The translations under genes and the position numbers were made by a program. DNA of 63,961 bases, counting the filler, from Stramenopiles sp. TOSAG23-2 (lineage: Eukaryota), in assembly GCA_900128395.1 (NCBI GenBank). It is 3 parts of 3 records of this genome, joined end to end, with 100 filler letters (N's around TTAATTAATTAA, not from the genome) between each part and the next. Parts side by side here need not be neighbours in the genome. Positions count along the whole stretch, not along the records: positions 1 to 22,227 come from LT649517.1; 2 more parts are not named here. One strand, 5' to 3'. Below, piece after piece: positions 1 through 63,961 of the stretch; within the stretch, counting starts at the first letter, position 1; each line of letters opens with the position of its first letter. A model generated the notes under the pieces. That model was not told the DNA's origin and made no database searches. It worked only from the letters and a program-made list of their open reading frames with translations.

Positions 1-1
1 T

Positions 2-271
2 TCACAAAATAAATGTGATGAAGCATTAGAATATTATAATAAATCATTAGATATTAAAATAAATAAATTAGGTAAAGATCATACTAGTGTTGCATTGACA
101 TATTATAACATTGGTATATTTCATAAAAATAAATCTAAAAAATACAAAGAAGCATTGGAATGTTTCAACAAGTCGTACAATATATACAACAATAAACTAG
201 GTGATGATCATCGAGACACAAAAGATGCTATAAGAATGATACAAATATGTAAAAATCGATTAGGAATGTAA
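2..271 (+). CDS. 3' end of a kinesin-light-chain-type (42-aa) TPR repeat protein, 5'-truncated at the window edge
   Basis: Manual translation of frame 2: SQNKCDEALEYYNKSLDIKINKLGKDHTSVALTYYNIG...KEALECFNKSYNIYNNKLGDDHRDT...RLGM*. Matches the TPR_12-type consensus (A-x-x-Y-x-N-[IL]-G...EALEYY-x-KSL-x-I...LG-x-DH). Missing from the ORF track. Confidence 0.9.
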   Translation, partial: SQNKCDEALEYYNKSLDIKINKLGKDHTSVALTYYNIGIFHKNKSKKYKEALECFNKSYNIYNNKLGDDHRDTKDAIRMIQICKNRLGM

Positions 272-556
272 AAAGTAGTTCGTCCTTTTCCCCTGTGTGT
301 GTCTAAAAGTGATAAAATATATATATAGGTATAATATCTCTCTTTAGTATACATACAAGTACAAGCTCCATCCCCTCAACTTAAACACACATATATCCAT
401 AGTGAATACACTTATATATATATCTAGAAAGACGACCTGCGCTAAGAGAGAATTGACTAAGACAGAGTGATATCAATCATATTAATATTGAGACTCAATA
501 TATATCATCCACATCAGTCATCATCGTTGTATAAATAATATTTATTTTATTACGAT

Positions 557-752
557 ATATAATATATCTGATCGTGTCGAATATTATACATTTGTAAATA
601 TTCTAACATTTTGTTTTAATTATTCATTTTTATAAATTTTAGAATTATTTAAAAATATAATATATCTGATCGTGTCGAATATTATACATTTGTAAATATT
701 CTAACATTTTGTTTTAATTATTCATTTTTATAAATTTTAGAATTATTTAAAA
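557..752. repeat. Exact tandem duplication, 98-bp unit
   Basis: ATATAATATATCTGATCGTGTCGAA... occurs at ~557 and ~655. Confidence 0.9.
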
Positions 753-984
753 TAAAAAATAACGTTCATTTTTTATCAATAATTCAGTTAAAAAAATAGA
801 ATTTAATTTATTATTTATTAGACAAAACAAAAACAAACAAACAATAACGCAACTACTATTTCACGAATTATAAGAATAAATTTATTAATCAACGCCCATC
901 TTCCTTTACAGTTATATAAAGACAACCACTATTAACTGTTAAATACCAACAACAAATATATAACAAAAATATAATAAAAAAAAG

Positions 985-1749
985 ATGTGCCGTTGGTATT
1001 GTACATCTACAGGACCAAATACAAATTTACAATGTTTATGGTGTGGTGTTTATTATTGTGGTGCTTGTTTACATGGTGAATATGGCAAAATGAAAAGTCT
1101 AGTACGTTGTGCTCATTGTAATAAAAATCCAAGAAGTTTGCCAGATCGTATGCGTGGCAATTGGAAAACATTATCGATGGAAACATATGATCCACGTGTA
1201 GTAAATGCTAGGCGTACGATACAAGAAAATCGTAATGAACAAGTCAAAGTGGATCTACGTCATCAACGACGTATGAGTGGTGGTATGACACAACCTCCAT
1301 TAAAAAAAATATTACCACGTCGTCGAAAATCTGTCATGGTAACAGTCTCTTTATTTGATGATGATGATGATGATGACAACAACAACGACGACGAAGATGA
1401 TGATAATATAGAACAAAAGCAACAACAACATGATATTGTAAATAAAAATAATATATTGCAAACGAATACTAATAATAATCAATTAAAAGATGATACAGAA
1501 GATTATGGTACCAATAGAAGTAGAAGTGGTAGCGTAACATGGTGCGAAGATGAAAGTAACATCCAATTAGGCAATCATCGTCGTCAATCCGTATGGGATC
1601 GTTTAACAAATGTACATTTATACCCAGTGAATCATTTAAGACGTTTTGATAAAAATTTTGACCGTGGCATTGGTATCCACAATGCCGAAGCACATCCTTC
1701 AATATCACCAACACAAGTTAATAATCAACAAGGAGGTAATGGGGAATAA
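985..1749 (+). CDS. Hypothetical protein: N-terminal Cys-rich zinc-finger-like region and C-terminal partial p25alpha-like motif
   Basis: CxxC clusters (CRWYC, CLWC, CGAC, CAHC), a D/N low-complexity linker, and SVWDRLTNVHLYPVNHLRRFD..RGIG resembling the partial p25alpha consensus. Confidence 0.65.
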   Translation: MCRWYCTSTGPNTNLQCLWCGVYYCGACLHGEYGKMKSLVRCAHCNKNPRSLPDRMRGNWKTLSMETYDPRVVNARRTIQENRNEQVKVDLRHQRRMSGGMTQPPLKKILPRRRKSVMVTVSLFDDDDDDDNNNDDEDDDNIEQKQQQHDIVNKNNILQTNTNNNQLKDDTEDYGTNRSRSGSVTWCEDESNIQLGNHRRQSVWDRLTNVHLYPVNHLRRFDKNFDRGIGIHNAEAHPSISPTQVNNQQGGNGE

Positions 1750-1959
1750 TATAAATAGAGATCTAATAAATGTAGAAAATGGAGTCGCAGAGTCGTGAGG
1801 GAAAAAGTCAAGGGGCGAGGAGAGTCGAGAGGAACGTACGCTTCGTATAATTATAATATATAATCGTATTTTAGATATGTTAAAACGCAGAGGGACTATA
1901 CTCGCGTTTCTTTCTCTCTTACACCCCACCACCCACCACTCTCCCGCGCCCTATTATAT

Positions 1960-3410
1960 TCATATCGTCCGTTTATGCAATACACTAGCACCAATCTCTT
2001 CATATTCTTCCTTTGTGACCCACATTGATTTAAATGCAGCTAAACTTGCTAATATACTACCACCCATCCAAGTCAAAAATTGTCTATTTGGTGGTGCGCT
2101 GATTTTAATTTTAACATCCTGAATATATATAATATATTTAATATTATTGTTAGTATAATGTGTAAAAGAGTAAAAGGATGTGGCATATATATAGATAGAT
2201 ATAGATACATACCGCACATTGTGATGCTTGAGCTAAACTCTTAATTTCCTTTAACAATCTATCACCATATCCAGTAAACATTGTGGATCCACCAGCTAAT
2301 ACAATATCACTAAATAATTTTTTACGTAAATCCATATCCGATTTAAAGATAGCATTGCCTAAACATTGATGTACACCACCATATTCCGTACCAATAATGC
2401 TTGGACTAAATAATATTTCTGGTGCACGGAAGCATTCTGGTCCTATTTTAATTAATTTACCATCTGGTAATTTATATTCTTTAATTTCAGTATTATTATC
2501 CCGTTCAATTTCTTCCTCACGTATTGGATTAAATGCAACATAACATACATTTTCTTTAATATTACGTACAATTTCACGTTCCGCTGTTGTATGAAAAACA
2601 TATCCAGCACGACGTAATAAACGTTGTAAATATTCCGTTACGTCCTGTGTAAATATAAATAGATAGATAGAGGATGGGTATGAATATGTTAGTTTTTTTT
2701 TCTTTTGTTTTAATATATCAATCGACATGGAATATATGATGATAGATTGTGAATATCGTGTTACACTTACACGACCTGCAACATCCATTCTTGTTATAGC
2801 ATGTGGCATGGAAAATCCTTCATATACAGGGACTGCATGTGTGACACCATCACCACTATCTAATACAACACCAGTTGTACGACCACTTGAATATAAACTA
2901 AGTGTTGCTTGCGGTGATACAAACAATGCTGGTGTACCAAATGTTTCAAAGAATACTTCTGCTGATTTCTCACGATTACGTCTTGGATTTAATGGTGCCT
3001 CTGTTAATAATACAGGATGTTCCTCGGATGAGACACCTAAATTATTTTTTTCATATAAACTAGCCCATATTTTTTCCATATCTGCCCAATTGGTTACCAT
3101 ACCATGTTCCATTGGGTATGCTAATTTCATAATTCCACGATGTTCATCCGCTTCATTTCCTATAAATATATCACCTTCAATACGTGATTGTACCATCACT
3201 CGTGAATGTTTTGGTCGTCCAACAAATGCATAAAAAACACATTTAGGTTTATCATGCCTGTGTATGAATGAGTTATATATGTTAGAGAGGATATATCTTT
3301 TTTTTTAATTGTAAGAGAAGAGAATTTATTACGTACCCTCCAAATCCTGCTTTCATTACACCTGTACCATTATCTATTACAATTGGTTGATTTAATGTAG
3401 TTGTATTCAT
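1960..3410 (-). CDS. ACTR1: Actin-related protein 1 (centractin, dynactin), 4 exons
   Basis: Exons 3410-3337, 3257-2771, 2644-2213, 2118-1960, with GT-AG introns 3336-3258, 2770-2645, 2212-2119. The spliced product begins [25 protein letters not shown] and contains [26 protein letters not shown] and GDRLLKE, all Arp1-type signatures. Confidence 0.92.
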
Positions 3411-3535
3411 GTTTTATTTTTTTTTTTAAAATCAATCAATTATTGTATAATTTTTGTAATTTATAGTTGTAAAATTCTTAGATTTTAGTTTTTGTATTTT
3501 ATTTTTGGATACGTAAGAGATATCGATACATAGAA

Positions 3536-4306
3536 TTGATGATGAATATTCTTACACCATCGTCGTCATCAACAACAACATCATCACCATCATTATCAGC
3601 AAATGTCATCACCAACACCAACACCACTGTAAATAATAATACAGCTATATTGAATACATTTGCTCAAATTAATACCTCCAAACAATGGACAACATTATCT
3701 GCTTTTATCAATAAATTCAATAAAAAAATTAAGAAGAAGAAACATTTAAAAGCATTAACAACACGTGAAGCTGGGTATATATTACTATCTACTGACCCGA
3801 ATGTTTTGAAAACGTTTGGTATATGGATCACATCATTTGGTAAAAAGTTTATGCCAATTGTCATCACGAATCCTGCACATTATCGATATTATCAACAACA
3901 AAACAACATGAAAAATATAAATAATAAAAATAGAAATGGAAATAGAAATACTAATACTACCAATAATTGTAATAATAATAATGCAAGAAAGAAGAATCAT
4001 CATCAACTATTACTAAATGAAAATCATAATAACGACAACAATCATACCAATCGTAATACAAAGAATGTAATAAACGGTGACAATAATAATTTCATAACAT
4101 GCACATGTGCTGGAAAAAAACCATCTTCCTCTACACAACAACAACATGATCAAAATAGAAAATTTTATGAAAGTCACGATTACAACGCTGGAAGGCATTT
4201 CAGTACGCAATCCCAACATAAAGCAAATTGTTTATTATGGTCACCACCAACATCAGGGCATTTGCATTCATGGCGACGTGGGTATGAAGATGATGGAAAG
4301 AAGTAA
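3536..4306 (+). CDS. Hypothetical Asn-rich protein, possibly with further Cys/His-rich 3' exons up to ~4640
   Basis: 256-codon ORF divergent from ARP1, with host-like low-complexity composition. A possible intron starts near 4303 but I could not resolve the downstream exons. Confidence 0.5.
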   Translation: MMMNILTPSSSSTTTSSPSLSANVITNTNTTVNNNTAILNTFAQINTSKQWTTLSAFINKFNKKIKKKKHLKALTTREAGYILLSTDPNVLKTFGIWITSFGKKFMPIVITNPAHYRYYQQQNNMKNINNKNRNGNRNTNTTNNCNNNNARKKNHHQLLLNENHNNDNNHTNRNTKNVINGDNNNFITCTCAGKKPSSSTQQQHDQNRKFYESHDYNAGRHFSTQSQHKANCLLWSPPTSGHLHSWRRGYEDDGKK

Positions 4307-4815
4307 TGTGAAAGTTGTTACTTGATATATATGTATGTAGATCGGCTGTATATGTTTGGAACAAGAGGGTTATAGGGTGCACATTATCGCATACTAGAAG
4401 CGAATTGCACTTTTGCTCACACAATGCAAGTAGATGCATCCAAATGTAAAGTCAACAACATATATAATGGTCCAATAATTGTGAAGCATGTATACCAGTC
4501 TGTCATGTGTGATCTGTGAAAAAGGAAAGTAAAACGAGGCGTAGGGGGTGGAAGAACTCCATAAGATTCCATTGTATGCACAATAAGAGAATGTGCATCA
4601 GTATTTCATCCCTACCGAATGTATCCCGTGTGTATAAATTAAAAATATAGTTTTCTTAAGTCTCTTTCGTCTTGTTTATTTTATACAACAAAGTCCATTT
4701 GAATTATAGTGTTTCCCTTTCCCTTTCCCTTCAGTATATAATAATGAAATAAATATCAATATACACCTTTGCGTTTTACACATTATACAACAAAAATATA
4801 CAAATCGCATACACC

Positions 4816-6510
4816 ATGAATTACTTAGAAGGCATATCGTTTGTCCCAACAACAAATGAAACACGACGTGAAAAAAAATCAAAGAAAAAGAAGAAGAAAA
4901 AGAAAAAAAAACATAAAAAGAAAATAATTAATAATAATTTAAATGTAAATTTAAATAATAGTAGTAGTGGGGAATCCAACGATGAAGATAATAATATAAA
5001 TCAAGAGAAGCAACTATATCATATAACAAAACAACCACCACCACAAACATTATCCTTTGACGAATTATTAGCAAAAGCAAATGGTACCGCTCCAATATCA
5101 TCCATCTCTTCGCAACCACCACAAACATTATCCTTTGAAGAATTATTAGCAAAAGCAAAAGATGATAACAATCCTATTAATAATAATAATAATATAAATT
5201 CAACAAGAATATCACCAATTATTAGTAGTCGAAGAAACAATATACGTAAACATGAATCCATTCAACCATCGAAATTAGATCCAAACAAAGCAGCAGCAGA
5301 AGCAATAAAACGTCAATTATTAGGGTTAGAACCAACCAATACACCAACCAACGAAGAATACAATGACGATGCACCTCCTGCTACCAATAATCCAATGAAT
5401 AATCCACGTTTATTTAAAAAACGTAAAGCAGAATTAATTGAACAACGAAAATTACATCATTTGAATCATGGTAATAATCGACAACAACAGAAAAACAACA
5501 ACATGAAAACAAACAGCATGATGTCAAATCGATTTCATAAAGAAGGTGAAACATTTGATCCAGCAAATGCACGTGGTACTAGTATATCAAGTAATACGAC
5601 AAGTTCCGATCTGGATTCAATTTTCATTAAAAATGTTTTAAAACGTGGTAAACGATTTAAAGGTTTAATGATGGAAACTGGTGGTACTGGTGATCAATCC
5701 ACTGAACTTGATATGAGTTTATTTACAGATAATCGTACAAATTCACAAAAACAAAATGCTATACGTAGCAATGCAGGTAGAAATCAACAACGATATAATC
5801 AAATAGTGCAACATGATCAATATAATATTAACAATAACCGTTTCCCTAAACATTTAATCATATCAATGAATCAATATGCATATTTAATGTTACCAAGGAA
5901 CAAACCAATTACGAATGGACATTGTTTAATAGTTCCATTGCAACCAATTAAAAGCATGACGCAAGCGGATAATGATTTAAATAATGAGATTGCAAATTAT
6001 AAACATAGTTTATTACAAATGTTTCATCATGAAAAACGTTCATGTATCTTTCTTGAAACAGTCATGAATATCAATCGTTCACATCATACATTAATACATT
6101 GTATACCAATTGAGGATGACATTGCAGAGGAATCACCAATACATTTTCAACAAGCGATCTTAAATTCAGATACAGAATGGAGTTCACATAAAAAAATCAT
6201 TAATACAAGTCATGCAAATCATATTAATCAAGCTATACCACCAAATTTTTCTTACTTTCATGTTGAAATATGCCATGTTAAGAAACCGAAAGTTGGATAT
6301 GGACATATAATTGAAGATGCAAAGAAATTTAGTCCATATTTTGGACAGGATGTTGTTAATGATTTACTTGGTAATCCCCCATCACGTTTTGGTAGAAAGG
6401 AAGATAAACGTTTGAATTTCAATGCGCAGCGTGAGTTAGTCATTAAATTTAAACAAAGTTATTGTAAATATGATGTTGTGGGTGAGGAGAAGAAGAAAGG
6501 GGGAGATTGA
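4816..6510 (+). CDS. CWF19L2: CWF19-like protein 2 (CwfJ C-terminal domains; spliceosome-associated)
   Basis: C-terminal HLIIS..YAYLMLP..GHCLIVP..CIFLET..HTLIHCIP..FQQAI..EWSSHKK..IPPNFSYFHV..GYGHIIED, plus a KKKKKHKK N-terminus typical of the family. Confidence 0.88.
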   Translation: MNYLEGISFVPTTNETRREKKSKKKKKKKKKKHKKKIINNNLNVNLNNSSSGESNDEDNNINQEKQLYHITKQPPPQTLSFDELLAKANGTAPISSISSQPPQTLSFEELLAKAKDDNNPINNNNNINSTRISPIISSRRNNIRKHESIQPSKLDPNKAAAEAIKRQLLGLEPTNTPTNEEYNDDAPPATNNPMNNPRLFKKRKAELIEQRKLHHLNHGNNRQQQKNNNMKTNSMMSNRFHKEGETFDPANARGTSISSNTTSSDLDSIFIKNVLKRGKRFKGLMMETGGTGDQSTELDMSLFTDNRTNSQKQNAIRSNAGRNQQRYNQIVQHDQYNINNNRFPKHLIISMNQYAYLMLPRNKPITNGHCLIVPLQPIKSMTQADNDLNNEIANYKHSLLQMFHHEKRSCIFLETVMNINRSHHTLIHCIPIEDDIAEESPIHFQQAILNSDTEWSSHKKIINTSHANHINQAIPPNFSYFHVEICHVKKPKVGYGHIIEDAKKFSPYFGQDVVNDLLGNPPSRFGRKEDKRLNFNAQRELVIKFKQSYCKYDVVGEEKKKGGD

Positions 6511-6666
6511 TGTTATATTAGGGAGTGTGATATGAGAGTATGGTTAAAGGCTAGACTGCGCAGTTATTGTAAATATGATGTTGTGGGTGAGGAGAAGAAG
6601 AAAGGGGGAGATTGATGTTATATTAGGGAGTGTGATATGAGAGTATGGTTAAAGGCTAGACTGCGC
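6457..6666. repeat. Exact tandem duplication, 105-bp unit (spans the CWF19L2 stop)
   Basis: AGTTATTGTAAATATGATG... occurs at 6457 and 6562. Confidence 0.92.
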
Positions 6667-6867
6667 TCTATACTAGAGGCGTTAGCGAGGAGGGAGGAAA
6701 AGTCGAAAGGTCGAAAAGTCTAAAAGGCATATATGATATAAAACATTAACACTCTTATTTAATCATACATAATAATATCAATTTTAGTATTTTTATATTG
6801 GAAAAAAAATGTGTTTTTTTTTTTATAAACTATAAACTCTCAAAACACTTGCAAAAAACACACAGTA

Positions 6868-7091
6868 AATGACAAATCTCTTGACATTATTACAATGGCA
6901 ATACATTTTTAACGAATGACGACACCATCCTTCACAAATGTAATATACCACACACACAATGCAACAATGTATTATACACAATGACAAATCTCTTGACATT
7001 ATTACAATGGCAATACATTTTTAACGAATGACGACACCATCCTTCACAAATGTAATATACCACACACACAATGCAACAATGTATTATACAC
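6868..7091. repeat. Exact tandem duplication, 112-bp unit
   Basis: AATGACAAATCTCTTGAC... occurs at 6868 and 6980. Confidence 0.92.
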
Positions 7092-7156
7092 GATACACGA
7101 TACACGTCGATAATATTTTAGGTAATCAATGTTCCATCACATATCATCATATTCCT

Positions 7157-8443
7157 TCAAAGTTTACTACTATTATTAACACCCAATTCAATTGGCAATT
7201 GACAACGTACCATCATTTTCCCCGTATTTTTACTTTCAAACAACCCATACAATGCATTTGGAAGCTGATCAAACCCATCAACAATAGTATATTGATCAAT
7301 TATTTTTTTCTCCATTAACCATTTACTTAATTGTTGATTTGCATCAGCAAATTGTTCCATGGTAAAACTCAATGGGTCAGTAATATACCCTTGAAATGTT
7401 AAACGTTTAGCAACGATATGGAATAAATTTCTTACACCATAACGTTTTTCAACAGGTTGATCATATCCACTAATGGAACCACATGCAATGATCCGTCCAA
7501 AATCATTCATTACTTCCAATGCACTTTCAAGTATTTCACCACCAACATTATCAAAATAAATATCTAAACCATTTGGTGCTAAACGTAATAATGCATCTAA
7601 TGGTTTTTCCATTTTATAATTAAATGCATGTACACCAATACTTTCTAATAATTGAATTTTTTCTGGTGTCGATGCACATCCAATGACGGTACAACCTAAT
7701 AATGGTTTTTCCATTTTATAATTAAATGCATGTACACCAATACTTTCTAATAATTGAATTTTTTCTGGTGTCGATGCACATCCAATGACGGTACAACCTA
7801 ATAATTTTAACACTTGCTATATATATATATACGAGTATGTATTTTCATTGTGTTAGATTCTGTAACAATTGTTCAATTTATATAAGGATTAATAACTTAC
7901 AACAGCACAAAATCCAGTTGCACCAGCTGCACCAGATACAAATGCCACTTCACCTTCTTTTGGTTTTCCAATATGTTTAATAGGCAAATACGATGCATTG
8001 CCCGTTCCACCCAGCACGGACATGTATGATTCGACTGGTATGGACGTATCTAATTTTTGTACTTTTGAACTTTTAAAAACATTAAATCGTCTCCAATATC
8101 CACGTGTTGATACACAATCCCCAACTTTAAAATTGGCATCTTTACTATGTAAGATATATCCAATAATTCGACCTGAACCTGGGTTATTTGTTTTCCAATT
8201 CATCATTTGATAATATGTATTTGTATTTTCTTTTTCAGTAAGACCAAGTGTGGAACCTACCATTGCATTTCTCATGGTAGGATCTACTGAAAATAAATAC
8301 GATGCAACAACTACTTCATTTTCATTTAACATATCTTTTGTTGGCATATCGATATTATTCACTTGAAAACATTCTGTCATATTATTTTCATTTCCATTTG
8401 GACGTTTTGTAAATAACACTTCTTGGTTGGTATGAGTACTCAT
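7157..8443 (-). CDS. NADP-dependent MDR oxidoreductase (prostaglandin reductase/2-alkenal reductase family), 2 exons, PTS1
   Basis: SVDPTMR, VSGAAGATG, YFDNVGG and GKMMV motifs. Intron 7900-7817 (GTAAGT..ATAG) joins GFCAV|QVLKLLGC in frame. Ends in -SKL. Contains a 102-bp in-frame duplication. Confidence 0.9.
7598..7801. repeat. Exact tandem duplication, 102-bp unit, in frame inside the MDR reductase
   Basis: Duplicates LLGCTVIGCASTPEKIQLLESIGVHAFNYKMEKP. Confidence 0.95.
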
Positions 8444-8570
8444 TATAAATTGATGATTATTTTTAAGATTTAAGATATATATATATATATAGAGAGAGTG
8501 TGTGATTATAAATTGATGATTATTTTTAAGATTTTAAGATATATATATATAGAGAGAGTGTGTGTGTGAT
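8442..8570. repeat. Imperfect ~63-bp tandem duplication differing in TA/TG microsatellite length
   Basis: ATTATAAATTGATGATTATTTTTAAGA..(TA)n GAGAGAG (TG)n occurs twice. Confidence 0.8.
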
Positions 8571-8723
8571 TATAAATTGTGATTGTTTAATATATATATA
8601 TATATATCGTGTGTACGTCTTAAGGTTTTGGTTTGGCTATTTGTATGTATTCCGTGTGTTATGTGTGATTGTTTAAAAAGATACAGAGGGGGGTCATATT
8701 ATAGTTCCTGGTTCGTTTTTTAT

Positions 8724-8986
8724 ATGGGTGGCGAATGGCCACTTGTACTTTATGTAGACTAATTACTAATGATTAACTATATAATACGATGTGATGCTAT
8801 GTCATGCTACTGGAAAGAGTGAGACCCCATTTTCCAATAGTGTATCGATATAATTTATTGATGTTTTTTAGCCCATCCTGTGTGTCTGGTACGGCCAATT
8901 TTGAACTTAGCATGGAATAGCATTACTAATGGTGTGTATATGCTAGCAAATTGTAGTGAGTGCTGTGTCATGCTATCTCGTGGCCA
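8724..8986 (+). ncRNA. Candidate structured RNA or foldback element (unclassified)
   Basis: Three hand-folded hairpins (8726-8744, 8804-8843, 8908-8975) whose non-Watson-Crick pairs are mostly G-U on the + strand. No match to snRNA or tRNA motifs I know. Confidence 0.35.
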
Positions 8987-9346
8987 TTATTTGACCATTT
9001 TCTGCCCCCTATAGGAATAGTTGCAGAGTTGGACGGAATATAGAAAAGGAGAGCAAAAAATCAAGTCTGAAAAAAGTGTTGACTCAAATGCAGACGACCT
9101 TATACTTAGGGACGACACTACGACACTTAAGACCACACGCACTTGAGTGTTGAGAAAAAAGAAGGGTTGTAGAGACGTTTTATATATATATATAAACGTT
9201 GAGGCAGCAACGGACTAAATAGATTACATATAATATATGTGGTGGTTCCTCACTCGGCCCACTCGCGCCTCGCCATCTTTCTCGCTTTCTCTCCCCTCTC
9301 TTTTTTCTCCTCCTCCGGTCGTCGTACATCTCCATAAATATATTTG

Positions 9347-9945
9347 TTAAAACTGCAAATTATCATAATCGGACATTCGTATTCCATCCCTAGTGCCTAA
9401 TCCATACATATTTTTAATAAATTCATCTGCTCCATTTGCAATCAAAAACGATGCACTTACAGGGTCATTGCGAGCAAAGATGTAATGTAATGCTGTATTT
9501 CCTTCATAATTCTGCGCATCAAGTAGTTGTTTTCCGCCACGAGCTATAAGCATATGTAATAAATCAATATCATCTATTTTTGCTGCTTCTATTAAAAGCG
9601 TATCTCCCGCTTCATTTCTTGTTAAAATATCTGAACCTGCATCTAACATTGCTTTTAATGCTCCTAATTTCTTCGTACGTATCATCTTAAATAGAATATC
9701 TGACATATTGCCTAAACGTGCGGAAAGTAATGCCTTTGTTGTTTTATCTTTTTTCTTAGATAACGTATGGTTTACAGCTTCTGTTCCATTTAAATTTGCC
9801 TTGTGCATACCCGTTGTGATAGCATCCATTGAAGAACTACTACCATTATCATTTACATTCATATTAACACTGGAAGGGGCTGTGGATATATCATCATTTG
9901 TAGACATTTTATCCATATTGTTATTATCGCCATTGTTGTAACTAC

Positions 9946-9984
<39 letters not shown>

Positions 9985-12900
9985 TCTTTTCCTCGTCTTC
10001 CCCTGTTGCATAAAACGTATATGCCGCTTCAGCAGCTTTGTTGACCTGATCTTTATGACCACTAGAGCTTCTTTTTCTATCCGCAAGTCTACGTTTTAAA
10101 TTTTCACGCTGTCGATCTTTCTCCCGTATTAAACGATCTTTTAAAGTTGCGACTTCACTAGTTACATGTGTATTAATCATAGAAAGTTGGTTTTGTTGAG
10201 AAATTTCATTGTCGTTCGTGTTTAATGTTCCTTTCTTATTATCATCTTCTTCAAGCTTTCGTTTCAATATTTCTCGTTGTCGTCTTCGTTCTGCTTGCAA
10301 TTTGACTTTTAATACTTCGACATCACCTTCATGACTTTCTCTTAAATCTCGTATTGTTGATGCGGTTGAATCTTCTGAGTCACTTCCATGCAACGGTGTT
10401 TTAGAAAATTTCTCTCTCATCTCATCCAACGCTTTTGCTTTTATTGTTCGTATCCTCATCTCGGCATCTTTTTTATGCAATGGCGGTAATTCAGCAACCC
10501 GTCGTTGCTTCATGTACAATGGGTCGATTACCATTTCACCCTCTTCATCATGCATCGTATCTTTACTATCCTCGTCATCATATAATGGTGTAATTTCAAT
10601 CTCCGTTTTTGGAATTTGACCACCATCGGTTATACTACCAGTTATTCCAGGTGTTAATGGCATCGGATTGTTGTTTCCATCAGCAGTTGAAATCATTGAT
10701 CCATCTTGTGGCGTATAGACAGGGCCGTATAATGGCGTAGTAGGACCAGTTGAAATATCATCATTATAAGTCAAATTTGGTGGATTGTCATATCCAGGTG
10801 TCAATGGTGATTGGTAAATATGCGACCCAGGACCATAATTAGGTGTTATTGGGCCCATGTATCCGGGCGTTGTTGGCCCATACATAGTTTTAACAAGTGA
10901 TGATTGTAATCCTGGCTCTTCCTCTTGTGGTGTTTCTGGCACAGATTCCCCTCGCTGCTCCCATAATTCTTGTAAAGGCGTTCCGATTTCTTTATAACGT
11001 TCTTCATCATCCATAATTATTTCATTATTGTCATCTTCATGTTGTTGTTGTTGATGATGATGATGATGATGATGATTCATCTGATCTTCCTCGTTATCAT
11101 ATTGCCCATCGTTTTCAATATGGCCTATGTATTCATCGTTCATATTATTTCCATCGTCCTTTTCTGGTGAGTTCATTGCTATTGGATATTGATCATCTGG
11201 AATATACATTAATGATTTTCCAATATCTTGGTCTTCATTTTCATTTTGATAATTATTGTTGCTGTTATTATTATTCATCTTATGCTCGTGTGCTTGGCGA
11301 TCTATATCTACGTGGTGCATATTATTATTATCATCATCATTACCTCTACCACCTCCGATATTATGCCGTACCCCAGTATTGTCGATAGAAAGTAGATTGA
11401 TATTAGTAGTAGAATCTTTATTATTAGCAATTCGTTTCCGGCGTTTGTCTTTTTTAAGTTTCAATTCATGCCTCAACACAGATGATTCTTCAGCAGCTTC
11501 AGAGCCTATATTAATAAATGCAGTGAGTGATTTTCGCAAATGACGTTTTCGTTCCAACGATTGTGTTCTTACATCCATATGCCTGCCAATTAAAAAATTT
11601 GCAACAGCACCATCGTATGAATCTTTTCCAACCGCACGGTCAGCTTCTACAGCTGCTTGCTTCCATTTCCTATGTGCTAAAACAACACTACCAGCCACCC
11701 AATGAGAAACCCCTTCGAAGATTAAATATCGTGATATACCAACACCAAACCATTGCAAAAATTCTTTAACTAGTCTTGTAACATCAGCTGTTACTGTTTC
11801 TGAGGACCATGGAATACCAGGATCAACATCTGCACCTTTGCAGAATCCCAATGTGTTTTTTTCCCCTTTTTTATTACGCATTGAAAATGGGCCAAATAAA
11901 CTTGCAAAAACATTTGCGCAGCATACAAAATTCTCTAATAAAATAGTAACTTTATTGTTGGAACCATTGTTTTCATTTAAAATATCATCAATACCACTAC
12001 TCGTGAAGTTTTTTGCTAAACCATTTGCACCATCGGCGGAATAGACACGCAATAGACCTCGAATATCTGCCAATTGGCCCAAGACAAGGACACAGACAAC
12101 TTTTCTCAACGAGGCGTCATGGCGCAATTCATCTGGTAGAATCGAAGTTAAGAAGGACGATGGCTTAAGTATTTTTCGCTTCGTTTTTCCACCATTTGCT
12201 TTTGTTTTTTTAAATGGAACAAATTTAGTCGCCGGTTTCGGTGGATAACGTCGTTTTTTCTTTTTAAATTTGTCACTGAAAGGGTTCTTACTTTTCCGCA
12301 TTCGTCTATTTTTCTTCTTTCGCCGCTTCTTATTATACGCAGGCTCCCCAAAAGGAAGATTTCTATCTTGTGCTGGGGATGAAGCATCAAATTCACCACT
12401 TGCTGAGTTCCATGGAACTTTTTTCGGTGATCTTTTAATATTTTTTGCATCTTCTAAACGAAACTCGCGTGCACCAGCACCTCTCGCTTCCAACAAAGGG
12501 ATTATTTTGTCATACCTAGATTCAATCGTAGTTGTTACTTGAGATCCAAATGTAGATGGTTCTTTTTCTTTCACAATGCGCTTTCTTATTTTTTTCTTTT
12601 TCTTTTTATTCCCATCAATATTTGTACCGTCTTTCGTCTTCGTATTTAATATTGGGTATGATTTTTCGCGTTGTCGTAGAAGACTAGCTCTAGTTGGAGA
12701 TAAATAATCTTCCGCCAGTTTCCCAGAATTTGTTACTGGTATCAACGGGACACTTTGTGATGATTGAAATGTTGTACTTATCTTACCCTGTGATGTTAAG
12801 TTGCCTAAATATGGTTGATCTTCGTCATCGTCTGCATCATTATAGCCACCACTTATAAGCGGCTCCTCTTCATCATCATCGTCCTTATCAACATTGCGAG

Positions 12901-15800
12901 GCAATGTTGGCGGTGCAAGGCCTTCAACTAATGTCCATCCTTTCCTTCTTGTCCCAACCGTAACTGGGGGTGGTATTGTTGGCGCCTTGCGCATAAATGA
13001 ATCAAATGATCGTGGATTAGCAATTAATGGTTCATCATCATCATCTGATGAGGAAATATCACCGCCAAACATATTACGAGGTGGTAAATCAGATGCTTCC
13101 CACGCAGTAGAAGGCCCTGAGACGTATTGATTAAACATTCCATTAGGAGGCAATTGACCTCTTACATGTTGTTTTCTATTTAATTTTTTAGCCTTTTGCT
13201 TTACAAAATCTGCATTTCGCATTGAAGGGGCATCCGTTGGCACCCCGACTGATCGAGCCTTGGTATATGCCTTGTTTAATTCTTCCACTTTTTCTTTAGA
13301 TACCCCTAATCCACGAGCAACATTAGTTTCTATATCCATACAAACTTTATTCAAAATATTTTGATGTTCTTCTCTTTTTTCACGTTTACGGACCATTTGA
13401 CGGTGGCGTTCAACAGCAGATATTGGTTGTGGCAACCTTTTGTCTAATTTCACACCGTCCACAATAGCTTTCATTTGTTGCTCTAGTCTCGATTCGTCCA
13501 ATGGACGAATTACCACAGCATTAACTGGCGCTTGGCCTTTCACGACTTTTCCACGGTCATCTACTACGCAACCTGCATCTTTCAATCTCCCAATATCACG
13601 TTTACGTAATTGCAATCGATTGTACACTAAATAACACTCCCGGCATACCGTTATTTGAGAATACTTTAAACTGGCTGGAACGTTGGTATTTTGCCTTAAG
13701 GAGTTGATAAAATAGGGCATACCTGGCAAATTATTGAATTCTCGTGACTGATCCATTTCCTCCCTATCCAAATCACGCATTATATCATTGTATTTATTAA
13801 ATTCCTCCGTTTCCATTTCTTTTCGTAATTTTCGGCGTTCATCCACTTCGTTTTCATAACGTTGAATGACAAATCGTTGACTATATGAATATGTATTTGG
13901 ATTATTGGTATCTGATATTTTCAATCTCCACATATTGCCACGAACATGTGCCTTTAATCCATTATATATATTTTTTGGAATATCAAACGTATAGGTGCCA
14001 TCATTTTTAGTTGACATGACAACATCAAAGACTTTATCAAAACCAGCAAATAATTGAATTTTTGTACATGGAACGACACCGGCCCATTCCCATAAGCATC
14101 GCACAGTTCGCCCAACTGTATATTTTGATGTACGACTTGGAGCTGTTACATACAGCCAAGGGCCATCGCCGCGACGTTTTTGAGACCTATCTGTTAAATA
14201 CCATTTCGCCAAATTGTCTGACATGTATTGCATGTCTACTCTGGCATTCGCAATAAGACGAAACGCTAATGGGTATGTACTTTGTTTATCATTTTTTGAC
14301 AATGATTTAAATCTAGACTTTGTGTTACTCTTTTTTTCCCGCCTTCTTGTTGAAGCGGTTGACGATGCTGTAGAACCTGTGGATGATGGCCTTTGCGTTT
14401 GTGGGCTTGCTTGTCTCAAGTTTCGTTTCATTTGAGATGTTTCAAGATTTTCTTGTACCTCAGCAACCAATGCTATTTTATGTTTTTCTCTTAATTCTTG
14501 AACTTGTTTATTTGTTTTATTAAATTCTTTCTTCATAGCACTGTCTCTTGTCCACCGTACATATTTTTGTTTCTTTTGAGGTGACGATGAACGTGGCCGT
14601 GGCATCATTTCCTCTTCATCTTCATCGTCGCTTTTAACATTTTTATCTCTATACCCACAAAAATCACCATGACATTGTTTTCGGTGAACTTTGACAATAT
14701 TATCATTTCTATTGAATACATTTTTTTTTCTTTCTTCTCTTACGTCTTTTACTTTCAAAAATATTTTGTTGATCATCTGTGTGTAATTCATGATCACGCG
14801 TGTGAAATTGCAATGCTCGATTATTCGTAGTTGCTAATCGTCTCCCTGCCTCTGCATTTGCCTTATGTCCAAGTATGTTATCTGGCTTGTTTTCATAATT
14901 AACTCTAATCCGCCGTGGCAATGTGGGTGGTGAATTTGCATGCCTTTTGCCATTGCTATATACTTGTTTGTCTGGATCATTGTATATATTTACTTCCAGT
15001 GCTTTGATAAATACTGGTTTTCCATCAGTATTTATGCTATACTCTCCTGTAAATTTAGTTACGACTACTTTTCGTCGATGTTGTATCGCTTGTATTATTC
15101 TATGCGTCATTTCATCCAATGAATTATTAAAAGTTCGATTCATATTCAACACACGTTTTAAACTTTGCTGAACGTTTGATAAGATAATATTTGAATTTGT
15201 TTTCGTATTCACAGGTTCCATTACATTTTCCATAATTCTACGAATTCTATACGTTGATGTAGATACGACACCCCTAACATTGGATGGGTTTGGTGCTTGG
15301 TATGTATTATGGTACAGCAACTCATCGCCGGTTCGAGAGATGGTTTTAAATTGTATTAAGGATGTGCTATATCGTTGGGATGCAGTATGACTACTACATA
15401 TTTTATTCAAAAGTTGTAAATCAATTTCTGTTTCTTCAGACTTGTTATTATTTTTATTACCTTTACTACTATTATCGTCTTGGCTACCTTTTCCGTACAA
15501 TGTTGCTACAGTTGATGATAAATCAGTTGCTCGTGCCATTGCCATCTGTTGTTTACCATGCAAACTTTGAAAACGTTGTAATAATAACTCATAGGTAGAT
15601 TTTTTTGAAGTACGTTTTAATATTGTACCTATTTTAGACGTAAATAACCACATTTTAATATGACCACGTTCATCTAACCTTACCGTTTCTGCAATATCGA
15701 TTTTTAACTTTGCCTTTGATTTAGGTTTCCATAATGTATCCCATACCCACACATTATTTTTTTTTATCTCACTTTCATGTGTTGAATTACCCACAAACAT
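9347..15800 (-). CDS. Large (~2150 aa) low-complexity protein with C-terminal ankyrin repeats, split by a 1-nt frameshift near 14721-14729
   Basis: ORFs 14709-15800 and 9347-14797 overlap at an A9 run. GDTLLIEAA and GNTALHY ankyrin motifs lie at the C-terminus, with internal CHGDFC and VCRECY motifs and TPGY-like repeats. Confidence 0.75.
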
Positions 15801-16974
15801 AATTTGGTATTTTTTTTTATATTATTCTATAAGTATATAGTGAATGAAAAATGTTTTGTTTGAATACACTATGAATTACGCTTAAAATACATACATAACT
15901 ATATATAAATGGTGATATATATATCTAAAAAAAAGCTGTATTGGATTTTGTAAGACTATATGTAAAATGTTTTATGTTTACTCTTGATCTATATTAAGCA
16001 CTTTAACAATCTTATTACTGGTGATCTTTACAATTTGTGTAGAAGTTATCTTGAGTAGAAACAAAAATTTCATAATAAGATAGTTTTATTATCAAATATA
16101 TATAGTTGCCGTTATTATATATAATATCTTCTTCTTGCTTCTTTGTGCCTTTTTTTGTTGTTGTGCTACTTAATGAAAATTATATTATTGATTGAAAAAA
16201 ATGGTCCATCAATTAATCATCCTATTGTCACAACAATGTGTAATCAAGTCCTTAATATGTAAGACAGCATTATGTATAACTATTGATAATTACTAATAAA
16301 ACTTTCTTTTCAAGATTAACTAGTTTATTTATACAATAGTGTACCTTGATAAACCACAGTCTTTTTTTTTTCGTAACAAGCATTGATAGGAAAGTTATGT
16401 TTTTATTACTATTAAATGTAATATTCTAAAAAGTATAAAATATAATTTACCTAATACACTTATAAAATTTTCTAAAAACAAAAGAGGAGTTATTTCAGTT
16501 TTCAGTTTCTTTTCTGCCTTTTGCCTTTTGCCCTTTGGTATAGGCATAGTAGAATAAGGCGTATCGTCCTCTCTGGGCATATAGGTCGGTTTTTTTATTT
16601 TGGTTTTCGTTTGGTATTATATTAACCAAGGCGTGTAGGGGTAAAGCAAATGTTCTTATTATAAAATTCAATAGTATATGATTAATATTTAATAATATAT
16701 GTTTCCCTGCTAGACTGTGTTACCCGTATCGTCGTACTGACAACTCTTCACTCTTTTTGTTATACCTATAATAATACCTGAATTTAAGCATATATTGTTC
16801 CAAAAAAAAAATACTGTTGGAACAATCAAAAATCATACCAAATATTTCTTTGCATTTAAAAAGCATTGTATTGTGCCGTTGATACACTTATATATAAATA
16901 GAGAAATAATTTATATCGCAAAAAGCTTAATCATAATATACTATATTTAGTAATAATAGGTAATATAATATAAA

Positions 16975-18204
16975 ATGGCATCGACAATTGGCTCTATAAA
17001 TAGTTTACCAGTATTACCAGATGAGCCAAGCCTAGACTTAGGCCCATTAAAACGGCGCATGGAAAAAATGGCAGCTGGAAAGCCATTATGGAAACGTGAT
17101 CAAGAAAACATATTGTATGCTACTAATCGTATTTCTAATGTTCCTTCATACGTACCAAGGTTTTCACATGTTGAACAAAGTCATAAATATGATGGTTATG
17201 TAATACCTACAGAGTCACAAATTGAAGCAACTTTAAGTCCACGAGATAAGTTTTTTAAAAGATTGGCTAAACCACCAGCATATAGAACACGTAAAAAAGC
17301 AATGAATGCCGATCATCGAATCATCCATATTAAAAATTACTCTCCGCGATTATGTTATTCCACACCAAGGGGAATGTCAGATGCAAAACAAAACCCATTA
17401 AAATCAGGGGGAATGGGAGATCTGGAAAAAATTGAAAAAGAAAGAATGGGATATAATATGATTGCAAAAGCAAAACATGTGCTTAAATTTAGAATACAAC
17501 GAAGGAAATCACTAGAAGAAGCAGCAGCAAGAAATGAACCATTTGCAATAAAACGATTAAATTCTTATCGCCCAAAACCACCATCGCAACGACAACGACC
17601 ACCATCAAATAGTAGTAATGTACAACCATATACAAACACTAATAATAATAATAATAATAATAATAGTCACAGAAATCGAAAAAGGTCAACTCAATCCGCT
17701 AGAAGAAAAAATAAAAAAAAGATAGAACCATGGAATGCAGATTCTGAATGGGTAAAATATGTACCAACTGGTGAGCAACCGGAGGATAAATATGTAAATA
17801 CTGAATGTGGACGATTTGAGAATTATGTCGATGATAATAAAAATCAATTTTCACCACGAGATTATGACGCAACTCAGCAAGAAGAAAAATATGCCACTAA
17901 TTTACTGAAAGAATGTGATGATCGTCATATTAAACGTATATTTAAAAATTATAAACCTGAATTTAAAGAATCTGATTATCGTCCAACATATTTAATCAAA
18001 TTAGCAAGCGATACTTATGCAAAACGGTTAGTGGCTGGTAGAGTGGATAGTAAACCTGTTGAAGTGTCATGGAAAATCGTTACGGAATTAGATGTACTTC
18101 GTCATATGAATAAAAAGGCACATTTTAAACAAGTGTATCAAAAATCTGCTGCACTTAATTTTTTACAAAAGGAAGCTGAGGCTCAACAATTTGATGATTA
18201 TTAG
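16975..18204 (+). CDS. Hypothetical basic protein
   Basis: 409-codon ORF with ATG in an A-rich context and host-like codon use. No recognisable domain. Confidence 0.7.
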   Translation: MASTIGSINSLPVLPDEPSLDLGPLKRRMEKMAAGKPLWKRDQENILYATNRISNVPSYVPRFSHVEQSHKYDGYVIPTESQIEATLSPRDKFFKRLAKPPAYRTRKKAMNADHRIIHIKNYSPRLCYSTPRGMSDAKQNPLKSGGMGDLEKIEKERMGYNMIAKAKHVLKFRIQRRKSLEEAAARNEPFAIKRLNSYRPKPPSQRQRPPSNSSNVQPYTNTNNNNNNNNSHRNRKRSTQSARRKNKKKIEPWNADSEWVKYVPTGEQPEDKYVNTECGRFENYVDDNKNQFSPRDYDATQQEEKYATNLLKECDDRHIKRIFKNYKPEFKESDYRPTYLIKLASDTYAKRLVAGRVDSKPVEVSWKIVTELDVLRHMNKKAHFKQVYQKSAALNFLQKEAEAQQFDDY

Positions 18205-18813
18205 AAAATAATTTTTAGAGAGATTCAAGTATTTTGTGTGTTAAAATTGTTGTTGAACATTTTTTATGACATGAATTCATACGAAGCGTTCGTAAATTTT
18301 ATAATACGAAGGACGGAGGTTCGTATTTTTTTACAAAATCCTCAAGTCGTAGTCGTGTGTTTTGTGTTTATTTATACTCTTCTTCTAAAGTAAAAGGCAG
18401 CACAGACTGACCCACCGACGAACCGTAATACACAATACCATTCTACCACTACTTTGATGATGGGAGGAAAAGTCCTTAAAGAGGGTAAAAAAATTCGTAA
18501 ATTCATTTAAATTCATCTTCTACTACTTCATCTAACGGGAGCAACGATGGCACAAGAATAAATTGGTTGATACTTTACATTTCATCACATATGTACATAC
18601 TCATTGATTCATAAAATGTATATGTATATATGAACAATATTGTGAAACAAAACAAAAAGAACAAAACGAAAAAGCAAAAAAATCAATTTTTATTTGAAAA
18701 TTTTAAAATTAAGAAATTCATTCAGAATTTTTATTATTATTTTTTAAGATTTAGCTGTAAAAAATTAAAATATAAAATTAGTGACAACAAATCCATTACA
18801 TATTGCAAGTATC

Positions 18814-19359
18814 ATGTATAATAGTGATGCAAACAGAACAGTTGATAATAATAAAGGAGAAGAGAAGGAACAAAGCTTACCAACAACAACAACAACAACA
18901 ACAACAAAAAGAAAACGACGTACTAATACAACAAACATTAATAAAAGACAATATCGACGAATGGAAATACGAGTAAATAAATTTAAAACTCATTCCCGTG
19001 AAATAAAACGTAAACATGATAATTTACAAAAAAGATATACAACATTGAAAACAAAATATGGCAATCAACAAAAATCAAGTGGTACTAAAAAATATACGCA
19101 ATTGCAAAAAAGATTTGATTTATTGAAAAAAAAATACGAACGAACACAAATTAGTAAAAAGAAATACAATAATTTAGAAAAGAGATTTGATTTATTAAAA
19201 AGTAAATATGAACAATCACAGAAATTAAAAAGAAAATACAATCGTTTGCTTGAACGGTTCAATAATAATTTAAAAAAGAATAACAAAAGGAATAGCAAAG
19301 AAGGGCAGAATGGTAGTGGTAGCAGTAGTAATAGTAGTAATAATAAGCTGGGAGATTGA
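18814..19359 (+). CDS. Lys-rich coiled-coil protein with ~22-aa repeats
   Basis: Repeats KKYTQLQKRFDLLKKKYE / KKYNNLEKRFDLLKSKYE / RKYNRLLERF. The first in-frame ATG is at 18814. Confidence 0.6.
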   Translation: MYNSDANRTVDNNKGEEKEQSLPTTTTTTTTKRKRRTNTTNINKRQYRRMEIRVNKFKTHSREIKRKHDNLQKRYTTLKTKYGNQQKSSGTKKYTQLQKRFDLLKKKYERTQISKKKYNNLEKRFDLLKSKYEQSQKLKRKYNRLLERFNNNLKKNNKRNSKEGQNGSGSSSNSSNNKLGD

Positions 19360-19625
19360 TGGCATGTATTTCTATATTAATTTGTTTTTCTTCCAACCAC
19401 AGGTACATTATGTACATATATATGATATTATGTGTAATTTTATTTTTAACTTTTCCTTCTTGTATACCCCTTGTGTATCATCCCTCCTCTCTGAGTTTCT
19501 AAATCTACTGTAGTTCTTTTTATAATTACGGTACCTCTTACCACAACTTCTCGTCGTATCCTTCACACTTCACACATCACACATACCCCGTGTATAATAC
19601 TATTATATACGAAAATTATTTTCTT

Positions 19626-21033
19626 TTACCAACCACTACTACTGTCATTTGCGAAATTGATATTTTTTCTTAACGCTGACATGGCAGCAGATGTACCACC
19701 ACGGCTTCTTAAACCACTTTTACTAGATGTGGATAAACCTGATTCACTACTAGCATCACCATCTATCAAGTCGGTGTTAGATTTCTTTCCTTTTTTATTA
19801 GTAGTTTTTTTCTTTTTTTTATTTGCTTTGATAGGATTGATCAATACATCATATTCATCTAGATATTCAATGAAATCAAACGTTTCATCTTTCGCAACTA
19901 CATAATTTCTAGATATAATTTGTTCATCCGTGGTATTATGGCTAGTGTTGTTGTTATTATTGAATTTTTCTGCTGCAGCACGTTCAACATGGCCTTCTTC
20001 ATGAACATTAATAGCAGAAATGGTAATATTAAATTGTTTAATAATTTCCGATTTTGGAGCTTGATTCATTTTTTCCATATCTCCACCACTAAATGTTAAA
20101 CATGCAACTGATAATATAACAGCCAATGCTTAATAATTTCCGATTTTGGAGCTTGATTCATTTTTTCCATATCTCCACCACTAAATGTTAAACATGCAAC
20201 TGATAATATAACAGCCAATGCAGACACTCTATTTTCATCTAGGGAACTATATAATTTCATTAAAGGCCATTTCCCACGATTATCTAATTCTTTAAATACC
20301 TCTGCAGTAGTGACACGTCGTTTCTTTTTGATATTTTGTCTTTTTTTCTTTCTCTTCATGCCATCACCACGATCAAAATCATCATCATCATCATCGTCGT
20401 ACATGCTACTATTATTATTACTCATTGAAAAATCAAATAATTTTTTAATATCATTAATATTAAAACCTTCCTCTTCTTCTAACTTTTCTTTTGCATGTTT
20501 AACATGCCAAAGTCGATATAAATGTATCAAGTATTCAATAAATATACGAAGAATTCTACTTGGTATTTTGTATACATGAAAATCACGATGTAATTTTTCC
20601 AATGGTGTTTGATTTAATAATTTTTCCTTTTCCACTTTTTCCTCTTTCGTCAATCGTTTAAACCTTGGAAATTTTCTACCAGCTATTTCTCCCAATACTT
20701 TTTGTTGAAAATCACGATGTAATTTTTCCAATGGTGTTTGATTTAATAATTTTTCCTTTTCCACTTTTTCCTCTTTCGTCAATCGTTTAAACCTTGGAAA
20801 TTTTCTACCAGCTATTTCTCCCAATACTTTTTGTAACTCTTCTTTTTTTTGTTTATTCAATTCTTTTGAAAATTTAGATATAACTGGTGATGAAATAAGT
20901 CTTTGAAATCCTCAATGGATTCCACACCGAAATCATCCATTTTTTCACATAACATATTCAATATTTCATCTTTGGACGTAACATTTTCTTTTAAACAATC
21001 TCGTACAATATTTTCCGTCGTTAAACTTGCCAT
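19626..21033 (-). CDS. Hypothetical protein broken by two tandem duplications and a 1-nt frameshift (likely assembly errors)
   Basis: ATG at 21033 reads MASLTTENIVRDCLKE...EDFKDL, then the frame shifts near 20890 into SSPVISKFSKELNKQ. Duplications of 129 bp and 92 bp explain the two overlapping ORFs in the track. Confidence 0.6.
20038..20221. repeat. Exact tandem duplication, 92-bp unit (frameshifting)
   Basis: TTAATAATTTCCGATTTTGGAGC... occurs at 20038 and 20130. Confidence 0.92.
20577..20834. repeat. Exact tandem duplication, 129-bp unit (in frame)
   Basis: TGAAAATCACGATGTAA... occurs at 20577 and 20706. Confidence 0.92.
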
Positions 21034-21053
21034 TTTTTTTTTCGCTGTAAATT

Positions 21054-21262
21054 TTTCTTGTTGTGGTTGTTCGTTTTTTTTCTATACTTATACACTTTTG
21101 TGAAAAATAAAAAAAAAAATTATACTTGTTAGTTTCTGATTTTTTGATTCTTACACTTTCTTGTTGTGGTTGTTCGTTTTTTTTCTATACTTATACACTT
21201 TTGTGAAAAATAAAAAAAAAAATTATACTTGTTAGTTTCTGATTTTTTGATTCTTACACTTT
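21054..21262. repeat. Exact tandem duplication, 103-bp unit
   Basis: TTTCTTGTTGTGGTTGTTCG... occurs twice. Confidence 0.9.
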
Positions 21263-21639
21263 TGTAAAAAAAAATAAAAAAAAATACTTTTGTTGCTGTT
21301 TTCTGTTTTGTTTTTTCGTGATTCTTACGGTTTTGTTACTTAAATTTGTTGTTTTGTTTGTTGTTTTGTTGTTTCTCTCTTTCAATTATGTTTGTCATCG
21401 ACACATGATGGATCGCCACATTACAAAAGTGTGTTCACATTCCCCCACCTTCTTTTTATTTTATAGTTTGAGATGATCCTTCCTCCTTTCGATTTGGATA
21501 TCCTGACCAACATGGCGTTCGGATCAAAGGTAATGCTATTCGTACGCTAAATGTAGAATTTCTGGGGAACAAAACGTGTTGGTTGACGTATTAGTATATG
21601 TACATATAAGTTATAATTCCTATCAATATGATATATATG

Positions 21640-21781
21640 GATATTTCTATCATATATTTTTAATATTTTCATTTGTTTTTTGGAATTTCGGATATAGCTT
21701 AATTATAATCGATATTTCTATCATATATTTTTAATATTTTCATTTGTTTTTTGGAATTTCGGATATAGCTTAATTATAATC
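21640..21781. repeat. Exact tandem duplication, 71-bp unit
   Basis: GATATTTCTATCATATA... occurs at 21640 and 21711. Confidence 0.9.
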
Positions 21782-21872
21782 TAGGGAATATGAAAATAAG
21801 GAGTATGATGTACTTGTTTGCTTTTTTGTATACTAAAGAGAGATATTATACCTATAACAATTTATATATATT

Positions 21873-22226
21873 TTATATTTTATCTGTACAAAATTGGATT
21901 CTTCCATCGAAATATGCATCGTATTGTCCATTATGTGATTTAGTGTATATAGGTTTTGCTTTTTGATAATATTCCAATGCAGCTTTATAATTGTGAAGGT
22001 TTTCTTCGTTTAAATTACCTAAATTCATATATGTTTGTGCAACACTAGTATGATCTTTACCTAATTTATTTATACGAATATCTAATGATTTATTATAATA
22101 TTCTAATGCTTCATCATATTTATTTTGTGATTTATAAACATTTGCTATATTATTATATGATGCTGCAACATCAGTATGATCTTTACCTAATTTATTTATA
22201 TAAATATCTAATGATTTATTATAATA
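21873..22226 (-). CDS. 3' end of a second 42-aa TPR repeat protein, 5'-truncated at the contig end
   Basis: Manual translation: YYNKSLDIYINKLGKDHTDVAASYNNIANVYKSQNKYDEALEYYNKSLDIRINKLGKDHTSVAQTYMNLG...KAALEYYQKA...TDKI*. Shows a 126-bp periodicity and is nearly identical to 2-110. Confidence 0.9.
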   Translation of the reverse strand, partial: YYNKSLDIYINKLGKDHTDVAASYNNIANVYKSQNKYDEALEYYNKSLDIRINKLGKDHTSVAQTYMNLGNLNEENLHNYKAALEYYQKAKPIYTKSHNGQYDAYFDGRIQFCTDKI

Positions 22227-22227
22227 T

Positions 22228-22327
22228 NNNNNNNNNNNNNNNNNNNNNNNNNNNNNNNNNNNNNNNNNNNNTTAATTAATTAANNNNNNNNNNNNNNNNN
22301 NNNNNNNNNNNNNNNNNNNNNNNNNNN
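22228..22327. other. Artificial contig linker (44 N + TTAATTAATTAA + 44 N)
   Basis: N runs flank a six-frame stop cassette. Confidence 0.99.
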
Positions 22328-22335
22328 AGGTAGCA

Positions 22336-25300
22336 GTGAGGGTAACCGATGACGGTAACGGTCGCCTAAGCGATGAAAATTCTGTAATCATTCAAGTCTT
22401 GCAGAGTAATATGCGACCAACTATATATAATCAAACCATTTATATTCGTGAAAATCGATATTGGTACCGAAAAGTTGGACAACCTATACAAGCGTCTGAT
22501 CCAGATACAAATCCTGTCCAACGGCTAAAATTCAGAATAGAAAAAGGAAATGAAGATCGTTGTTTTAGTATTGATGCGTATAGTGGTCAGATTCGTGTTA
22601 GGTATATGCGATGGTGGTATCGATTTAAAAAGTGCATCAACCATGAAAACGTTAAAGATTGGATGAAAACTGCTTCTGATCGCCCTGAAAGTGCCACTGG
22701 GCAATGGTACCGCTTGCAAGTCTCAGTTACCGATGATGGTGCTGGAAGGATGTCTGATGTGGCATTCATTTACATTGTTGTAGAGGATCGTAATGATAGG
22801 CCGTATTTTGAATCTGATTCTTACCAATGGTCCATAGATGTCCCAGAGGATATGAAGGTCGGAGATTACCTAACAACGTCATGGGTCCCTCGCGATGAAG
22901 ACACTGGAAGCGTTCTAACTGCAAAATCACACTATTGGTGGGATAGACACTGGACGGTGGACAGTACAGTGAAGCTCGGAGAGCCAATGAAGATTTATTT
23001 AGCCCAAGAATTAGATTTTGAACAGGAGAGCTGGTCATGGTTTTGGATAGAGGTGAGAGATAATGGAGTTGCTGGGGATAGACAATCCAAGTCTGGTTGG
23101 TTTGGCTTGAGTGTTCGGATTCTTGATGTTAACGAGCCCCCGATACCAACCGATTTGCATTTTACTGTAAGCGAGGACGCAACAATCGGATCTTTAATTG
23201 GGCGGCCATTGGAAGCAAAGGATCCAGATAAGGACCAATCTGAGACCTTAAGCTTCAACATAGATCGTGAAAATTGCTTTTCGCGGAATACAGGTCCAGT
23301 TAAGCGCTATGTAGCATTTCCGCCAGTATTTCGGGAAATTTCACAACACAGGCTTACATTGAAAGTCATTGCGCAGCACTCCGTCCATATTTTAATGTAT
23401 AATACTGGCAAAAACTCGGTCGAGATAGTATATGGTGCAAAACACAATACAATTTCAAAAATACAAAAATGTAAAAAAGTACAATTAATTGGCTCAGAAA
23501 TAAAGACTTCAGCATGTGAGGAACTTGTTTCAAAAAGTTCTGTTTCAATATTATCAACGAACGATTTTACCGATATTTGGGTTCATTACGATGCTTCCAC
23601 GGGAACCGTGTCTACAGGTACAGGTACAATAAACACAGAAAATACATTTATGAAAGTGGAAGGATTTGCTGCTCAAACTTTCTCAAAATATGCCGTTTCT
23701 ACTGGGTATGGAACCACTGGTAAATTCCGCAACGTGTGTTTGCCACAAGAAAGCAAACATGATGCTAATGTGTTTACTTTGAGGCCGGGTCAGAAACAAG
23801 CAGAGTATATAATTTCTCTGAAAAAAAAAGTGTTAGATTATGAATCGCGATCTTCTTATGGTATTAAAATACGTATTACTGACACTGGAATGCCGCCATT
23901 ATCGGCTTATGGAAACGTTAGAATTGATGTTTTGGATGCAAACGATGCCCCTGTCTTTGGTGCTAGCTTGCCTCCTAGTTCTCCTGCACCTGCTACTCGT
24001 TTAGGATGCTATAGGCAGAAACGGTATAATGTTTGGGGGGCGCGTTTGGATTCAAATGGTGCATTAATGCCATACAATAGCTGGTGGTACTTCCAAAATG
24101 AGGATGATTTTACATATATTGCAACTTCAGTAGGCGCTGATGTAAATGAATGTGAAACAATCTGTCATAGTTCTGGGTACAAATATTTTGCGTTGCAATG
24201 GTGGGGAAAATGCTTCTGTGGAAACTCCTACGGTAGATTTGGAGAAAAATACTATCCAAACGGTTGCAAATATCCAACAAATGATAATTACTTTGGTTGG
24301 TTAGATCAAAATGTGGTGTATAAAATTAGTCCGCGGGTCCCGACTGTTAATCGTTTATTAACGGCATCTGTCAAAGCGGATGCTCAAGTTCAATTATCAG
24401 CCAGTGTCACATTACATAATGGAAATTATATTGGCAACGGAAATTTCAATAACGGGAGACCCTTGTTTAATTCCAATACATCGAAATTAAAAGGCAATAT
24501 ATTTAATATTGTAGAAGTTTCTGATGGTCCAGAGAACTCAAATGCCCATGTCCTACAAATATCAGCATCCAGTGGGTCGTCGTCGGATGCATATCTCGTA
24601 GAAAATACTAAAATGAAATGCGGCAATGGTAAATACATTATCAGTGGATGGGTTAGATGTACATCAAGTTTCGATGGTACTAAAGAATTGCTAGAAACGT
24701 CATTTTTTGGAGATAACGATGTTTTAGTAGGTTCATCAACAGGTATTTTTCCATCCACATGCGACAATAGTTGGACAAAAGTAACAACAACATTTGATAG
24801 CGGCACTCTTGCAATATGTAAATTTGAAGTTACGGTTGCTAAATATTTAGGTCATGAAAACGGATTAGTCGAAATAACAGGCTTAGAAGTAAGGCCACAG
24901 TCAATAGCTTATGACGCAGAAATACGCGACTTGAGCACAAATGGAAAAGTATTCGGTGACACGCTTACCCATCGATATGCTTCGATACCATCGACATTAG
25001 GAGGAGCAAAAATACTTCATATGTCAGGTACAAGTGGAGAAGTAGGAGGAGAAGTTTTAACTTTGAAATTGAACTCGGATGCAACAGTATATGTAGCAGT
25101 ATCAAATGGAGAAAATCGTGGTTTAGGATTAAGCAAAAGTCTTGTTAACGATGGTTGGGTAAAAGAGACGGGTCATATGACATGGATGGAAATGGACCGT
25201 GAAATGTCAGTTTCATTATTTTCTAAAAAGACGAACAAAGATTTTACTGTAGAATTGCCGGAAACAGAGACGGAATGCAAATGGATAGAAGGTCCTACAG

Positions 25301-28300
25301 GCAGTGACGCAAATATTTTGTGCAGCGATGGTACAACGTGTTCAGGTAATAATATTGTAGGCGAATCAAGTCAGTGTTGTAAGAATAATGGAGGCATTGC
25401 ACGTTGTAACGCGGAGTATCCTGCCATGTGTGCAACACCTATGCAATGCGTAAAAGGGACTGATTATTGTTGTAACACTGTTGAATTGTGCAAGGCAAAC
25501 TATGGTGGATTGCGACAATGTCGTGGATACGACTATAGTATTATTATTCAACGTAAAGAAGTTAAAAATATTGAAACATGTGGTCTTAAATTTATTTCTG
25601 ATGCACAACAGCCAACGACGTTAGAACCCACTCAACATCTTGCTACGTGGAATTGTGATGGAGAAGCATCGACATTATATCTGGAAGGTAATCAAGTTTA
25701 TGCAAATATTAACGAGGCAAAGTGTGGTTTAAAAATTGGCAAAAATGGCAATGGTGCAACCTATGTTGACTCAGACGATTCTAGAAATGCAGTTTTTGAT
25801 TGCAATGGCGAGGCAGACACGATCAAATATGAAGAGGGTCGTGTATTTGCCACATCTGAAGGCACCACATGTGCCCTTAATTTTCATACCACAAAAGGTT
25901 CTACAAGTGTACTTCAACCAAACGAACGACTAGCGTTGTGGAAATGTAATATTCCATTGGAAAACCTTGCATATGACGAAATTTACGATGTAGACTTAAA
26001 CAAAAGATGGATACAATGGGGTTTTAATGGCTATAGATATAGAGCATGGAGCGGAAAATTAAAAGACGATTATGGATTTTGGATGTCTAGCTACAACCAG
26101 TATCGAACAACAACTGATCGACAAATATATTACCTCGATTTAGGTTCCGTCAAAGAAGTAGTTGGAGTAGCACTATTGCCGCATAGTAGACGAAGAAACT
26201 ACTTTATTAAGAACATTAAAATTGTTACGAAGAAGCATTTAAATGACCCATGGGCATTCGTTGATAATGGTCGTCAATTTCAGGTAATGAGCAAATGGCA
26301 AAAACAGGTTATTCGAATCATGTTAAAATACAATATCAATGCTAGATATGTCGGTGTAATACCATTAGCATGGAATAGATATCCAGTATTGCGCATGGGT
26401 GTGATTGCTATAAAAAGTGACACATATACAAAAATGCAATTTGAAGGGTCAGGGTGTTGCATATTCAGAAGCACTGAAACAACCATGGTCCAGTCAAAAA
26501 TGGCTAATTGGGAGACGTGTATTTTACAATGTAAAAACTCTGATTCATGTGTTGCTGCTGATACCGCAAAGATTTTAGATGCATACACGTGTCGTATGCA
26601 TTATCGCGCAAACCAGCTTATGAATCTCCCAACTGATCTTGAGGTAGGATGTGGAAATTCAAATAATAAAAGGAAATGTTATAGAAAAATGATCAGTGAT
26701 CGATCATATTTTCCACCGACAATTATGACGCAAAATGCAAAATCCGCTAATTCTGTAACAACAACACATTGTGCTTCCGCAGACCATGTATCTACAACTG
26801 CTATATTGAACTGTCCAACTGATATGTATATATCTAGTATTGAATTTGCTAGCTTTGGCGATCCATCTGGTCAATGTAACTCGTACTCTGAAGGAAGCTG
26901 TCATAGCACAACTAGCAGAACTGTTGTAGAAGAAAAATGTTTATTCAAAAAGAGGTGCAACTTACTTGCAAATACGGATAAATTTGGAAATACCTGTTTT
27001 GCTGACACTGGCATTCGCTTAGCAGTACAATTTAATTGTACGACTGAAGCTGTACTTGAGGCTTCATCTTCAAGTGATTGTGAAGGCAAAACTGGGTACG
27101 TAGCATGTTTCAAAACACCAGAAGAGTCTGCAATTGGAACTGAAGTTGGATCGTTGTCTGCCACGGATCCTGACGCTAACGACGAGCTTGCATTTACCAT
27201 TTTGAATGGTAACTTACGCGATGCATTTAGCTTAAATTCAAAATCGGGTAAACTAATGGTCGAAAAAGACTTCCTCAATCATGAAGACTTTTCGACAAAG
27301 GGTGAATACAAAATACAAGTACAAGTACAAGATTCTAGAGGATTATATGCAAGTGGCATGGTCTTAATAGAGATTGAAGATATAAACGAACCGCCTGTCT
27401 TTGAAGAGGCAGGCGTCGTACGTACGGTTCTTGAAAATAGCGCTTCCGGGGTATTAATTGGAGGACCAATTAAGGCGTCTGATCCTGATGACCCAGAGAC
27501 TTTGTTTGGGAAACGCACGTTTAATCTTGTAGATGGCGACTTGTCGCTGTATACTAATATGAGCAAAACAGGGCAGTTAACAGTTACGAAGAAAAATGCA
27601 TCTAGCAATATTGACTTTGAGCAAACGCCAATGCTTCACGGAGAGGTTGAAGTTATTGATGGCGGTGGATTATCGGTTTTCTTGGATATTTCTGTCCGTG
27701 TTATTGATGTAAATGAACCGCCTACGTTTCCATCTGAAATAGTAGTCTGCCATCCTGATTTTGTCTTCGGGGATGATTTGAACGTAAAGATATACACGAG
27801 CACAATCAGACATGCTGACACTTCCCATTATATTCAGCTGCAAACTACATTTAACAATGCTATCACTGAGTATACCACAGATGCGGGGTTTTCCAAAGGG
27901 CAAGAGTACACATTCACATTTGACGCAACATACTGGCCAGAGACCATCAAGATCTCGCTACCAGGGAACGACGGTATCGGAATCTGGAAATTTGTCGTAA
28001 ATGATCAAGTTTTATTTGAAGATCCGAACGGGAAACAAGGTTCGTATCGCCATGGTTTCATAGATACGAATGGCCCCAAGCCATACATGACCCTTAACAT
28101 GTGTCAATATAAATTTTATAAGCAAATCGATGCAGGTATTATGGAGCGCTCAATAAGAGAAAATTCTGCCGAAGCTACAAAAGTTGGTGCTTTAATTGCC
28201 GCTGAGGACAGTGACAATGGACAATCATTGCAGTACAGCATTATTGCAGGAAACGATTTCAACACCTTTCGCATCGTTGCGTGTAATGGGCAAATTGAAG

Positions 28301-31300
28301 TCAACAAGGCAAACCTAAACTTTGAAGTCCAATCACACTTCGATTTACAAGTTCAGGTAATGGATAATGGATTAAATCCGCCATCTCTCTCTGCAACAGT
28401 AAATGTTCGTATAAATGTGCTTGATGTGAATGATCCTCCAACGATAGAAGACCAGTATTTTAGTGTAAGAGAAGGTTCGGCCAACGGGACATTTATTGGA
28501 AATCCATTTATCACCATTGACGAAGATGCAAGTGACACGTACACTTTCATGCTGCTTAACGATGACGACGGTCGATTTAAGTTACATAATGGTGTAAATG
28601 GTACTAGTTTAGTAATCGCTGGAGATGGGGAAATAGATTATGAAACGAGAACTCAACACTCGATAATAGTTGAAGTGACGGACGACGGAAATCTCCCGGC
28701 TTCCATAAGCAGCCAAGCAGAATTTACTATTGAAGTTTTAGATGTGAATGAACCACCTACATTTATGAATACAATTGTAACAATTTCTGAGAATATCAAT
28801 GATGGTGAAATTATACGAAGCACGCTAGATCTTGTAGATGAAGATATAGGGCAAAGCGTCGTTTATTCCGGGGTTAAGATTGCAATTTGTTCCATTTCAG
28901 ATCGTGATAGTAACAGTCCTGAAGATACGTGTGAATGGAGTAACAATGTAACGGTGGGTGACATCTTTGAAGTAGATGCTGAAACAAGTGACTTAACCGT
29001 AAATGATGGCAATCGTTTCGATTACGAAGACTTGATATATTATAAAGTTTTGATACGAGCATCTGACAATGGTATTCCACAGCAATATTCAGATTCTACT
29101 GTCGTTATCATTATTGAGGATTATAATGAAAGCCCGGAAATCTTAAGTGATGTTAGGTTCAATGTAAGTGAAGGAGGCATAAGACCTGCAGAGTACGAAT
29201 CCACCATAGCAGGACTTCCTTCCGGATTAGTTGGTTACTGGGCTTTAGAGGAAACGGAGGGCAGAATATTAGATACAAGTGGGTATGAATCACATGGATA
29301 TTTCTTTGGTCATCGAAAAACTACTGCAGGGGGCAATGACAATGGTATGAGTTATGACTTCACAGAAGGAACTACCATCATCGTCCCGCCGGTAGTTGGA
29401 AGCACACAACTATCGCAAACAGTAATATCATTGTCTGCTTGGATTTATCCACGTAGCTTTGACTTTTCTGGTGATTATGGAGTAATAGCTGGGAAAGAAC
29501 GTGGGTGGTTGATGGGATTGCAAAAAAACACTGGTTATTTCGTATCATCAATTAGCACATCAAACATACCGTCTAGTAACAGCAATACACATTGCTGGAA
29601 ATGGCGAGGCAATCATAAAGTAATGTTAAATCAATGGTCGCATGTTTTGCTATCGTATAATGGCAGTAGTGTGAACCATTACATAAATGGAAACCATGTA
29701 GAGAGCCGGACTTGCTCGGGAAATCTAAATGTGGCCTCCAATCCATTTCACATAGGATCACGAAAGGGATACCCCGCAGTGGAAAACATTGGCACGTCTT
29801 TTTTTGAAGGTCGTATTGATAATGTGATTGTTTTTAACAAGGCATTTTCACAAAACGATGTGAACCAAGTTTATCTACACCAACATGAAGCTTATGGTTT
29901 ACTTACATTAGGTGGTATATCTCATGTAGTGTATGATCAAGATTTTGATGAGATACTGCATTATGAAATCGAAAGGGGTAACGGTAGGGGACATTTTTTT
30001 ATAAACAGCGATAGCGGTCTTGTTTCTGTAAATCAAAAAGTTTTAAAGTTTAACACAGCCAACTTTTATAAAATCGTTATAATAGTGTCTGACAGTAATA
30101 GCAATACGAACTATATTGATCTTTTGGTTGATATCAATGATATCAACGAACCGCCCTTTTTTGGAGAAATCTTGGGGTTTTCAATATCAGAGAACCCAAC
30201 AGCTTATTCCATGATTGGAATAATTAACGCAGAAGACGAAGATCGTGTTGAAAGGCATACATTTAACGTGCAGAGCATTAACGATGAAATCGACAGTAAT
30301 TTATGGGTTTTAGATTTAAACAATATCAATTCAACTAAATCAAACGCTGGAAGTGCCAAATTATTCGTAACCGAATTTGGAGAAAATAATATGAATTATG
30401 AAGCTATCATCAATTCATACAATGTCTCTATTTTGGTGACAGACAAAGGCGGTCTTTCTGCGTCGTGTGTCGTAAGCGTCACAGTAGACGATGTAAATGA
30501 ACCTCCAGCACCGAATAGTACCCATACCTTTTGGACCAGAGAAAACGCAGCTGTAGGTACGTATATTGGGTATCCTATTTCAACCGGTGATCCTGATTAT
30601 TCAGATGCACATGATTATATAATTACTGCATGGTCGACTACTGGAGAGTCCCATAAAAATACCGATTCATCATGGACTTCTCCATTTATGATCCATCAAG
30701 CAACTGGGCAAATGTTTTTAGAAGATATTTCCGTTCTTCCTACGTCAGGTACAGACAAGATTTTTATGTTTGAAATCACGGTGAAAGATATGAATGGTCT
30801 GTTTGAAACGTGCACAGTAACAATAACTGTTGTCAATGTGAATGATGCCCCCGAAATAGAAGATCAAACTTTCCAAGTGCATGAAAATTCCCAGATGGAA
30901 ACTGTTGTAGCAACTATATCGGCTACGGATGGCAACTCAGGTGATGTTTTGAAATACGAGTTTATGCAGGCATTTCCATTTTCTGGAATGCGAACATTCA
31001 ATTTAGATGAAACGACTGGGAAAATTACGGTAGCTGATCTAGCAGCAAATAATGTGACCATTGACCATGAAATATTAACAACTTATTCTTTCCTTGTCTC
31101 CGTTGATGATCAACACTTAACTTACCCTATGTATGATTCGGCCTTGATAACTATTAATGTTACAGATATTAATGAAACTCCAGCTATAGATGGTGAGCAA
31201 ACATTTACAATTGATGAAAATGCAGATGATGACTCAGTGGTTGCTGATGAAATAGATATATTTGATGAAGATGAATTGGAAACATTTACATGGTCATTTG

Positions 31301-34300
31301 TCTCTGCGCCAACTGATTTGCCATTCAAAATTGATAGTTCAACTGGTGAGATTTTAACCGTGACATCGACACAGTTTGGTAGTTTTAAAACTCCTTTTGA
31401 CATTCCAATGGAAGACGAAACGGATAATGATCGGTCAGGTAAAGGATTCATATTGGGTAAATGGAATAGGAACAAGGAATTATCTGGCAATGGCTTTAGT
31501 AACAATTATATGAATTACAAATGGAGTGAAGATAAAGCAACAACAAGTGGTAGAACTTCTGTAATGTCTAGAAGCATGGAAGTTGAAGTTTTACAAGGTT
31601 TTAAATCTTGGAATTGGTTTGGCGGTAAGATAAGCGTTGAAGAGGGGCAAATGTATACTGTAAGTTTGTTTTTAAAATTTGTAGATTCTGTACCTGATTG
31701 TACGAATGATAATTTTGGATTAAAGAAGCATTCCCCAATCGTTGTTAATAGAGATTTTATGAGCGACATTGTCGCGGATCAATGGAAGTACGTCGAGTGG
31801 ACCTTTACGGCTGAGCAAACGACTAACGATGAATTGGTCATTTTCATCATGGATAGTTGCCCTGGTGGGAGCGTAGCTAGGGTAGCGGACATGAATTTCT
31901 ACAATGTTCAAACAAGTCGTGCATTTACTCCTTTGAATTACGAGGTGACCAGGACATATTCAGTTAATGTTAAAGCCATAGATAGTGGTGGGCTTGAATC
32001 AGTTGAAACCATTACAATTAATGTTAATGATATAAACGAGCCTCCAACACTGGAACCCGGAAAGTTTTTTGTGATGGAAAATGCTCCAATTGGGACGTAC
32101 ATAGGCAGTGTCTTAGCCACAGATCCTGACGGAAGCAATATCATAACTTATGAAATGTCGGTCAACGGTCCAAACGATGATTTTGCGGTTGACATATCAT
32201 CAGGTGTAATAACTGTGGCATCACAGACCATTGATTTCGAAATGTTTCCAAACACGTACATTGAAATAACTGCATTTGATTCTGGCACTCCACAGCTCCA
32301 TGATATCAGATCATATGAAGTAGTTGTTATGAATGAGAATGATTTAAACATCAAGTCTATTTCATTATCCTCTGATTTACCCACCTCTATTGGCTCCGAC
32401 GATGTTAGATTGTTGACGGAGGGCAATGAACATGTATACTTTCACGGTGATAATATTGGTAGGGTGTATACTAACGATAATTTTGTCGCTACTTATGGTG
32501 TGACTGGAGTGGAATATATTGCTAAAAATTGTTCTATTATTATACCATATTCGTTAGCTCGGTGTGTGTCTGCTCCAGGTTGCGGTAGTAATCATATATG
32601 GAAATTTGCAGTGCAACCATCATCTGGTGTCGAGTTACAAGAGAAACAACAAGCGTGTGCTGGTGCAGATACTGGATGCATTTTCAACATGTATGCACCA
32701 TATGCCAATAAATATTATGTTTTAACTGATTGGTTGGTGGCATCACAACCGTGGGGTGGTGTAAATAAAGTAAATGGCAAATGCACTATCGATAATGCTA
32801 TAAATAAACATGTATTTAACACAGCCGATCTTGATGATATTCCTGCCCTTCAAGATGGGAGAAAATGGGAGCAATTTGTCGGTAGTAAACAAAAAACGGT
32901 TCAATACGGAGATTATCAAGCTGAAGATTGGGGAAGTGCATGTAGGAGCAAAATGGCAATTGGCGACTTGGATTGTCATTATATTAAAAACGGCTATGAA
33001 AAGGGCAGCTTGGAAAAAATTTACACGTATGTAACTACGCATTTATGTTCTGATAGAGAGCAAGAAGTTGAATTTGGCCTTGGGGCAGATGATGCGTTTG
33101 AACTTTGGATATCAGGAATATCTGTGATTAAAAGAAGCACGTGTCAATCAGTACACAAGGACAATTTCATCTTTTCGCATAAACTAAAACTTGGACATAA
33201 CACGGTTCTTTTAAAAGTCCTAGATTATCACGGAGAAAATGGATTTCTTTTATCTCTCCGAAAAAATTACCCTGGTCTTCACGTCACTTTTGACAAAAAT
33301 GAATGCTTGGCTATGTCACAAACACAAACTTATACTAATGGGGGATATGGAGTGAGTGATATGAAAACGGGCTATGAACAACCTTCTATTGCAAATGTTG
33401 TATTGAAAGGTGCTGGTGGCATTAACACATTGCCAGCAATGAATACCATGGGAGGCGAGAAACTAATTGTTACAGGGTCCAATTTTGGTCCCGTCAGTGA
33501 TGCTGTTGTCGTACATTATGGACCAACAACTATGCCGATGTTGTATAATGCTGAAGACTGTTCTGTCACAGCGGCAAATACGGAGATTCAATGTACAACT
33601 GCACGAGGGGTAAATAGTGGGCACGGTGTTACAATTACAATCGATTCTCAAAAAAGCAAGTACTCTACAGCAACCATTTCATATGGTGCCCCTATTATTT
33701 CGTTAATAACTCCAGATCCAGAATCTGCAGTCGATTTATTAAATCTTCAATCCCGTGGCGGAGAAAAAATCATATTAAATGGAACAAACTTCCCTACCGT
33801 TAACGGTGAAGCTAAAATTGTGGTAACTTATGGTAGTGATAATGGTGAACGATTTGCTGCTAAGAATTGTCAAGTGGTATCGCCAGGTAAAAGCATAACG
33901 TGTATTACAACAGAAGGTTCCGGGAAAAATCATGCTTGGCATATATCAGTTGGTGCATTATCTGCTTCCTCATATTCAGAAGATTTGACATCATATGAGA
34001 AACCTCAAATTAGTGATTTAAGGGGCCCAGGAATTAGGAATGCGAATACGAGAGGGTTGGAAGTTATGTTTTTGCACGGGCACAATTTTTTTGGAAAGGA
34101 AATCAATGTAACATATGGTCCTAGAGGGAATGAATTCATGGCCAGCGATTGCCAAGTTTTTGTTCCACATGAAATAGTCCGTTGCTTAAGTGCTGAGGGA
34201 ACTGGTAGACATTCTATGAAATTTTACAACGACCTCCTTTCCGGTGCACTTTCCGTATACCCATTTGTTATTATTACAACAGTATCCATCTCCCTTGCTT

Positions 34301-34395
34301 CCTGGACTGTTACCTGGACAATATGCACCAGCTTTAGAGCAAGTCCACCCACGACATTTGTCTACCACAGGACTAATATAAGCACCTGCCATTGA
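22336..34395 (+). CDS. Giant cadherin-repeat multidomain extracellular protein (partial; native frame probably ends ~34224)
   Basis: Many cadherin Ca-binding motifs (DVNEPP, LDFE/LDYE, ATDPD). Also WSC (LGCY..CFCGNS), F5/8C discoidin, SUEL/Gal-lectin (CPTDMYISSIEFASFG), LamG (GLVGYWALEE..GRIDNV), PA14-like (GADDAFELWISG) and IPT/TIG repeats. Open from the contig edge, with no introns. Confidence 0.9.
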   Translation: MRVTDDGNGRLSDENSVIIQVLQSNMRPTIYNQTIYIRENRYWYRKVGQPIQASDPDTNPVQRLKFRIEKGNEDRCFSIDAYSGQIRVRYMRWWYRFKKCINHENVKDWMKTASDRPESATGQWYRLQVSVTDDGAGRMSDVAFIYIVVEDRNDRPYFESDSYQWSIDVPEDMKVGDYLTTSWVPRDEDTGSVLTAKSHYWWDRHWTVDSTVKLGEPMKIYLAQELDFEQESWSWFWIEVRDNGVAGDRQSKSGWFGLSVRILDVNEPPIPTDLHFTVSEDATIGSLIGRPLEAKDPDKDQSETLSFNIDRENCFSRNTGPVKRYVAFPPVFREISQHRLTLKVIAQHSVHILMYNTGKNSVEIVYGAKHNTISKIQKCKKVQLIGSEIKTSACEELVSKSSVSILSTNDFTDIWVHYDASTGTVSTGTGTINTENTFMKVEGFAAQTFSKYAVSTGYGTTGKFRNVCLPQESKHDANVFTLRPGQKQAEYIISLKKKVLDYESRSSYGIKIRITDTGMPPLSAYGNVRIDVLDANDAPVFGASLPPSSPAPATRLGCYRQKRYNVWGARLDSNGALMPYNSWWYFQNEDDFTYIATSVGADVNECETICHSSGYKYFALQWWGKCFCGNSYGRFGEKYYPNGCKYPTNDNYFGWLDQNVVYKISPRVPTVNRLLTASVKADAQVQLSASVTLHNGNYIGNGNFNNGRPLFNSNTSKLKGNIFNIVEVSDGPENSNAHVLQISASSGSSSDAYLVENTKMKCGNGKYIISGWVRCTSSFDGTKELLETSFFGDNDVLVGSSTGIFPSTCDNSWTKVTTTFDSGTLAICKFEVTVAKYLGHENGLVEITGLEVRPQSIAYDAEIRDLSTNGKVFGDTLTHRYASIPSTLGGAKILHMSGTSGEVGGEVLTLKLNSDATVYVAVSNGENRGLGLSKSLVNDGWVKETGHMTWMEMDREMSVSLFSKKTNKDFTVELPETETECKWIEGPTGSDANILCSDGTTCSGNNIVGESSQCCKNNGGIARCNAEYPAMCATPMQCVKGTDYCCNTVELCKANYGGLRQCRGYDYSIIIQRKEVKNIETCGLKFISDAQQPTTLEPTQHLATWNCDGEASTLYLEGNQVYANINEAKCGLKIGKNGNGATYVDSDDSRNAVFDCNGEADTIKYEEGRVFATSEGTTCALNFHTTKGSTSVLQPNERLALWKCNIPLENLAYDEIYDVDLNKRWIQWGFNGYRYRAWSGKLKDDYGFWMSSYNQYRTTTDRQIYYLDLGSVKEVVGVALLPHSRRRNYFIKNIKIVTKKHLNDPWAFVDNGRQFQVMSKWQKQVIRIMLKYNINARYVGVIPLAWNRYPVLRMGVIAIKSDTYTKMQFEGSGCCIFRSTETTMVQSKMANWETCILQCKNSDSCVAADTAKILDAYTCRMHYRANQLMNLPTDLEVGCGNSNNKRKCYRKMISDRSYFPPTIMTQNAKSANSVTTTHCASADHVSTTAILNCPTDMYISSIEFASFGDPSGQCNSYSEGSCHSTTSRTVVEEKCLFKKRCNLLANTDKFGNTCFADTGIRLAVQFNCTTEAVLEASSSSDCEGKTGYVACFKTPEESAIGTEVGSLSATDPDANDELAFTILNGNLRDAFSLNSKSGKLMVEKDFLNHEDFSTKGEYKIQVQVQDSRGLYASGMVLIEIEDINEPPVFEEAGVVRTVLENSASGVLIGGPIKASDPDDPETLFGKRTFNLVDGDLSLYTNMSKTGQLTVTKKNASSNIDFEQTPMLHGEVEVIDGGGLSVFLDISVRVIDVNEPPTFPSEIVVCHPDFVFGDDLNVKIYTSTIRHADTSHYIQLQTTFNNAITEYTTDAGFSKGQEYTFTFDATYWPETIKISLPGNDGIGIWKFVVNDQVLFEDPNGKQGSYRHGFIDTNGPKPYMTLNMCQYKFYKQIDAGIMERSIRENSAEATKVGALIAAEDSDNGQSLQYSIIAGNDFNTFRIVACNGQIEVNKANLNFEVQSHFDLQVQVMDNGLNPPSLSATVNVRINVLDVNDPPTIEDQYFSVREGSANGTFIGNPFITIDEDASDTYTFMLLNDDDGRFKLHNGVNGTSLVIAGDGEIDYETRTQHSIIVEVTDDGNLPASISSQAEFTIEVLDVNEPPTFMNTIVTISENINDGEIIRSTLDLVDEDIGQSVVYSGVKIAICSISDRDSNSPEDTCEWSNNVTVGDIFEVDAETSDLTVNDGNRFDYEDLIYYKVLIRASDNGIPQQYSDSTVVIIIEDYNESPEILSDVRFNVSEGGIRPAEYESTIAGLPSGLVGYWALEETEGRILDTSGYESHGYFFGHRKTTAGGNDNGMSYDFTEGTTIIVPPVVGSTQLSQTVISLSAWIYPRSFDFSGDYGVIAGKERGWLMGLQKNTGYFVSSISTSNIPSSNSNTHCWKWRGNHKVMLNQWSHVLLSYNGSSVNHYINGNHVESRTCSGNLNVASNPFHIGSRKGYPAVENIGTSFFEGRIDNVIVFNKAFSQNDVNQVYLHQHEAYGLLTLGGISHVVYDQDFDEILHYEIERGNGRGHFFINSDSGLVSVNQKVLKFNTANFYKIVIIVSDSNSNTNYIDLLVDINDINEPPFFGEILGFSISENPTAYSMIGIINAEDEDRVERHTFNVQSINDEIDSNLWVLDLNNINSTKSNAGSAKLFVTEFGENNMNYEAIINSYNVSILVTDKGGLSASCVVSVTVDDVNEPPAPNSTHTFWTRENAAVGTYIGYPISTGDPDYSDAHDYIITAWSTTGESHKNTDSSWTSPFMIHQATGQMFLEDISVLPTSGTDKIFMFEITVKDMNGLFETCTVTITVVNVNDAPEIEDQTFQVHENSQMETVVATISATDGNSGDVLKYEFMQAFPFSGMRTFNLDETTGKITVADLAANNVTIDHEILTTYSFLVSVDDQHLTYPMYDSALITINVTDINETPAIDGEQTFTIDENADDDSVVADEIDIFDEDELETFTWSFVSAPTDLPFKIDSSTGEILTVTSTQFGSFKTPFDIPMEDETDNDRSGKGFILGKWNRNKELSGNGFSNNYMNYKWSEDKATTSGRTSVMSRSMEVEVLQGFKSWNWFGGKISVEEGQMYTVSLFLKFVDSVPDCTNDNFGLKKHSPIVVNRDFMSDIVADQWKYVEWTFTAEQTTNDELVIFIMDSCPGGSVARVADMNFYNVQTSRAFTPLNYEVTRTYSVNVKAIDSGGLESVETITINVNDINEPPTLEPGKFFVMENAPIGTYIGSVLATDPDGSNIITYEMSVNGPNDDFAVDISSGVITVASQTIDFEMFPNTYIEITAFDSGTPQLHDIRSYEVVVMNENDLNIKSISLSSDLPTSIGSDDVRLLTEGNEHVYFHGDNIGRVYTNDNFVATYGVTGVEYIAKNCSIIIPYSLARCVSAPGCGSNHIWKFAVQPSSGVELQEKQQACAGADTGCIFNMYAPYANKYYVLTDWLVASQPWGGVNKVNGKCTIDNAINKHVFNTADLDDIPALQDGRKWEQFVGSKQKTVQYGDYQAEDWGSACRSKMAIGDLDCHYIKNGYEKGSLEKIYTYVTTHLCSDREQEVEFGLGADDAFELWISGISVIKRSTCQSVHKDNFIFSHKLKLGHNTVLLKVLDYHGENGFLLSLRKNYPGLHVTFDKNECLAMSQTQTYTNGGYGVSDMKTGYEQPSIANVVLKGAGGINTLPAMNTMGGEKLIVTGSNFGPVSDAVVVHYGPTTMPMLYNAEDCSVTAANTEIQCTTARGVNSGHGVTITIDSQKSKYSTATISYGAPIISLITPDPESAVDLLNLQSRGGEKIILNGTNFPTVNGEAKIVVTYGSDNGERFAAKNCQVVSPGKSITCITTEGSGKNHAWHISVGALSASSYSEDLTSYEKPQISDLRGPGIRNANTRGLEVMFLHGHNFFGKEINVTYGPRGNEFMASDCQVFVPHEIVRCLSAEGTGRHSMKFYNDLLSGALSVYPFVIITTVSISLASWTVTWTICTSFRASPPTTFVYHRTNISTCH

Positions 34396-37300
34396 CGCAC
34401 CGGTTAATTTCATTTTGTCAAGGTCAACTGCAGCAATGCCATTTATAATCTTACTGCTTGAAGCTGATAAAAATTCGCCGGAGTTAGTTGCTCCATTGCT
34501 AGATCCTATTGCTGACGATCCTAAAGCAAACTTCCCATTCCCATCATCTAATAGTGAGTTGGAGCCAGAACCGCAGGAACAAAGAGGACTGTGATGGCCA
34601 TAATTGTTACCAGTGCATGAAGATTTTTTGGTAGAGCCAGGTGTAAAATAATAGCAATCATCACCGTCCCTGCCTGTAGAGAATGGGGAACCATCATAGT
34701 CTCGACTTCCACCTACACTTGCACATTCATATCCAGCTTCTTGAAATGCTTCTCTAAGTTTGTTCTCACTATCTATCGACTTTTGCATTTCACTATTACA
34801 ACGTAAATTATATTTTTTACAAGTTTCATCACAACTGCTTCCAGGTTCTCCCATTTTCCACTGCCCACCATCAATATTGCCTGGCTGAAGACCATTGAAA
34901 TATTCATATTGGACATCGATTTTTTCCATACTGCCAACTCCGTCAAATGGATTCTTTGATTGTTTCCATATTATATGATCTTTTGGGTATTTACTGTTTG
35001 GTGTCATTCGTGGCCATTGCATCTTAAATAGAAATTGCCCGTCTTGATTTCGATAGTTTTCCAATTTAGCAAGTACAGAAAAATTTGGTGAGTTTGGATC
35101 ATTGTATTCAAATTGTGATGCTATGTTAATATCCGTGCAAGATATTGTTGCGGCTGTAGGAACAGCATCTTTTCCATCACTTTTTTGAATTTTCTCTATC
35201 ATACTGCCCGTTGAAGCACCTTTTCTACCAAAAAGTACATACGAATTTCGCTGTGTTAAATGCCAGTATCTGAAATTGTTACCAGCACCTAAACCACGTA
35301 TAGTATATTTTAGTTTTCGTTGCAATTTTTTGTATTTCATGTAATCTGAGGTGCTAAGCATCCATTCCATTTTTCTTGCATTAGTTACTATAATGACAAT
35401 TTTTCCATTTGTAATTGAACGCAAGAAATTAAGCAAATTGGCATTTTCATCATAACTGGAGTAAATATCAAACGTTTTCCGTTCTTCAAGTTCTTGCGTC
35501 TCTGCATTTAAGACAGCAATATTGATACCTTTCTCGACATCCAATGTTTTGCCGTGAATGATCATCTGGGTATTCTCTCTATCACTAGTCAACGCATACA
35601 CCTCATTGTCTTTGCAAAATGGTTCAATTGTTTGGCGATAAACCAAACGCCATTTTCTTGTCTCTCCTACATTTGAAGATGAGGAAGCAGAACAATCTAC
35701 GGTGCCAATAGAGCAAGTAGTTCTTGTGGAGGTGCTGCTAGCTGCTAATCCAAAATTGTCAATCTTGCCTTGGCACTCAGGGATTACTGTTGGCAATGCA
35801 TTTGAAGGTGGACTGCAGCATTGAAATCCAATTATATCATCTATAGTATTGCCCAAATTAGCTCGTCGAATACCGGTGAGTAAAAAATTATCTGGACATA
35901 CAGGCCATTCCTTTAAAGTTGATGTGAACGATACGTCAGTACAGCTTCCATATGCATCGCTGAAATCTTGAAGTTTACAGCATACACCACCAGTCAAAGC
36001 ACTCATATCCGTCGTGACAGTGAAATTTCTTCCAATACCATGTAAATAATACCCATTACTGCAAGGTGTATCTTCATCCCAATTTGCATTGTAACATGTG
36101 GCCATATCTAGCCCATGCCTACAAAGAGAGCTTTCTATGCAATCTGCCGATTTACATGAGCTACTTTTAACAATTCCAGCAATACCAAATCCAGATGCAC
36201 AAGTGCTCCAACTATGTTCTCCAGCAGAAGCAAACCACGTATTATCCACGTATTCATTAGTTTTTAGGCACGGCGTATCATAGGAGCATGGACATTGTTC
36301 AGAATCTGCCAAGTTTAATTGTTTCATAGAATATCGTATTGATTGAGATTGATCAATATCAATTGCAGCCACTGCATCCCCTACCAATGTCCCACCAGAA
36401 GATTTTTCTGGAACATAGCGTACTCTGTTTGAACCAAAAGGAAAAGTTGGAGCTTCATTTACATCTATAACATAAATGGTCATCGTAGCAGTATCGGATA
36501 GCCTATTATTCATTGCAACGCCAGAGTCAGTAATTTTTATTTTTAACGCAAACATTGAATCACTTTCGTAATCCACTTTATCTTTCAAAACAGTAATTTG
36601 ACCGTTGTTATCAATTGAAAAAATCCCGTCTTCATTGCCTTCTTCTATTGAAAATTCATGGCTCTGACCATAATCTTGATCAAAAAAAGCCATAGGCTCT
36701 CCCACGGTGATACCGACAATACTATTTTCAGGAACATATGCCTCATTATCACTTAAGATTGGCGCTTCATTAACATCTTTTACGTGTATTTTTAAAGTCG
36801 CATCACTTTGCAAGAACCCAGAGTCTGTGACTCGTGTAGATATTGTATACTCTTCTTCTTCCTCGTAATCCAAACCCCTATTTCGTAAAAAAATTTCCCC
36901 AGTTCCAGCATTAATTTTGAATGGCATACTATCCCTACTCAAAGTTGTAGATACTATATTATTTGGACGAGCACCGTTGGAAGTTCCATTGTTGGTGTTA
37001 AAAGCACCCGAAAGTTGGACTTGTCTAATTGATGTATGCAAAGGTAAATCGTACTCTTCCAAGCTGTATAGAAGTTGCTCGTTAGCATCTGGGTCCGTTG
37101 CAAAAAGTTTAAAAAGTGCAACTGTGGCAGAAAATGTATTTTCCATCACATGCATTTCTTCATCCTTTAAGACGGGCGGCTCATTGACATCCAATACGGT
37201 TATGTTAATTACTGCATATGTTTCTAACGGGTTTGTACTATCATCCACTGCTTGCACTACCAGTGAATAATCACTAACACGCTCAAAATTCAAATCATTC

Positions 37301-40300
37301 GAAGATATGATATTTTCTTGGTATGTAATTGTTCCAGTAACTTCATTGATATTAAACAAACCATCTACATCGCCAGCTGCAATGCTGTAAGCAATATTGT
37401 CAAGGTCAGGATCGTTACCATTTAAAGTTGCAATAGAAGACCCTGGCGCTATATCTTCTGCAACGTAAAATAGAGCAGATGTAACATTAGGCGGTCTATT
37501 GGAATTCATTATGGTAATATTCAAAGTAATTGTGTCCTCCAGCCCGTCCATATCGGTAGCTGTTACAATTAGTTGAATTTTACTTGCGCTCAAAGCTTGA
37601 TTCACTACTAAAACAGCGCCACCACCGCTAACAGAGCTATTTTTCAAAATAAATTCGTTGCTTCCACCGGATACCTTGTACTTGATTTCGTCTCCATTAT
37701 CTTCATCTTGAGCGAAAAGCATTGGACCAACTTCTTCACCAACCTCGGTTTCCGAATAAATGTTTAAAGAAATAGTACCATCAACTCCTTCCGACAATTT
37801 AGGAAACGATGGAGCTTCGTTTTCGTCAACAATGAAGACCTCGGCATGTAAGCTTGCTGTTAGAGAAGGCTCGCCCCCATCTTCGACTAGTATTTCCATC
37901 GTATAATACCCACCTTTAAATTTTAATGCATCGCTCTCAAAATTTAAATCATCATTAATTAAACTGAAAACATAACATGATGTTTGATATGTTGCGTTTA
38001 GTTCAAAAAGGTTACTTTCATCCATCAATGTGACATTCATTTCGCCTTCTGCACCACTGTCTTCATCTATTGTACAAAATTGATCTTTCGTATTATTGGC
38101 ATCGCTATGCGTAACACCATCTGTAGCTATAACGGGTGTAGAACCAATGGCACTATTTTCAACAATGTACCTTATATAATGATGTGGTGCAATCCGTGGT
38201 TTTTCATTTTCATCTATTACAAGTACGTGTGTTGAAATTTCTGCATACAAACCTTCATTATCAGTTGCACGAATTGTAATTCCATATGAACTTATTTTTT
38301 CGAAGTTCAAGTTGCTATTTCGCGCAACTACGCCGATCCTGCCATCCTTCGGGTGGATGAAAAACATCCCCAAGCGATTAGTGTCGGTAATAGAATAAGT
38401 GTATGACGAAGCATGGTCTTCATCGGAAGTATATTTCATCAGTGGCTCAGAGATATATGAAGATGGTGCAGCATTTTCAGACACTGTAAAATTAAGTCCA
38501 TCAGAACCAAAATCAATGACTGGGGTTTCCGCGACGTCTTGGACATGGACAATAATTCTCGCATTGCTTTGTTTTGCAGGTCCAAATTCGTTATATGAAA
38601 TGATTACATACTTGTCATATAAGCTACTGGAAGAGTCTAGTATTAATTTTACGCACATAGTGCATGTAGAATCTATAATAGCATCTGTAACATTTACGGA
38701 TGTTGATCCAACCACAGCAGTAAAATCCCTAGGATCCGGTTGACCAGGTGAAATAACTCCATCGAATGTAAGTTTAATTCCGAAGTCGGAGATAAGACTA
38801 GCATTTACTAATTGTGTAGTTCCCCCATCTTCCAATACATGAAGGTACGCGCGCGAGTTTTTTGACCAGTTTCCTCCCAAGGTTCCAATAATGTCAGCTG
38901 TTGTAAATGATTTTGCACCAAAATTGCTTGACGTATCCTGTACTTGGATATTCAAATCGAATGTTGTGGAAGCACTTTCAAAATTAAGGGCAGAAGAAGT
39001 TGCAACTGTAATTGTTCCGGCAGAATCGATATCAAATGCACCCGCATCGTTGCCTGATAAAATACTATATGCCATGTCTTGATTTCTATTATCCTCATCG
39101 AAAACTTCAATTGTTCCAACAACGATGCCATTTACTGAATTTTCGAGAACATCCAGTTCATACGTTACAATATGCGGAGCATCGTTACGATTGGTTACAT
39201 AGACAATAACATCAAAAGTATCTATTAAACCAGCCGCATCGATTACATTAATTTTCAAGGGAAATCGAGATTCCACTTCGAAATTTAATTCAATATTACC
39301 AACCATCAATCGACCTTCACTATCAATGTAAAATTGACCGAAATCATTTCCATTTAATATAGTAAAAAATAATGTATCGCCATCATTAGGATCAAAAGCA
39401 TAAGAGTGTAAATCTACTATTGTATGCCCAGCTACTGAATCTTCAGGCACAAATAATGAGATTGGAACTCCCGGCGCAATAGGTGCTCTGTTTTTCATCG
39501 CTACATTTATGGTTACATTCTGATCTTTAGATCCTTCACTTGTAGCACGGACTGTAAGCGAATAAACCGATTGCCTAGAAAGCATTTTTAGGCGTTTTTT
39601 TACATATATAGTACCAGAACAGGAATGCACTCCGAAATATTCAGTATCCCCATATTCGATGGAAAATTTTATTTCCGATTCAGCCGTTGCATCGACAGTA
39701 CCAACAACAGTGCCAACTCTACTTTCTTCAACAACCGTCATCGTAAACGTATTGTCCATTGTTGGATTTTCTAGTACATTTTCAATTGCTATAATTACGG
39801 ACTTTGTAAATGACAAAGGCGGTGTCCCGGAATCTGTTACCATAATTTTGACGCCGACTGATGTTCGATCTTCATAATTTAATGAAGGAGTACTGTAATT
39901 TACTTTCAACAGATCACCATCGACATAAAACGGAGAGCCATTTTTTGTTGGCAATGGCAACGAATATGTAAAACTCTGCGATTGTAATGTATCTGGATCG
40001 CTTGATGAAATAGTTGTAACCACAGTCCCTGTTTCTGCATTTTCCATTACTGATGCATGTTCAGGACATTCGAAGAATACAGTTTCATTTACAGCAGGAC
40101 TACCGATGTATGCATGTGTAACATTGCCTTTCTGCCCACATTTGTACGCAACAATATAATCTTCATCACAACCAGATTGCCTAGAAGGCGAAAGATTAAA
40201 TTTATCTTCTTTTATTTGGTAATCACAATATAGTTTTGTATCACATGATGATTGAATGTCTCGGCATACAGAATCCCTACACAGGCATGAACCGGCAGCT

Positions 40301-43300
40301 GTTTCGTTGCAAAATATTCCACCATTGCAGTTGCTTCCGTATTGCGCCCACAGTATTATTATTTTTCCAGAGGTAGCAATTGATGTGGGAGCTTCGTTTA
40401 CATCCTCCACATCAATAATAACGTTTTCAATATGATGTAAGTTCCCAGAATCAGTTACTTTGATAGTCAACGCGTACGTTTGTTTCTCTTCATAATCCAA
40501 GTAATTCACGTTTTGAATCAATGATGATCCAATAATTTCGAAAGGGCTATATGAATTTTTACGCATCTTTCTTCCTTGACGGAACCGACCGGATATCAAT
40601 TCAAATGTATGTACCCAGTGTTGATCAAGAGTCTTATCAAGATCGATGGCAGATAAATTTGCTATCACCGTCCCTCGCTTTGAATTTTCTTTTATCGTAT
40701 TTCTGCTCAAAGTAAGGCCTATAGGTTTTTCGTTAACGTCGTTTATTGTTATGTTGAACGCTTTTGAGATGGTATATGTCCCATCATTGCTTTCAACTTT
40801 TATCACAACATATTGATCATTTTCAAAATCAATAGCATTCGAAAGGGATTGCAATTCATTCTCAACAATTTTGAAATGCTCAGTACCCTGTAAAAGTGAA
40901 TATGTATGGACGTCATCTTGATTTTCATCTTCAGTGAAGAATGATACAATTTTTACACCGTCTCTTGAATTTTCATCAACTGAGGCCCTTCCAATGATTC
41001 CAATGTTCGTCGGTGGCAATTGATTTGGTACCACCTGTAAATGGAGAGTGCCATATACAGGAACTTCGTCATAAAAACCACTTCGACCTTCAAAATTGAT
41101 ATCGTAAAAACCTTCAGAATTTTGAGCTGGTGTCCATACGAAATCACCTTTTAATTCGCCTATGCCTTGACCGGTAAATTGATGATTCGTAATAGGACTA
41201 ACAATAAGTCCAGCACGCATTGATACATGATTCTCCCACGCATCAGCCTTTAGTTTCACGTAACGACCTTTCACGGCAGTATCAAAGTACACGTTAACTT
41301 TATCATCTCCACTGGAAGGTTCACAATTGTACTGGCCAACATCTGTCCATGTGGTTTGATTTACCATCGAATTGCCGATGCTTACTTGAATTTGCGTTAC
41401 CTTTTGATTATCATACCTACCTTTTGCTCTACCCATAATGACCGCACCAACGATATAATACTCTTTCAGCGCGTCAATAATCATGTATTCATTTTCCTCG
41501 TTTTTCGTTTCAGCACTCCATGCTTGTTTTGAATCCAACGTGGATCTTGCATGCCCTGTACCTTTCGCGTTCTTACTCCACACCGATGAGTAGTAACGAT
41601 TAAATTCACCAGGATTAATTACTTGTGAATTTTTAACGAGATCTATTAATGCTGGTAATGGTGGTTCAAAAGTGGCGCTTGATGGAGTATTAGAAGCAAT
41701 CAAACGCAACGATGAAAATGCATTAACATCTTTAATTACAATAGGTACTCTAATGGTCTCGCCAGTTTTCACTTCTACAACTGTTGTTGGGATACCACTT
41801 AAAGTTGGTGATTGATCCGCGACACATAGTTCTCCTTGCTCATGCATCATATACAAATCCCAATCAGCGTCAGTAACATAGCTGGTGTCTTTATCGCTGT
41901 ACCTTTGATTGCAAAAAAAATCTGGAGCAGATCCACCTACATCCATTCCATTATATATTGGTCTGTAACATCTACTTGGCATATCTTCTCGATTTCCGAC
42001 TCCTCCTGGAAATATTTTACACGCCAAAAATTTTGTATCTGCATATTTCAAATTGCTTGAAATCGCATCAAAAGTTTGCATTGCAGTCGTTGCTACTTGA
42101 ACACCTTTTGATTCTTTCGTGTATGTAATAGTTTGTATTAATTCCGACGTAAGAATGGTCGCATTTTGAATATTTTCGTTACTATCTATCAATTCTATCA
42201 AAGCACCTTTGAGCCGTGTATTGTAGCCACCATCTGCACGATTATATAGAACAATCTTGGAAATTGCAACTTCGCTTGGTAATGTAAATTCGGCCCACGA
42301 ACCAATATTATTAACAACATCGTCCTTATTGGTACTGAAAAAGTTCGAATTTCCTCCTGTTTTATCAAAAACAACATTGTCAATTGCAAAAGATTCATCG
42401 TTTTTGCCCTGATTTAACTTAGTTGTCACAACAACTGTTGCATCTGATTTTGTAATCATTTTCGTGCAACTTACACGCACATGTTGATCTGGCCAATGCG
42501 AATGACCGCATACTTTCACTCTTCCAGGTTTTCCTTGACGAATCCATTTAAATTTAGGATCAAACGTATCTCCATCGACGATCCAATCACACTCTTCATC
42601 ATTAATTTTTATTATTGCTTTCTCTCCATCCCATGAATCAAGGGCTATGAAATCCAGCGTTATCGTGTATGACTCCCCCGGGGTAAGACCAGTGAATGTT
42701 TTTTCAATCTTATCGTTTTTCCCAGTTTTTTTGTATCCTCCACATATGTTGCCGTAAGTACCACAATCTGTAATTTCCTTACAACTCCATCCATTCATAT
42801 CATTGCTACTGAAATCGGATTCATAACCACTGCCTAAACCAGATGGAGAGCTTGCAACTAATCCCTTGACACCGTCAAAAGCTTTGCTAGCAGTATAATC
42901 TAAACTGAGATCATCAGGATTATAATACTGCGACGATAATGCCCCTGTAGCGGATGAAAGATCAATTTTATTATTATCATTGTCGTAAATTTCAAATTCC
43001 ATTAGATGCAAAAACTCATTTTCAGCGCGATGAATAAATCTAATTTTATTTGTATTTTCATTAACTACAGGAATTCCCTTACCAAGGCTGACTTTATAAA
43101 CGGCATTTTCCCAACCACCTCCTGCAATGTCCATAATACCATCGCACCCATCAATTATTAAGTTTAAGTTGTTGTCGCTCCTACCGCCCGAAGATTTTGT
43201 GGAAGATATTAAACCATATTTTTGTGCATGAGTTGAAGAATACTCTTCTAATGGTCCCGTACATTCCATTGAATATTTCCAATCATAAATACTTGCTCGA

Positions 43301-44544
43301 AGTGTATCTCCAATTTCCCAATAGCATCTATCCCCAGATGATTTCGTTTCCCGGAATGTGCAGCAACCGTCTCCATCTTCCATCGCTTTAGCTTTACAAG
43401 CAGCATGGCATCCTGATTTCGTATCTGCTGTTAATTTTTCCGCTGACCACGTTTGACCAGAGCAATAATATTGCTTTTGAAAATCGCCACATTTTGGTTC
43501 TTTTCTATGGTCATACACTCCTTCATGCCATTTAGTCGGGCCATAACTTTTGTAAATTTCATTTCCATGTTGAATAGCAAAATAACCTTCCCTTTCCCCA
43601 CTCGCAGTTAATTCACTTAAAAAGTCATCAAACCATTTACTTATTCCCTCCTTATCATTTGGCTTGGCTCTATTGCCAACTTTACCAGGCATCACTCTAT
43701 GATTGTTATCTTGATATACACCTTCAAATTCTATTTTACAACCTTGTTTTATTTCTTCCATATCCATTCCAACGCATTGTTTGCCCCTTCCTACTTGTAC
43801 TAATGATTTCGCCGATGTCGTGGACGTCGCAGGGAATGTTTGAAGTTTACAATTGAATTCGTCAACGCAACGCAGACCAGTTGAATTGCAAAATTTTGTC
43901 CCTGCAACACCATCAATAAGCTTCACAATAAAATCAACGGAAGTCCCACTATTTGTTTTTGGATCGTATACATAAATTTGCATTGGAATTAGACCCTCCA
44001 AATTTGTAGTCCATGTTATAACCCCTGTATCATTATTTAAAATTGCACCCCGATCATTTCCATTTTCACATTCATATGAAAAGAACCACGCCCATGCACT
44101 TTCACACATCACAGCACCATCTACCCATTCGTATTTTAAAGCCCTACCATCACCTGTGGATGCGCTTACTTTTGCTGTCATTGGATCTCCAGTACCAGAG
44201 CTCATGGTTAATAAAGGAAATATAGAAGCTTTTGGACTTGCCCCGTATGCCTTAAATTCAGTGACATTGACAGTAGTATAAAACGTGTAATCGTCCCAAG
44301 AACCTATACGACAGCAACTTTGTACTTTGATTTTAAAAAGCCCATTATTATTATCTAAAGTGTCATTTAAAAAAGCTTCATCATATGTATGTTTCATAAA
44401 TCCTCTTGAATCTGACCAATCATCATTGGATGATTCGCCAAAGAAGATTCCACCAGGTGTTACAGTTAAATTTTGCAATCTATCCGAATCTTGATCACCC
44501 CAATATAAGCTATCCCATACTCCGTAGGTATCACCAACTTCCAT
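34186..44544 (-). CDS. Giant cadherin-repeat multidomain extracellular protein (partial; native frame probably ends ~34219)
   Basis: Cadherin repeats (DVNEAP, LNFE, DPD), discoidin (YSSVWS..GHARSTLDSKQAWSA), F-type-lectin-like (ISKIVLYNRADG..RLKGA), ILEI/GG-like (GINIAVLN..KTFD..RNSYVLFGRKG) and Cys-rich modules. Open to the contig edge. Confidence 0.9.
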   Translation of the reverse strand: MEVGDTYGVWDSLYWGDQDSDRLQNLTVTPGGIFFGESSNDDWSDSRGFMKHTYDEAFLNDTLDNNNGLFKIKVQSCCRIGSWDDYTFYTTVNVTEFKAYGASPKASIFPLLTMSSGTGDPMTAKVSASTGDGRALKYEWVDGAVMCESAWAWFFSYECENGNDRGAILNNDTGVITWTTNLEGLIPMQIYVYDPKTNSGTSVDFIVKLIDGVAGTKFCNSTGLRCVDEFNCKLQTFPATSTTSAKSLVQVGRGKQCVGMDMEEIKQGCKIEFEGVYQDNNHRVMPGKVGNRAKPNDKEGISKWFDDFLSELTASGEREGYFAIQHGNEIYKSYGPTKWHEGVYDHRKEPKCGDFQKQYYCSGQTWSAEKLTADTKSGCHAACKAKAMEDGDGCCTFRETKSSGDRCYWEIGDTLRASIYDWKYSMECTGPLEEYSSTHAQKYGLISSTKSSGGRSDNNLNLIIDGCDGIMDIAGGGWENAVYKVSLGKGIPVVNENTNKIRFIHRAENEFLHLMEFEIYDNDNNKIDLSSATGALSSQYYNPDDLSLDYTASKAFDGVKGLVASSPSGLGSGYESDFSSNDMNGWSCKEITDCGTYGNICGGYKKTGKNDKIEKTFTGLTPGESYTITLDFIALDSWDGEKAIIKINDEECDWIVDGDTFDPKFKWIRQGKPGRVKVCGHSHWPDQHVRVSCTKMITKSDATVVVTTKLNQGKNDESFAIDNVVFDKTGGNSNFFSTNKDDVVNNIGSWAEFTLPSEVAISKIVLYNRADGGYNTRLKGALIELIDSNENIQNATILTSELIQTITYTKESKGVQVATTAMQTFDAISSNLKYADTKFLACKIFPGGVGNREDMPSRCYRPIYNGMDVGGSAPDFFCNQRYSDKDTSYVTDADWDLYMMHEQGELCVADQSPTLSGIPTTVVEVKTGETIRVPIVIKDVNAFSSLRLIASNTPSSATFEPPLPALIDLVKNSQVINPGEFNRYYSSVWSKNAKGTGHARSTLDSKQAWSAETKNEENEYMIIDALKEYYIVGAVIMGRAKGRYDNQKVTQIQVSIGNSMVNQTTWTDVGQYNCEPSSGDDKVNVYFDTAVKGRYVKLKADAWENHVSMRAGLIVSPITNHQFTGQGIGELKGDFVWTPAQNSEGFYDINFEGRSGFYDEVPVYGTLHLQVVPNQLPPTNIGIIGRASVDENSRDGVKIVSFFTEDENQDDVHTYSLLQGTEHFKIVENELQSLSNAIDFENDQYVVIKVESNDGTYTISKAFNITINDVNEKPIGLTLSRNTIKENSKRGTVIANLSAIDLDKTLDQHWVHTFELISGRFRQGRKMRKNSYSPFEIIGSSLIQNVNYLDYEEKQTYALTIKVTDSGNLHHIENVIIDVEDVNEAPTSIATSGKIIILWAQYGSNCNGGIFCNETAAGSCLCRDSVCRDIQSSCDTKLYCDYQIKEDKFNLSPSRQSGCDEDYIVAYKCGQKGNVTHAYIGSPAVNETVFFECPEHASVMENAETGTVVTTISSSDPDTLQSQSFTYSLPLPTKNGSPFYVDGDLLKVNYSTPSLNYEDRTSVGVKIMVTDSGTPPLSFTKSVIIAIENVLENPTMDNTFTMTVVEESRVGTVVGTVDATAESEIKFSIEYGDTEYFGVHSCSGTIYVKKRLKMLSRQSVYSLTVRATSEGSKDQNVTINVAMKNRAPIAPGVPISLFVPEDSVAGHTIVDLHSYAFDPNDGDTLFFTILNGNDFGQFYIDSEGRLMVGNIELNFEVESRFPLKINVIDAAGLIDTFDVIVYVTNRNDAPHIVTYELDVLENSVNGIVVGTIEVFDEDNRNQDMAYSILSGNDAGAFDIDSAGTITVATSSALNFESASTTFDLNIQVQDTSSNFGAKSFTTADIIGTLGGNWSKNSRAYLHVLEDGGTTQLVNASLISDFGIKLTFDGVISPGQPDPRDFTAVVGSTSVNVTDAIIDSTCTMCVKLILDSSSSLYDKYVIISYNEFGPAKQSNARIIVHVQDVAETPVIDFGSDGLNFTVSENAAPSSYISEPLMKYTSDEDHASSYTYSITDTNRLGMFFIHPKDGRIGVVARNSNLNFEKISSYGITIRATDNEGLYAEISTHVLVIDENEKPRIAPHHYIRYIVENSAIGSTPVIATDGVTHSDANNTKDQFCTIDEDSGAEGEMNVTLMDESNLFELNATYQTSCYVFSLINDDLNFESDALKFKGGYYTMEILVEDGGEPSLTASLHAEVFIVDENEAPSFPKLSEGVDGTISLNIYSETEVGEEVGPMLFAQDEDNGDEIKYKVSGGSNEFILKNSSVSGGGAVLVVNQALSASKIQLIVTATDMDGLEDTITLNITIMNSNRPPNVTSALFYVAEDIAPGSSIATLNGNDPDLDNIAYSIAAGDVDGLFNINEVTGTITYQENIISSNDLNFERVSDYSLVVQAVDDSTNPLETYAVINITVLDVNEPPVLKDEEMHVMENTFSATVALFKLFATDPDANEQLLYSLEEYDLPLHTSIRQVQLSGAFNTNNGTSNGARPNNIVSTTLSRDSMPFKINAGTGEIFLRNRGLDYEEEEEYTISTRVTDSGFLQSDATLKIHVKDVNEAPILSDNEAYVPENSIVGITVGEPMAFFDQDYGQSHEFSIEEGNEDGIFSIDNNGQITVLKDKVDYESDSMFALKIKITDSGVAMNNRLSDTATMTIYVIDVNEAPTFPFGSNRVRYVPEKSSGGTLVGDAVAAIDIDQSQSIRYSMKQLNLADSEQCPCSYDTPCLKTNEYVDNTWFASAGEHSWSTCASGFGIAGIVKSSSCKSADCIESSLCRHGLDMATCYNANWDEDTPCSNGYYLHGIGRNFTVTTDMSALTGGVCCKLQDFSDAYGSCTDVSFTSTLKEWPVCPDNFLLTGIRRANLGNTIDDIIGFQCCSPPSNALPTVIPECQGKIDNFGLAASSTSTRTTCSIGTVDCSASSSSNVGETRKWRLVYRQTIEPFCKDNEVYALTSDRENTQMIIHGKTLDVEKGINIAVLNAETQELEERKTFDIYSSYDENANLLNFLRSITNGKIVIIVTNARKMEWMLSTSDYMKYKKLQRKLKYTIRGLGAGNNFRYWHLTQRNSYVLFGRKGASTGSMIEKIQKSDGKDAVPTAATISCTDINIASQFEYNDPNSPNFSVLAKLENYRNQDGQFLFKMQWPRMTPNSKYPKDHIIWKQSKNPFDGVGSMEKIDVQYEYFNGLQPGNIDGGQWKMGEPGSSCDETCKKYNLRCNSEMQKSIDSENKLREAFQEAGYECASVGGSRDYDGSPFSTGRDGDDCYYFTPGSTKKSSCTGNNYGHHSPLCSCGSGSNSLLDDGNGKFALGSSAIGSSNGATNSGEFLSASSSKIINGIAAVDLDKMKLTGASMAGAYISPVVDKCRGWTCSKAGAYCPGNSPGSKGDGYCCNNNKWVYGKCTGKEVVVKFHRMSTSSLST

Positions 44545-44551
44545 ATTACCT

Positions 44552-44651
44552 NNNNNNNNNNNNNNNNNNNNNNNNNNNNNNNNNNNNNNNNNNNNTTAAT
44601 TAATTAANNNNNNNNNNNNNNNNNNNNNNNNNNNNNNNNNNNNNNNNNNNN
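44552..44651. other. Artificial contig linker (44 N + TTAATTAATTAA + 44 N)
   Basis: Identical to the first linker. Confidence 0.99.
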
Positions 44652-44737
44652 TATATATTTATATATTATTAAAATCAATTGTATTTTATATAATATAATT
44701 TATATAATATTTTGTTAATACAAAAAAAAAAAAAAAA

Positions 44738-47700
44738 ATGATATCATATAATAAAATATTGATAGTGTTAATTGCTTTCATTTTTGCCTCTAGTGTATAT
44801 TCTTCAGATGTTAGATATGGTGTTCGTAAAGCACCACAAGTTAACTCTGCGGAAGGTACAGCGGATGCACTTATGAAAAGTGAATTAGATATAGGGAGTG
44901 ATTTAGACGTTGGTGCAGCTTTAGCTAGAGCAGAAGCTGTTCAAAGAAAATCAAAGGAAGAGTTTCGTTTTAAACAAGAGGAAACACAACCAAAATTACA
45001 TAATACAATAGTAAAAAGTGGTGCGGCGCCAAAACTTGCTGCTGCCCCTCCTGCTATGGAAATGCCACAGCACAAGCAACATAGTAGCATTTTTGCACCA
45101 CAAAAGCATAGTTTGTTTAGTTGGGCACGTTCATTTGTTGAACCAAAAGCAAAGGTGCAACATAAAGAACAACATGCTCATCAACATAGTGTAAAAAATA
45201 GTTATATAAAAGCAGCAAATAGTTTGAAACATCGTCAGCATGCTGCCCCGGTTAGACAACAAGAACAGCATCGGTTTGTACAAACAAACTTGAACGTGCA
45301 AGAGGCAGCTTCACCTAAGCCTGCTCCTATGCCTGCTCCTGCTGCTGATCTAGATCGACCATCCAACGAAACTAATAAAACACAAGCTGCTACTGGCGTA
45401 CATGAACTTGTCAGTACGTTAAGTGGTTCCTTCGTTGTGTCTGGTTTATCGGATCAAATGGAATTAAAACGCCTTGATAATTTTGGTAAAAAAGCATTGG
45501 CTGCTGTTACGAACTATACGAAAGATTCCGGCAAAGGAATCATCGTCGTAGATGCAATGTTGATGGAATTAAAGTTGAAAAAAGTTGCAGAGTCACCACC
45601 AGTAAAAATTGTAAGTTTAAATGAGACAAATGGTACAAATGTTACGGAGTTAAACGGTGAGGACAACGATGTTGCAAGTGAAGAAAACATCAATAAAATT
45701 ATTGATGGCGATAGTACATCTATGCTTATTGATTTAGATCAAAGCAAAGGGTTGAGTGTTCGTATGAACTTTGCAATCCGTGGGATCCGTATGGAATCAA
45801 AGGAATGGTTAAGTGAAGCGAAAGATAGTATTCAAAGTTTAGTAATAGTACCAAAAGGAGTAAACGAGACGAACGAGACTATGTTGGCACGAGAAAAATC
45901 AACAGCATTGCTAAAGAAATTTCAAGCAGTGTTTGCTGCATATGGCAATGTGACAGTGTCACAAATGGTAATATCGGAGTTCCGTGGGGAATCATTTGAT
46001 GTATGCCCATCGTTATGTAGTGGCAATGGTGTCTGTGAAGCGTCTGGCGCATGTAAATGCAAAGACGGCTATGCTGATGCTGATTGTTCCGATGAAAGAT
46101 GTATTGGTGGTTGTGGAAGACATGGTCAATGCAATGAGACTGCTAAAGAATGCATGTGTGACAATGGTTTTGCAGGGGAAAAATGCGAAAAAGAAGCATG
46201 TCCAAATCAATGTAGTAAACATGGTATGTGCGAGAAAAAATCTGGTGATTGTATTTGCCATCAAGATTGGCAAGGATATGATTGTTCCACACCAAGATGT
46301 ACAAAGAATTGTAGTAACCATGGTACATGTACCGCTACACCTGCAGGTCCTGTCTGTACTTGTGATCAAGAATGGAGTGGTGATTATTGTAATACCCCAG
46401 CTTGCCCAACAAGCGAGAAAACGTTAGAGAAACAATGTTCCGGCAATGGTAAATGCGAAAGTGGAAAATGCATCTGCCGTTCCGGTTTCGTTGGAGAAGA
46501 TTGCAGTGAGGAATATTGTCCAGCAAATTGTAACGGAAAAGGTGTTTGTAAAAACTGGGCCTGTGAATGTTTTGATGGATATGAAGGTGTATCATGCAAT
46601 CGCAAATCATGTGCAACTGGTTGTGAGAAACATGGTGCTTGTGAAAATGGTACATGCATCTGTAACAAAGGTTTCACTGGCAGTGCATGTCAAAAGTTGA
46701 TTTGTAAAGCAGATTGTAATGGTAGAGGTTTATGTATCAATACCAAAGCATGTGTGGCACATTCTGACAATTGTACCAAAGAACATCAATGCAAATGTGA
46801 ACAAGGATACGGTGGTGAAACATGTGAAAAGAAACTATGCCCAGGAAGTTGCGGTGCAAAATATGGTGGTAAATCTGGACAGTGTGATTATGCCACTGGT
46901 GTCTGCAATTGTGGTGTTAATTTCTACGGTATGGAATGCCAATATTTGCGTTGCCCAAGCAGAGGTGGTCCAAGAAGTGGATGTAGTGGCCATGGCAGAT
47001 GCGACGGGAAAGGAAAATGCCAATGTGATGCTGGTTGGATCCCAGGCCTTCGTAAAGATTGTAATTGGAAAGCATGTCCTTTTTCATGCAGTGGCAACGG
47101 CGCTTGTTTGAATGGTACGTGTACATGTAATGATGGATTTACCGGTAAAAGATGTAATATTGCGGAATGCCCTGGTGAGACACCATGTAGCAGCCGCGGT
47201 ATTTGTAATAGCACGGATGGTACTTGTTCATGTAAACAAGGGTTTACCGGACCTGCATGTCAATTAACTGCTTGCCCTATGAATTGTAATGGCAAAGGTG
47301 ATTGCGATAAAAATGGCAAATGCGTTTGTCATGCCGGTTACAGTGGAGACGATTGCTCTACAAGATATGTAGTTCATGGCGAAATTTTAGATGAAGCCAA
47401 AGGTATTGTCGAGTGTTACCATGGATATGGTGGCCCAGATTGTAATACTAAATTGTGCCGCTCCAACTGTTCCCACCGTGGTATTTGTGTGCAAGGTACG
47501 TGTTACTGTAAACCATCCTGGACCGGTGATCATTGCCAACATGCTGCATGCCCAAATGAATGTTACTACAAAGGTGAATGTAAATTAGGTGTGTGCAAAT
47601 GTGACGAAGGTTATCGTGGTGTGGATTGCTCCAGACGCCATGTAGAAAATGGTGTATGCCACGTAGCAACCGGTGAATGCGAATGCAATAAAGTTGCAGA

Positions 47701-50700
47701 GAAAGGTGCAGCGTTCAAAGGACAAATGTGGACAGGTGAAAGTTGTAATCATAAAACATGCTTGAACAATTGTACAAATTCCAAACATGGTACTTGCAAT
47801 GGTAAATTAGGTGTATGCGAATGTGATCCTGACTGGATGGGTATTTCATGCGAAAAGCATGCTTGTCCATATGCATGTCATGGTAACGGTTTGTGCAAAG
47901 AAGGCACTTGTGAATGTAACGATATGTGGGGTGGTGAAGCGTGCGAACAACGTTTGTACTGGTGCCCGTTGGACTGTAATAAAAATGGTGATTGTGTGAA
48001 GAAAACAAATAAGAATGGCACAGCAACACATTCCTGTAAATGTAATGCTTTACCAGAGAAAGTTGTCGGTGGAAAACGATTGACCGCTATGTTCCCTGGA
48101 CAAAAATACAAAGGATCTACATGCGCGGAATTAAGTTGTCCACTTGGTCCTAAAGGCAATGAATGCTCTGGCAAAGGTGTTTGCTCTAAGGGTAAATGTA
48201 CATGTAACAATTTATTTGGTGGAAAAGCATGTCAGTTATCTGTATGTAAAGATGCTTGCCATTACAACGGTGCATGTGTGCACAAAAAAGGCAGTGATGC
48301 AGCTACATGTAATTGTGATGATGGCTGGACGGGAGAAACATGTGGATTAAAACAATGTTTAGGTCGTGGTAAATGCAGCGGGCATGGTACATGCGATGAG
48401 AAATCCTCGACGTGTAAATGCCATGCAGGGTGGAGTGATAAAAAATGTTCGACTCCTAAATGCCCAGCTAACTGTAACGGCGAATCCCATGGTGTCTGCA
48501 CAGCTAAAGGTTGTGCGTGTAAACCAGGCTGGACGGGTGATACATGTGGTCAAAGAAGTTGCCCATTGCAATGCAGTAAGGCCGGGGCATGCGTTGATGG
48601 TAAATGTAAATGCGATGACTACCATACTGGAGAATATTGCCAAAATCGTAAATGCTTAAAAGATTGCAATGGACATGGAGTATGTGATAAAAAGACATTC
48701 ACATGTAATTGCGCTCCTGGGTTCAAAGGCGAAGCTTGCGAAAAAACTACTTGTGGCCATTCATGTGGAAAACACGGTACTTGCGTTGTTGATGACGCGG
48801 GTGTGACTGCAAAATGCCAATGTGATCCTGGTTACACTGGTGGTCTATGCGAGCAAACATGCAACTGTAATGATCGCGGTGTTTGTGGCATGTCATCTAA
48901 AGGTGTACCAAAATGCATCAAATGTGATGCTGGATACGGCGGGGAACATTGCGAAAAACAATGCCCTAATAAATGTAGTGGTCATGGTGAATGTGACAGT
49001 ACAGGCAAATGCACATGCAACCAAGGATTTGTAGGTGTATCATGTGTCTTAAAAGCATGTCCAAAACAATGTTCTGGGCATGGTCTTTGCCAAAAAACTG
49101 GCTTCTGTAAATGCTCAGATGGATATGCAGGTGATGCGTGCGATGTTTTCTTTTGGAGATGTGAAAAGAACTGCAACAACCACGGTACTTGTATTAAAGG
49201 GAACAATGGCAAACATAAGTGTGAATGTGATTCGAAATGGGCCGGTGAATTGTGTGATGTAGAAGTTTGCGACCCAGTATGTAAAAATGGCGGCGTGTGC
49301 AAGAACCAAACATGTTTATGTACTAGAGGTTTCGCTGGTAGAACATGTAATCTTCGTGTTTGTCCAAAGAACTGCATGCAACATGGACGTTGTTTAAGCA
49401 ATGGTAGATGCAAATGCGATCCTGGTTTCAAAGGAAAAGCATGTTCGATCCGTTACGTAGTAAATGGTAAATGCAGCATAGTATCAAAAAAATGCACTTG
49501 TTTTGAAGTTGATTCCGTTAACGCTACATTCGCAGGACAACGCTGGCGTGGACCTGCATGTTTAGCAAAAACTTGTCCAAATAATTGTACTTCACCGGTA
49601 AATGGAGTCTGCCAAGCAGATGGCCATTGTGCGTGCCATAAAGGTGAATGGACTGGCAGAGATTGTTCAGTTCCTGTATGCCCTAACTTGTGCTCTGGAA
49701 AAGGTAAATGCCGTCAAGGTGCATGTAAATGTGACGAAGGATACTCTGGTAAAGATTGTTCTACCTTCGACTCACAATACGAATGCCCTAAAGCATGTAA
49801 CCAACGTGGTGCATGCGTGGATAAAAAATGCAAATGTAAAATTGGATTTGAAGGCAAAGCATGTGAATTTATCAAGTGTCCTGCTAAATGTAGTATCCAT
49901 GGCCGATGTGCTAGAGATGGAACTGGTGCACCGATTTGCGTATGTAAAGCCGGGTACACTGGTATTGCATGCATGAAAACGTGTCGTGGTGGACCAACAT
50001 GTAGCAAGAATGGTATTTGTTCTGTATCGAACGGCACAGCAACTTGTGTTTGCGAACAAGGTTTTGCTGGAAAAGCATGCCAACTTTCTTGCCCAGACAA
50101 ATGTAGTGGACGTGGCGCTTGCTATGTAACTGCAGCTGGCTTGCCTGAGTGTGCATGTCGTGGTGGGTACAGTGGTTGGTCATGCGAGAAAAAACCTTGT
50201 CCAAGGGAATGCTCTCAACACGGTATATGCAATGAAGGAAAATGTACCTGTGAAGCTGATTACACTGGCGATGATTGTTCCACGAGAAGATGCTCCAACG
50301 ACTGTTCAGGAAAAGGCGCGTGCAGTGGTGCACCAGACTACAAATGTATTTGCCAAAACGGTTTTACTGGTGAAGACTGCAAGGAAAAAGTTAGTTGCAT
50401 CAACGATTGCTCTGGCCATGGTGAATGCTCAATGGTGAAACAAGGCAAGGCTGTAGTAGCGAAATGCGTTTGTGAATTTGGTTTTGGTGGATTAGATTGT
50501 AGCGGTAAAGTATGCGCTAAAGATATTACCGGTAGAGAATGTGCAGGTAAAGGTGAATGCAAAAATGGTTTATGTAAATGCCAACCTGGTTTCAGTGGAG
50601 ATGCATGTAATGTTCATGATTGTAAATCTGCTGCAAATGGCAAATCATGCTCAGGGAATGGATTCTGTAATGAGAAAGGTACATGTGTATGCGATTCAGG

Positions 50701-52336
50701 CTGGATTAATGCTGAGTGTTCCACTCGCATATGCCCATTGGGTGTTGGCCACAAAGTATGCAGTGGCCGTGGTTTATGCGAAGAGTCTGCTTGTGTCTGC
50801 GACGATGAATTTTTCGGTAATGCGTGTGAATTAGGTGGTACCAAATCTTTGGCATCATCCATCGTTGATTCAAAGGTCAGGAATGAAACTGCAAAAGAAG
50901 AGAAAGCAGCCCCAAGTGAGGTTACAAATGAAATCGAAGAATTGAAAAAAATGGTAGTAAATGCAAAATCTGATCCAATGGAACAAGCATCTATTGAAAA
51001 AGTATTAAGAGAGAAAGAAGAAGCTGCAAAGGAATCTAAAGAAACTACTATCCTGAATGAGACCGAGATGGATACAGCACTTTTGAAAGTTACTGAAGAA
51101 GAAGAACGTATTGCAAAATTGAAAGCAGAAAAGGAAGCTGCAGAGAAAGCACGTAATCCAACAGATGTTGCTATAATCGAGAAAAGGCTTGCAGCAGAAG
51201 AACGTGGTTTAGCAGCTAGTAAAGTCGAAGAAGAAGTTGCATTAGAAAATAAAGAAACTGAAGAAGCTGCCAAGGGTGTCAAAGAAGTTAAAAATACAAC
51301 GAAAAAAGAAGTCAAAGTTGTTGAGAAAAAAGTACCAGTAGCAGCAAATGTTAGTGGTTGTGGCGAATGCTTTAATGGCAAATGTACCGATGGTATATGC
51401 TTGTGCAAAGAAGGATGGATGGGTAAATCATGTAATAAACAAACGTGTGGTAAAGGCTGCGTACATGGAACATGCTTAAATGGTGCATGTGAATGCGATG
51501 TCGATAAAGAAACTGGTTTGCCAGCTTTCTTCGGTCAAAGTTGTGAATTGCGTCAATGCCCAGGTTCATTCGTGAAAGGTGAATTCAAAGCATGCAGCGG
51601 CAATGGTGCATGTATGTCGGTTGGGGATAAAGCAAAAGATGCTGTGTGCGATTGCCAAGATGGGTACTCCAGATCAGACTGTAGTTTAGCAACGACAACT
51701 GATGAATCTTCCCCAATTGCTGACTGTAACAGTAAATGTGTTTCTAAGTGCCAAAAGAAATCTGGCGGCAATTCTGATAAATACTTGAATTGTTTCGGTA
51801 AATGCTCCAGTCGTTGTGGCGGTGTACAACGTAACAAGGTTCCATTCAATGTTACCAAGGATGCTCCAGTTACAATTAAAATGCCATCTAAGAAAGTAAT
51901 GAAGGAAATTGTTAAAGAAGTAGATTCACACGATATGGAAAAGAATATCGCTAAAGCTGAGGAGGAATTGAAAGGCGATGTTGAGGCACAGGTTAAACCA
52001 TCCACGTTAGTACATAAGTTAGATACAGTCAAATCAAGTATGCAACACATTTTAAATGAAGGGGTTAAGGACGACACCATGCATGGTGTATACATTGATG
52101 CCAATTTACGATGTGATCAATGCATGAAAGATACATTAGAAAAAATAGTTAGTAGTAAAAACGCTGATCAACCATTGGCAACATTTTTAGGTAGATTATG
52201 CGAAGAAGCTGGAAAGAAGAAATGCGATAAATTCAAAGCTGCTTTAATGGGAAATACGGAAGCAAAAGGCAGGAAAAAAGCAGTAAAATGGTATTGTAGT
52301 AAAGTACACAATTTGTGCAAAGAACAACCACAATAA
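44738..52336 (+). CDS. Secreted tenascin-like EGF-repeat protein (2532 aa) with coiled coil and C-terminal saposin-like domain
   Basis: Signal peptide (KILIVLIAFIFASSVYS), dozens of CPxxCSGxGxC..CxCxxGFxGxxC repeats, an E/K-rich coiled coil and a 6-Cys C-terminal module. Intronless, with no obvious TM helix. Confidence 0.92.
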   Translation: MISYNKILIVLIAFIFASSVYSSDVRYGVRKAPQVNSAEGTADALMKSELDIGSDLDVGAALARAEAVQRKSKEEFRFKQEETQPKLHNTIVKSGAAPKLAAAPPAMEMPQHKQHSSIFAPQKHSLFSWARSFVEPKAKVQHKEQHAHQHSVKNSYIKAANSLKHRQHAAPVRQQEQHRFVQTNLNVQEAASPKPAPMPAPAADLDRPSNETNKTQAATGVHELVSTLSGSFVVSGLSDQMELKRLDNFGKKALAAVTNYTKDSGKGIIVVDAMLMELKLKKVAESPPVKIVSLNETNGTNVTELNGEDNDVASEENINKIIDGDSTSMLIDLDQSKGLSVRMNFAIRGIRMESKEWLSEAKDSIQSLVIVPKGVNETNETMLAREKSTALLKKFQAVFAAYGNVTVSQMVISEFRGESFDVCPSLCSGNGVCEASGACKCKDGYADADCSDERCIGGCGRHGQCNETAKECMCDNGFAGEKCEKEACPNQCSKHGMCEKKSGDCICHQDWQGYDCSTPRCTKNCSNHGTCTATPAGPVCTCDQEWSGDYCNTPACPTSEKTLEKQCSGNGKCESGKCICRSGFVGEDCSEEYCPANCNGKGVCKNWACECFDGYEGVSCNRKSCATGCEKHGACENGTCICNKGFTGSACQKLICKADCNGRGLCINTKACVAHSDNCTKEHQCKCEQGYGGETCEKKLCPGSCGAKYGGKSGQCDYATGVCNCGVNFYGMECQYLRCPSRGGPRSGCSGHGRCDGKGKCQCDAGWIPGLRKDCNWKACPFSCSGNGACLNGTCTCNDGFTGKRCNIAECPGETPCSSRGICNSTDGTCSCKQGFTGPACQLTACPMNCNGKGDCDKNGKCVCHAGYSGDDCSTRYVVHGEILDEAKGIVECYHGYGGPDCNTKLCRSNCSHRGICVQGTCYCKPSWTGDHCQHAACPNECYYKGECKLGVCKCDEGYRGVDCSRRHVENGVCHVATGECECNKVAEKGAAFKGQMWTGESCNHKTCLNNCTNSKHGTCNGKLGVCECDPDWMGISCEKHACPYACHGNGLCKEGTCECNDMWGGEACEQRLYWCPLDCNKNGDCVKKTNKNGTATHSCKCNALPEKVVGGKRLTAMFPGQKYKGSTCAELSCPLGPKGNECSGKGVCSKGKCTCNNLFGGKACQLSVCKDACHYNGACVHKKGSDAATCNCDDGWTGETCGLKQCLGRGKCSGHGTCDEKSSTCKCHAGWSDKKCSTPKCPANCNGESHGVCTAKGCACKPGWTGDTCGQRSCPLQCSKAGACVDGKCKCDDYHTGEYCQNRKCLKDCNGHGVCDKKTFTCNCAPGFKGEACEKTTCGHSCGKHGTCVVDDAGVTAKCQCDPGYTGGLCEQTCNCNDRGVCGMSSKGVPKCIKCDAGYGGEHCEKQCPNKCSGHGECDSTGKCTCNQGFVGVSCVLKACPKQCSGHGLCQKTGFCKCSDGYAGDACDVFFWRCEKNCNNHGTCIKGNNGKHKCECDSKWAGELCDVEVCDPVCKNGGVCKNQTCLCTRGFAGRTCNLRVCPKNCMQHGRCLSNGRCKCDPGFKGKACSIRYVVNGKCSIVSKKCTCFEVDSVNATFAGQRWRGPACLAKTCPNNCTSPVNGVCQADGHCACHKGEWTGRDCSVPVCPNLCSGKGKCRQGACKCDEGYSGKDCSTFDSQYECPKACNQRGACVDKKCKCKIGFEGKACEFIKCPAKCSIHGRCARDGTGAPICVCKAGYTGIACMKTCRGGPTCSKNGICSVSNGTATCVCEQGFAGKACQLSCPDKCSGRGACYVTAAGLPECACRGGYSGWSCEKKPCPRECSQHGICNEGKCTCEADYTGDDCSTRRCSNDCSGKGACSGAPDYKCICQNGFTGEDCKEKVSCINDCSGHGECSMVKQGKAVVAKCVCEFGFGGLDCSGKVCAKDITGRECAGKGECKNGLCKCQPGFSGDACNVHDCKSAANGKSCSGNGFCNEKGTCVCDSGWINAECSTRICPLGVGHKVCSGRGLCEESACVCDDEFFGNACELGGTKSLASSIVDSKVRNETAKEEKAAPSEVTNEIEELKKMVVNAKSDPMEQASIEKVLREKEEAAKESKETTILNETEMDTALLKVTEEEERIAKLKAEKEAAEKARNPTDVAIIEKRLAAEERGLAASKVEEEVALENKETEEAAKGVKEVKNTTKKEVKVVEKKVPVAANVSGCGECFNGKCTDGICLCKEGWMGKSCNKQTCGKGCVHGTCLNGACECDVDKETGLPAFFGQSCELRQCPGSFVKGEFKACSGNGACMSVGDKAKDAVCDCQDGYSRSDCSLATTTDESSPIADCNSKCVSKCQKKSGGNSDKYLNCFGKCSSRCGGVQRNKVPFNVTKDAPVTIKMPSKKVMKEIVKEVDSHDMEKNIAKAEEELKGDVEAQVKPSTLVHKLDTVKSSMQHILNEGVKDDTMHGVYIDANLRCDQCMKDTLEKIVSSKNADQPLATFLGRLCEEAGKKKCDKFKAALMGNTEAKGRKKAVKWYCSKVHNLCKEQPQ

Positions 52337-52725
52337 CTTTTTTGAGCGAGTTTATTTTTTAAAAAAAAATAGTATATTAAATAATGTTCGTTAAATATTT
52401 TAATAACACATTAAATGTACATGTATATATATATTATTACTCGTATATGTATTTGCTCTATGCTCTACACTCTACCACTTTACGAAGCTCGTAATTATTA
52501 CGAATAACGGTAACGTGCGGATATATGTGTGTGCGCATTTTCATTACTATGCATAAAAATATTTTACGTGTGGCACTGTGAACCAAATGGCGATTTGATA
52601 TGATAACCATATCATATCAACTGTATGATATCATATATATTTAATGTACATCATATAAATATCATACAAGTTTCACGACAATTTAATATATAATGATCTA
52701 TAGACCCTCTAACATTACCTAGATT

Positions 52726-53667
52726 TTATAATTTTGATGATTTTTTTTTCGCACTACCACGTGGTATTAATCCACTTGGATCGACAATAATTCCAAACCT
52801 TTGCATGTTGTATGCATGGCATAATTGATGTAAACTAAACGCGCCATCCATTCCTTGTTTTCTACCAGTTGCATCTTCCGCTTGATTTACTGCTTCTTTT
52901 GAAAGCTGCAAAGCAAACATAGGATTCCTTGCAATTTTATGTGCTTTTTCCATGACAAAGGCATCTAAATCCGATGGATCAACAACATGACTAACAAATC
53001 CAAATAAATCTCTTGCATCAGTCGCTGAAATACTATCCCCAGTGAATAACATTTCCTTAGCGCGCCTTGACCCCATTTCTAATTGATGTGCAAAATATTC
53101 AACTCCACAAACACCCATTGCCACCACTGGATCTGAAAATTCTGCGTTGGACGCAGCTACTATGATATCACATGGCCAACATAACATTAAACCCCCTGCA
53201 ATGCATTTACCTTGCACGGCACAAATTGTTGGTTTTGGCGCATTTCTCCACCTTTCTGCCATATCTTTGTAAATTTCGCGTTCACGGTTAAACATACCTT
53301 CGGCAAGGAATTCGCCGTTTTTACCAGCTAAAGCTGGTGGAATCATTTTATTTTTTTGAGATGAATATCCAGTGGATGAATAATTTTGCCATTGACTTCG
53401 AGGTTTCCATGTCTCCCCAACTGTACCACTACGATCAGCTAAATCATGCCCAGCAGAGAAATTTTTGCCATTTGCCCGCAATACAATAACTCGCACAGAT
53501 GCATCAGCAATGGCTTTTTCCAATGCTTCATCAAGCGCATAAATTAATGCAAGTGACTGTGCATTCGCAGCTTTTGGACGATTCAAAGATATGACTGCAA
53601 TATTACCAGCATTTTTATCTTTAGCATGTTCCACCTTATATAATATTAATGATTCTTCTTGTGACAT
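52726..53667 (-). CDS. Enoyl-CoA hydratase/crotonase family protein with PTS1
   Basis: ISLNRPKAANA, FSAGHDL, PKPTICAVQGKCIAGGLML and AKEMLFTG motifs. Ends in -SKL. An alternative ATG lies at 53694. Confidence 0.92.
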   Translation of the reverse strand: MSQEESLILYKVEHAKDKNAGNIAVISLNRPKAANAQSLALIYALDEALEKAIADASVRVIVLRANGKNFSAGHDLADRSGTVGETWKPRSQWQNYSSTGYSSQKNKMIPPALAGKNGEFLAEGMFNREREIYKDMAERWRNAPKPTICAVQGKCIAGGLMLCWPCDIIVAASNAEFSDPVVAMGVCGVEYFAHQLEMGSRRAKEMLFTGDSISATDARDLFGFVSHVVDPSDLDAFVMEKAHKIARNPMFALQLSKEAVNQAEDATGRKQGMDGAFSLHQLCHAYNMQRFGIIVDPSGLIPRGSAKKKSSKL

Positions 53668-53972
53668 TTTGTTTTTATTTACTGTTCCCAACATTCGATA
53701 AAAAAAAATATCTTTTGTGTGTTGTATAAATAAAAAATATCTTTTTGTTACAATAACTTCTATGTTCTCAGATGATATATGTTTTTTGTTTTATAGTACA
53801 GTCATTTAGTACAAACACATTATAGTGTTTTGATAGGAACAAGTGAAAAAATTTTAAAATTGGCCATAATATAAATTGGCTATATATATATAATATACTT
53901 TATTACAGTAGTATGATGCGTAATAAAAGAATATTAATAATATCTTAATCTTTTTTTCTTCTGTCACACGTA

Positions 53973-54634
53973 GTAATAACATATATATTTGTGCATTTGC
54001 TTTATCTTGAATAATATTTCTAATCTGTTTGTGATATAGTAGTAAAAGTAATAGTAGTAGTATTCTCATTACGTATCGTATAAATATAGTAATAATAATT
54101 ATTGTACATGTGAGAAATCGTTGCCATAATGCAGCAACGAAATAAAAGCAAGTCGCCACGGACACGACAAAAGACAAAAAAAGATAGGGAAAATGATCAA
54201 CACTTTTGTACAACAGAGATGCAAATTATTGTATGCTCATTATTAGTATCATATGTATTAGTATTTTTCGTTTTTAAATTAGCAGATAAAGATTTTTCAA
54301 TATGTAATAACATATATATTTGTGCATTTGCTTTATCTTGAATAATATTTCTAATCTGTTTGTGATATAGTAGTAAAAGTAATAGTAGTAGTATTCTCAT
54401 TACGTATCGTATAAATATAGTAATAATAATTATTGTACATGTGAGAAATCGTTGCCATAATGCAGCAACGAAATAAAAGCAAGTCGCCACGGACACGACA
54501 AAAGACAAAAAAAGATAGGGAAAATGATCAACACTTTTGTACAACAGAGATGCAAATTATTGTATGCTCATTATTAGTATCATATGTATTAGTATTTTTC
54601 GTTTTTAAATTAGCAGATAAAGATTTTTCAATAT
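53973..54634. repeat. Exact tandem duplication, 331-bp unit (promoter and 5' end of the GH20 gene)
   Basis: GTAATAACATATATATTTGTG... occurs at 53973 and 54304, creating the spurious ORF 54129-54341. Confidence 0.93.
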
Positions 54635-57117
54635 TATACACTGTAAAACAAAGCCACGTAAATATAGATATATATAACCTCTTGCCAAAAATTCAAGATA
54701 TAAATTCATTTAGTACAAATTCAATGCTTCAGACAAACGTTGAGTATGATGATATTGTAGCATATATGACTTCGCCGACAAAAAGTTTGAAAATCGATCC
54801 TCAATCAGCATGTGCGTCCAGTGTTGAGGGTACGTGTCGTAGTGCAGGAAATATTTTTGATAAAGATCCGAAATCTCGGTGGTCCAGCATGTGGGAAAAT
54901 AAACAATATATATCATTTAGAATAGATCAAACAAACATTTGCAATACAATATCACAAATTAGTATTATATGGGAAACTGCTGCAGCAAAAGAATATGCAA
55001 TAGAAATATCAAACAACGGAAAGAACTGGACAGAAATAGGTCATTTTAAAACAAATCGAAAGAATTGGAAAGTACATACGGATTTAATAACACTGGCAAG
55101 TCCAATTTGTTGTGTACCACTATGGCGAATCAATTGCATATCACGTGCGACGAAATATGGTTTTAGTATTCATGAAATAGTTTTGATTAAAAAGGATGAT
55201 GATGACAATAATAATAATAATGATAATATAAAAAAACGTGTCCGTAAATGTAAACGATTATTAAAAGCAATTAAAGTTTTGAGTGGTACAATTAAGCAAT
55301 CATTGTTACCATGTGAAAAGAAAGACTCTACAGCAATGGTAAAATATGGTGGTATGATTATAAACAATAGAAAAAGTAGAAGACGTGTTAAAAATCGTCC
55401 ATATGCAATTTTTCCAGAACCATCAAAATTGTATAAATTTAGCAGGAATTTAGTTACATTTCAATTACATAAATTAAAGATCGTAGGTGTTGATGATTCA
55501 AAACCGTTTTTACAAAACGGAATTAAAATATGGAAAGAATATATGAAAAAACAATTTTCAACTCCTATCAATTATAGAAAAGATGATGATGATACTGACG
55601 ACAAGAAGGACAGAAACAAGGAAATTTCAACCATATCAATTACTATTTTATCTAAAACTGCTGTTGGTGAAGAAATTGATTTTTTCGAAAATGTTGAATC
55701 ATATAAATTACATATTCCAAATAAAAAACATGGTAAAATTCAAATACAAAGTAAAAGTGAAATGGGTATATTAAGAGGTTTGACCACGTTGCTACAGCTG
55801 TGCCAACATTATCATTATATCAAATCTGATAATAGTAACGAATATAATAATAGAAAAGATGGTAAATGCCATGGTGTAAATGATTATTGCTATGAAATAC
55901 CAGGTGTACCTATATTTATTCGTGATGAACCCTATTTAAAATACAGAGGGTTACTTGTAGATAGTGCGCGTGTTCATTTAACAGCTTTAAATTTGCAGCA
56001 AATTATCGACACCATGTTTATGATGAAATTTAATGTACTTCATTGGCATTTGTCTGATGATGTACATTTTGGATTGAAATTAATGTGGTATAAAAATAAG
56101 CCCTTGTGGGAGAAAGGAGCTTGTAGTCCAGAGGAAGTTCTTGGGAAAACAGAAGTACAAGCTATCGTCCAATATGCAAATGAACGTGGAATTTTAATCA
56201 TACCAGAGCTTGATCTGCCTGGACATGCATTGTCATGGACTAAAAGTTTTCCGGATTTATTAGCAACAAAAGCATGTGGTACATGGGGCGTACCGATTGA
56301 TGTAACAAGAGATAGTGCATATGCTATTGTTAAATCAGTATATTTAGAAGTTTATGAATGGTTCAATATAAAGCAATCAAAATTTTTGCACCTTGGTGGG
56401 GATGAAATAAATGAAAAATGCTGGGAAGACGACCCTGAAATTAAAAAACGGGCTGAAGATTTGAAAATTCCTATATATGGATTAGCATCGTATTTCTTCT
56501 TCAATATAATAAGAGTATTGAATATCGATATTGATGAAAATATCAATACTATCATATGGCAAGAGAGTGCAATTCCGTTATTATCCGTATACAACAAAAA
56601 TCGTGATGTATGGCCGGTAAAGAAAACGTTTTTAATTCATATTTGGAAAACAAAAGAGTGGGAAAATACCAACATATTGCAAGATGCTGAGAGCATGCCG
56701 ATGCTAGCAAAGGAAAATTTCAAATTTATCATGTCAAAAGGTTGGTATCTGAATGATGATGATCAAGAGCAGTGCAAGACGTTTAAACAATGTTATAAAC
56801 GAAATCCTGACATTATAGTAAATGCTAAACTTGAAGATGAAAATAACAATTATAATAAAGAAAAAAGTTTGATAGAAGTAGAAGAAGGAGACTTCAGCGA
56901 TGTCGGCTCTTCAAATGCAAATAAATTGAACATATTTGGAGGTGAAGTTAGTATGTGGGAGACACATCCTGAAACCATTCCAACTATGTATAAACGTATG
57001 GCAGCAATAAGTGATCGTATGTGGAACAAGCAAATGGAAAGGAAAATTAAAGGCATTTTGAAAAAAGAGAAAAAAGCAGATGAATATGTTCAATTTTTAA
57101 ATGGTGTCTTATTGTAA
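54460..57117 (+). CDS. GH20 beta-N-acetylhexosaminidase with N-terminal TM anchor and F5/8C (CBM32-like) domain
   Basis: YRGLLVDSAR, FNVLHWHLSDD, PELDLPGH, catalytic HLGGDE and GGEVSMW motifs. N-terminal SRWSS..IIWETAAAKEYAIEISNNGKNW..YGFSIHEI. Confidence 0.92.
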   Translation: MQQRNKSKSPRTRQKTKKDRENDQHFCTTEMQIIVCSLLVSYVLVFFVFKLADKDFSILYTVKQSHVNIDIYNLLPKIQDINSFSTNSMLQTNVEYDDIVAYMTSPTKSLKIDPQSACASSVEGTCRSAGNIFDKDPKSRWSSMWENKQYISFRIDQTNICNTISQISIIWETAAAKEYAIEISNNGKNWTEIGHFKTNRKNWKVHTDLITLASPICCVPLWRINCISRATKYGFSIHEIVLIKKDDDDNNNNNDNIKKRVRKCKRLLKAIKVLSGTIKQSLLPCEKKDSTAMVKYGGMIINNRKSRRRVKNRPYAIFPEPSKLYKFSRNLVTFQLHKLKIVGVDDSKPFLQNGIKIWKEYMKKQFSTPINYRKDDDDTDDKKDRNKEISTISITILSKTAVGEEIDFFENVESYKLHIPNKKHGKIQIQSKSEMGILRGLTTLLQLCQHYHYIKSDNSNEYNNRKDGKCHGVNDYCYEIPGVPIFIRDEPYLKYRGLLVDSARVHLTALNLQQIIDTMFMMKFNVLHWHLSDDVHFGLKLMWYKNKPLWEKGACSPEEVLGKTEVQAIVQYANERGILIIPELDLPGHALSWTKSFPDLLATKACGTWGVPIDVTRDSAYAIVKSVYLEVYEWFNIKQSKFLHLGGDEINEKCWEDDPEIKKRAEDLKIPIYGLASYFFFNIIRVLNIDIDENINTIIWQESAIPLLSVYNKNRDVWPVKKTFLIHIWKTKEWENTNILQDAESMPMLAKENFKFIMSKGWYLNDDDQEQCKTFKQCYKRNPDIIVNAKLEDENNNYNKEKSLIEVEEGDFSDVGSSNANKLNIFGGEVSMWETHPETIPTMYKRMAAISDRMWNKQMERKIKGILKKEKKADEYVQFLNGVLL

Positions 57118-57613
57118 ATTGTACTCGTAAAATATTAACATGCAACAATGCACTTTTGTGTTTACACCACAGACGACCGGCGATGACTGAATACTGAACT
57201 GACATCAGGAGTATTTTGATACGTTCGTATTTCGTATTATCACGGGCGTGTGGCGAGTCAGGGGTATTTTGTCCTCTGTGCTACGAACACTAAAATAATA
57301 AAGAATATTATAAAATATTTTTGTGTTTTTGTGTAAAAAAATATACCCTCGTATTTTTTATTTTCACTCCGGCAATTCCTTACTCTCCTTTAATTGTTTT
57401 CAAGGTATTCTCTTCAAAAGAATGCAATAACGGAGAGGCAATAATCTATCACATACTATTATCATATCATAACTATTACGAATCTTCTCACATATAAAAT
57501 TTTACGCATTTTTATATATATATCATGAATATATAATATATAATTTGCGAACGCGTATATCATTTTTTTCTTGCCCCAGAGAAAAACTACGTGTACAAAC
57601 CTTTCGTCCAAAT

Positions 57614-58897
57614 TTACAGTCTCTTCCCATCCAATTTATGTTGTATTGGTATTAAACATTGTAAATCTAATACTGAACAAATTTCACTAATAACATCAAT
57701 TACCCAAGAACCATAGGTAACAATGCTTTGTAACATTAAATATTGAACAAACATAAGCCCATTCAAATTTTGAAACATTCCAATACCTGTTTGTGTCAAG
57801 AACTCAATGATGTCTGACATGAAAAATAATCCGAATGCAACAATAAATAAATTAGGCTGCAAAAGCGAAAAAGTACCATGTCCCATATTTAACACAATAC
57901 GCTGTGTTGTTACATAAACAGTTGATAAAGCTATCATCATTAAAATATAATGCGGATATAGAACCATTAAGTTTGTATTTAATACACTACACGTGTATAT
58001 CAAGAGGCATGATGGCACTAAAACAGACAGAAACTCTAAAAATAATTTAGAGTCTGTTGGTGTAGATAGCAGAGTAGTTATCACCATGAAAGAACCGGAA
58101 GGTATAAGTCCACCATATATGAATAATTCATTTGGCTGTATTTCAATGTCTGGATATCCAAACATTTCCAATGTGCCAATAGGTGTTGTCCAAAATGATA
58201 TTGGTAGAAATGCACTTATCACATGTGTAAATATTATTACAAGCTGCGTTTCTGACACACCAACAACACCACCCATGCTGTGTTGCAATGTTCCAGTGCG
58301 AGACTCTGCTAATTGTGCAATATAAAACGGTAATTGCGAAGCCGCTAATGCATATATTGCTAGTGGTGTTGGCCCTGTTTGTAACGTTGTGCAAAATATA
58401 ATTGAGCAAAGTGGAGTAGATAATGCATCGCAGCCATGGTCAAATAATTGCCCTAATGGACTCCCATTCTTCGTACGCCTAGCATGTTTTCCATCCATGG
58501 CATCTAACGTTTGATACAGGAATAATGTTATGCCACAGGTGAAATTGACCCAAGGGCGTATATCACCTTTCATGTTAAAATTCGTTTCATTACCAATTAA
58601 AAAATAGGCAAAAACATTAAAAAATAAACCAAGCAAAGTTACTAAATTAGGTGCAAATGATGAATTTACGAAATCATCACTACCATCACCTTTGGCCCCT
58701 TTCTTCAACAACGTACTAGGTATCAATTGAGCGCACCATAGCCAAAATGGATTCATTAGGTTATCGATTGGTGTGTATGCACCACCTTTGTATTTATGCG
58801 TTGCAATATGAAATAAACTATCATCCGATAGGCGTCGTGTAAAGTAACCTTTAGCATTTTCTGCACGTTTACGGGCTAATTTTTCATCTGTTAACAT
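57614..58897 (-). CDS. Choline/ethanolamine phosphotransferase (CDP-alcohol phosphotransferase)
   Basis: APNLVTLLG and LDAMDGKHARRTKNGSPLGQLFDHGCD signature, with multiple TM segments. The likely start is ATG 58897. Confidence 0.93.
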   Translation of the reverse strand: MLTDEKLARKRAENAKGYFTRRLSDDSLFHIATHKYKGGAYTPIDNLMNPFWLWCAQLIPSTLLKKGAKGDGSDDFVNSSFAPNLVTLLGLFFNVFAYFLIGNETNFNMKGDIRPWVNFTCGITLFLYQTLDAMDGKHARRTKNGSPLGQLFDHGCDALSTPLCSIIFCTTLQTGPTPLAIYALAASQLPFYIAQLAESRTGTLQHSMGGVVGVSETQLVIIFTHVISAFLPISFWTTPIGTLEMFGYPDIEIQPNELFIYGGLIPSGSFMVITTLLSTPTDSKLFLEFLSVLVPSCLLIYTCSVLNTNLMVLYPHYILMMIALSTVYVTTQRIVLNMGHGTFSLLQPNLFIVAFGLFFMSDIIEFLTQTGIGMFQNLNGLMFVQYLMLQSIVTYGSWVIDVISEICSVLDLQCLIPIQHKLDGKRL

Positions 58898-59111
58898 TGT
58901 GTATAAATATTTTTTTTGTTCTTTTCGTAATAAAGATAAATACAAACAACGCTTTCAATTGGCTTTTTTCTATCTATATAAATGTAAATAATTCTTCGTT
59001 TTTTTATTTTTTATATAATATTATTCTTTATAAATGTGATATTTACGAAAGGTATCGGTGTGATGATCCTATTTTTATTAATCCCTCTGCTGGTAAATTA
59101 ATAATCATATA

Positions 59112-60943
59112 ATGAATTCCATTTTTGTAGTAGTATTAATATCATTTTTGTCAAGTCATAAATATGTACATGCAACTGTTTTAAATAATAATAAAGGTAG
59201 TAATTATGATGTTGTCATAGTTGGAGCTGGCCTTACTGGATTATCAGCATGTAGAAAACTTACCATCCATAATATTAGTTGTATAGTCTTGGAAGCATCT
59301 GGTCGTGTTGGTGGAAGAACACGTAATTGGGATACTAGAACTGGAGAATATGATACAATATCAAACGATGTAGTAGAAATTGGTGGCACTTTTATTAGCC
59401 CTTCACATACGTCTTTAATTTCACTTGGAAAAACACTTGGTTTCAATACGTACAATGTTTCATTGGCAAATAATAATAACAGGAAAAATTTAAAGGAACC
59501 AGCAAAAACATGGCCATGGTGGTGGTGGGGAGAAGACACAAAATTAAAAAATAGTAGTAGCAGTGGAAAGAAAAAATTGAAGTCAGTCTTTCATTCATTT
59601 GATGGTACTTTTGAATTTAGTACACCAAAAGAATTAACTAGCAATCTCAATCAAGCTACTGTAAATGATCTTGAAAAAGTAGGAAAAGCGATGGATGAAG
59701 CCACACAAAATTTAAAAACTTGTGAATCTATTTCAAAAGAATGGGAAGAATACGATGTAATCACATTTGAAGGTTGGATACGGCAACAAACATATATTGA
59801 AGAATCAAGGGTAATATTAAGAAATATGTGTCGTGGTATGATTGCAAGTGAACCAAGCCAAGTTTCTTTTCTATCGATAGTTAAGTCTATGAAAGGATGC
59901 TGGAGTGCAGGTGATGATGATCAATATCGATTGCAAGGTGGTAGTCAAGCAATTAGTTTACAAATTTATGCCAATAAATTGTTTCCAATTGAATTAAATA
60001 CCGGAGTGAATACAATATCACGTGATGAAAATACTGGAACGTTTTCTATAAATGATGGAAAAATAAAATCTAATTATGTCATTGTGACTGGGACTCCAGC
60101 AGCAATTTCTAAAATAGCATTTACACCATTGTTAGACCATAATAGTATACAATTATTGCAAAGAATTCCAATGGGGCAAAGTATGAAATTCTTCATTGTC
60201 TATGAAACCGCATGGTGGAGAAAAGAATCTACGTATGAAGGGGGTATATATGCAACGAAAATGCCAGATTCCATTAGATTCAAATATCCGTTTAGTTGCC
60301 AAGATCATCGCCCATTCAACGATGATAGAGGAGGTACGTAATAAATTCTATTTCCCTAAACCAAAAAAAAAAAAAAGATATTCTCTCTAACACGCCACTC
60401 ATTTACATACTATACGCCCCATACATAGCTCTGATGTGTTGGATAGAAGGTAATGTTAACATACATTTTTTTAATTTATTAAATGATAATGAGCAGAAAG
60501 AAATGATATTAAATTTTATAAATACATCATTTAAATCAAATATTGAAGACAATCATCTGAAAAGTAATTTAACACATCATGAACCATTGCTATTTCAACG
60601 ATTTAATTGGGCAGATCAAAATCATATTTACGGTGCATACACAGGATTTTTTATACCGGGAGTACAACACATACCTGAAATGTGGCGATGCGTTGCAGAC
60701 AATTTTGGAGAAAAATTGCCTAATATGCCTAACCTTTGGTTTGCCGGTGCAGATTATTGGACTGGCATTGGAAACGGTTATATGGAAGGTGCGGTGAGGC
60801 ATGGACACACAGAAAAATTGCCTAATATGCCTAACCTTTGGTTTGCCGGTGCAGATTATTGGACTGGCATTGGAAACGGTTATATGGAAGGTGCGGTGAG
60901 GCATGGACACACAGTTGCAGATGAAATTATTAAACGAGTATGA
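59112..60943 (+). CDS. Flavin-dependent amine oxidase (MAO-like) with signal peptide, 2 exons
   Basis: DVVIVGAGLTGL, LEASGRVGGR, EIGGTF and C-terminal GYMEGAV motifs. Intron 60334-60428 (GTACGT..ATAG) restores the frame. A 102-bp duplication lies in exon 2. Confidence 0.9.
60709..60912. repeat. Exact tandem duplication, 102-bp unit, in frame inside the amine oxidase
   Basis: Duplicates EKLPNMPNLWFAGADYWTGIGNGYMEGAVRHGHT. Confidence 0.95.
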
Positions 60944-61694
60944 TAGGTACCAGGTATAATACATCTGTACTGTAAGTTGTGTATCAAATCAAAACATAAA
61001 AAACATATATTCACTTTTATTAGAGATCATTTTCTTTCTTCACTCTAGATATATAAAAAATTCTCTTTTATTTATAAGGTTAAAGATTTTATTTTACTCA
61101 TAATGTTAATATTCACTATATATGTGTAGTTACCAGAAATAATTAATACTCTTTATTACCTAAACAGAATTGCATAAAACAATCAATACTTTTTTATGGG
61201 ACCCCTTTATGCATTTGCAATTAATAAAAAAATATATGTTAAAATATTTGTGGTATGCATATAAATTTTTATATAAGTAGAGAACCGCTTCTTTTTATTT
61301 TGTGTTTTTTCTTCTTCGCAGCTCATATCTTTTCCTTAATTTATTTACCTGTATAATAATATAGCATAATAATAGCACTGATGTGAAATTCCAAAATTGC
61401 TTGATTCTGGAACCGCGAAGGTTCAACTTTTGTGCTTTTGTGACGTGTAAATGTGTAAATACATCACTATATATATAGCACTAGTATAAACATAATATAT
61501 ATACATTTTTATATATTACATATAACCCATATGGTTTATACCATAGCATATATATATTGTACCATATTACTATACCGATTGTGGTAAAAAGATATGTATT
61601 TATCTGTAGATATACATATATCGACGTGAAATTATAGATATATATATATATATAATAACAACATAAATATATAATTTGGAAAATATATACATCT

Positions 61695-62210
61695 ATGACA
61701 TCAAGAAACATCATGAATTCACATTGCGTTATTTTGATAGATAGGGAAGGGTCCATTATATTTGTAAATTCAACATTATTGGAAATTATTGGATATACAC
61801 GTGAAGATGTTGTGGGCAAATCGTTAACATTTTTACAATCGCCGACTATGAAACATTTGCATGCATCTTCTATTTGGAAACAATACATAAAAGATATTCG
61901 GCCTACTAATTTTAAAATGTTGATGTGTTTTATGACAAATATGGGTATTGAATTCACAGTTCGAGCAAATGTAAAGACGATGGTAGAAGATGGCAAAGTA
62001 CAAAAATATTTCTTAAGTTTTATATTTGAATCGCGTAACATTGTACATTCCCATCATCATGATATTAAGTATCCAAGAACAATATTCCAAGAAACAATCT
62101 ATGCAAAAAGAGCATCATTATCAAATTCGTTACAATCTCCCACTTCGAATTTACATCAATATAGGGTAACTTACCCTATCCCACCTTTTAAAATCAAAAG
62201 TACAAGATAA
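61695..62210 (+). CDS. Stand-alone PAS-domain protein (LOV-like, no photoactive Cys)
   Basis: ILIDREGSIIFVNSTLLEIIGYTREDVVGKSLTFLQSP is a PAS core. Confidence 0.75.
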   Translation: MTSRNIMNSHCVILIDREGSIIFVNSTLLEIIGYTREDVVGKSLTFLQSPTMKHLHASSIWKQYIKDIRPTNFKMLMCFMTNMGIEFTVRANVKTMVEDGKVQKYFLSFIFESRNIVHSHHHDIKYPRTIFQETIYAKRASLSNSLQSPTSNLHQYRVTYPIPPFKIKSTR

Positions 62211-62586
62211 AAACAGGGAAAGTATTCTGTATATACTGTACATTTACATTACAAAAAGAAGAAATTCACAAGAAAAAAAGAAGTTTAGGTAAAAAAACGT
62301 TACGTATATATTAAACTAAAGTATTTGTTGTACCACGCACATATAAAAAAAATCATAAAATGGATAAATTATTCGTAAAATATACTTCCTTTCGTACGAA
62401 GTGTCGTACGAAGCGCACTATAGAGTGTAATTTTACGTGTGATATTTATACGAGAAAGCGCGTAATATATTTTTATATACATCCCTGATATATATAAAAA
62501 TATATTAAAAATTACGAGGTACAATAAAAACAAAAAGGTATGATACCTCCTCTTTCTACCACACCCACGCACTCCGACCCGCGTCT

Positions 62587-63538
62587 TTAATTAATATAAA
62601 ACAATGACCAAGCACCACCTTTATCAACTCGTTCACTAGATAAATCATCATCTAGCATTGCTAATTCTTCATCCAACGCATCATTATCAATACTCTTTAC
62701 CGAAATTTTCAAACAATTCCTTGATAATTTGATTGGAATCTACTGTATCATATAACATACCTTGAAGAGATCGTGCAGGATAATGAATCATATGTTTTAA
62801 TGCTTCAAATTTGTCACTATCCCCTCTAGGTGTTTTACTTGCTAATTGCACTTTACCAATGAATTCTTTATGTAATTTAGCCAAACATTTAGCAGCACCA
62901 AAAAATTTAATATTAAATCCTTCTGAATTACGATCCGCACCTTCTTCTATGGATTCCATTGAACCTAAACTTTTACTATATCCTTCATTTAAGTATTCCA
63001 GTCCAATCCAATAAAATGTACCTTCATCAGGTAATGTACCATATTCAACAAAGTAACAAGTAGGTGTTGGAAGAAAATTACTAACTCCTAATGTTTTTGA
63101 TTCGTAACTCATTGCCTCAGTTAAATTAGTACAATTTGCTGGCAATTTTGGTAAATGATCTAAATAAGGACGTGGCAAATGTGGTTCCACATCAAATAAT
63201 CCACGAAATGGCTTTGCCATGATATCTTTTGATTTTACTACGCCTTTGATAAACATACAAATTGTTTCATTGTCATCAAATATTACGTCAAGAAGAAACA
63301 TTGCACCACCCTGTGCTTCTAAAGATAATCCACCACCACCAGGCAGTACTTTGCTTTTGATCTTCACAATTGTATTTTTTGCAATTCCCTCATCAGCATT
63401 TAATTTTTTCATTGATGTATTTAACCATTCAATAATATCTTTATTATCTTGTTCAAATCCTTGAAATGTTTTTGATTCTGCATCTTATGCATCAATTTTA
63501 ATTGGTGTTGGGCGTGGTACAAAAGTTATTGATGCCAT
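62587..63538 (-). pseudogene. Disrupted, possibly choline/ecdysteroid-kinase-like gene
   Basis: ATG 63538, in-frame TAA at 63487-63485, then a 241-aa ORF (PTCYFVE..WIGLEYL..AAKCLAKLH) and a frameshift near 62690 into DNDALDEELAML...*. No HGD catalytic motif is reached. Confidence 0.55.
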
Positions 63539-63827
63539 GTTTTGAATTAATATATCTATAATATATGTACGCTTGTGTGTTTGTGTGTGTGTGTGTGTTT
63601 GTGTTTGTCTGGTATTATTCTTCTTCTGATATATCCTAAAATGTCAACGATTTAAAATTTATAACGACACACTATTGAAAACACACTGGACGACCAGACT
63701 GGACGTAGAATGTCCAAAATCACTCACGACAAAAAAACGACAAAACTTATTATTATTATTATTTTTTTGATAATTCCTACTCTTCAAAAGAATACAATAA
63801 CTGAAATAGTCTATCTCACACTAATGC

Positions 63828-63961
63828 AAAAATAAATTTATATATATTAATTTAAAAAACGAATAATAGAAACAAACGTGGACCAATGAGTATTGCTAAA
63901 AATAAATTTATATATTAATTTAAAAAATGAATAATAGAAACAAACGTGGACCAATGAGTAT
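63828..63961. repeat. Near-exact ~70-bp tandem duplication
   Basis: AAAAATAAATTTATATA..GAAACAAACGTGGACCAATGAGTAT occurs twice, differing by one TA unit and one C/T. Confidence 0.85.

Follow-up and report, generated by a model that had tools for sequence, protein, structure and literature searches.

Two truncated TPR genes from an uncultured marine eukaryote indicate a probable family of diversifying, NOD-less receptors

Two gene fragments carried by a 63,961-nucleotide stretch of joined contigs from Stramenopiles sp. TOSAG23-2 (the window, hereafter) represent the C-terminal portions of two paralogues from a lineage-restricted multigene family of an uncultured marine eukaryote. Their membership of this family and the anatomy of their repeats are practically certain, and concerted evolution of the TPR units combined with diversifying selection on their binding groove is very likely. 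As a whole, the data are best explained by a diversifying NOD-less TPR receptor-plus-effector family, an explanation that we regard as reasonably probable. Taken separately, a recognition-receptor role has about the same standing, while a specifically immune role, which we infer from the architecture and the evolutionary pattern, has a slightly less than even chance of being correct.

Results

Two TPR genes end in the window

Two different TPR genes reach their 3′ ends in the segments 2-271 (+) and 21873-22226 (−), and both are interrupted by a contig end with the loss of their 5′ parts. In both, the TPR units are of the 42-residue kinesin-light-chain type (Pfam TPR_12/TPR_10), which bears out the first-pass annotation of the two loci as TPR: the second locus scores 115 bits against TPR_12 (cut-off 30.1) and 72.9 bits against TPR_10 (cut-off 27.5), and the first scores 52.3 and 38.9 bits, respectively.

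Gene 1 (2..271, +) retains a unit in which helix B is canonical and helix A is of the 'pre-tail A' subtype, followed by a diverged capping unit and a type A tail. Translation ends at a stop codon at 269-271, and the upstream part is missing at the contig and window start. The fragment shares 73% identity with the C-terminus of the 847-residue protein P0072 and 94.5% nucleotide identity with contig L015, and its upstream continuation in contigs of runs X1 and X3 consists of more 126-nucleotide units. Its hypervariable codon at unit site 15 (AAA) occupies 56..58 (+), a site at which six residues occur among 25 units, and the codon register places unit sites 25 and 28 at 86-88 and 95-97 (+). Among the differing places listed for the run contigs, as depth-weighted shares, only 56-58 and 61 fall within 1-126.

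Gene 2 (21873..22226, −) consists of a partial canonical unit, a unit with canonical helix B and 'pre-tail B' helix A, and a type B tail, with its translational stop codon at 21873-21875. The upstream part of the gene is missing beyond the contig end, where an artificial spacer (22228..22327; 44 N, a 12-nucleotide all-frame stop linker and 44 N) follows a contig that ends inside the TPR array; a second spacer occupies 44552-44651. The fragment aligns over 100% of its length with the 798-residue protein P0061 at 75% identity, and with contigs L001-L004 at 91-92% protein and 94-95% nucleotide identity. Codon register and site variability place its hypervariable codons within 22035..22202 (−). 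In the first, partial unit, site 15 lies at 22202-22200, site 25 at 22172-22170, site 28 at 22163-22161, site 35 at 22142-22140 and sites 38-39 at 22133-22128, and in the second unit, sites 15, 25 and 28 lie at 22076-22074, 22046-22044 and 22037-22035.

The two loci are two genes and not one misassembled gene, as each has its own stop codon and a different tail. The tail of the first recurs in the independent public sequences P0072 and L015, and that of the second in P0061 and L001-L004. Downstream of gene 1, a flanking block common to paralogues extends over 272..363 (+), similarity to L015 and L005 ending at about 363-364. It includes a 26-nucleotide motif (328-353) whose second copy, at 21827..21852 (−), lies 20 nucleotides past the gene 2 stop codon. 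An intron in the 3′ UTR at this shared motif, the core of which resembles a splice acceptor, was considered and rejected, as no RNA contig has a joint there. The window also holds many exact 2.0-copy duplications of 71-129 nucleotides, which are signs of merge artefacts in its own assembly. It encodes a CwfJ-like protein with a 99% identical match to an unnamed protein, its named matches (plants, animals and a fungus) being only 25-38% identical.

A near-identical scaffold carries six variable codons

The 39-nucleotide stretch quoted in the first-pass annotation is found exactly at 17-55 (+) and 22077-22115 (−), and it is matched in none of 100 shuffles. With the unit register set to start at the Tyr/Cys that precedes DEAL, the claim that these units share their scaffold free of synonymous differences holds for codons 1-27, where the three pairs of window units show none in the 27, 21 and 21 codons compared, along with two non-synonymous differences each (of which 1, 2 and 2 are multi-base). 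Two of the proposed codon swaps at fixed sites, AAA/CGT/TAT and AGT/AGT/GAT, are as described. The other two, TTG/CAA/GCA and TAT/ATG/AAT, need to be qualified: they lie within codons 28-42, where the three window units differ at 10-12 of 15 codons and belong to three helix-A subtypes (canonical, pre-tail A and pre-tail B). As far as the window goes, the scaffold is therefore identical only over the first 81 nucleotides of the unit; with more units, an identical scaffold with few variable codons proves to be true of helix A in canonical units as well.

The window itself shows only about 1.5 canonical units. Together with related metagenome contigs it yielded 25 distinct units for comparison, which come from several assemblies and probably several strains or species, with paralogy and orthology mixed. 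At 25 units rather than three, variation still falls mainly in a few codons, where non-synonymous divergence far exceeds the synonymous divergence of the scaffold. Across 13 canonical units, nucleotide identity is 96.4% outside six codons (sites 15, 25, 28, 35, 38 and 39) and 52.7% inside them, and counting methods give a scaffold pS of 0.047 (bootstrap 0.014-0.075) versus a pN of 0.54 (0.39-0.58) at the six sites. Cross-validation yields the same picture: sites defined in the seven units of contig L007 give a pN of 0.60 versus a scaffold pS of 0.020 in the six other canonical units, and the reverse procedure gives 0.54 versus 0.069. The seven L007 units (294 residues) have a mean pairwise identity of 84.2% at the protein level (range 74-93%) and 90% at the DNA level. 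Codon bias does not explain the identity of the scaffold, in which minor synonymous codons number 5 of 451, against 112 expected from the codon usage of the family N-termini and 139 expected from that of two other genes in the window.

Four of six variable sites map to the predicted concave face of a TPR solenoid

The first-pass annotation anticipated that the variable residues would cluster on the concave face of a TPR superhelix, and four of the six do so, on the side of helix A that borders the groove. An ungapped alignment of residues 21-50 with positions 1-30 of the Pfam TPR_1 profile equates sites 28, 35, 38 and 39 with TPR positions 2, 9, 12 and 13, and site 31 with position 5; positions 2, 5, 9, 12, 13, 33 and 34 are the concave-face specificity positions in the available part of PMC1261162. 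Sites 15 and 25 lie outside the classical groove positions, site 25 being a putative equivalent of position 33. The same source, as far as available, describes the variable positions as also those least conserved among TPRs in general, so that the location of the sites alone is no proof of selection; the case for selection is the large excess of pN over pS obtained by counting. A helical-arc test is likewise weak on its own, with 320 of 4368 subsets (7.3%) equally good, or 161 of 8008 (2.0%) when site 31 is included.

The solenoid fold itself was assessed on the full-length relative P0124 rather than on the window fragments. Its AlphaFold model (mean pLDDT 83.7, and above 90 across the array) consists of regular helix pairs of 19 + 16 residues per unit, and Foldseek searches with this model retrieved the TPR domains of OGT, consensus-TPR proteins and KLC1/2 with E values of 1e-10 to 3e-14.

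Full-length relatives combine one TPR cassette with different heads

In relatives, the TPR cassette follows one of three heads: a putative TIR domain, a RING/U-box-like finger or an orphan domain of 590 residues. The array begins with three to four diverged 'anchor' TPRs, continues with a variable count of near-identical canonical units, and closes with a subtype-specific last unit and one of two alternative tails; both tails occur with both head types, in all four combinations. The units follow one another in frame within uninterrupted ORFs of 385-891 codons, free of intervening introns; the suggested likeness to the Ectocarpus units fails in this respect, since the units here are not separate exons.

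Seven close relatives are seen whole, namely P0061, P0072, P0008, P0123, P0124 and the ORFs of L003 and L006. The NB-ARC or NACHT domain that had been expected upstream of the repeats is absent from these seven, which have the RING/U-box-like finger or the orphan domain instead and whose heads lie too close to the repeats for an NTPase to fit in between. Neither NB-ARC nor NACHT was found in Pfam scans of P0061, P0072, P0008 and P0124 residues 1-258, or in the precomputed domain lists of P0061, P0072 and P0008. The P0124 head matches zf-Nse (29.8 bits, cut-off 27) and zf-RING_UBOX (28.0 bits, cut-off 25.2). An eighth close relative, P0031, whose gene model is cut at both ends, matches TIR_2 right at the threshold (28.1 bits versus a cut-off of 28, profile positions 27-111 of 122).

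The orphan head has no Pfam match above cut-off and only six relatives among 7249 candidates. It is predicted to be an all-helical domain, and its first two residues, M1 and G2, are invariant in seven of seven sequences, a Met-Gly start that suggests N-myristoylation. Its AlphaFold model is poor (mean pLDDT 53.9 from a seven-row alignment), and the one structural lead in the Atlas, an ARM_7/TPR plant cluster at 0.75, is below the level deemed meaningful.

Arrays differ in unit number and probably exchange modules

The proposal that repeats are polymorphic and shuffled within this family is supported by both a difference in unit number and recombination between modules. Contigs L006 and L007 are orthologous loci with collinear flanks (91.7% over 3067 nucleotides and 94.9% over 5694 nucleotides), and their arrays differ by 627 nucleotides, or about five units, as read from two short-read assemblies. 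All sources are short-read or single-cell assemblies, in which unit order and number, including this five-unit difference, may be chimeric or collapsed. Across the 63-codon anchor region, pS is 0.08-0.15 between genes with unrelated heads versus 0.075-0.20 between genes with the same head, a similarity that we count as evidence of recombination.

Such assemblies break at fixed places because of the near-identical TPR units. The contigs break at places 82 and 94, adjoining variable codons, and at their loose ends the scaffold is unchanged but bears new codons. In runs X1, X3 and X2, the canonical part has approximately 20-90 times the summed contig depth of the unique tail, a rough figure that is not a copy number. 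In a poly(A) metatranscriptome, we found only six contigs at 90-99% identity, possibly from other family members, and some member of the family may thus be transcribed, not specifically the two genes of the window. A viral origin was also considered and rejected, for none of 12 pattern matches in viral contigs encodes a relative. PADLOC defence-system profiles returned only the generic 'TPR' model, and a literature search did not find this family in marine protists, while the conserved-repeat supplements of PMC4986451 and PMC3341825 could hold related cases.

These features can be accommodated in a single scheme. Frequent unequal crossing-over or gene conversion between units would homogenise the scaffold and alter unit number, and the same recombination would move the TPR cassette and the tails between genes, while selection for diversity would retain point-mutation variants at groove positions. 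A homogenised scaffold with selected groove variants would make the array a diversifying ligand-recognition module, and the N-terminal heads of the full-length relatives (TIR, RING/U-box-like or orphan) would be its output modules. Such NOD-less receptor-plus-effector proteins would most plausibly serve in the recognition of non-self, be it viruses, parasites or prey.

Alternative explanations

The same diversifying family could instead be directed at targets other than pathogens, as adaptors in ubiquitination or membrane trafficking, in allorecognition or the discrimination of mating types, or in the recognition of prey by a phagotroph, which we consider rather unlikely. A RING/U-box-like head fits a substrate-selecting E3 ligase, the invariant Met-Gly start of the orphan head suggests membrane anchoring, the nearest solved folds are the cargo- or substrate-binding TPRs of KLC1/2, OGT and APPBP2, and the seven whole close relatives are free of NB-ARC and NACHT. 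Furthermore, in the available part of PMC4986451, the best-studied fungal cases of this repeat pattern act in allorecognition. On the other hand, a TIR head, diversifying selection and changes in unit number are more typical of conflict-driven systems.

It is much less likely that the pattern is the neutral outcome of very recent tandem and dispersed duplication, with the units alike merely through youth and the variable codons simply marking unconstrained surface positions. The variable positions are indeed the generally least conserved positions of TPRs, and all codon variants are joined by single-base steps at three of the six sites (25, 35 and 39), those at the other three falling into two to four groups. 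However, unconstrained codons are expected to diverge at approximately the synonymous rate, and pN at the variable codons reaches 0.54-0.60, with up to 8-10 different codons per site, against a scaffold pS of approximately 0.05. Moreover, the non-repeat parts of L003, L006 and L007 have a pS of 0.10-0.15, so synonymous divergence is lower within the repeats than in the remainder of the same genes, and homogenisation is therefore needed in addition to youth.

An assembly artefact, in which collapsed or chimeric repeats give a false consensus scaffold with scattered variants, is scarcely credible: contigs do break inside units (the window start, the end of contig A, L002, L004, L005 and L013-L015), the window has its exact 2.0-copy duplications and L005 is a palindromic contig, but the same scaffold and variable places appear in independent assemblies and runs (including two single-cell-size runs, a seawater metagenome, a poly(A) RNA run and contigs with at least four accession prefixes), collapse cannot create in-frame multi-base variants at the same codon in every source, and the units remain in frame throughout their long ORFs. 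Equally remote is programmed or targeted diversification, by DGR-like mutagenesis or by somatic cassette exchange as proposed for Ectocarpus; it would suit a template that is invariant apart from few codons and has potential donors in scattered partial units and paralogues, but substitutions at the variable codons span all four bases (among others, G>A 15, A>G 11, A>T 11, T>A 9 and G>T 8) rather than adenines only as in a DGR target, the single-base steps at half of the sites fit ordinary point mutation, and no reverse transcriptase was matched in a Pfam scan of 21 ORFs from the window.

Discussion

A diversifying family of NOD-less TPR receptors, the reading that we prefer, has its closest counterpart in the repeats of fungal NLRs, and the marine family is a NOD-less variant of the high-internal-conservation repeats of that type. 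According to the available part of the fungal work (Podospora HET-E/HNWD; Dyrka et al. 2014, PMC4986451), the fungal proteins likewise carry 42-residue units of the TPR_10/12 type in one continuous ORF, with near-identical units, differences in unit number among alleles or orthologues, few variable positions on the concave side and a combinatorial assortment of heads with repeat domains. There, the same pattern in TPRs was read as concerted evolution with positive selection on the concave side, and high internal conservation, defined as repeats more than 85% identical to one another across 100 residues or more, was reported for no more than 0.4-1.2% of the repeats of plants, metazoans and dikarya. 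Unlike the fungal NLRs, the whole close relatives have no NACHT or NB-ARC between head and repeats; their heads are RING/U-box-like or orphan, with a putative TIR in the truncated eighth relative, the host is a marine protist, and the mean unit identity of 84% falls just below the 85% criterion.

The NB-ARC-TPR candidate receptor genes of Ectocarpus (Zambounis et al. 2012, PMC3341825) share, in the part of that study available, the 42-residue units, diversifying selection on the TPRs and unit shuffling among family members. They carry one repeat per exon and are described there as subject to exon shuffling, whereas the units here are contiguous and intronless and the relatives have no NB-ARC. 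Other TPR proteins resemble the family in structure. The modelled array has 28-34% identity to KLC1/2, with TM scores (target) of 0.59-0.77, and 33-36% identity to CTPR proteins, and KLC and designed consensus TPR proteins bind their ligands in the concave groove, as is predicted here. In contrast to KLC, a single conserved housekeeping gene with diverged repeats, the present family comprises many genes, its units being homogenised and its groove residues hypervariable. TPR_12 proteins of bacteria and metagenomes that are linked to CHAT, NB-ARC or TIR domains have a similar modular head-plus-TPR design, with TPR_12 repeats 40-55% identical, but only the generic repeat is shared, and not the anchor TPRs, tails or heads of the marine family.

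Arrays that are homogeneous in DNA but diverse at few groove residues are a recognised mark of fast-evolving recognition receptors in fungi. With the same evolutionary regime in an uncultured marine eukaryote, the strategy gains in phylogenetic breadth, and it does so in a minimal 'sensor plus effector' architecture that dispenses with a NOD module and can swap its heads (TIR, RING/U-box-like or orphan). Among ocean plankton, these genes may have a part in virus-host or predator-prey relations. A bolder and more tentative reading, which we consider less likely than not, is that an uncultured and widely distributed lineage of marine protists relies on NOD-less innate recognition through one homogenised TPR cassette that recombines fast, carries hypervariable residues in its groove and accepts interchangeable heads. 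As heads, the cassette would carry a TIR domain, a ligase of the RING/U-box type or an orphan domain anchored in the membrane, and dozens of copies would trade units and tails. If this were true, the lineage would have independently invented the strategy of fungi and brown algae, and its genomes would be a natural source of programmable TPR binders.

Two convergent TPR gene ends at the borders of a contig

The window carries two TPR gene ends, each translating without stops to its stop codon: locus 1 at 2-271 (+; stop codon at 269-271) and locus 2 at 21873-22226 (-; stop codon at 21873-21875). They match Pfam TPR_12 with 52.3 and 115 bits, respectively (cut-off 30.1), and TPR_10 with 38.9 and 72.9 bits. 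Two identical artificial spacers (22228-22327 and 44552-44651), each made of 44 N, a 12-nt all-frame stop linker and 44 N, appear to be contig joiners, which would make the window a concatenation of three contigs. On that reading, the first contig (1-22227) both starts and finishes within TPR units. Loci 1 and 2 are the 3' ends of two genes, convergent in orientation, with their 5' parts missing.

The first-pass annotation had allowed that both loci could belong to a single misassembled gene; their tails are unlike, and separate matches to each exist in other sequences. The tail of locus 1 (tail A) is 73% identical to the C-terminus of the related 847-aa protein P0072, with 94.5% nucleotide identity to metagenome contig L015. 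The locus-2 tail (tail B) is 75% identical to the 798-aa P0061 over the entire fragment, and contigs L001-L004 match it at 91-92% (protein) and 94-95% (nucleotide). The likeness of these contigs to the window stops within ~90 nt past the stop codon, indicating that they are paralogues or, at any rate, loci other than the window's own.

A 26-nt motif lies 20-60 nt 3' of the stop codon in family genes with tail A or B (window 328-353 (+) and 21827-21852 (-); L015 329-354; L005 465-490 and 3385-3410), with degenerate copies downstream of stop codons in L006, L007 and L013. Its 12-nt core occurs at those two window places only, a count of two reached in 1 of 100 shuffles. Homology between paralogues stops ~10 nt past the motif, which may mark the end of a transcribed or duplicated unit. 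Separately, eight tandem duplications (557-752, 6457-6666, 6868-7091, 7598-7805, 20038-20221, 20577-20834, 21054-21262 and 21632-21781; 2.0-2.1 copies, periods 71-129 nt, seven at 100% match and one at 97%), several of them within ORFs, look like untrimmed contig-merge overlaps, artefacts that would corrupt gene models. The two ends of contig L005 (3874 nt) are perfect inverted copies of each other over 1008 nt, with the same TPR gene end on each, and the contig is probably a hairpin chimera from whole-genome amplification.

Elsewhere, the window is eukaryotic DNA, AT-rich and with few introns, and encodes an actin-family protein, a GH20 hexosaminidase and a conserved CwfJ-type protein whose closest named relatives are only 25-38% identical. 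Its very long ORFs carry cadherin, teneurin-type EGF, discoidin and lectin domains. Three are uninterrupted in frame, at 22336-34395 (+, 4019 codons), 34186-44544 (-, 3452) and 44738-52336 (+, 2532), and encode multi-domain surface-type proteins with many cadherin repeats, dozens of teneurin-type EGF repeats, Laminin_G_3, SUEL lectin, discoidin, WSC, TIG and ILEI domains; the first two are cut by the artificial spacers. Such giant surface-type proteins are notable in a unicellular marine eukaryote. The end of a 363-codon ORF (14709-15800, -) is overlapped, in a different frame, by a 1816-codon ORF with C-terminal ankyrin repeats (9347-14797, -); the pair may represent a single gene interrupted by a short intron or a frameshift.

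A near-invariant scaffold with a few variable codons

Sites are numbered by codon in the 42-codon (126-nt) unit, counting the Tyr/Cys preceding DEAL as codon 1, so that helix B comes first and helix A after. As the first-pass annotation had read them, the three window units share a scaffold free of silent change and differ by multi-base codon swaps: codons 1-27 show 0 synonymous differences (27, 21 and 21 codons compared) and two non-synonymous differences per unit pair, mostly multi-base. The 39-nt stretch it had singled out is exact at 17-55 (+) and 22077-22115 (-), with a match in 0 of 100 shuffles. Over codons 28-42 the units disagree at 10-12 of 15 codons, and they represent three helix-A subtypes: canonical, before tail A and before tail B. 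Of the four fixed variable sites originally proposed, 15 and 25 therefore stand, whereas at 28 and 31 the window compares different subtypes rather than variants that share one identical scaffold. Across five sources, the units before tail B have Gln at site 28 (4/5) and Met at site 31 (5/5), with sites 15 and 25 free to vary.

We scanned metagenome contigs with the locus-2 peptide; 352 stretches matched, 91 of them encoding a relative, and the best 80 of the 91 were used. Comparison of these loci and the window with a 42-residue template, at a minimum of 60% identity, yielded 29 units; 25 distinct ones remained once two from the inverted copy in the palindromic L005, and one pair from the remote L008 and L009, had been removed. 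The sample is drawn from mixed assemblies, and L028 was also left out of the divergence statistics (24 units). With 25 units in place of three, variation is still concentrated in a few codons of a scaffold near-invariant in DNA: nine positions have an identical codon in 25/25 units, and amino-acid entropy is above 2 bits at sites 15, 25, 28, 35, 38, 39 and 41. The variable sites of canonical units are 15, 25, 28, 35, 38 and 39, and sites 31 and 41 differ chiefly between subtypes. Among 13 canonical units, nucleotide identity is 52.7% within the six variable codons versus 96.4% elsewhere.

Part of window 1-10000 is present in 20 of 24 public sequencing runs among those listed (11 studies), the positive runs being marine metagenomes, small (single-cell-size) runs of three coded organisms and marine poly(A) metatranscriptomes. 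Placed on 1-420 at 80% likeness were 37 and 49 Logan contigs from two small runs (X1 and X3), 207 from a seawater metagenome (X2) and six from poly(A) RNA (X16). The summed contig depth of the canonical part, which is not a copy number, is ~20-90 times that of the unique tail. Among the differences listed, those in places 1-126 fall only at 56-58 (site 15, chiefly a change to CGT) and 61, with depth-weighted shares. Contigs stop at 82 and 94, immediately 5' of variable codons, and loose contig ends continue with other codons at site 28 and then an unchanged helix-A scaffold. Joints that go back by a 126-nt period indicate more units upstream of the window's first.

Variable sites on the TPR fold

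The locus-2 peptide aligns ungapped with Pfam TPR_1 (residues 21-50 to profile positions 1-30), which places conserved Tyr, Ile, Gly/Ala, Tyr, Ala and Tyr at signature positions 4, 7, 8, 11, 20 and 24, and sites 28, 31, 35, 38 and 39 at TPR positions 2, 5, 9, 12 and 13. According to Magliery and Regan (PMC1261162), positions 2, 5, 9, 12, 13, 33 and 34 are the most variable of the repeat and all lie on the concave face, with the ligand contacts of HOP TPR1 and TPR2A falling among them. The expected clustering on one surface is thus borne out for sites 28, 35, 38 and 39, and profile mapping together with this literature would make these sites concave. Site 25, two residues ahead of position 1, would be equivalent to position 33 of a 34-residue repeat; site 15 falls at position 31, where helix B ends.

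A single-sequence AlphaFold model of a 599-aa relative (P0124; mean pLDDT 83.7, >90 over the array) has helix B spanning unit positions 1-19 and helix A spanning 24-39, with Foldseek matches to OGT, consensus TPR and KLC1/2 TPR domains. Together, the variable sites in helix A cover an arc of 140 degrees, which 7.3% of subsets equal (2.0% with site 31), weakly unusual on its own.

One TPR cassette with three heads

Among relatives, the same TPR cassette follows three heads. The first, an orphan head of ~590 residues (P0061, P0072, P0008 and L001 (P0123)), has no Pfam match above cut-off, and 7249 candidates yielded only 6 relatives, of which three came from a collection of protist proteomes. 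Its Met1-Gly2 start, invariant in 7/7 sequences, suggests possible N-myristoylation. The second is a RING/U-box-like finger (L003, L006 and L007 (P0124); zf-Nse at 29.8 bits and zf-RING_UBOX at 28.0 bits, each exceeding its cut-off), and the third a putative TIR domain in the truncated gene model P0031 (TIR_2 28.1 bits, cut-off 28). An upstream NB-ARC or NACHT domain, which had been anticipated, is absent from all seven close relatives seen whole; the distant matches P0003 and P0050 have one or the other, but share the generic repeat alone.

Tails A and B are each found on genes with the orphan head and on genes with the RING-like one, and a 63-codon anchor region is equally alike whether heads are unrelated (pS 0.08-0.15) or shared (0.075-0.20). 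This free pairing and the likeness of the anchor across heads point to recent cassette exchange. The TPR units are contiguous in frame, with no separate exons. L006 and L007 are orthologous: their flanks are collinear, matching at 91.7% across 3067 nt and at 94.9% across 5694 nt. The two arrays differ in length by 627 nt, or ~5 units, a figure to be read knowing that repeats can collapse in short-read assemblies. The gene neighbourhood is conserved across these two assemblies: in both contigs the RING-like TPR gene is flanked by a 295-codon ORF and a 1514-1535-codon ORF (L006 725-1612 and 3335-7879; L007 2508-3395 and 5705-10312).

Evidence for selection and homogenization, and candidate function

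Codon bias is strong (~80-90% for two-fold codons). Non-major synonymous codons number 5 of 451 in the scaffold, against 112 expected from the family's N-terminal regions or 139 from two other window genes, and codon bias is therefore insufficient to account for scaffold identity; minor codons, such as ACT for Thr, are also fixed there. Nei-Gojobori counts give a scaffold pS of 0.047 and pN of 0.033, and a pN of 0.54 at the six variable sites (bootstrap over units: pS 0.014-0.075, pN 0.39-0.58). As a guard against circular site choice, sites set in seven L007 units (15, 28, 35, 38 and 39) were tried on six other canonical units, yielding a pN of 0.60 versus a scaffold pS of 0.020; the reverse gave 0.54 versus 0.069.

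As to what the array would bind, targets that are endogenous or serve allorecognition form a serious rival to viral or parasitic ligands. No relative of the family was found in viral contigs, PADLOC defence profiles gave a generic TPR match only, and full-text literature searches listed no description of the family. Neutral duplication would also produce near-identical repeats, and is unlikely: non-repeat parts of L003, L006 and L007 (paralogues and orthologues) have a pS of 0.10-0.15, and repeat units, even between genes, fall below these parts in silent-site divergence. This indicates homogenization by gene conversion or unequal crossing-over, beyond recent origin. An assembly artefact is unlikely: scaffold and variable places recur in independent assemblies and runs, and collapsed repeats would not create in-frame multi-base variants at a given codon in all of them. 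Programmed mutagenesis is likewise unlikely, as a DGR-type adenine-specific process misfits substitutions in which all four bases take part. Every codon variant at sites 25, 35 and 39 is connected by single-base steps, and variants form two, four and three groups at sites 15, 28 and 38, the largest holding most of them at 15 and 38; ordinary point mutation, selection and recombination could explain much of the codon variation.

According to Dyrka et al. (PMC4986451), the TPR, ANK and WD repeats of fungal NLRs are highly conserved, polymorphic in repeat number and positively selected at concave-side sites, a pattern read there as concerted evolution with diversifying selection. The evolutionary regime observed here matches that described for these repeats. 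The Ectocarpus NB-ARC-TPR genes (PMC3341825) are alike in unit length and selection, but unlike in exon structure and domain content. We conclude that the genes ending at loci 1 and 2 belong to a diversifying ligand-recognition family, for which the predicted TIR head and conflict-type evolution make viral or parasitic ligands plausible candidate targets.
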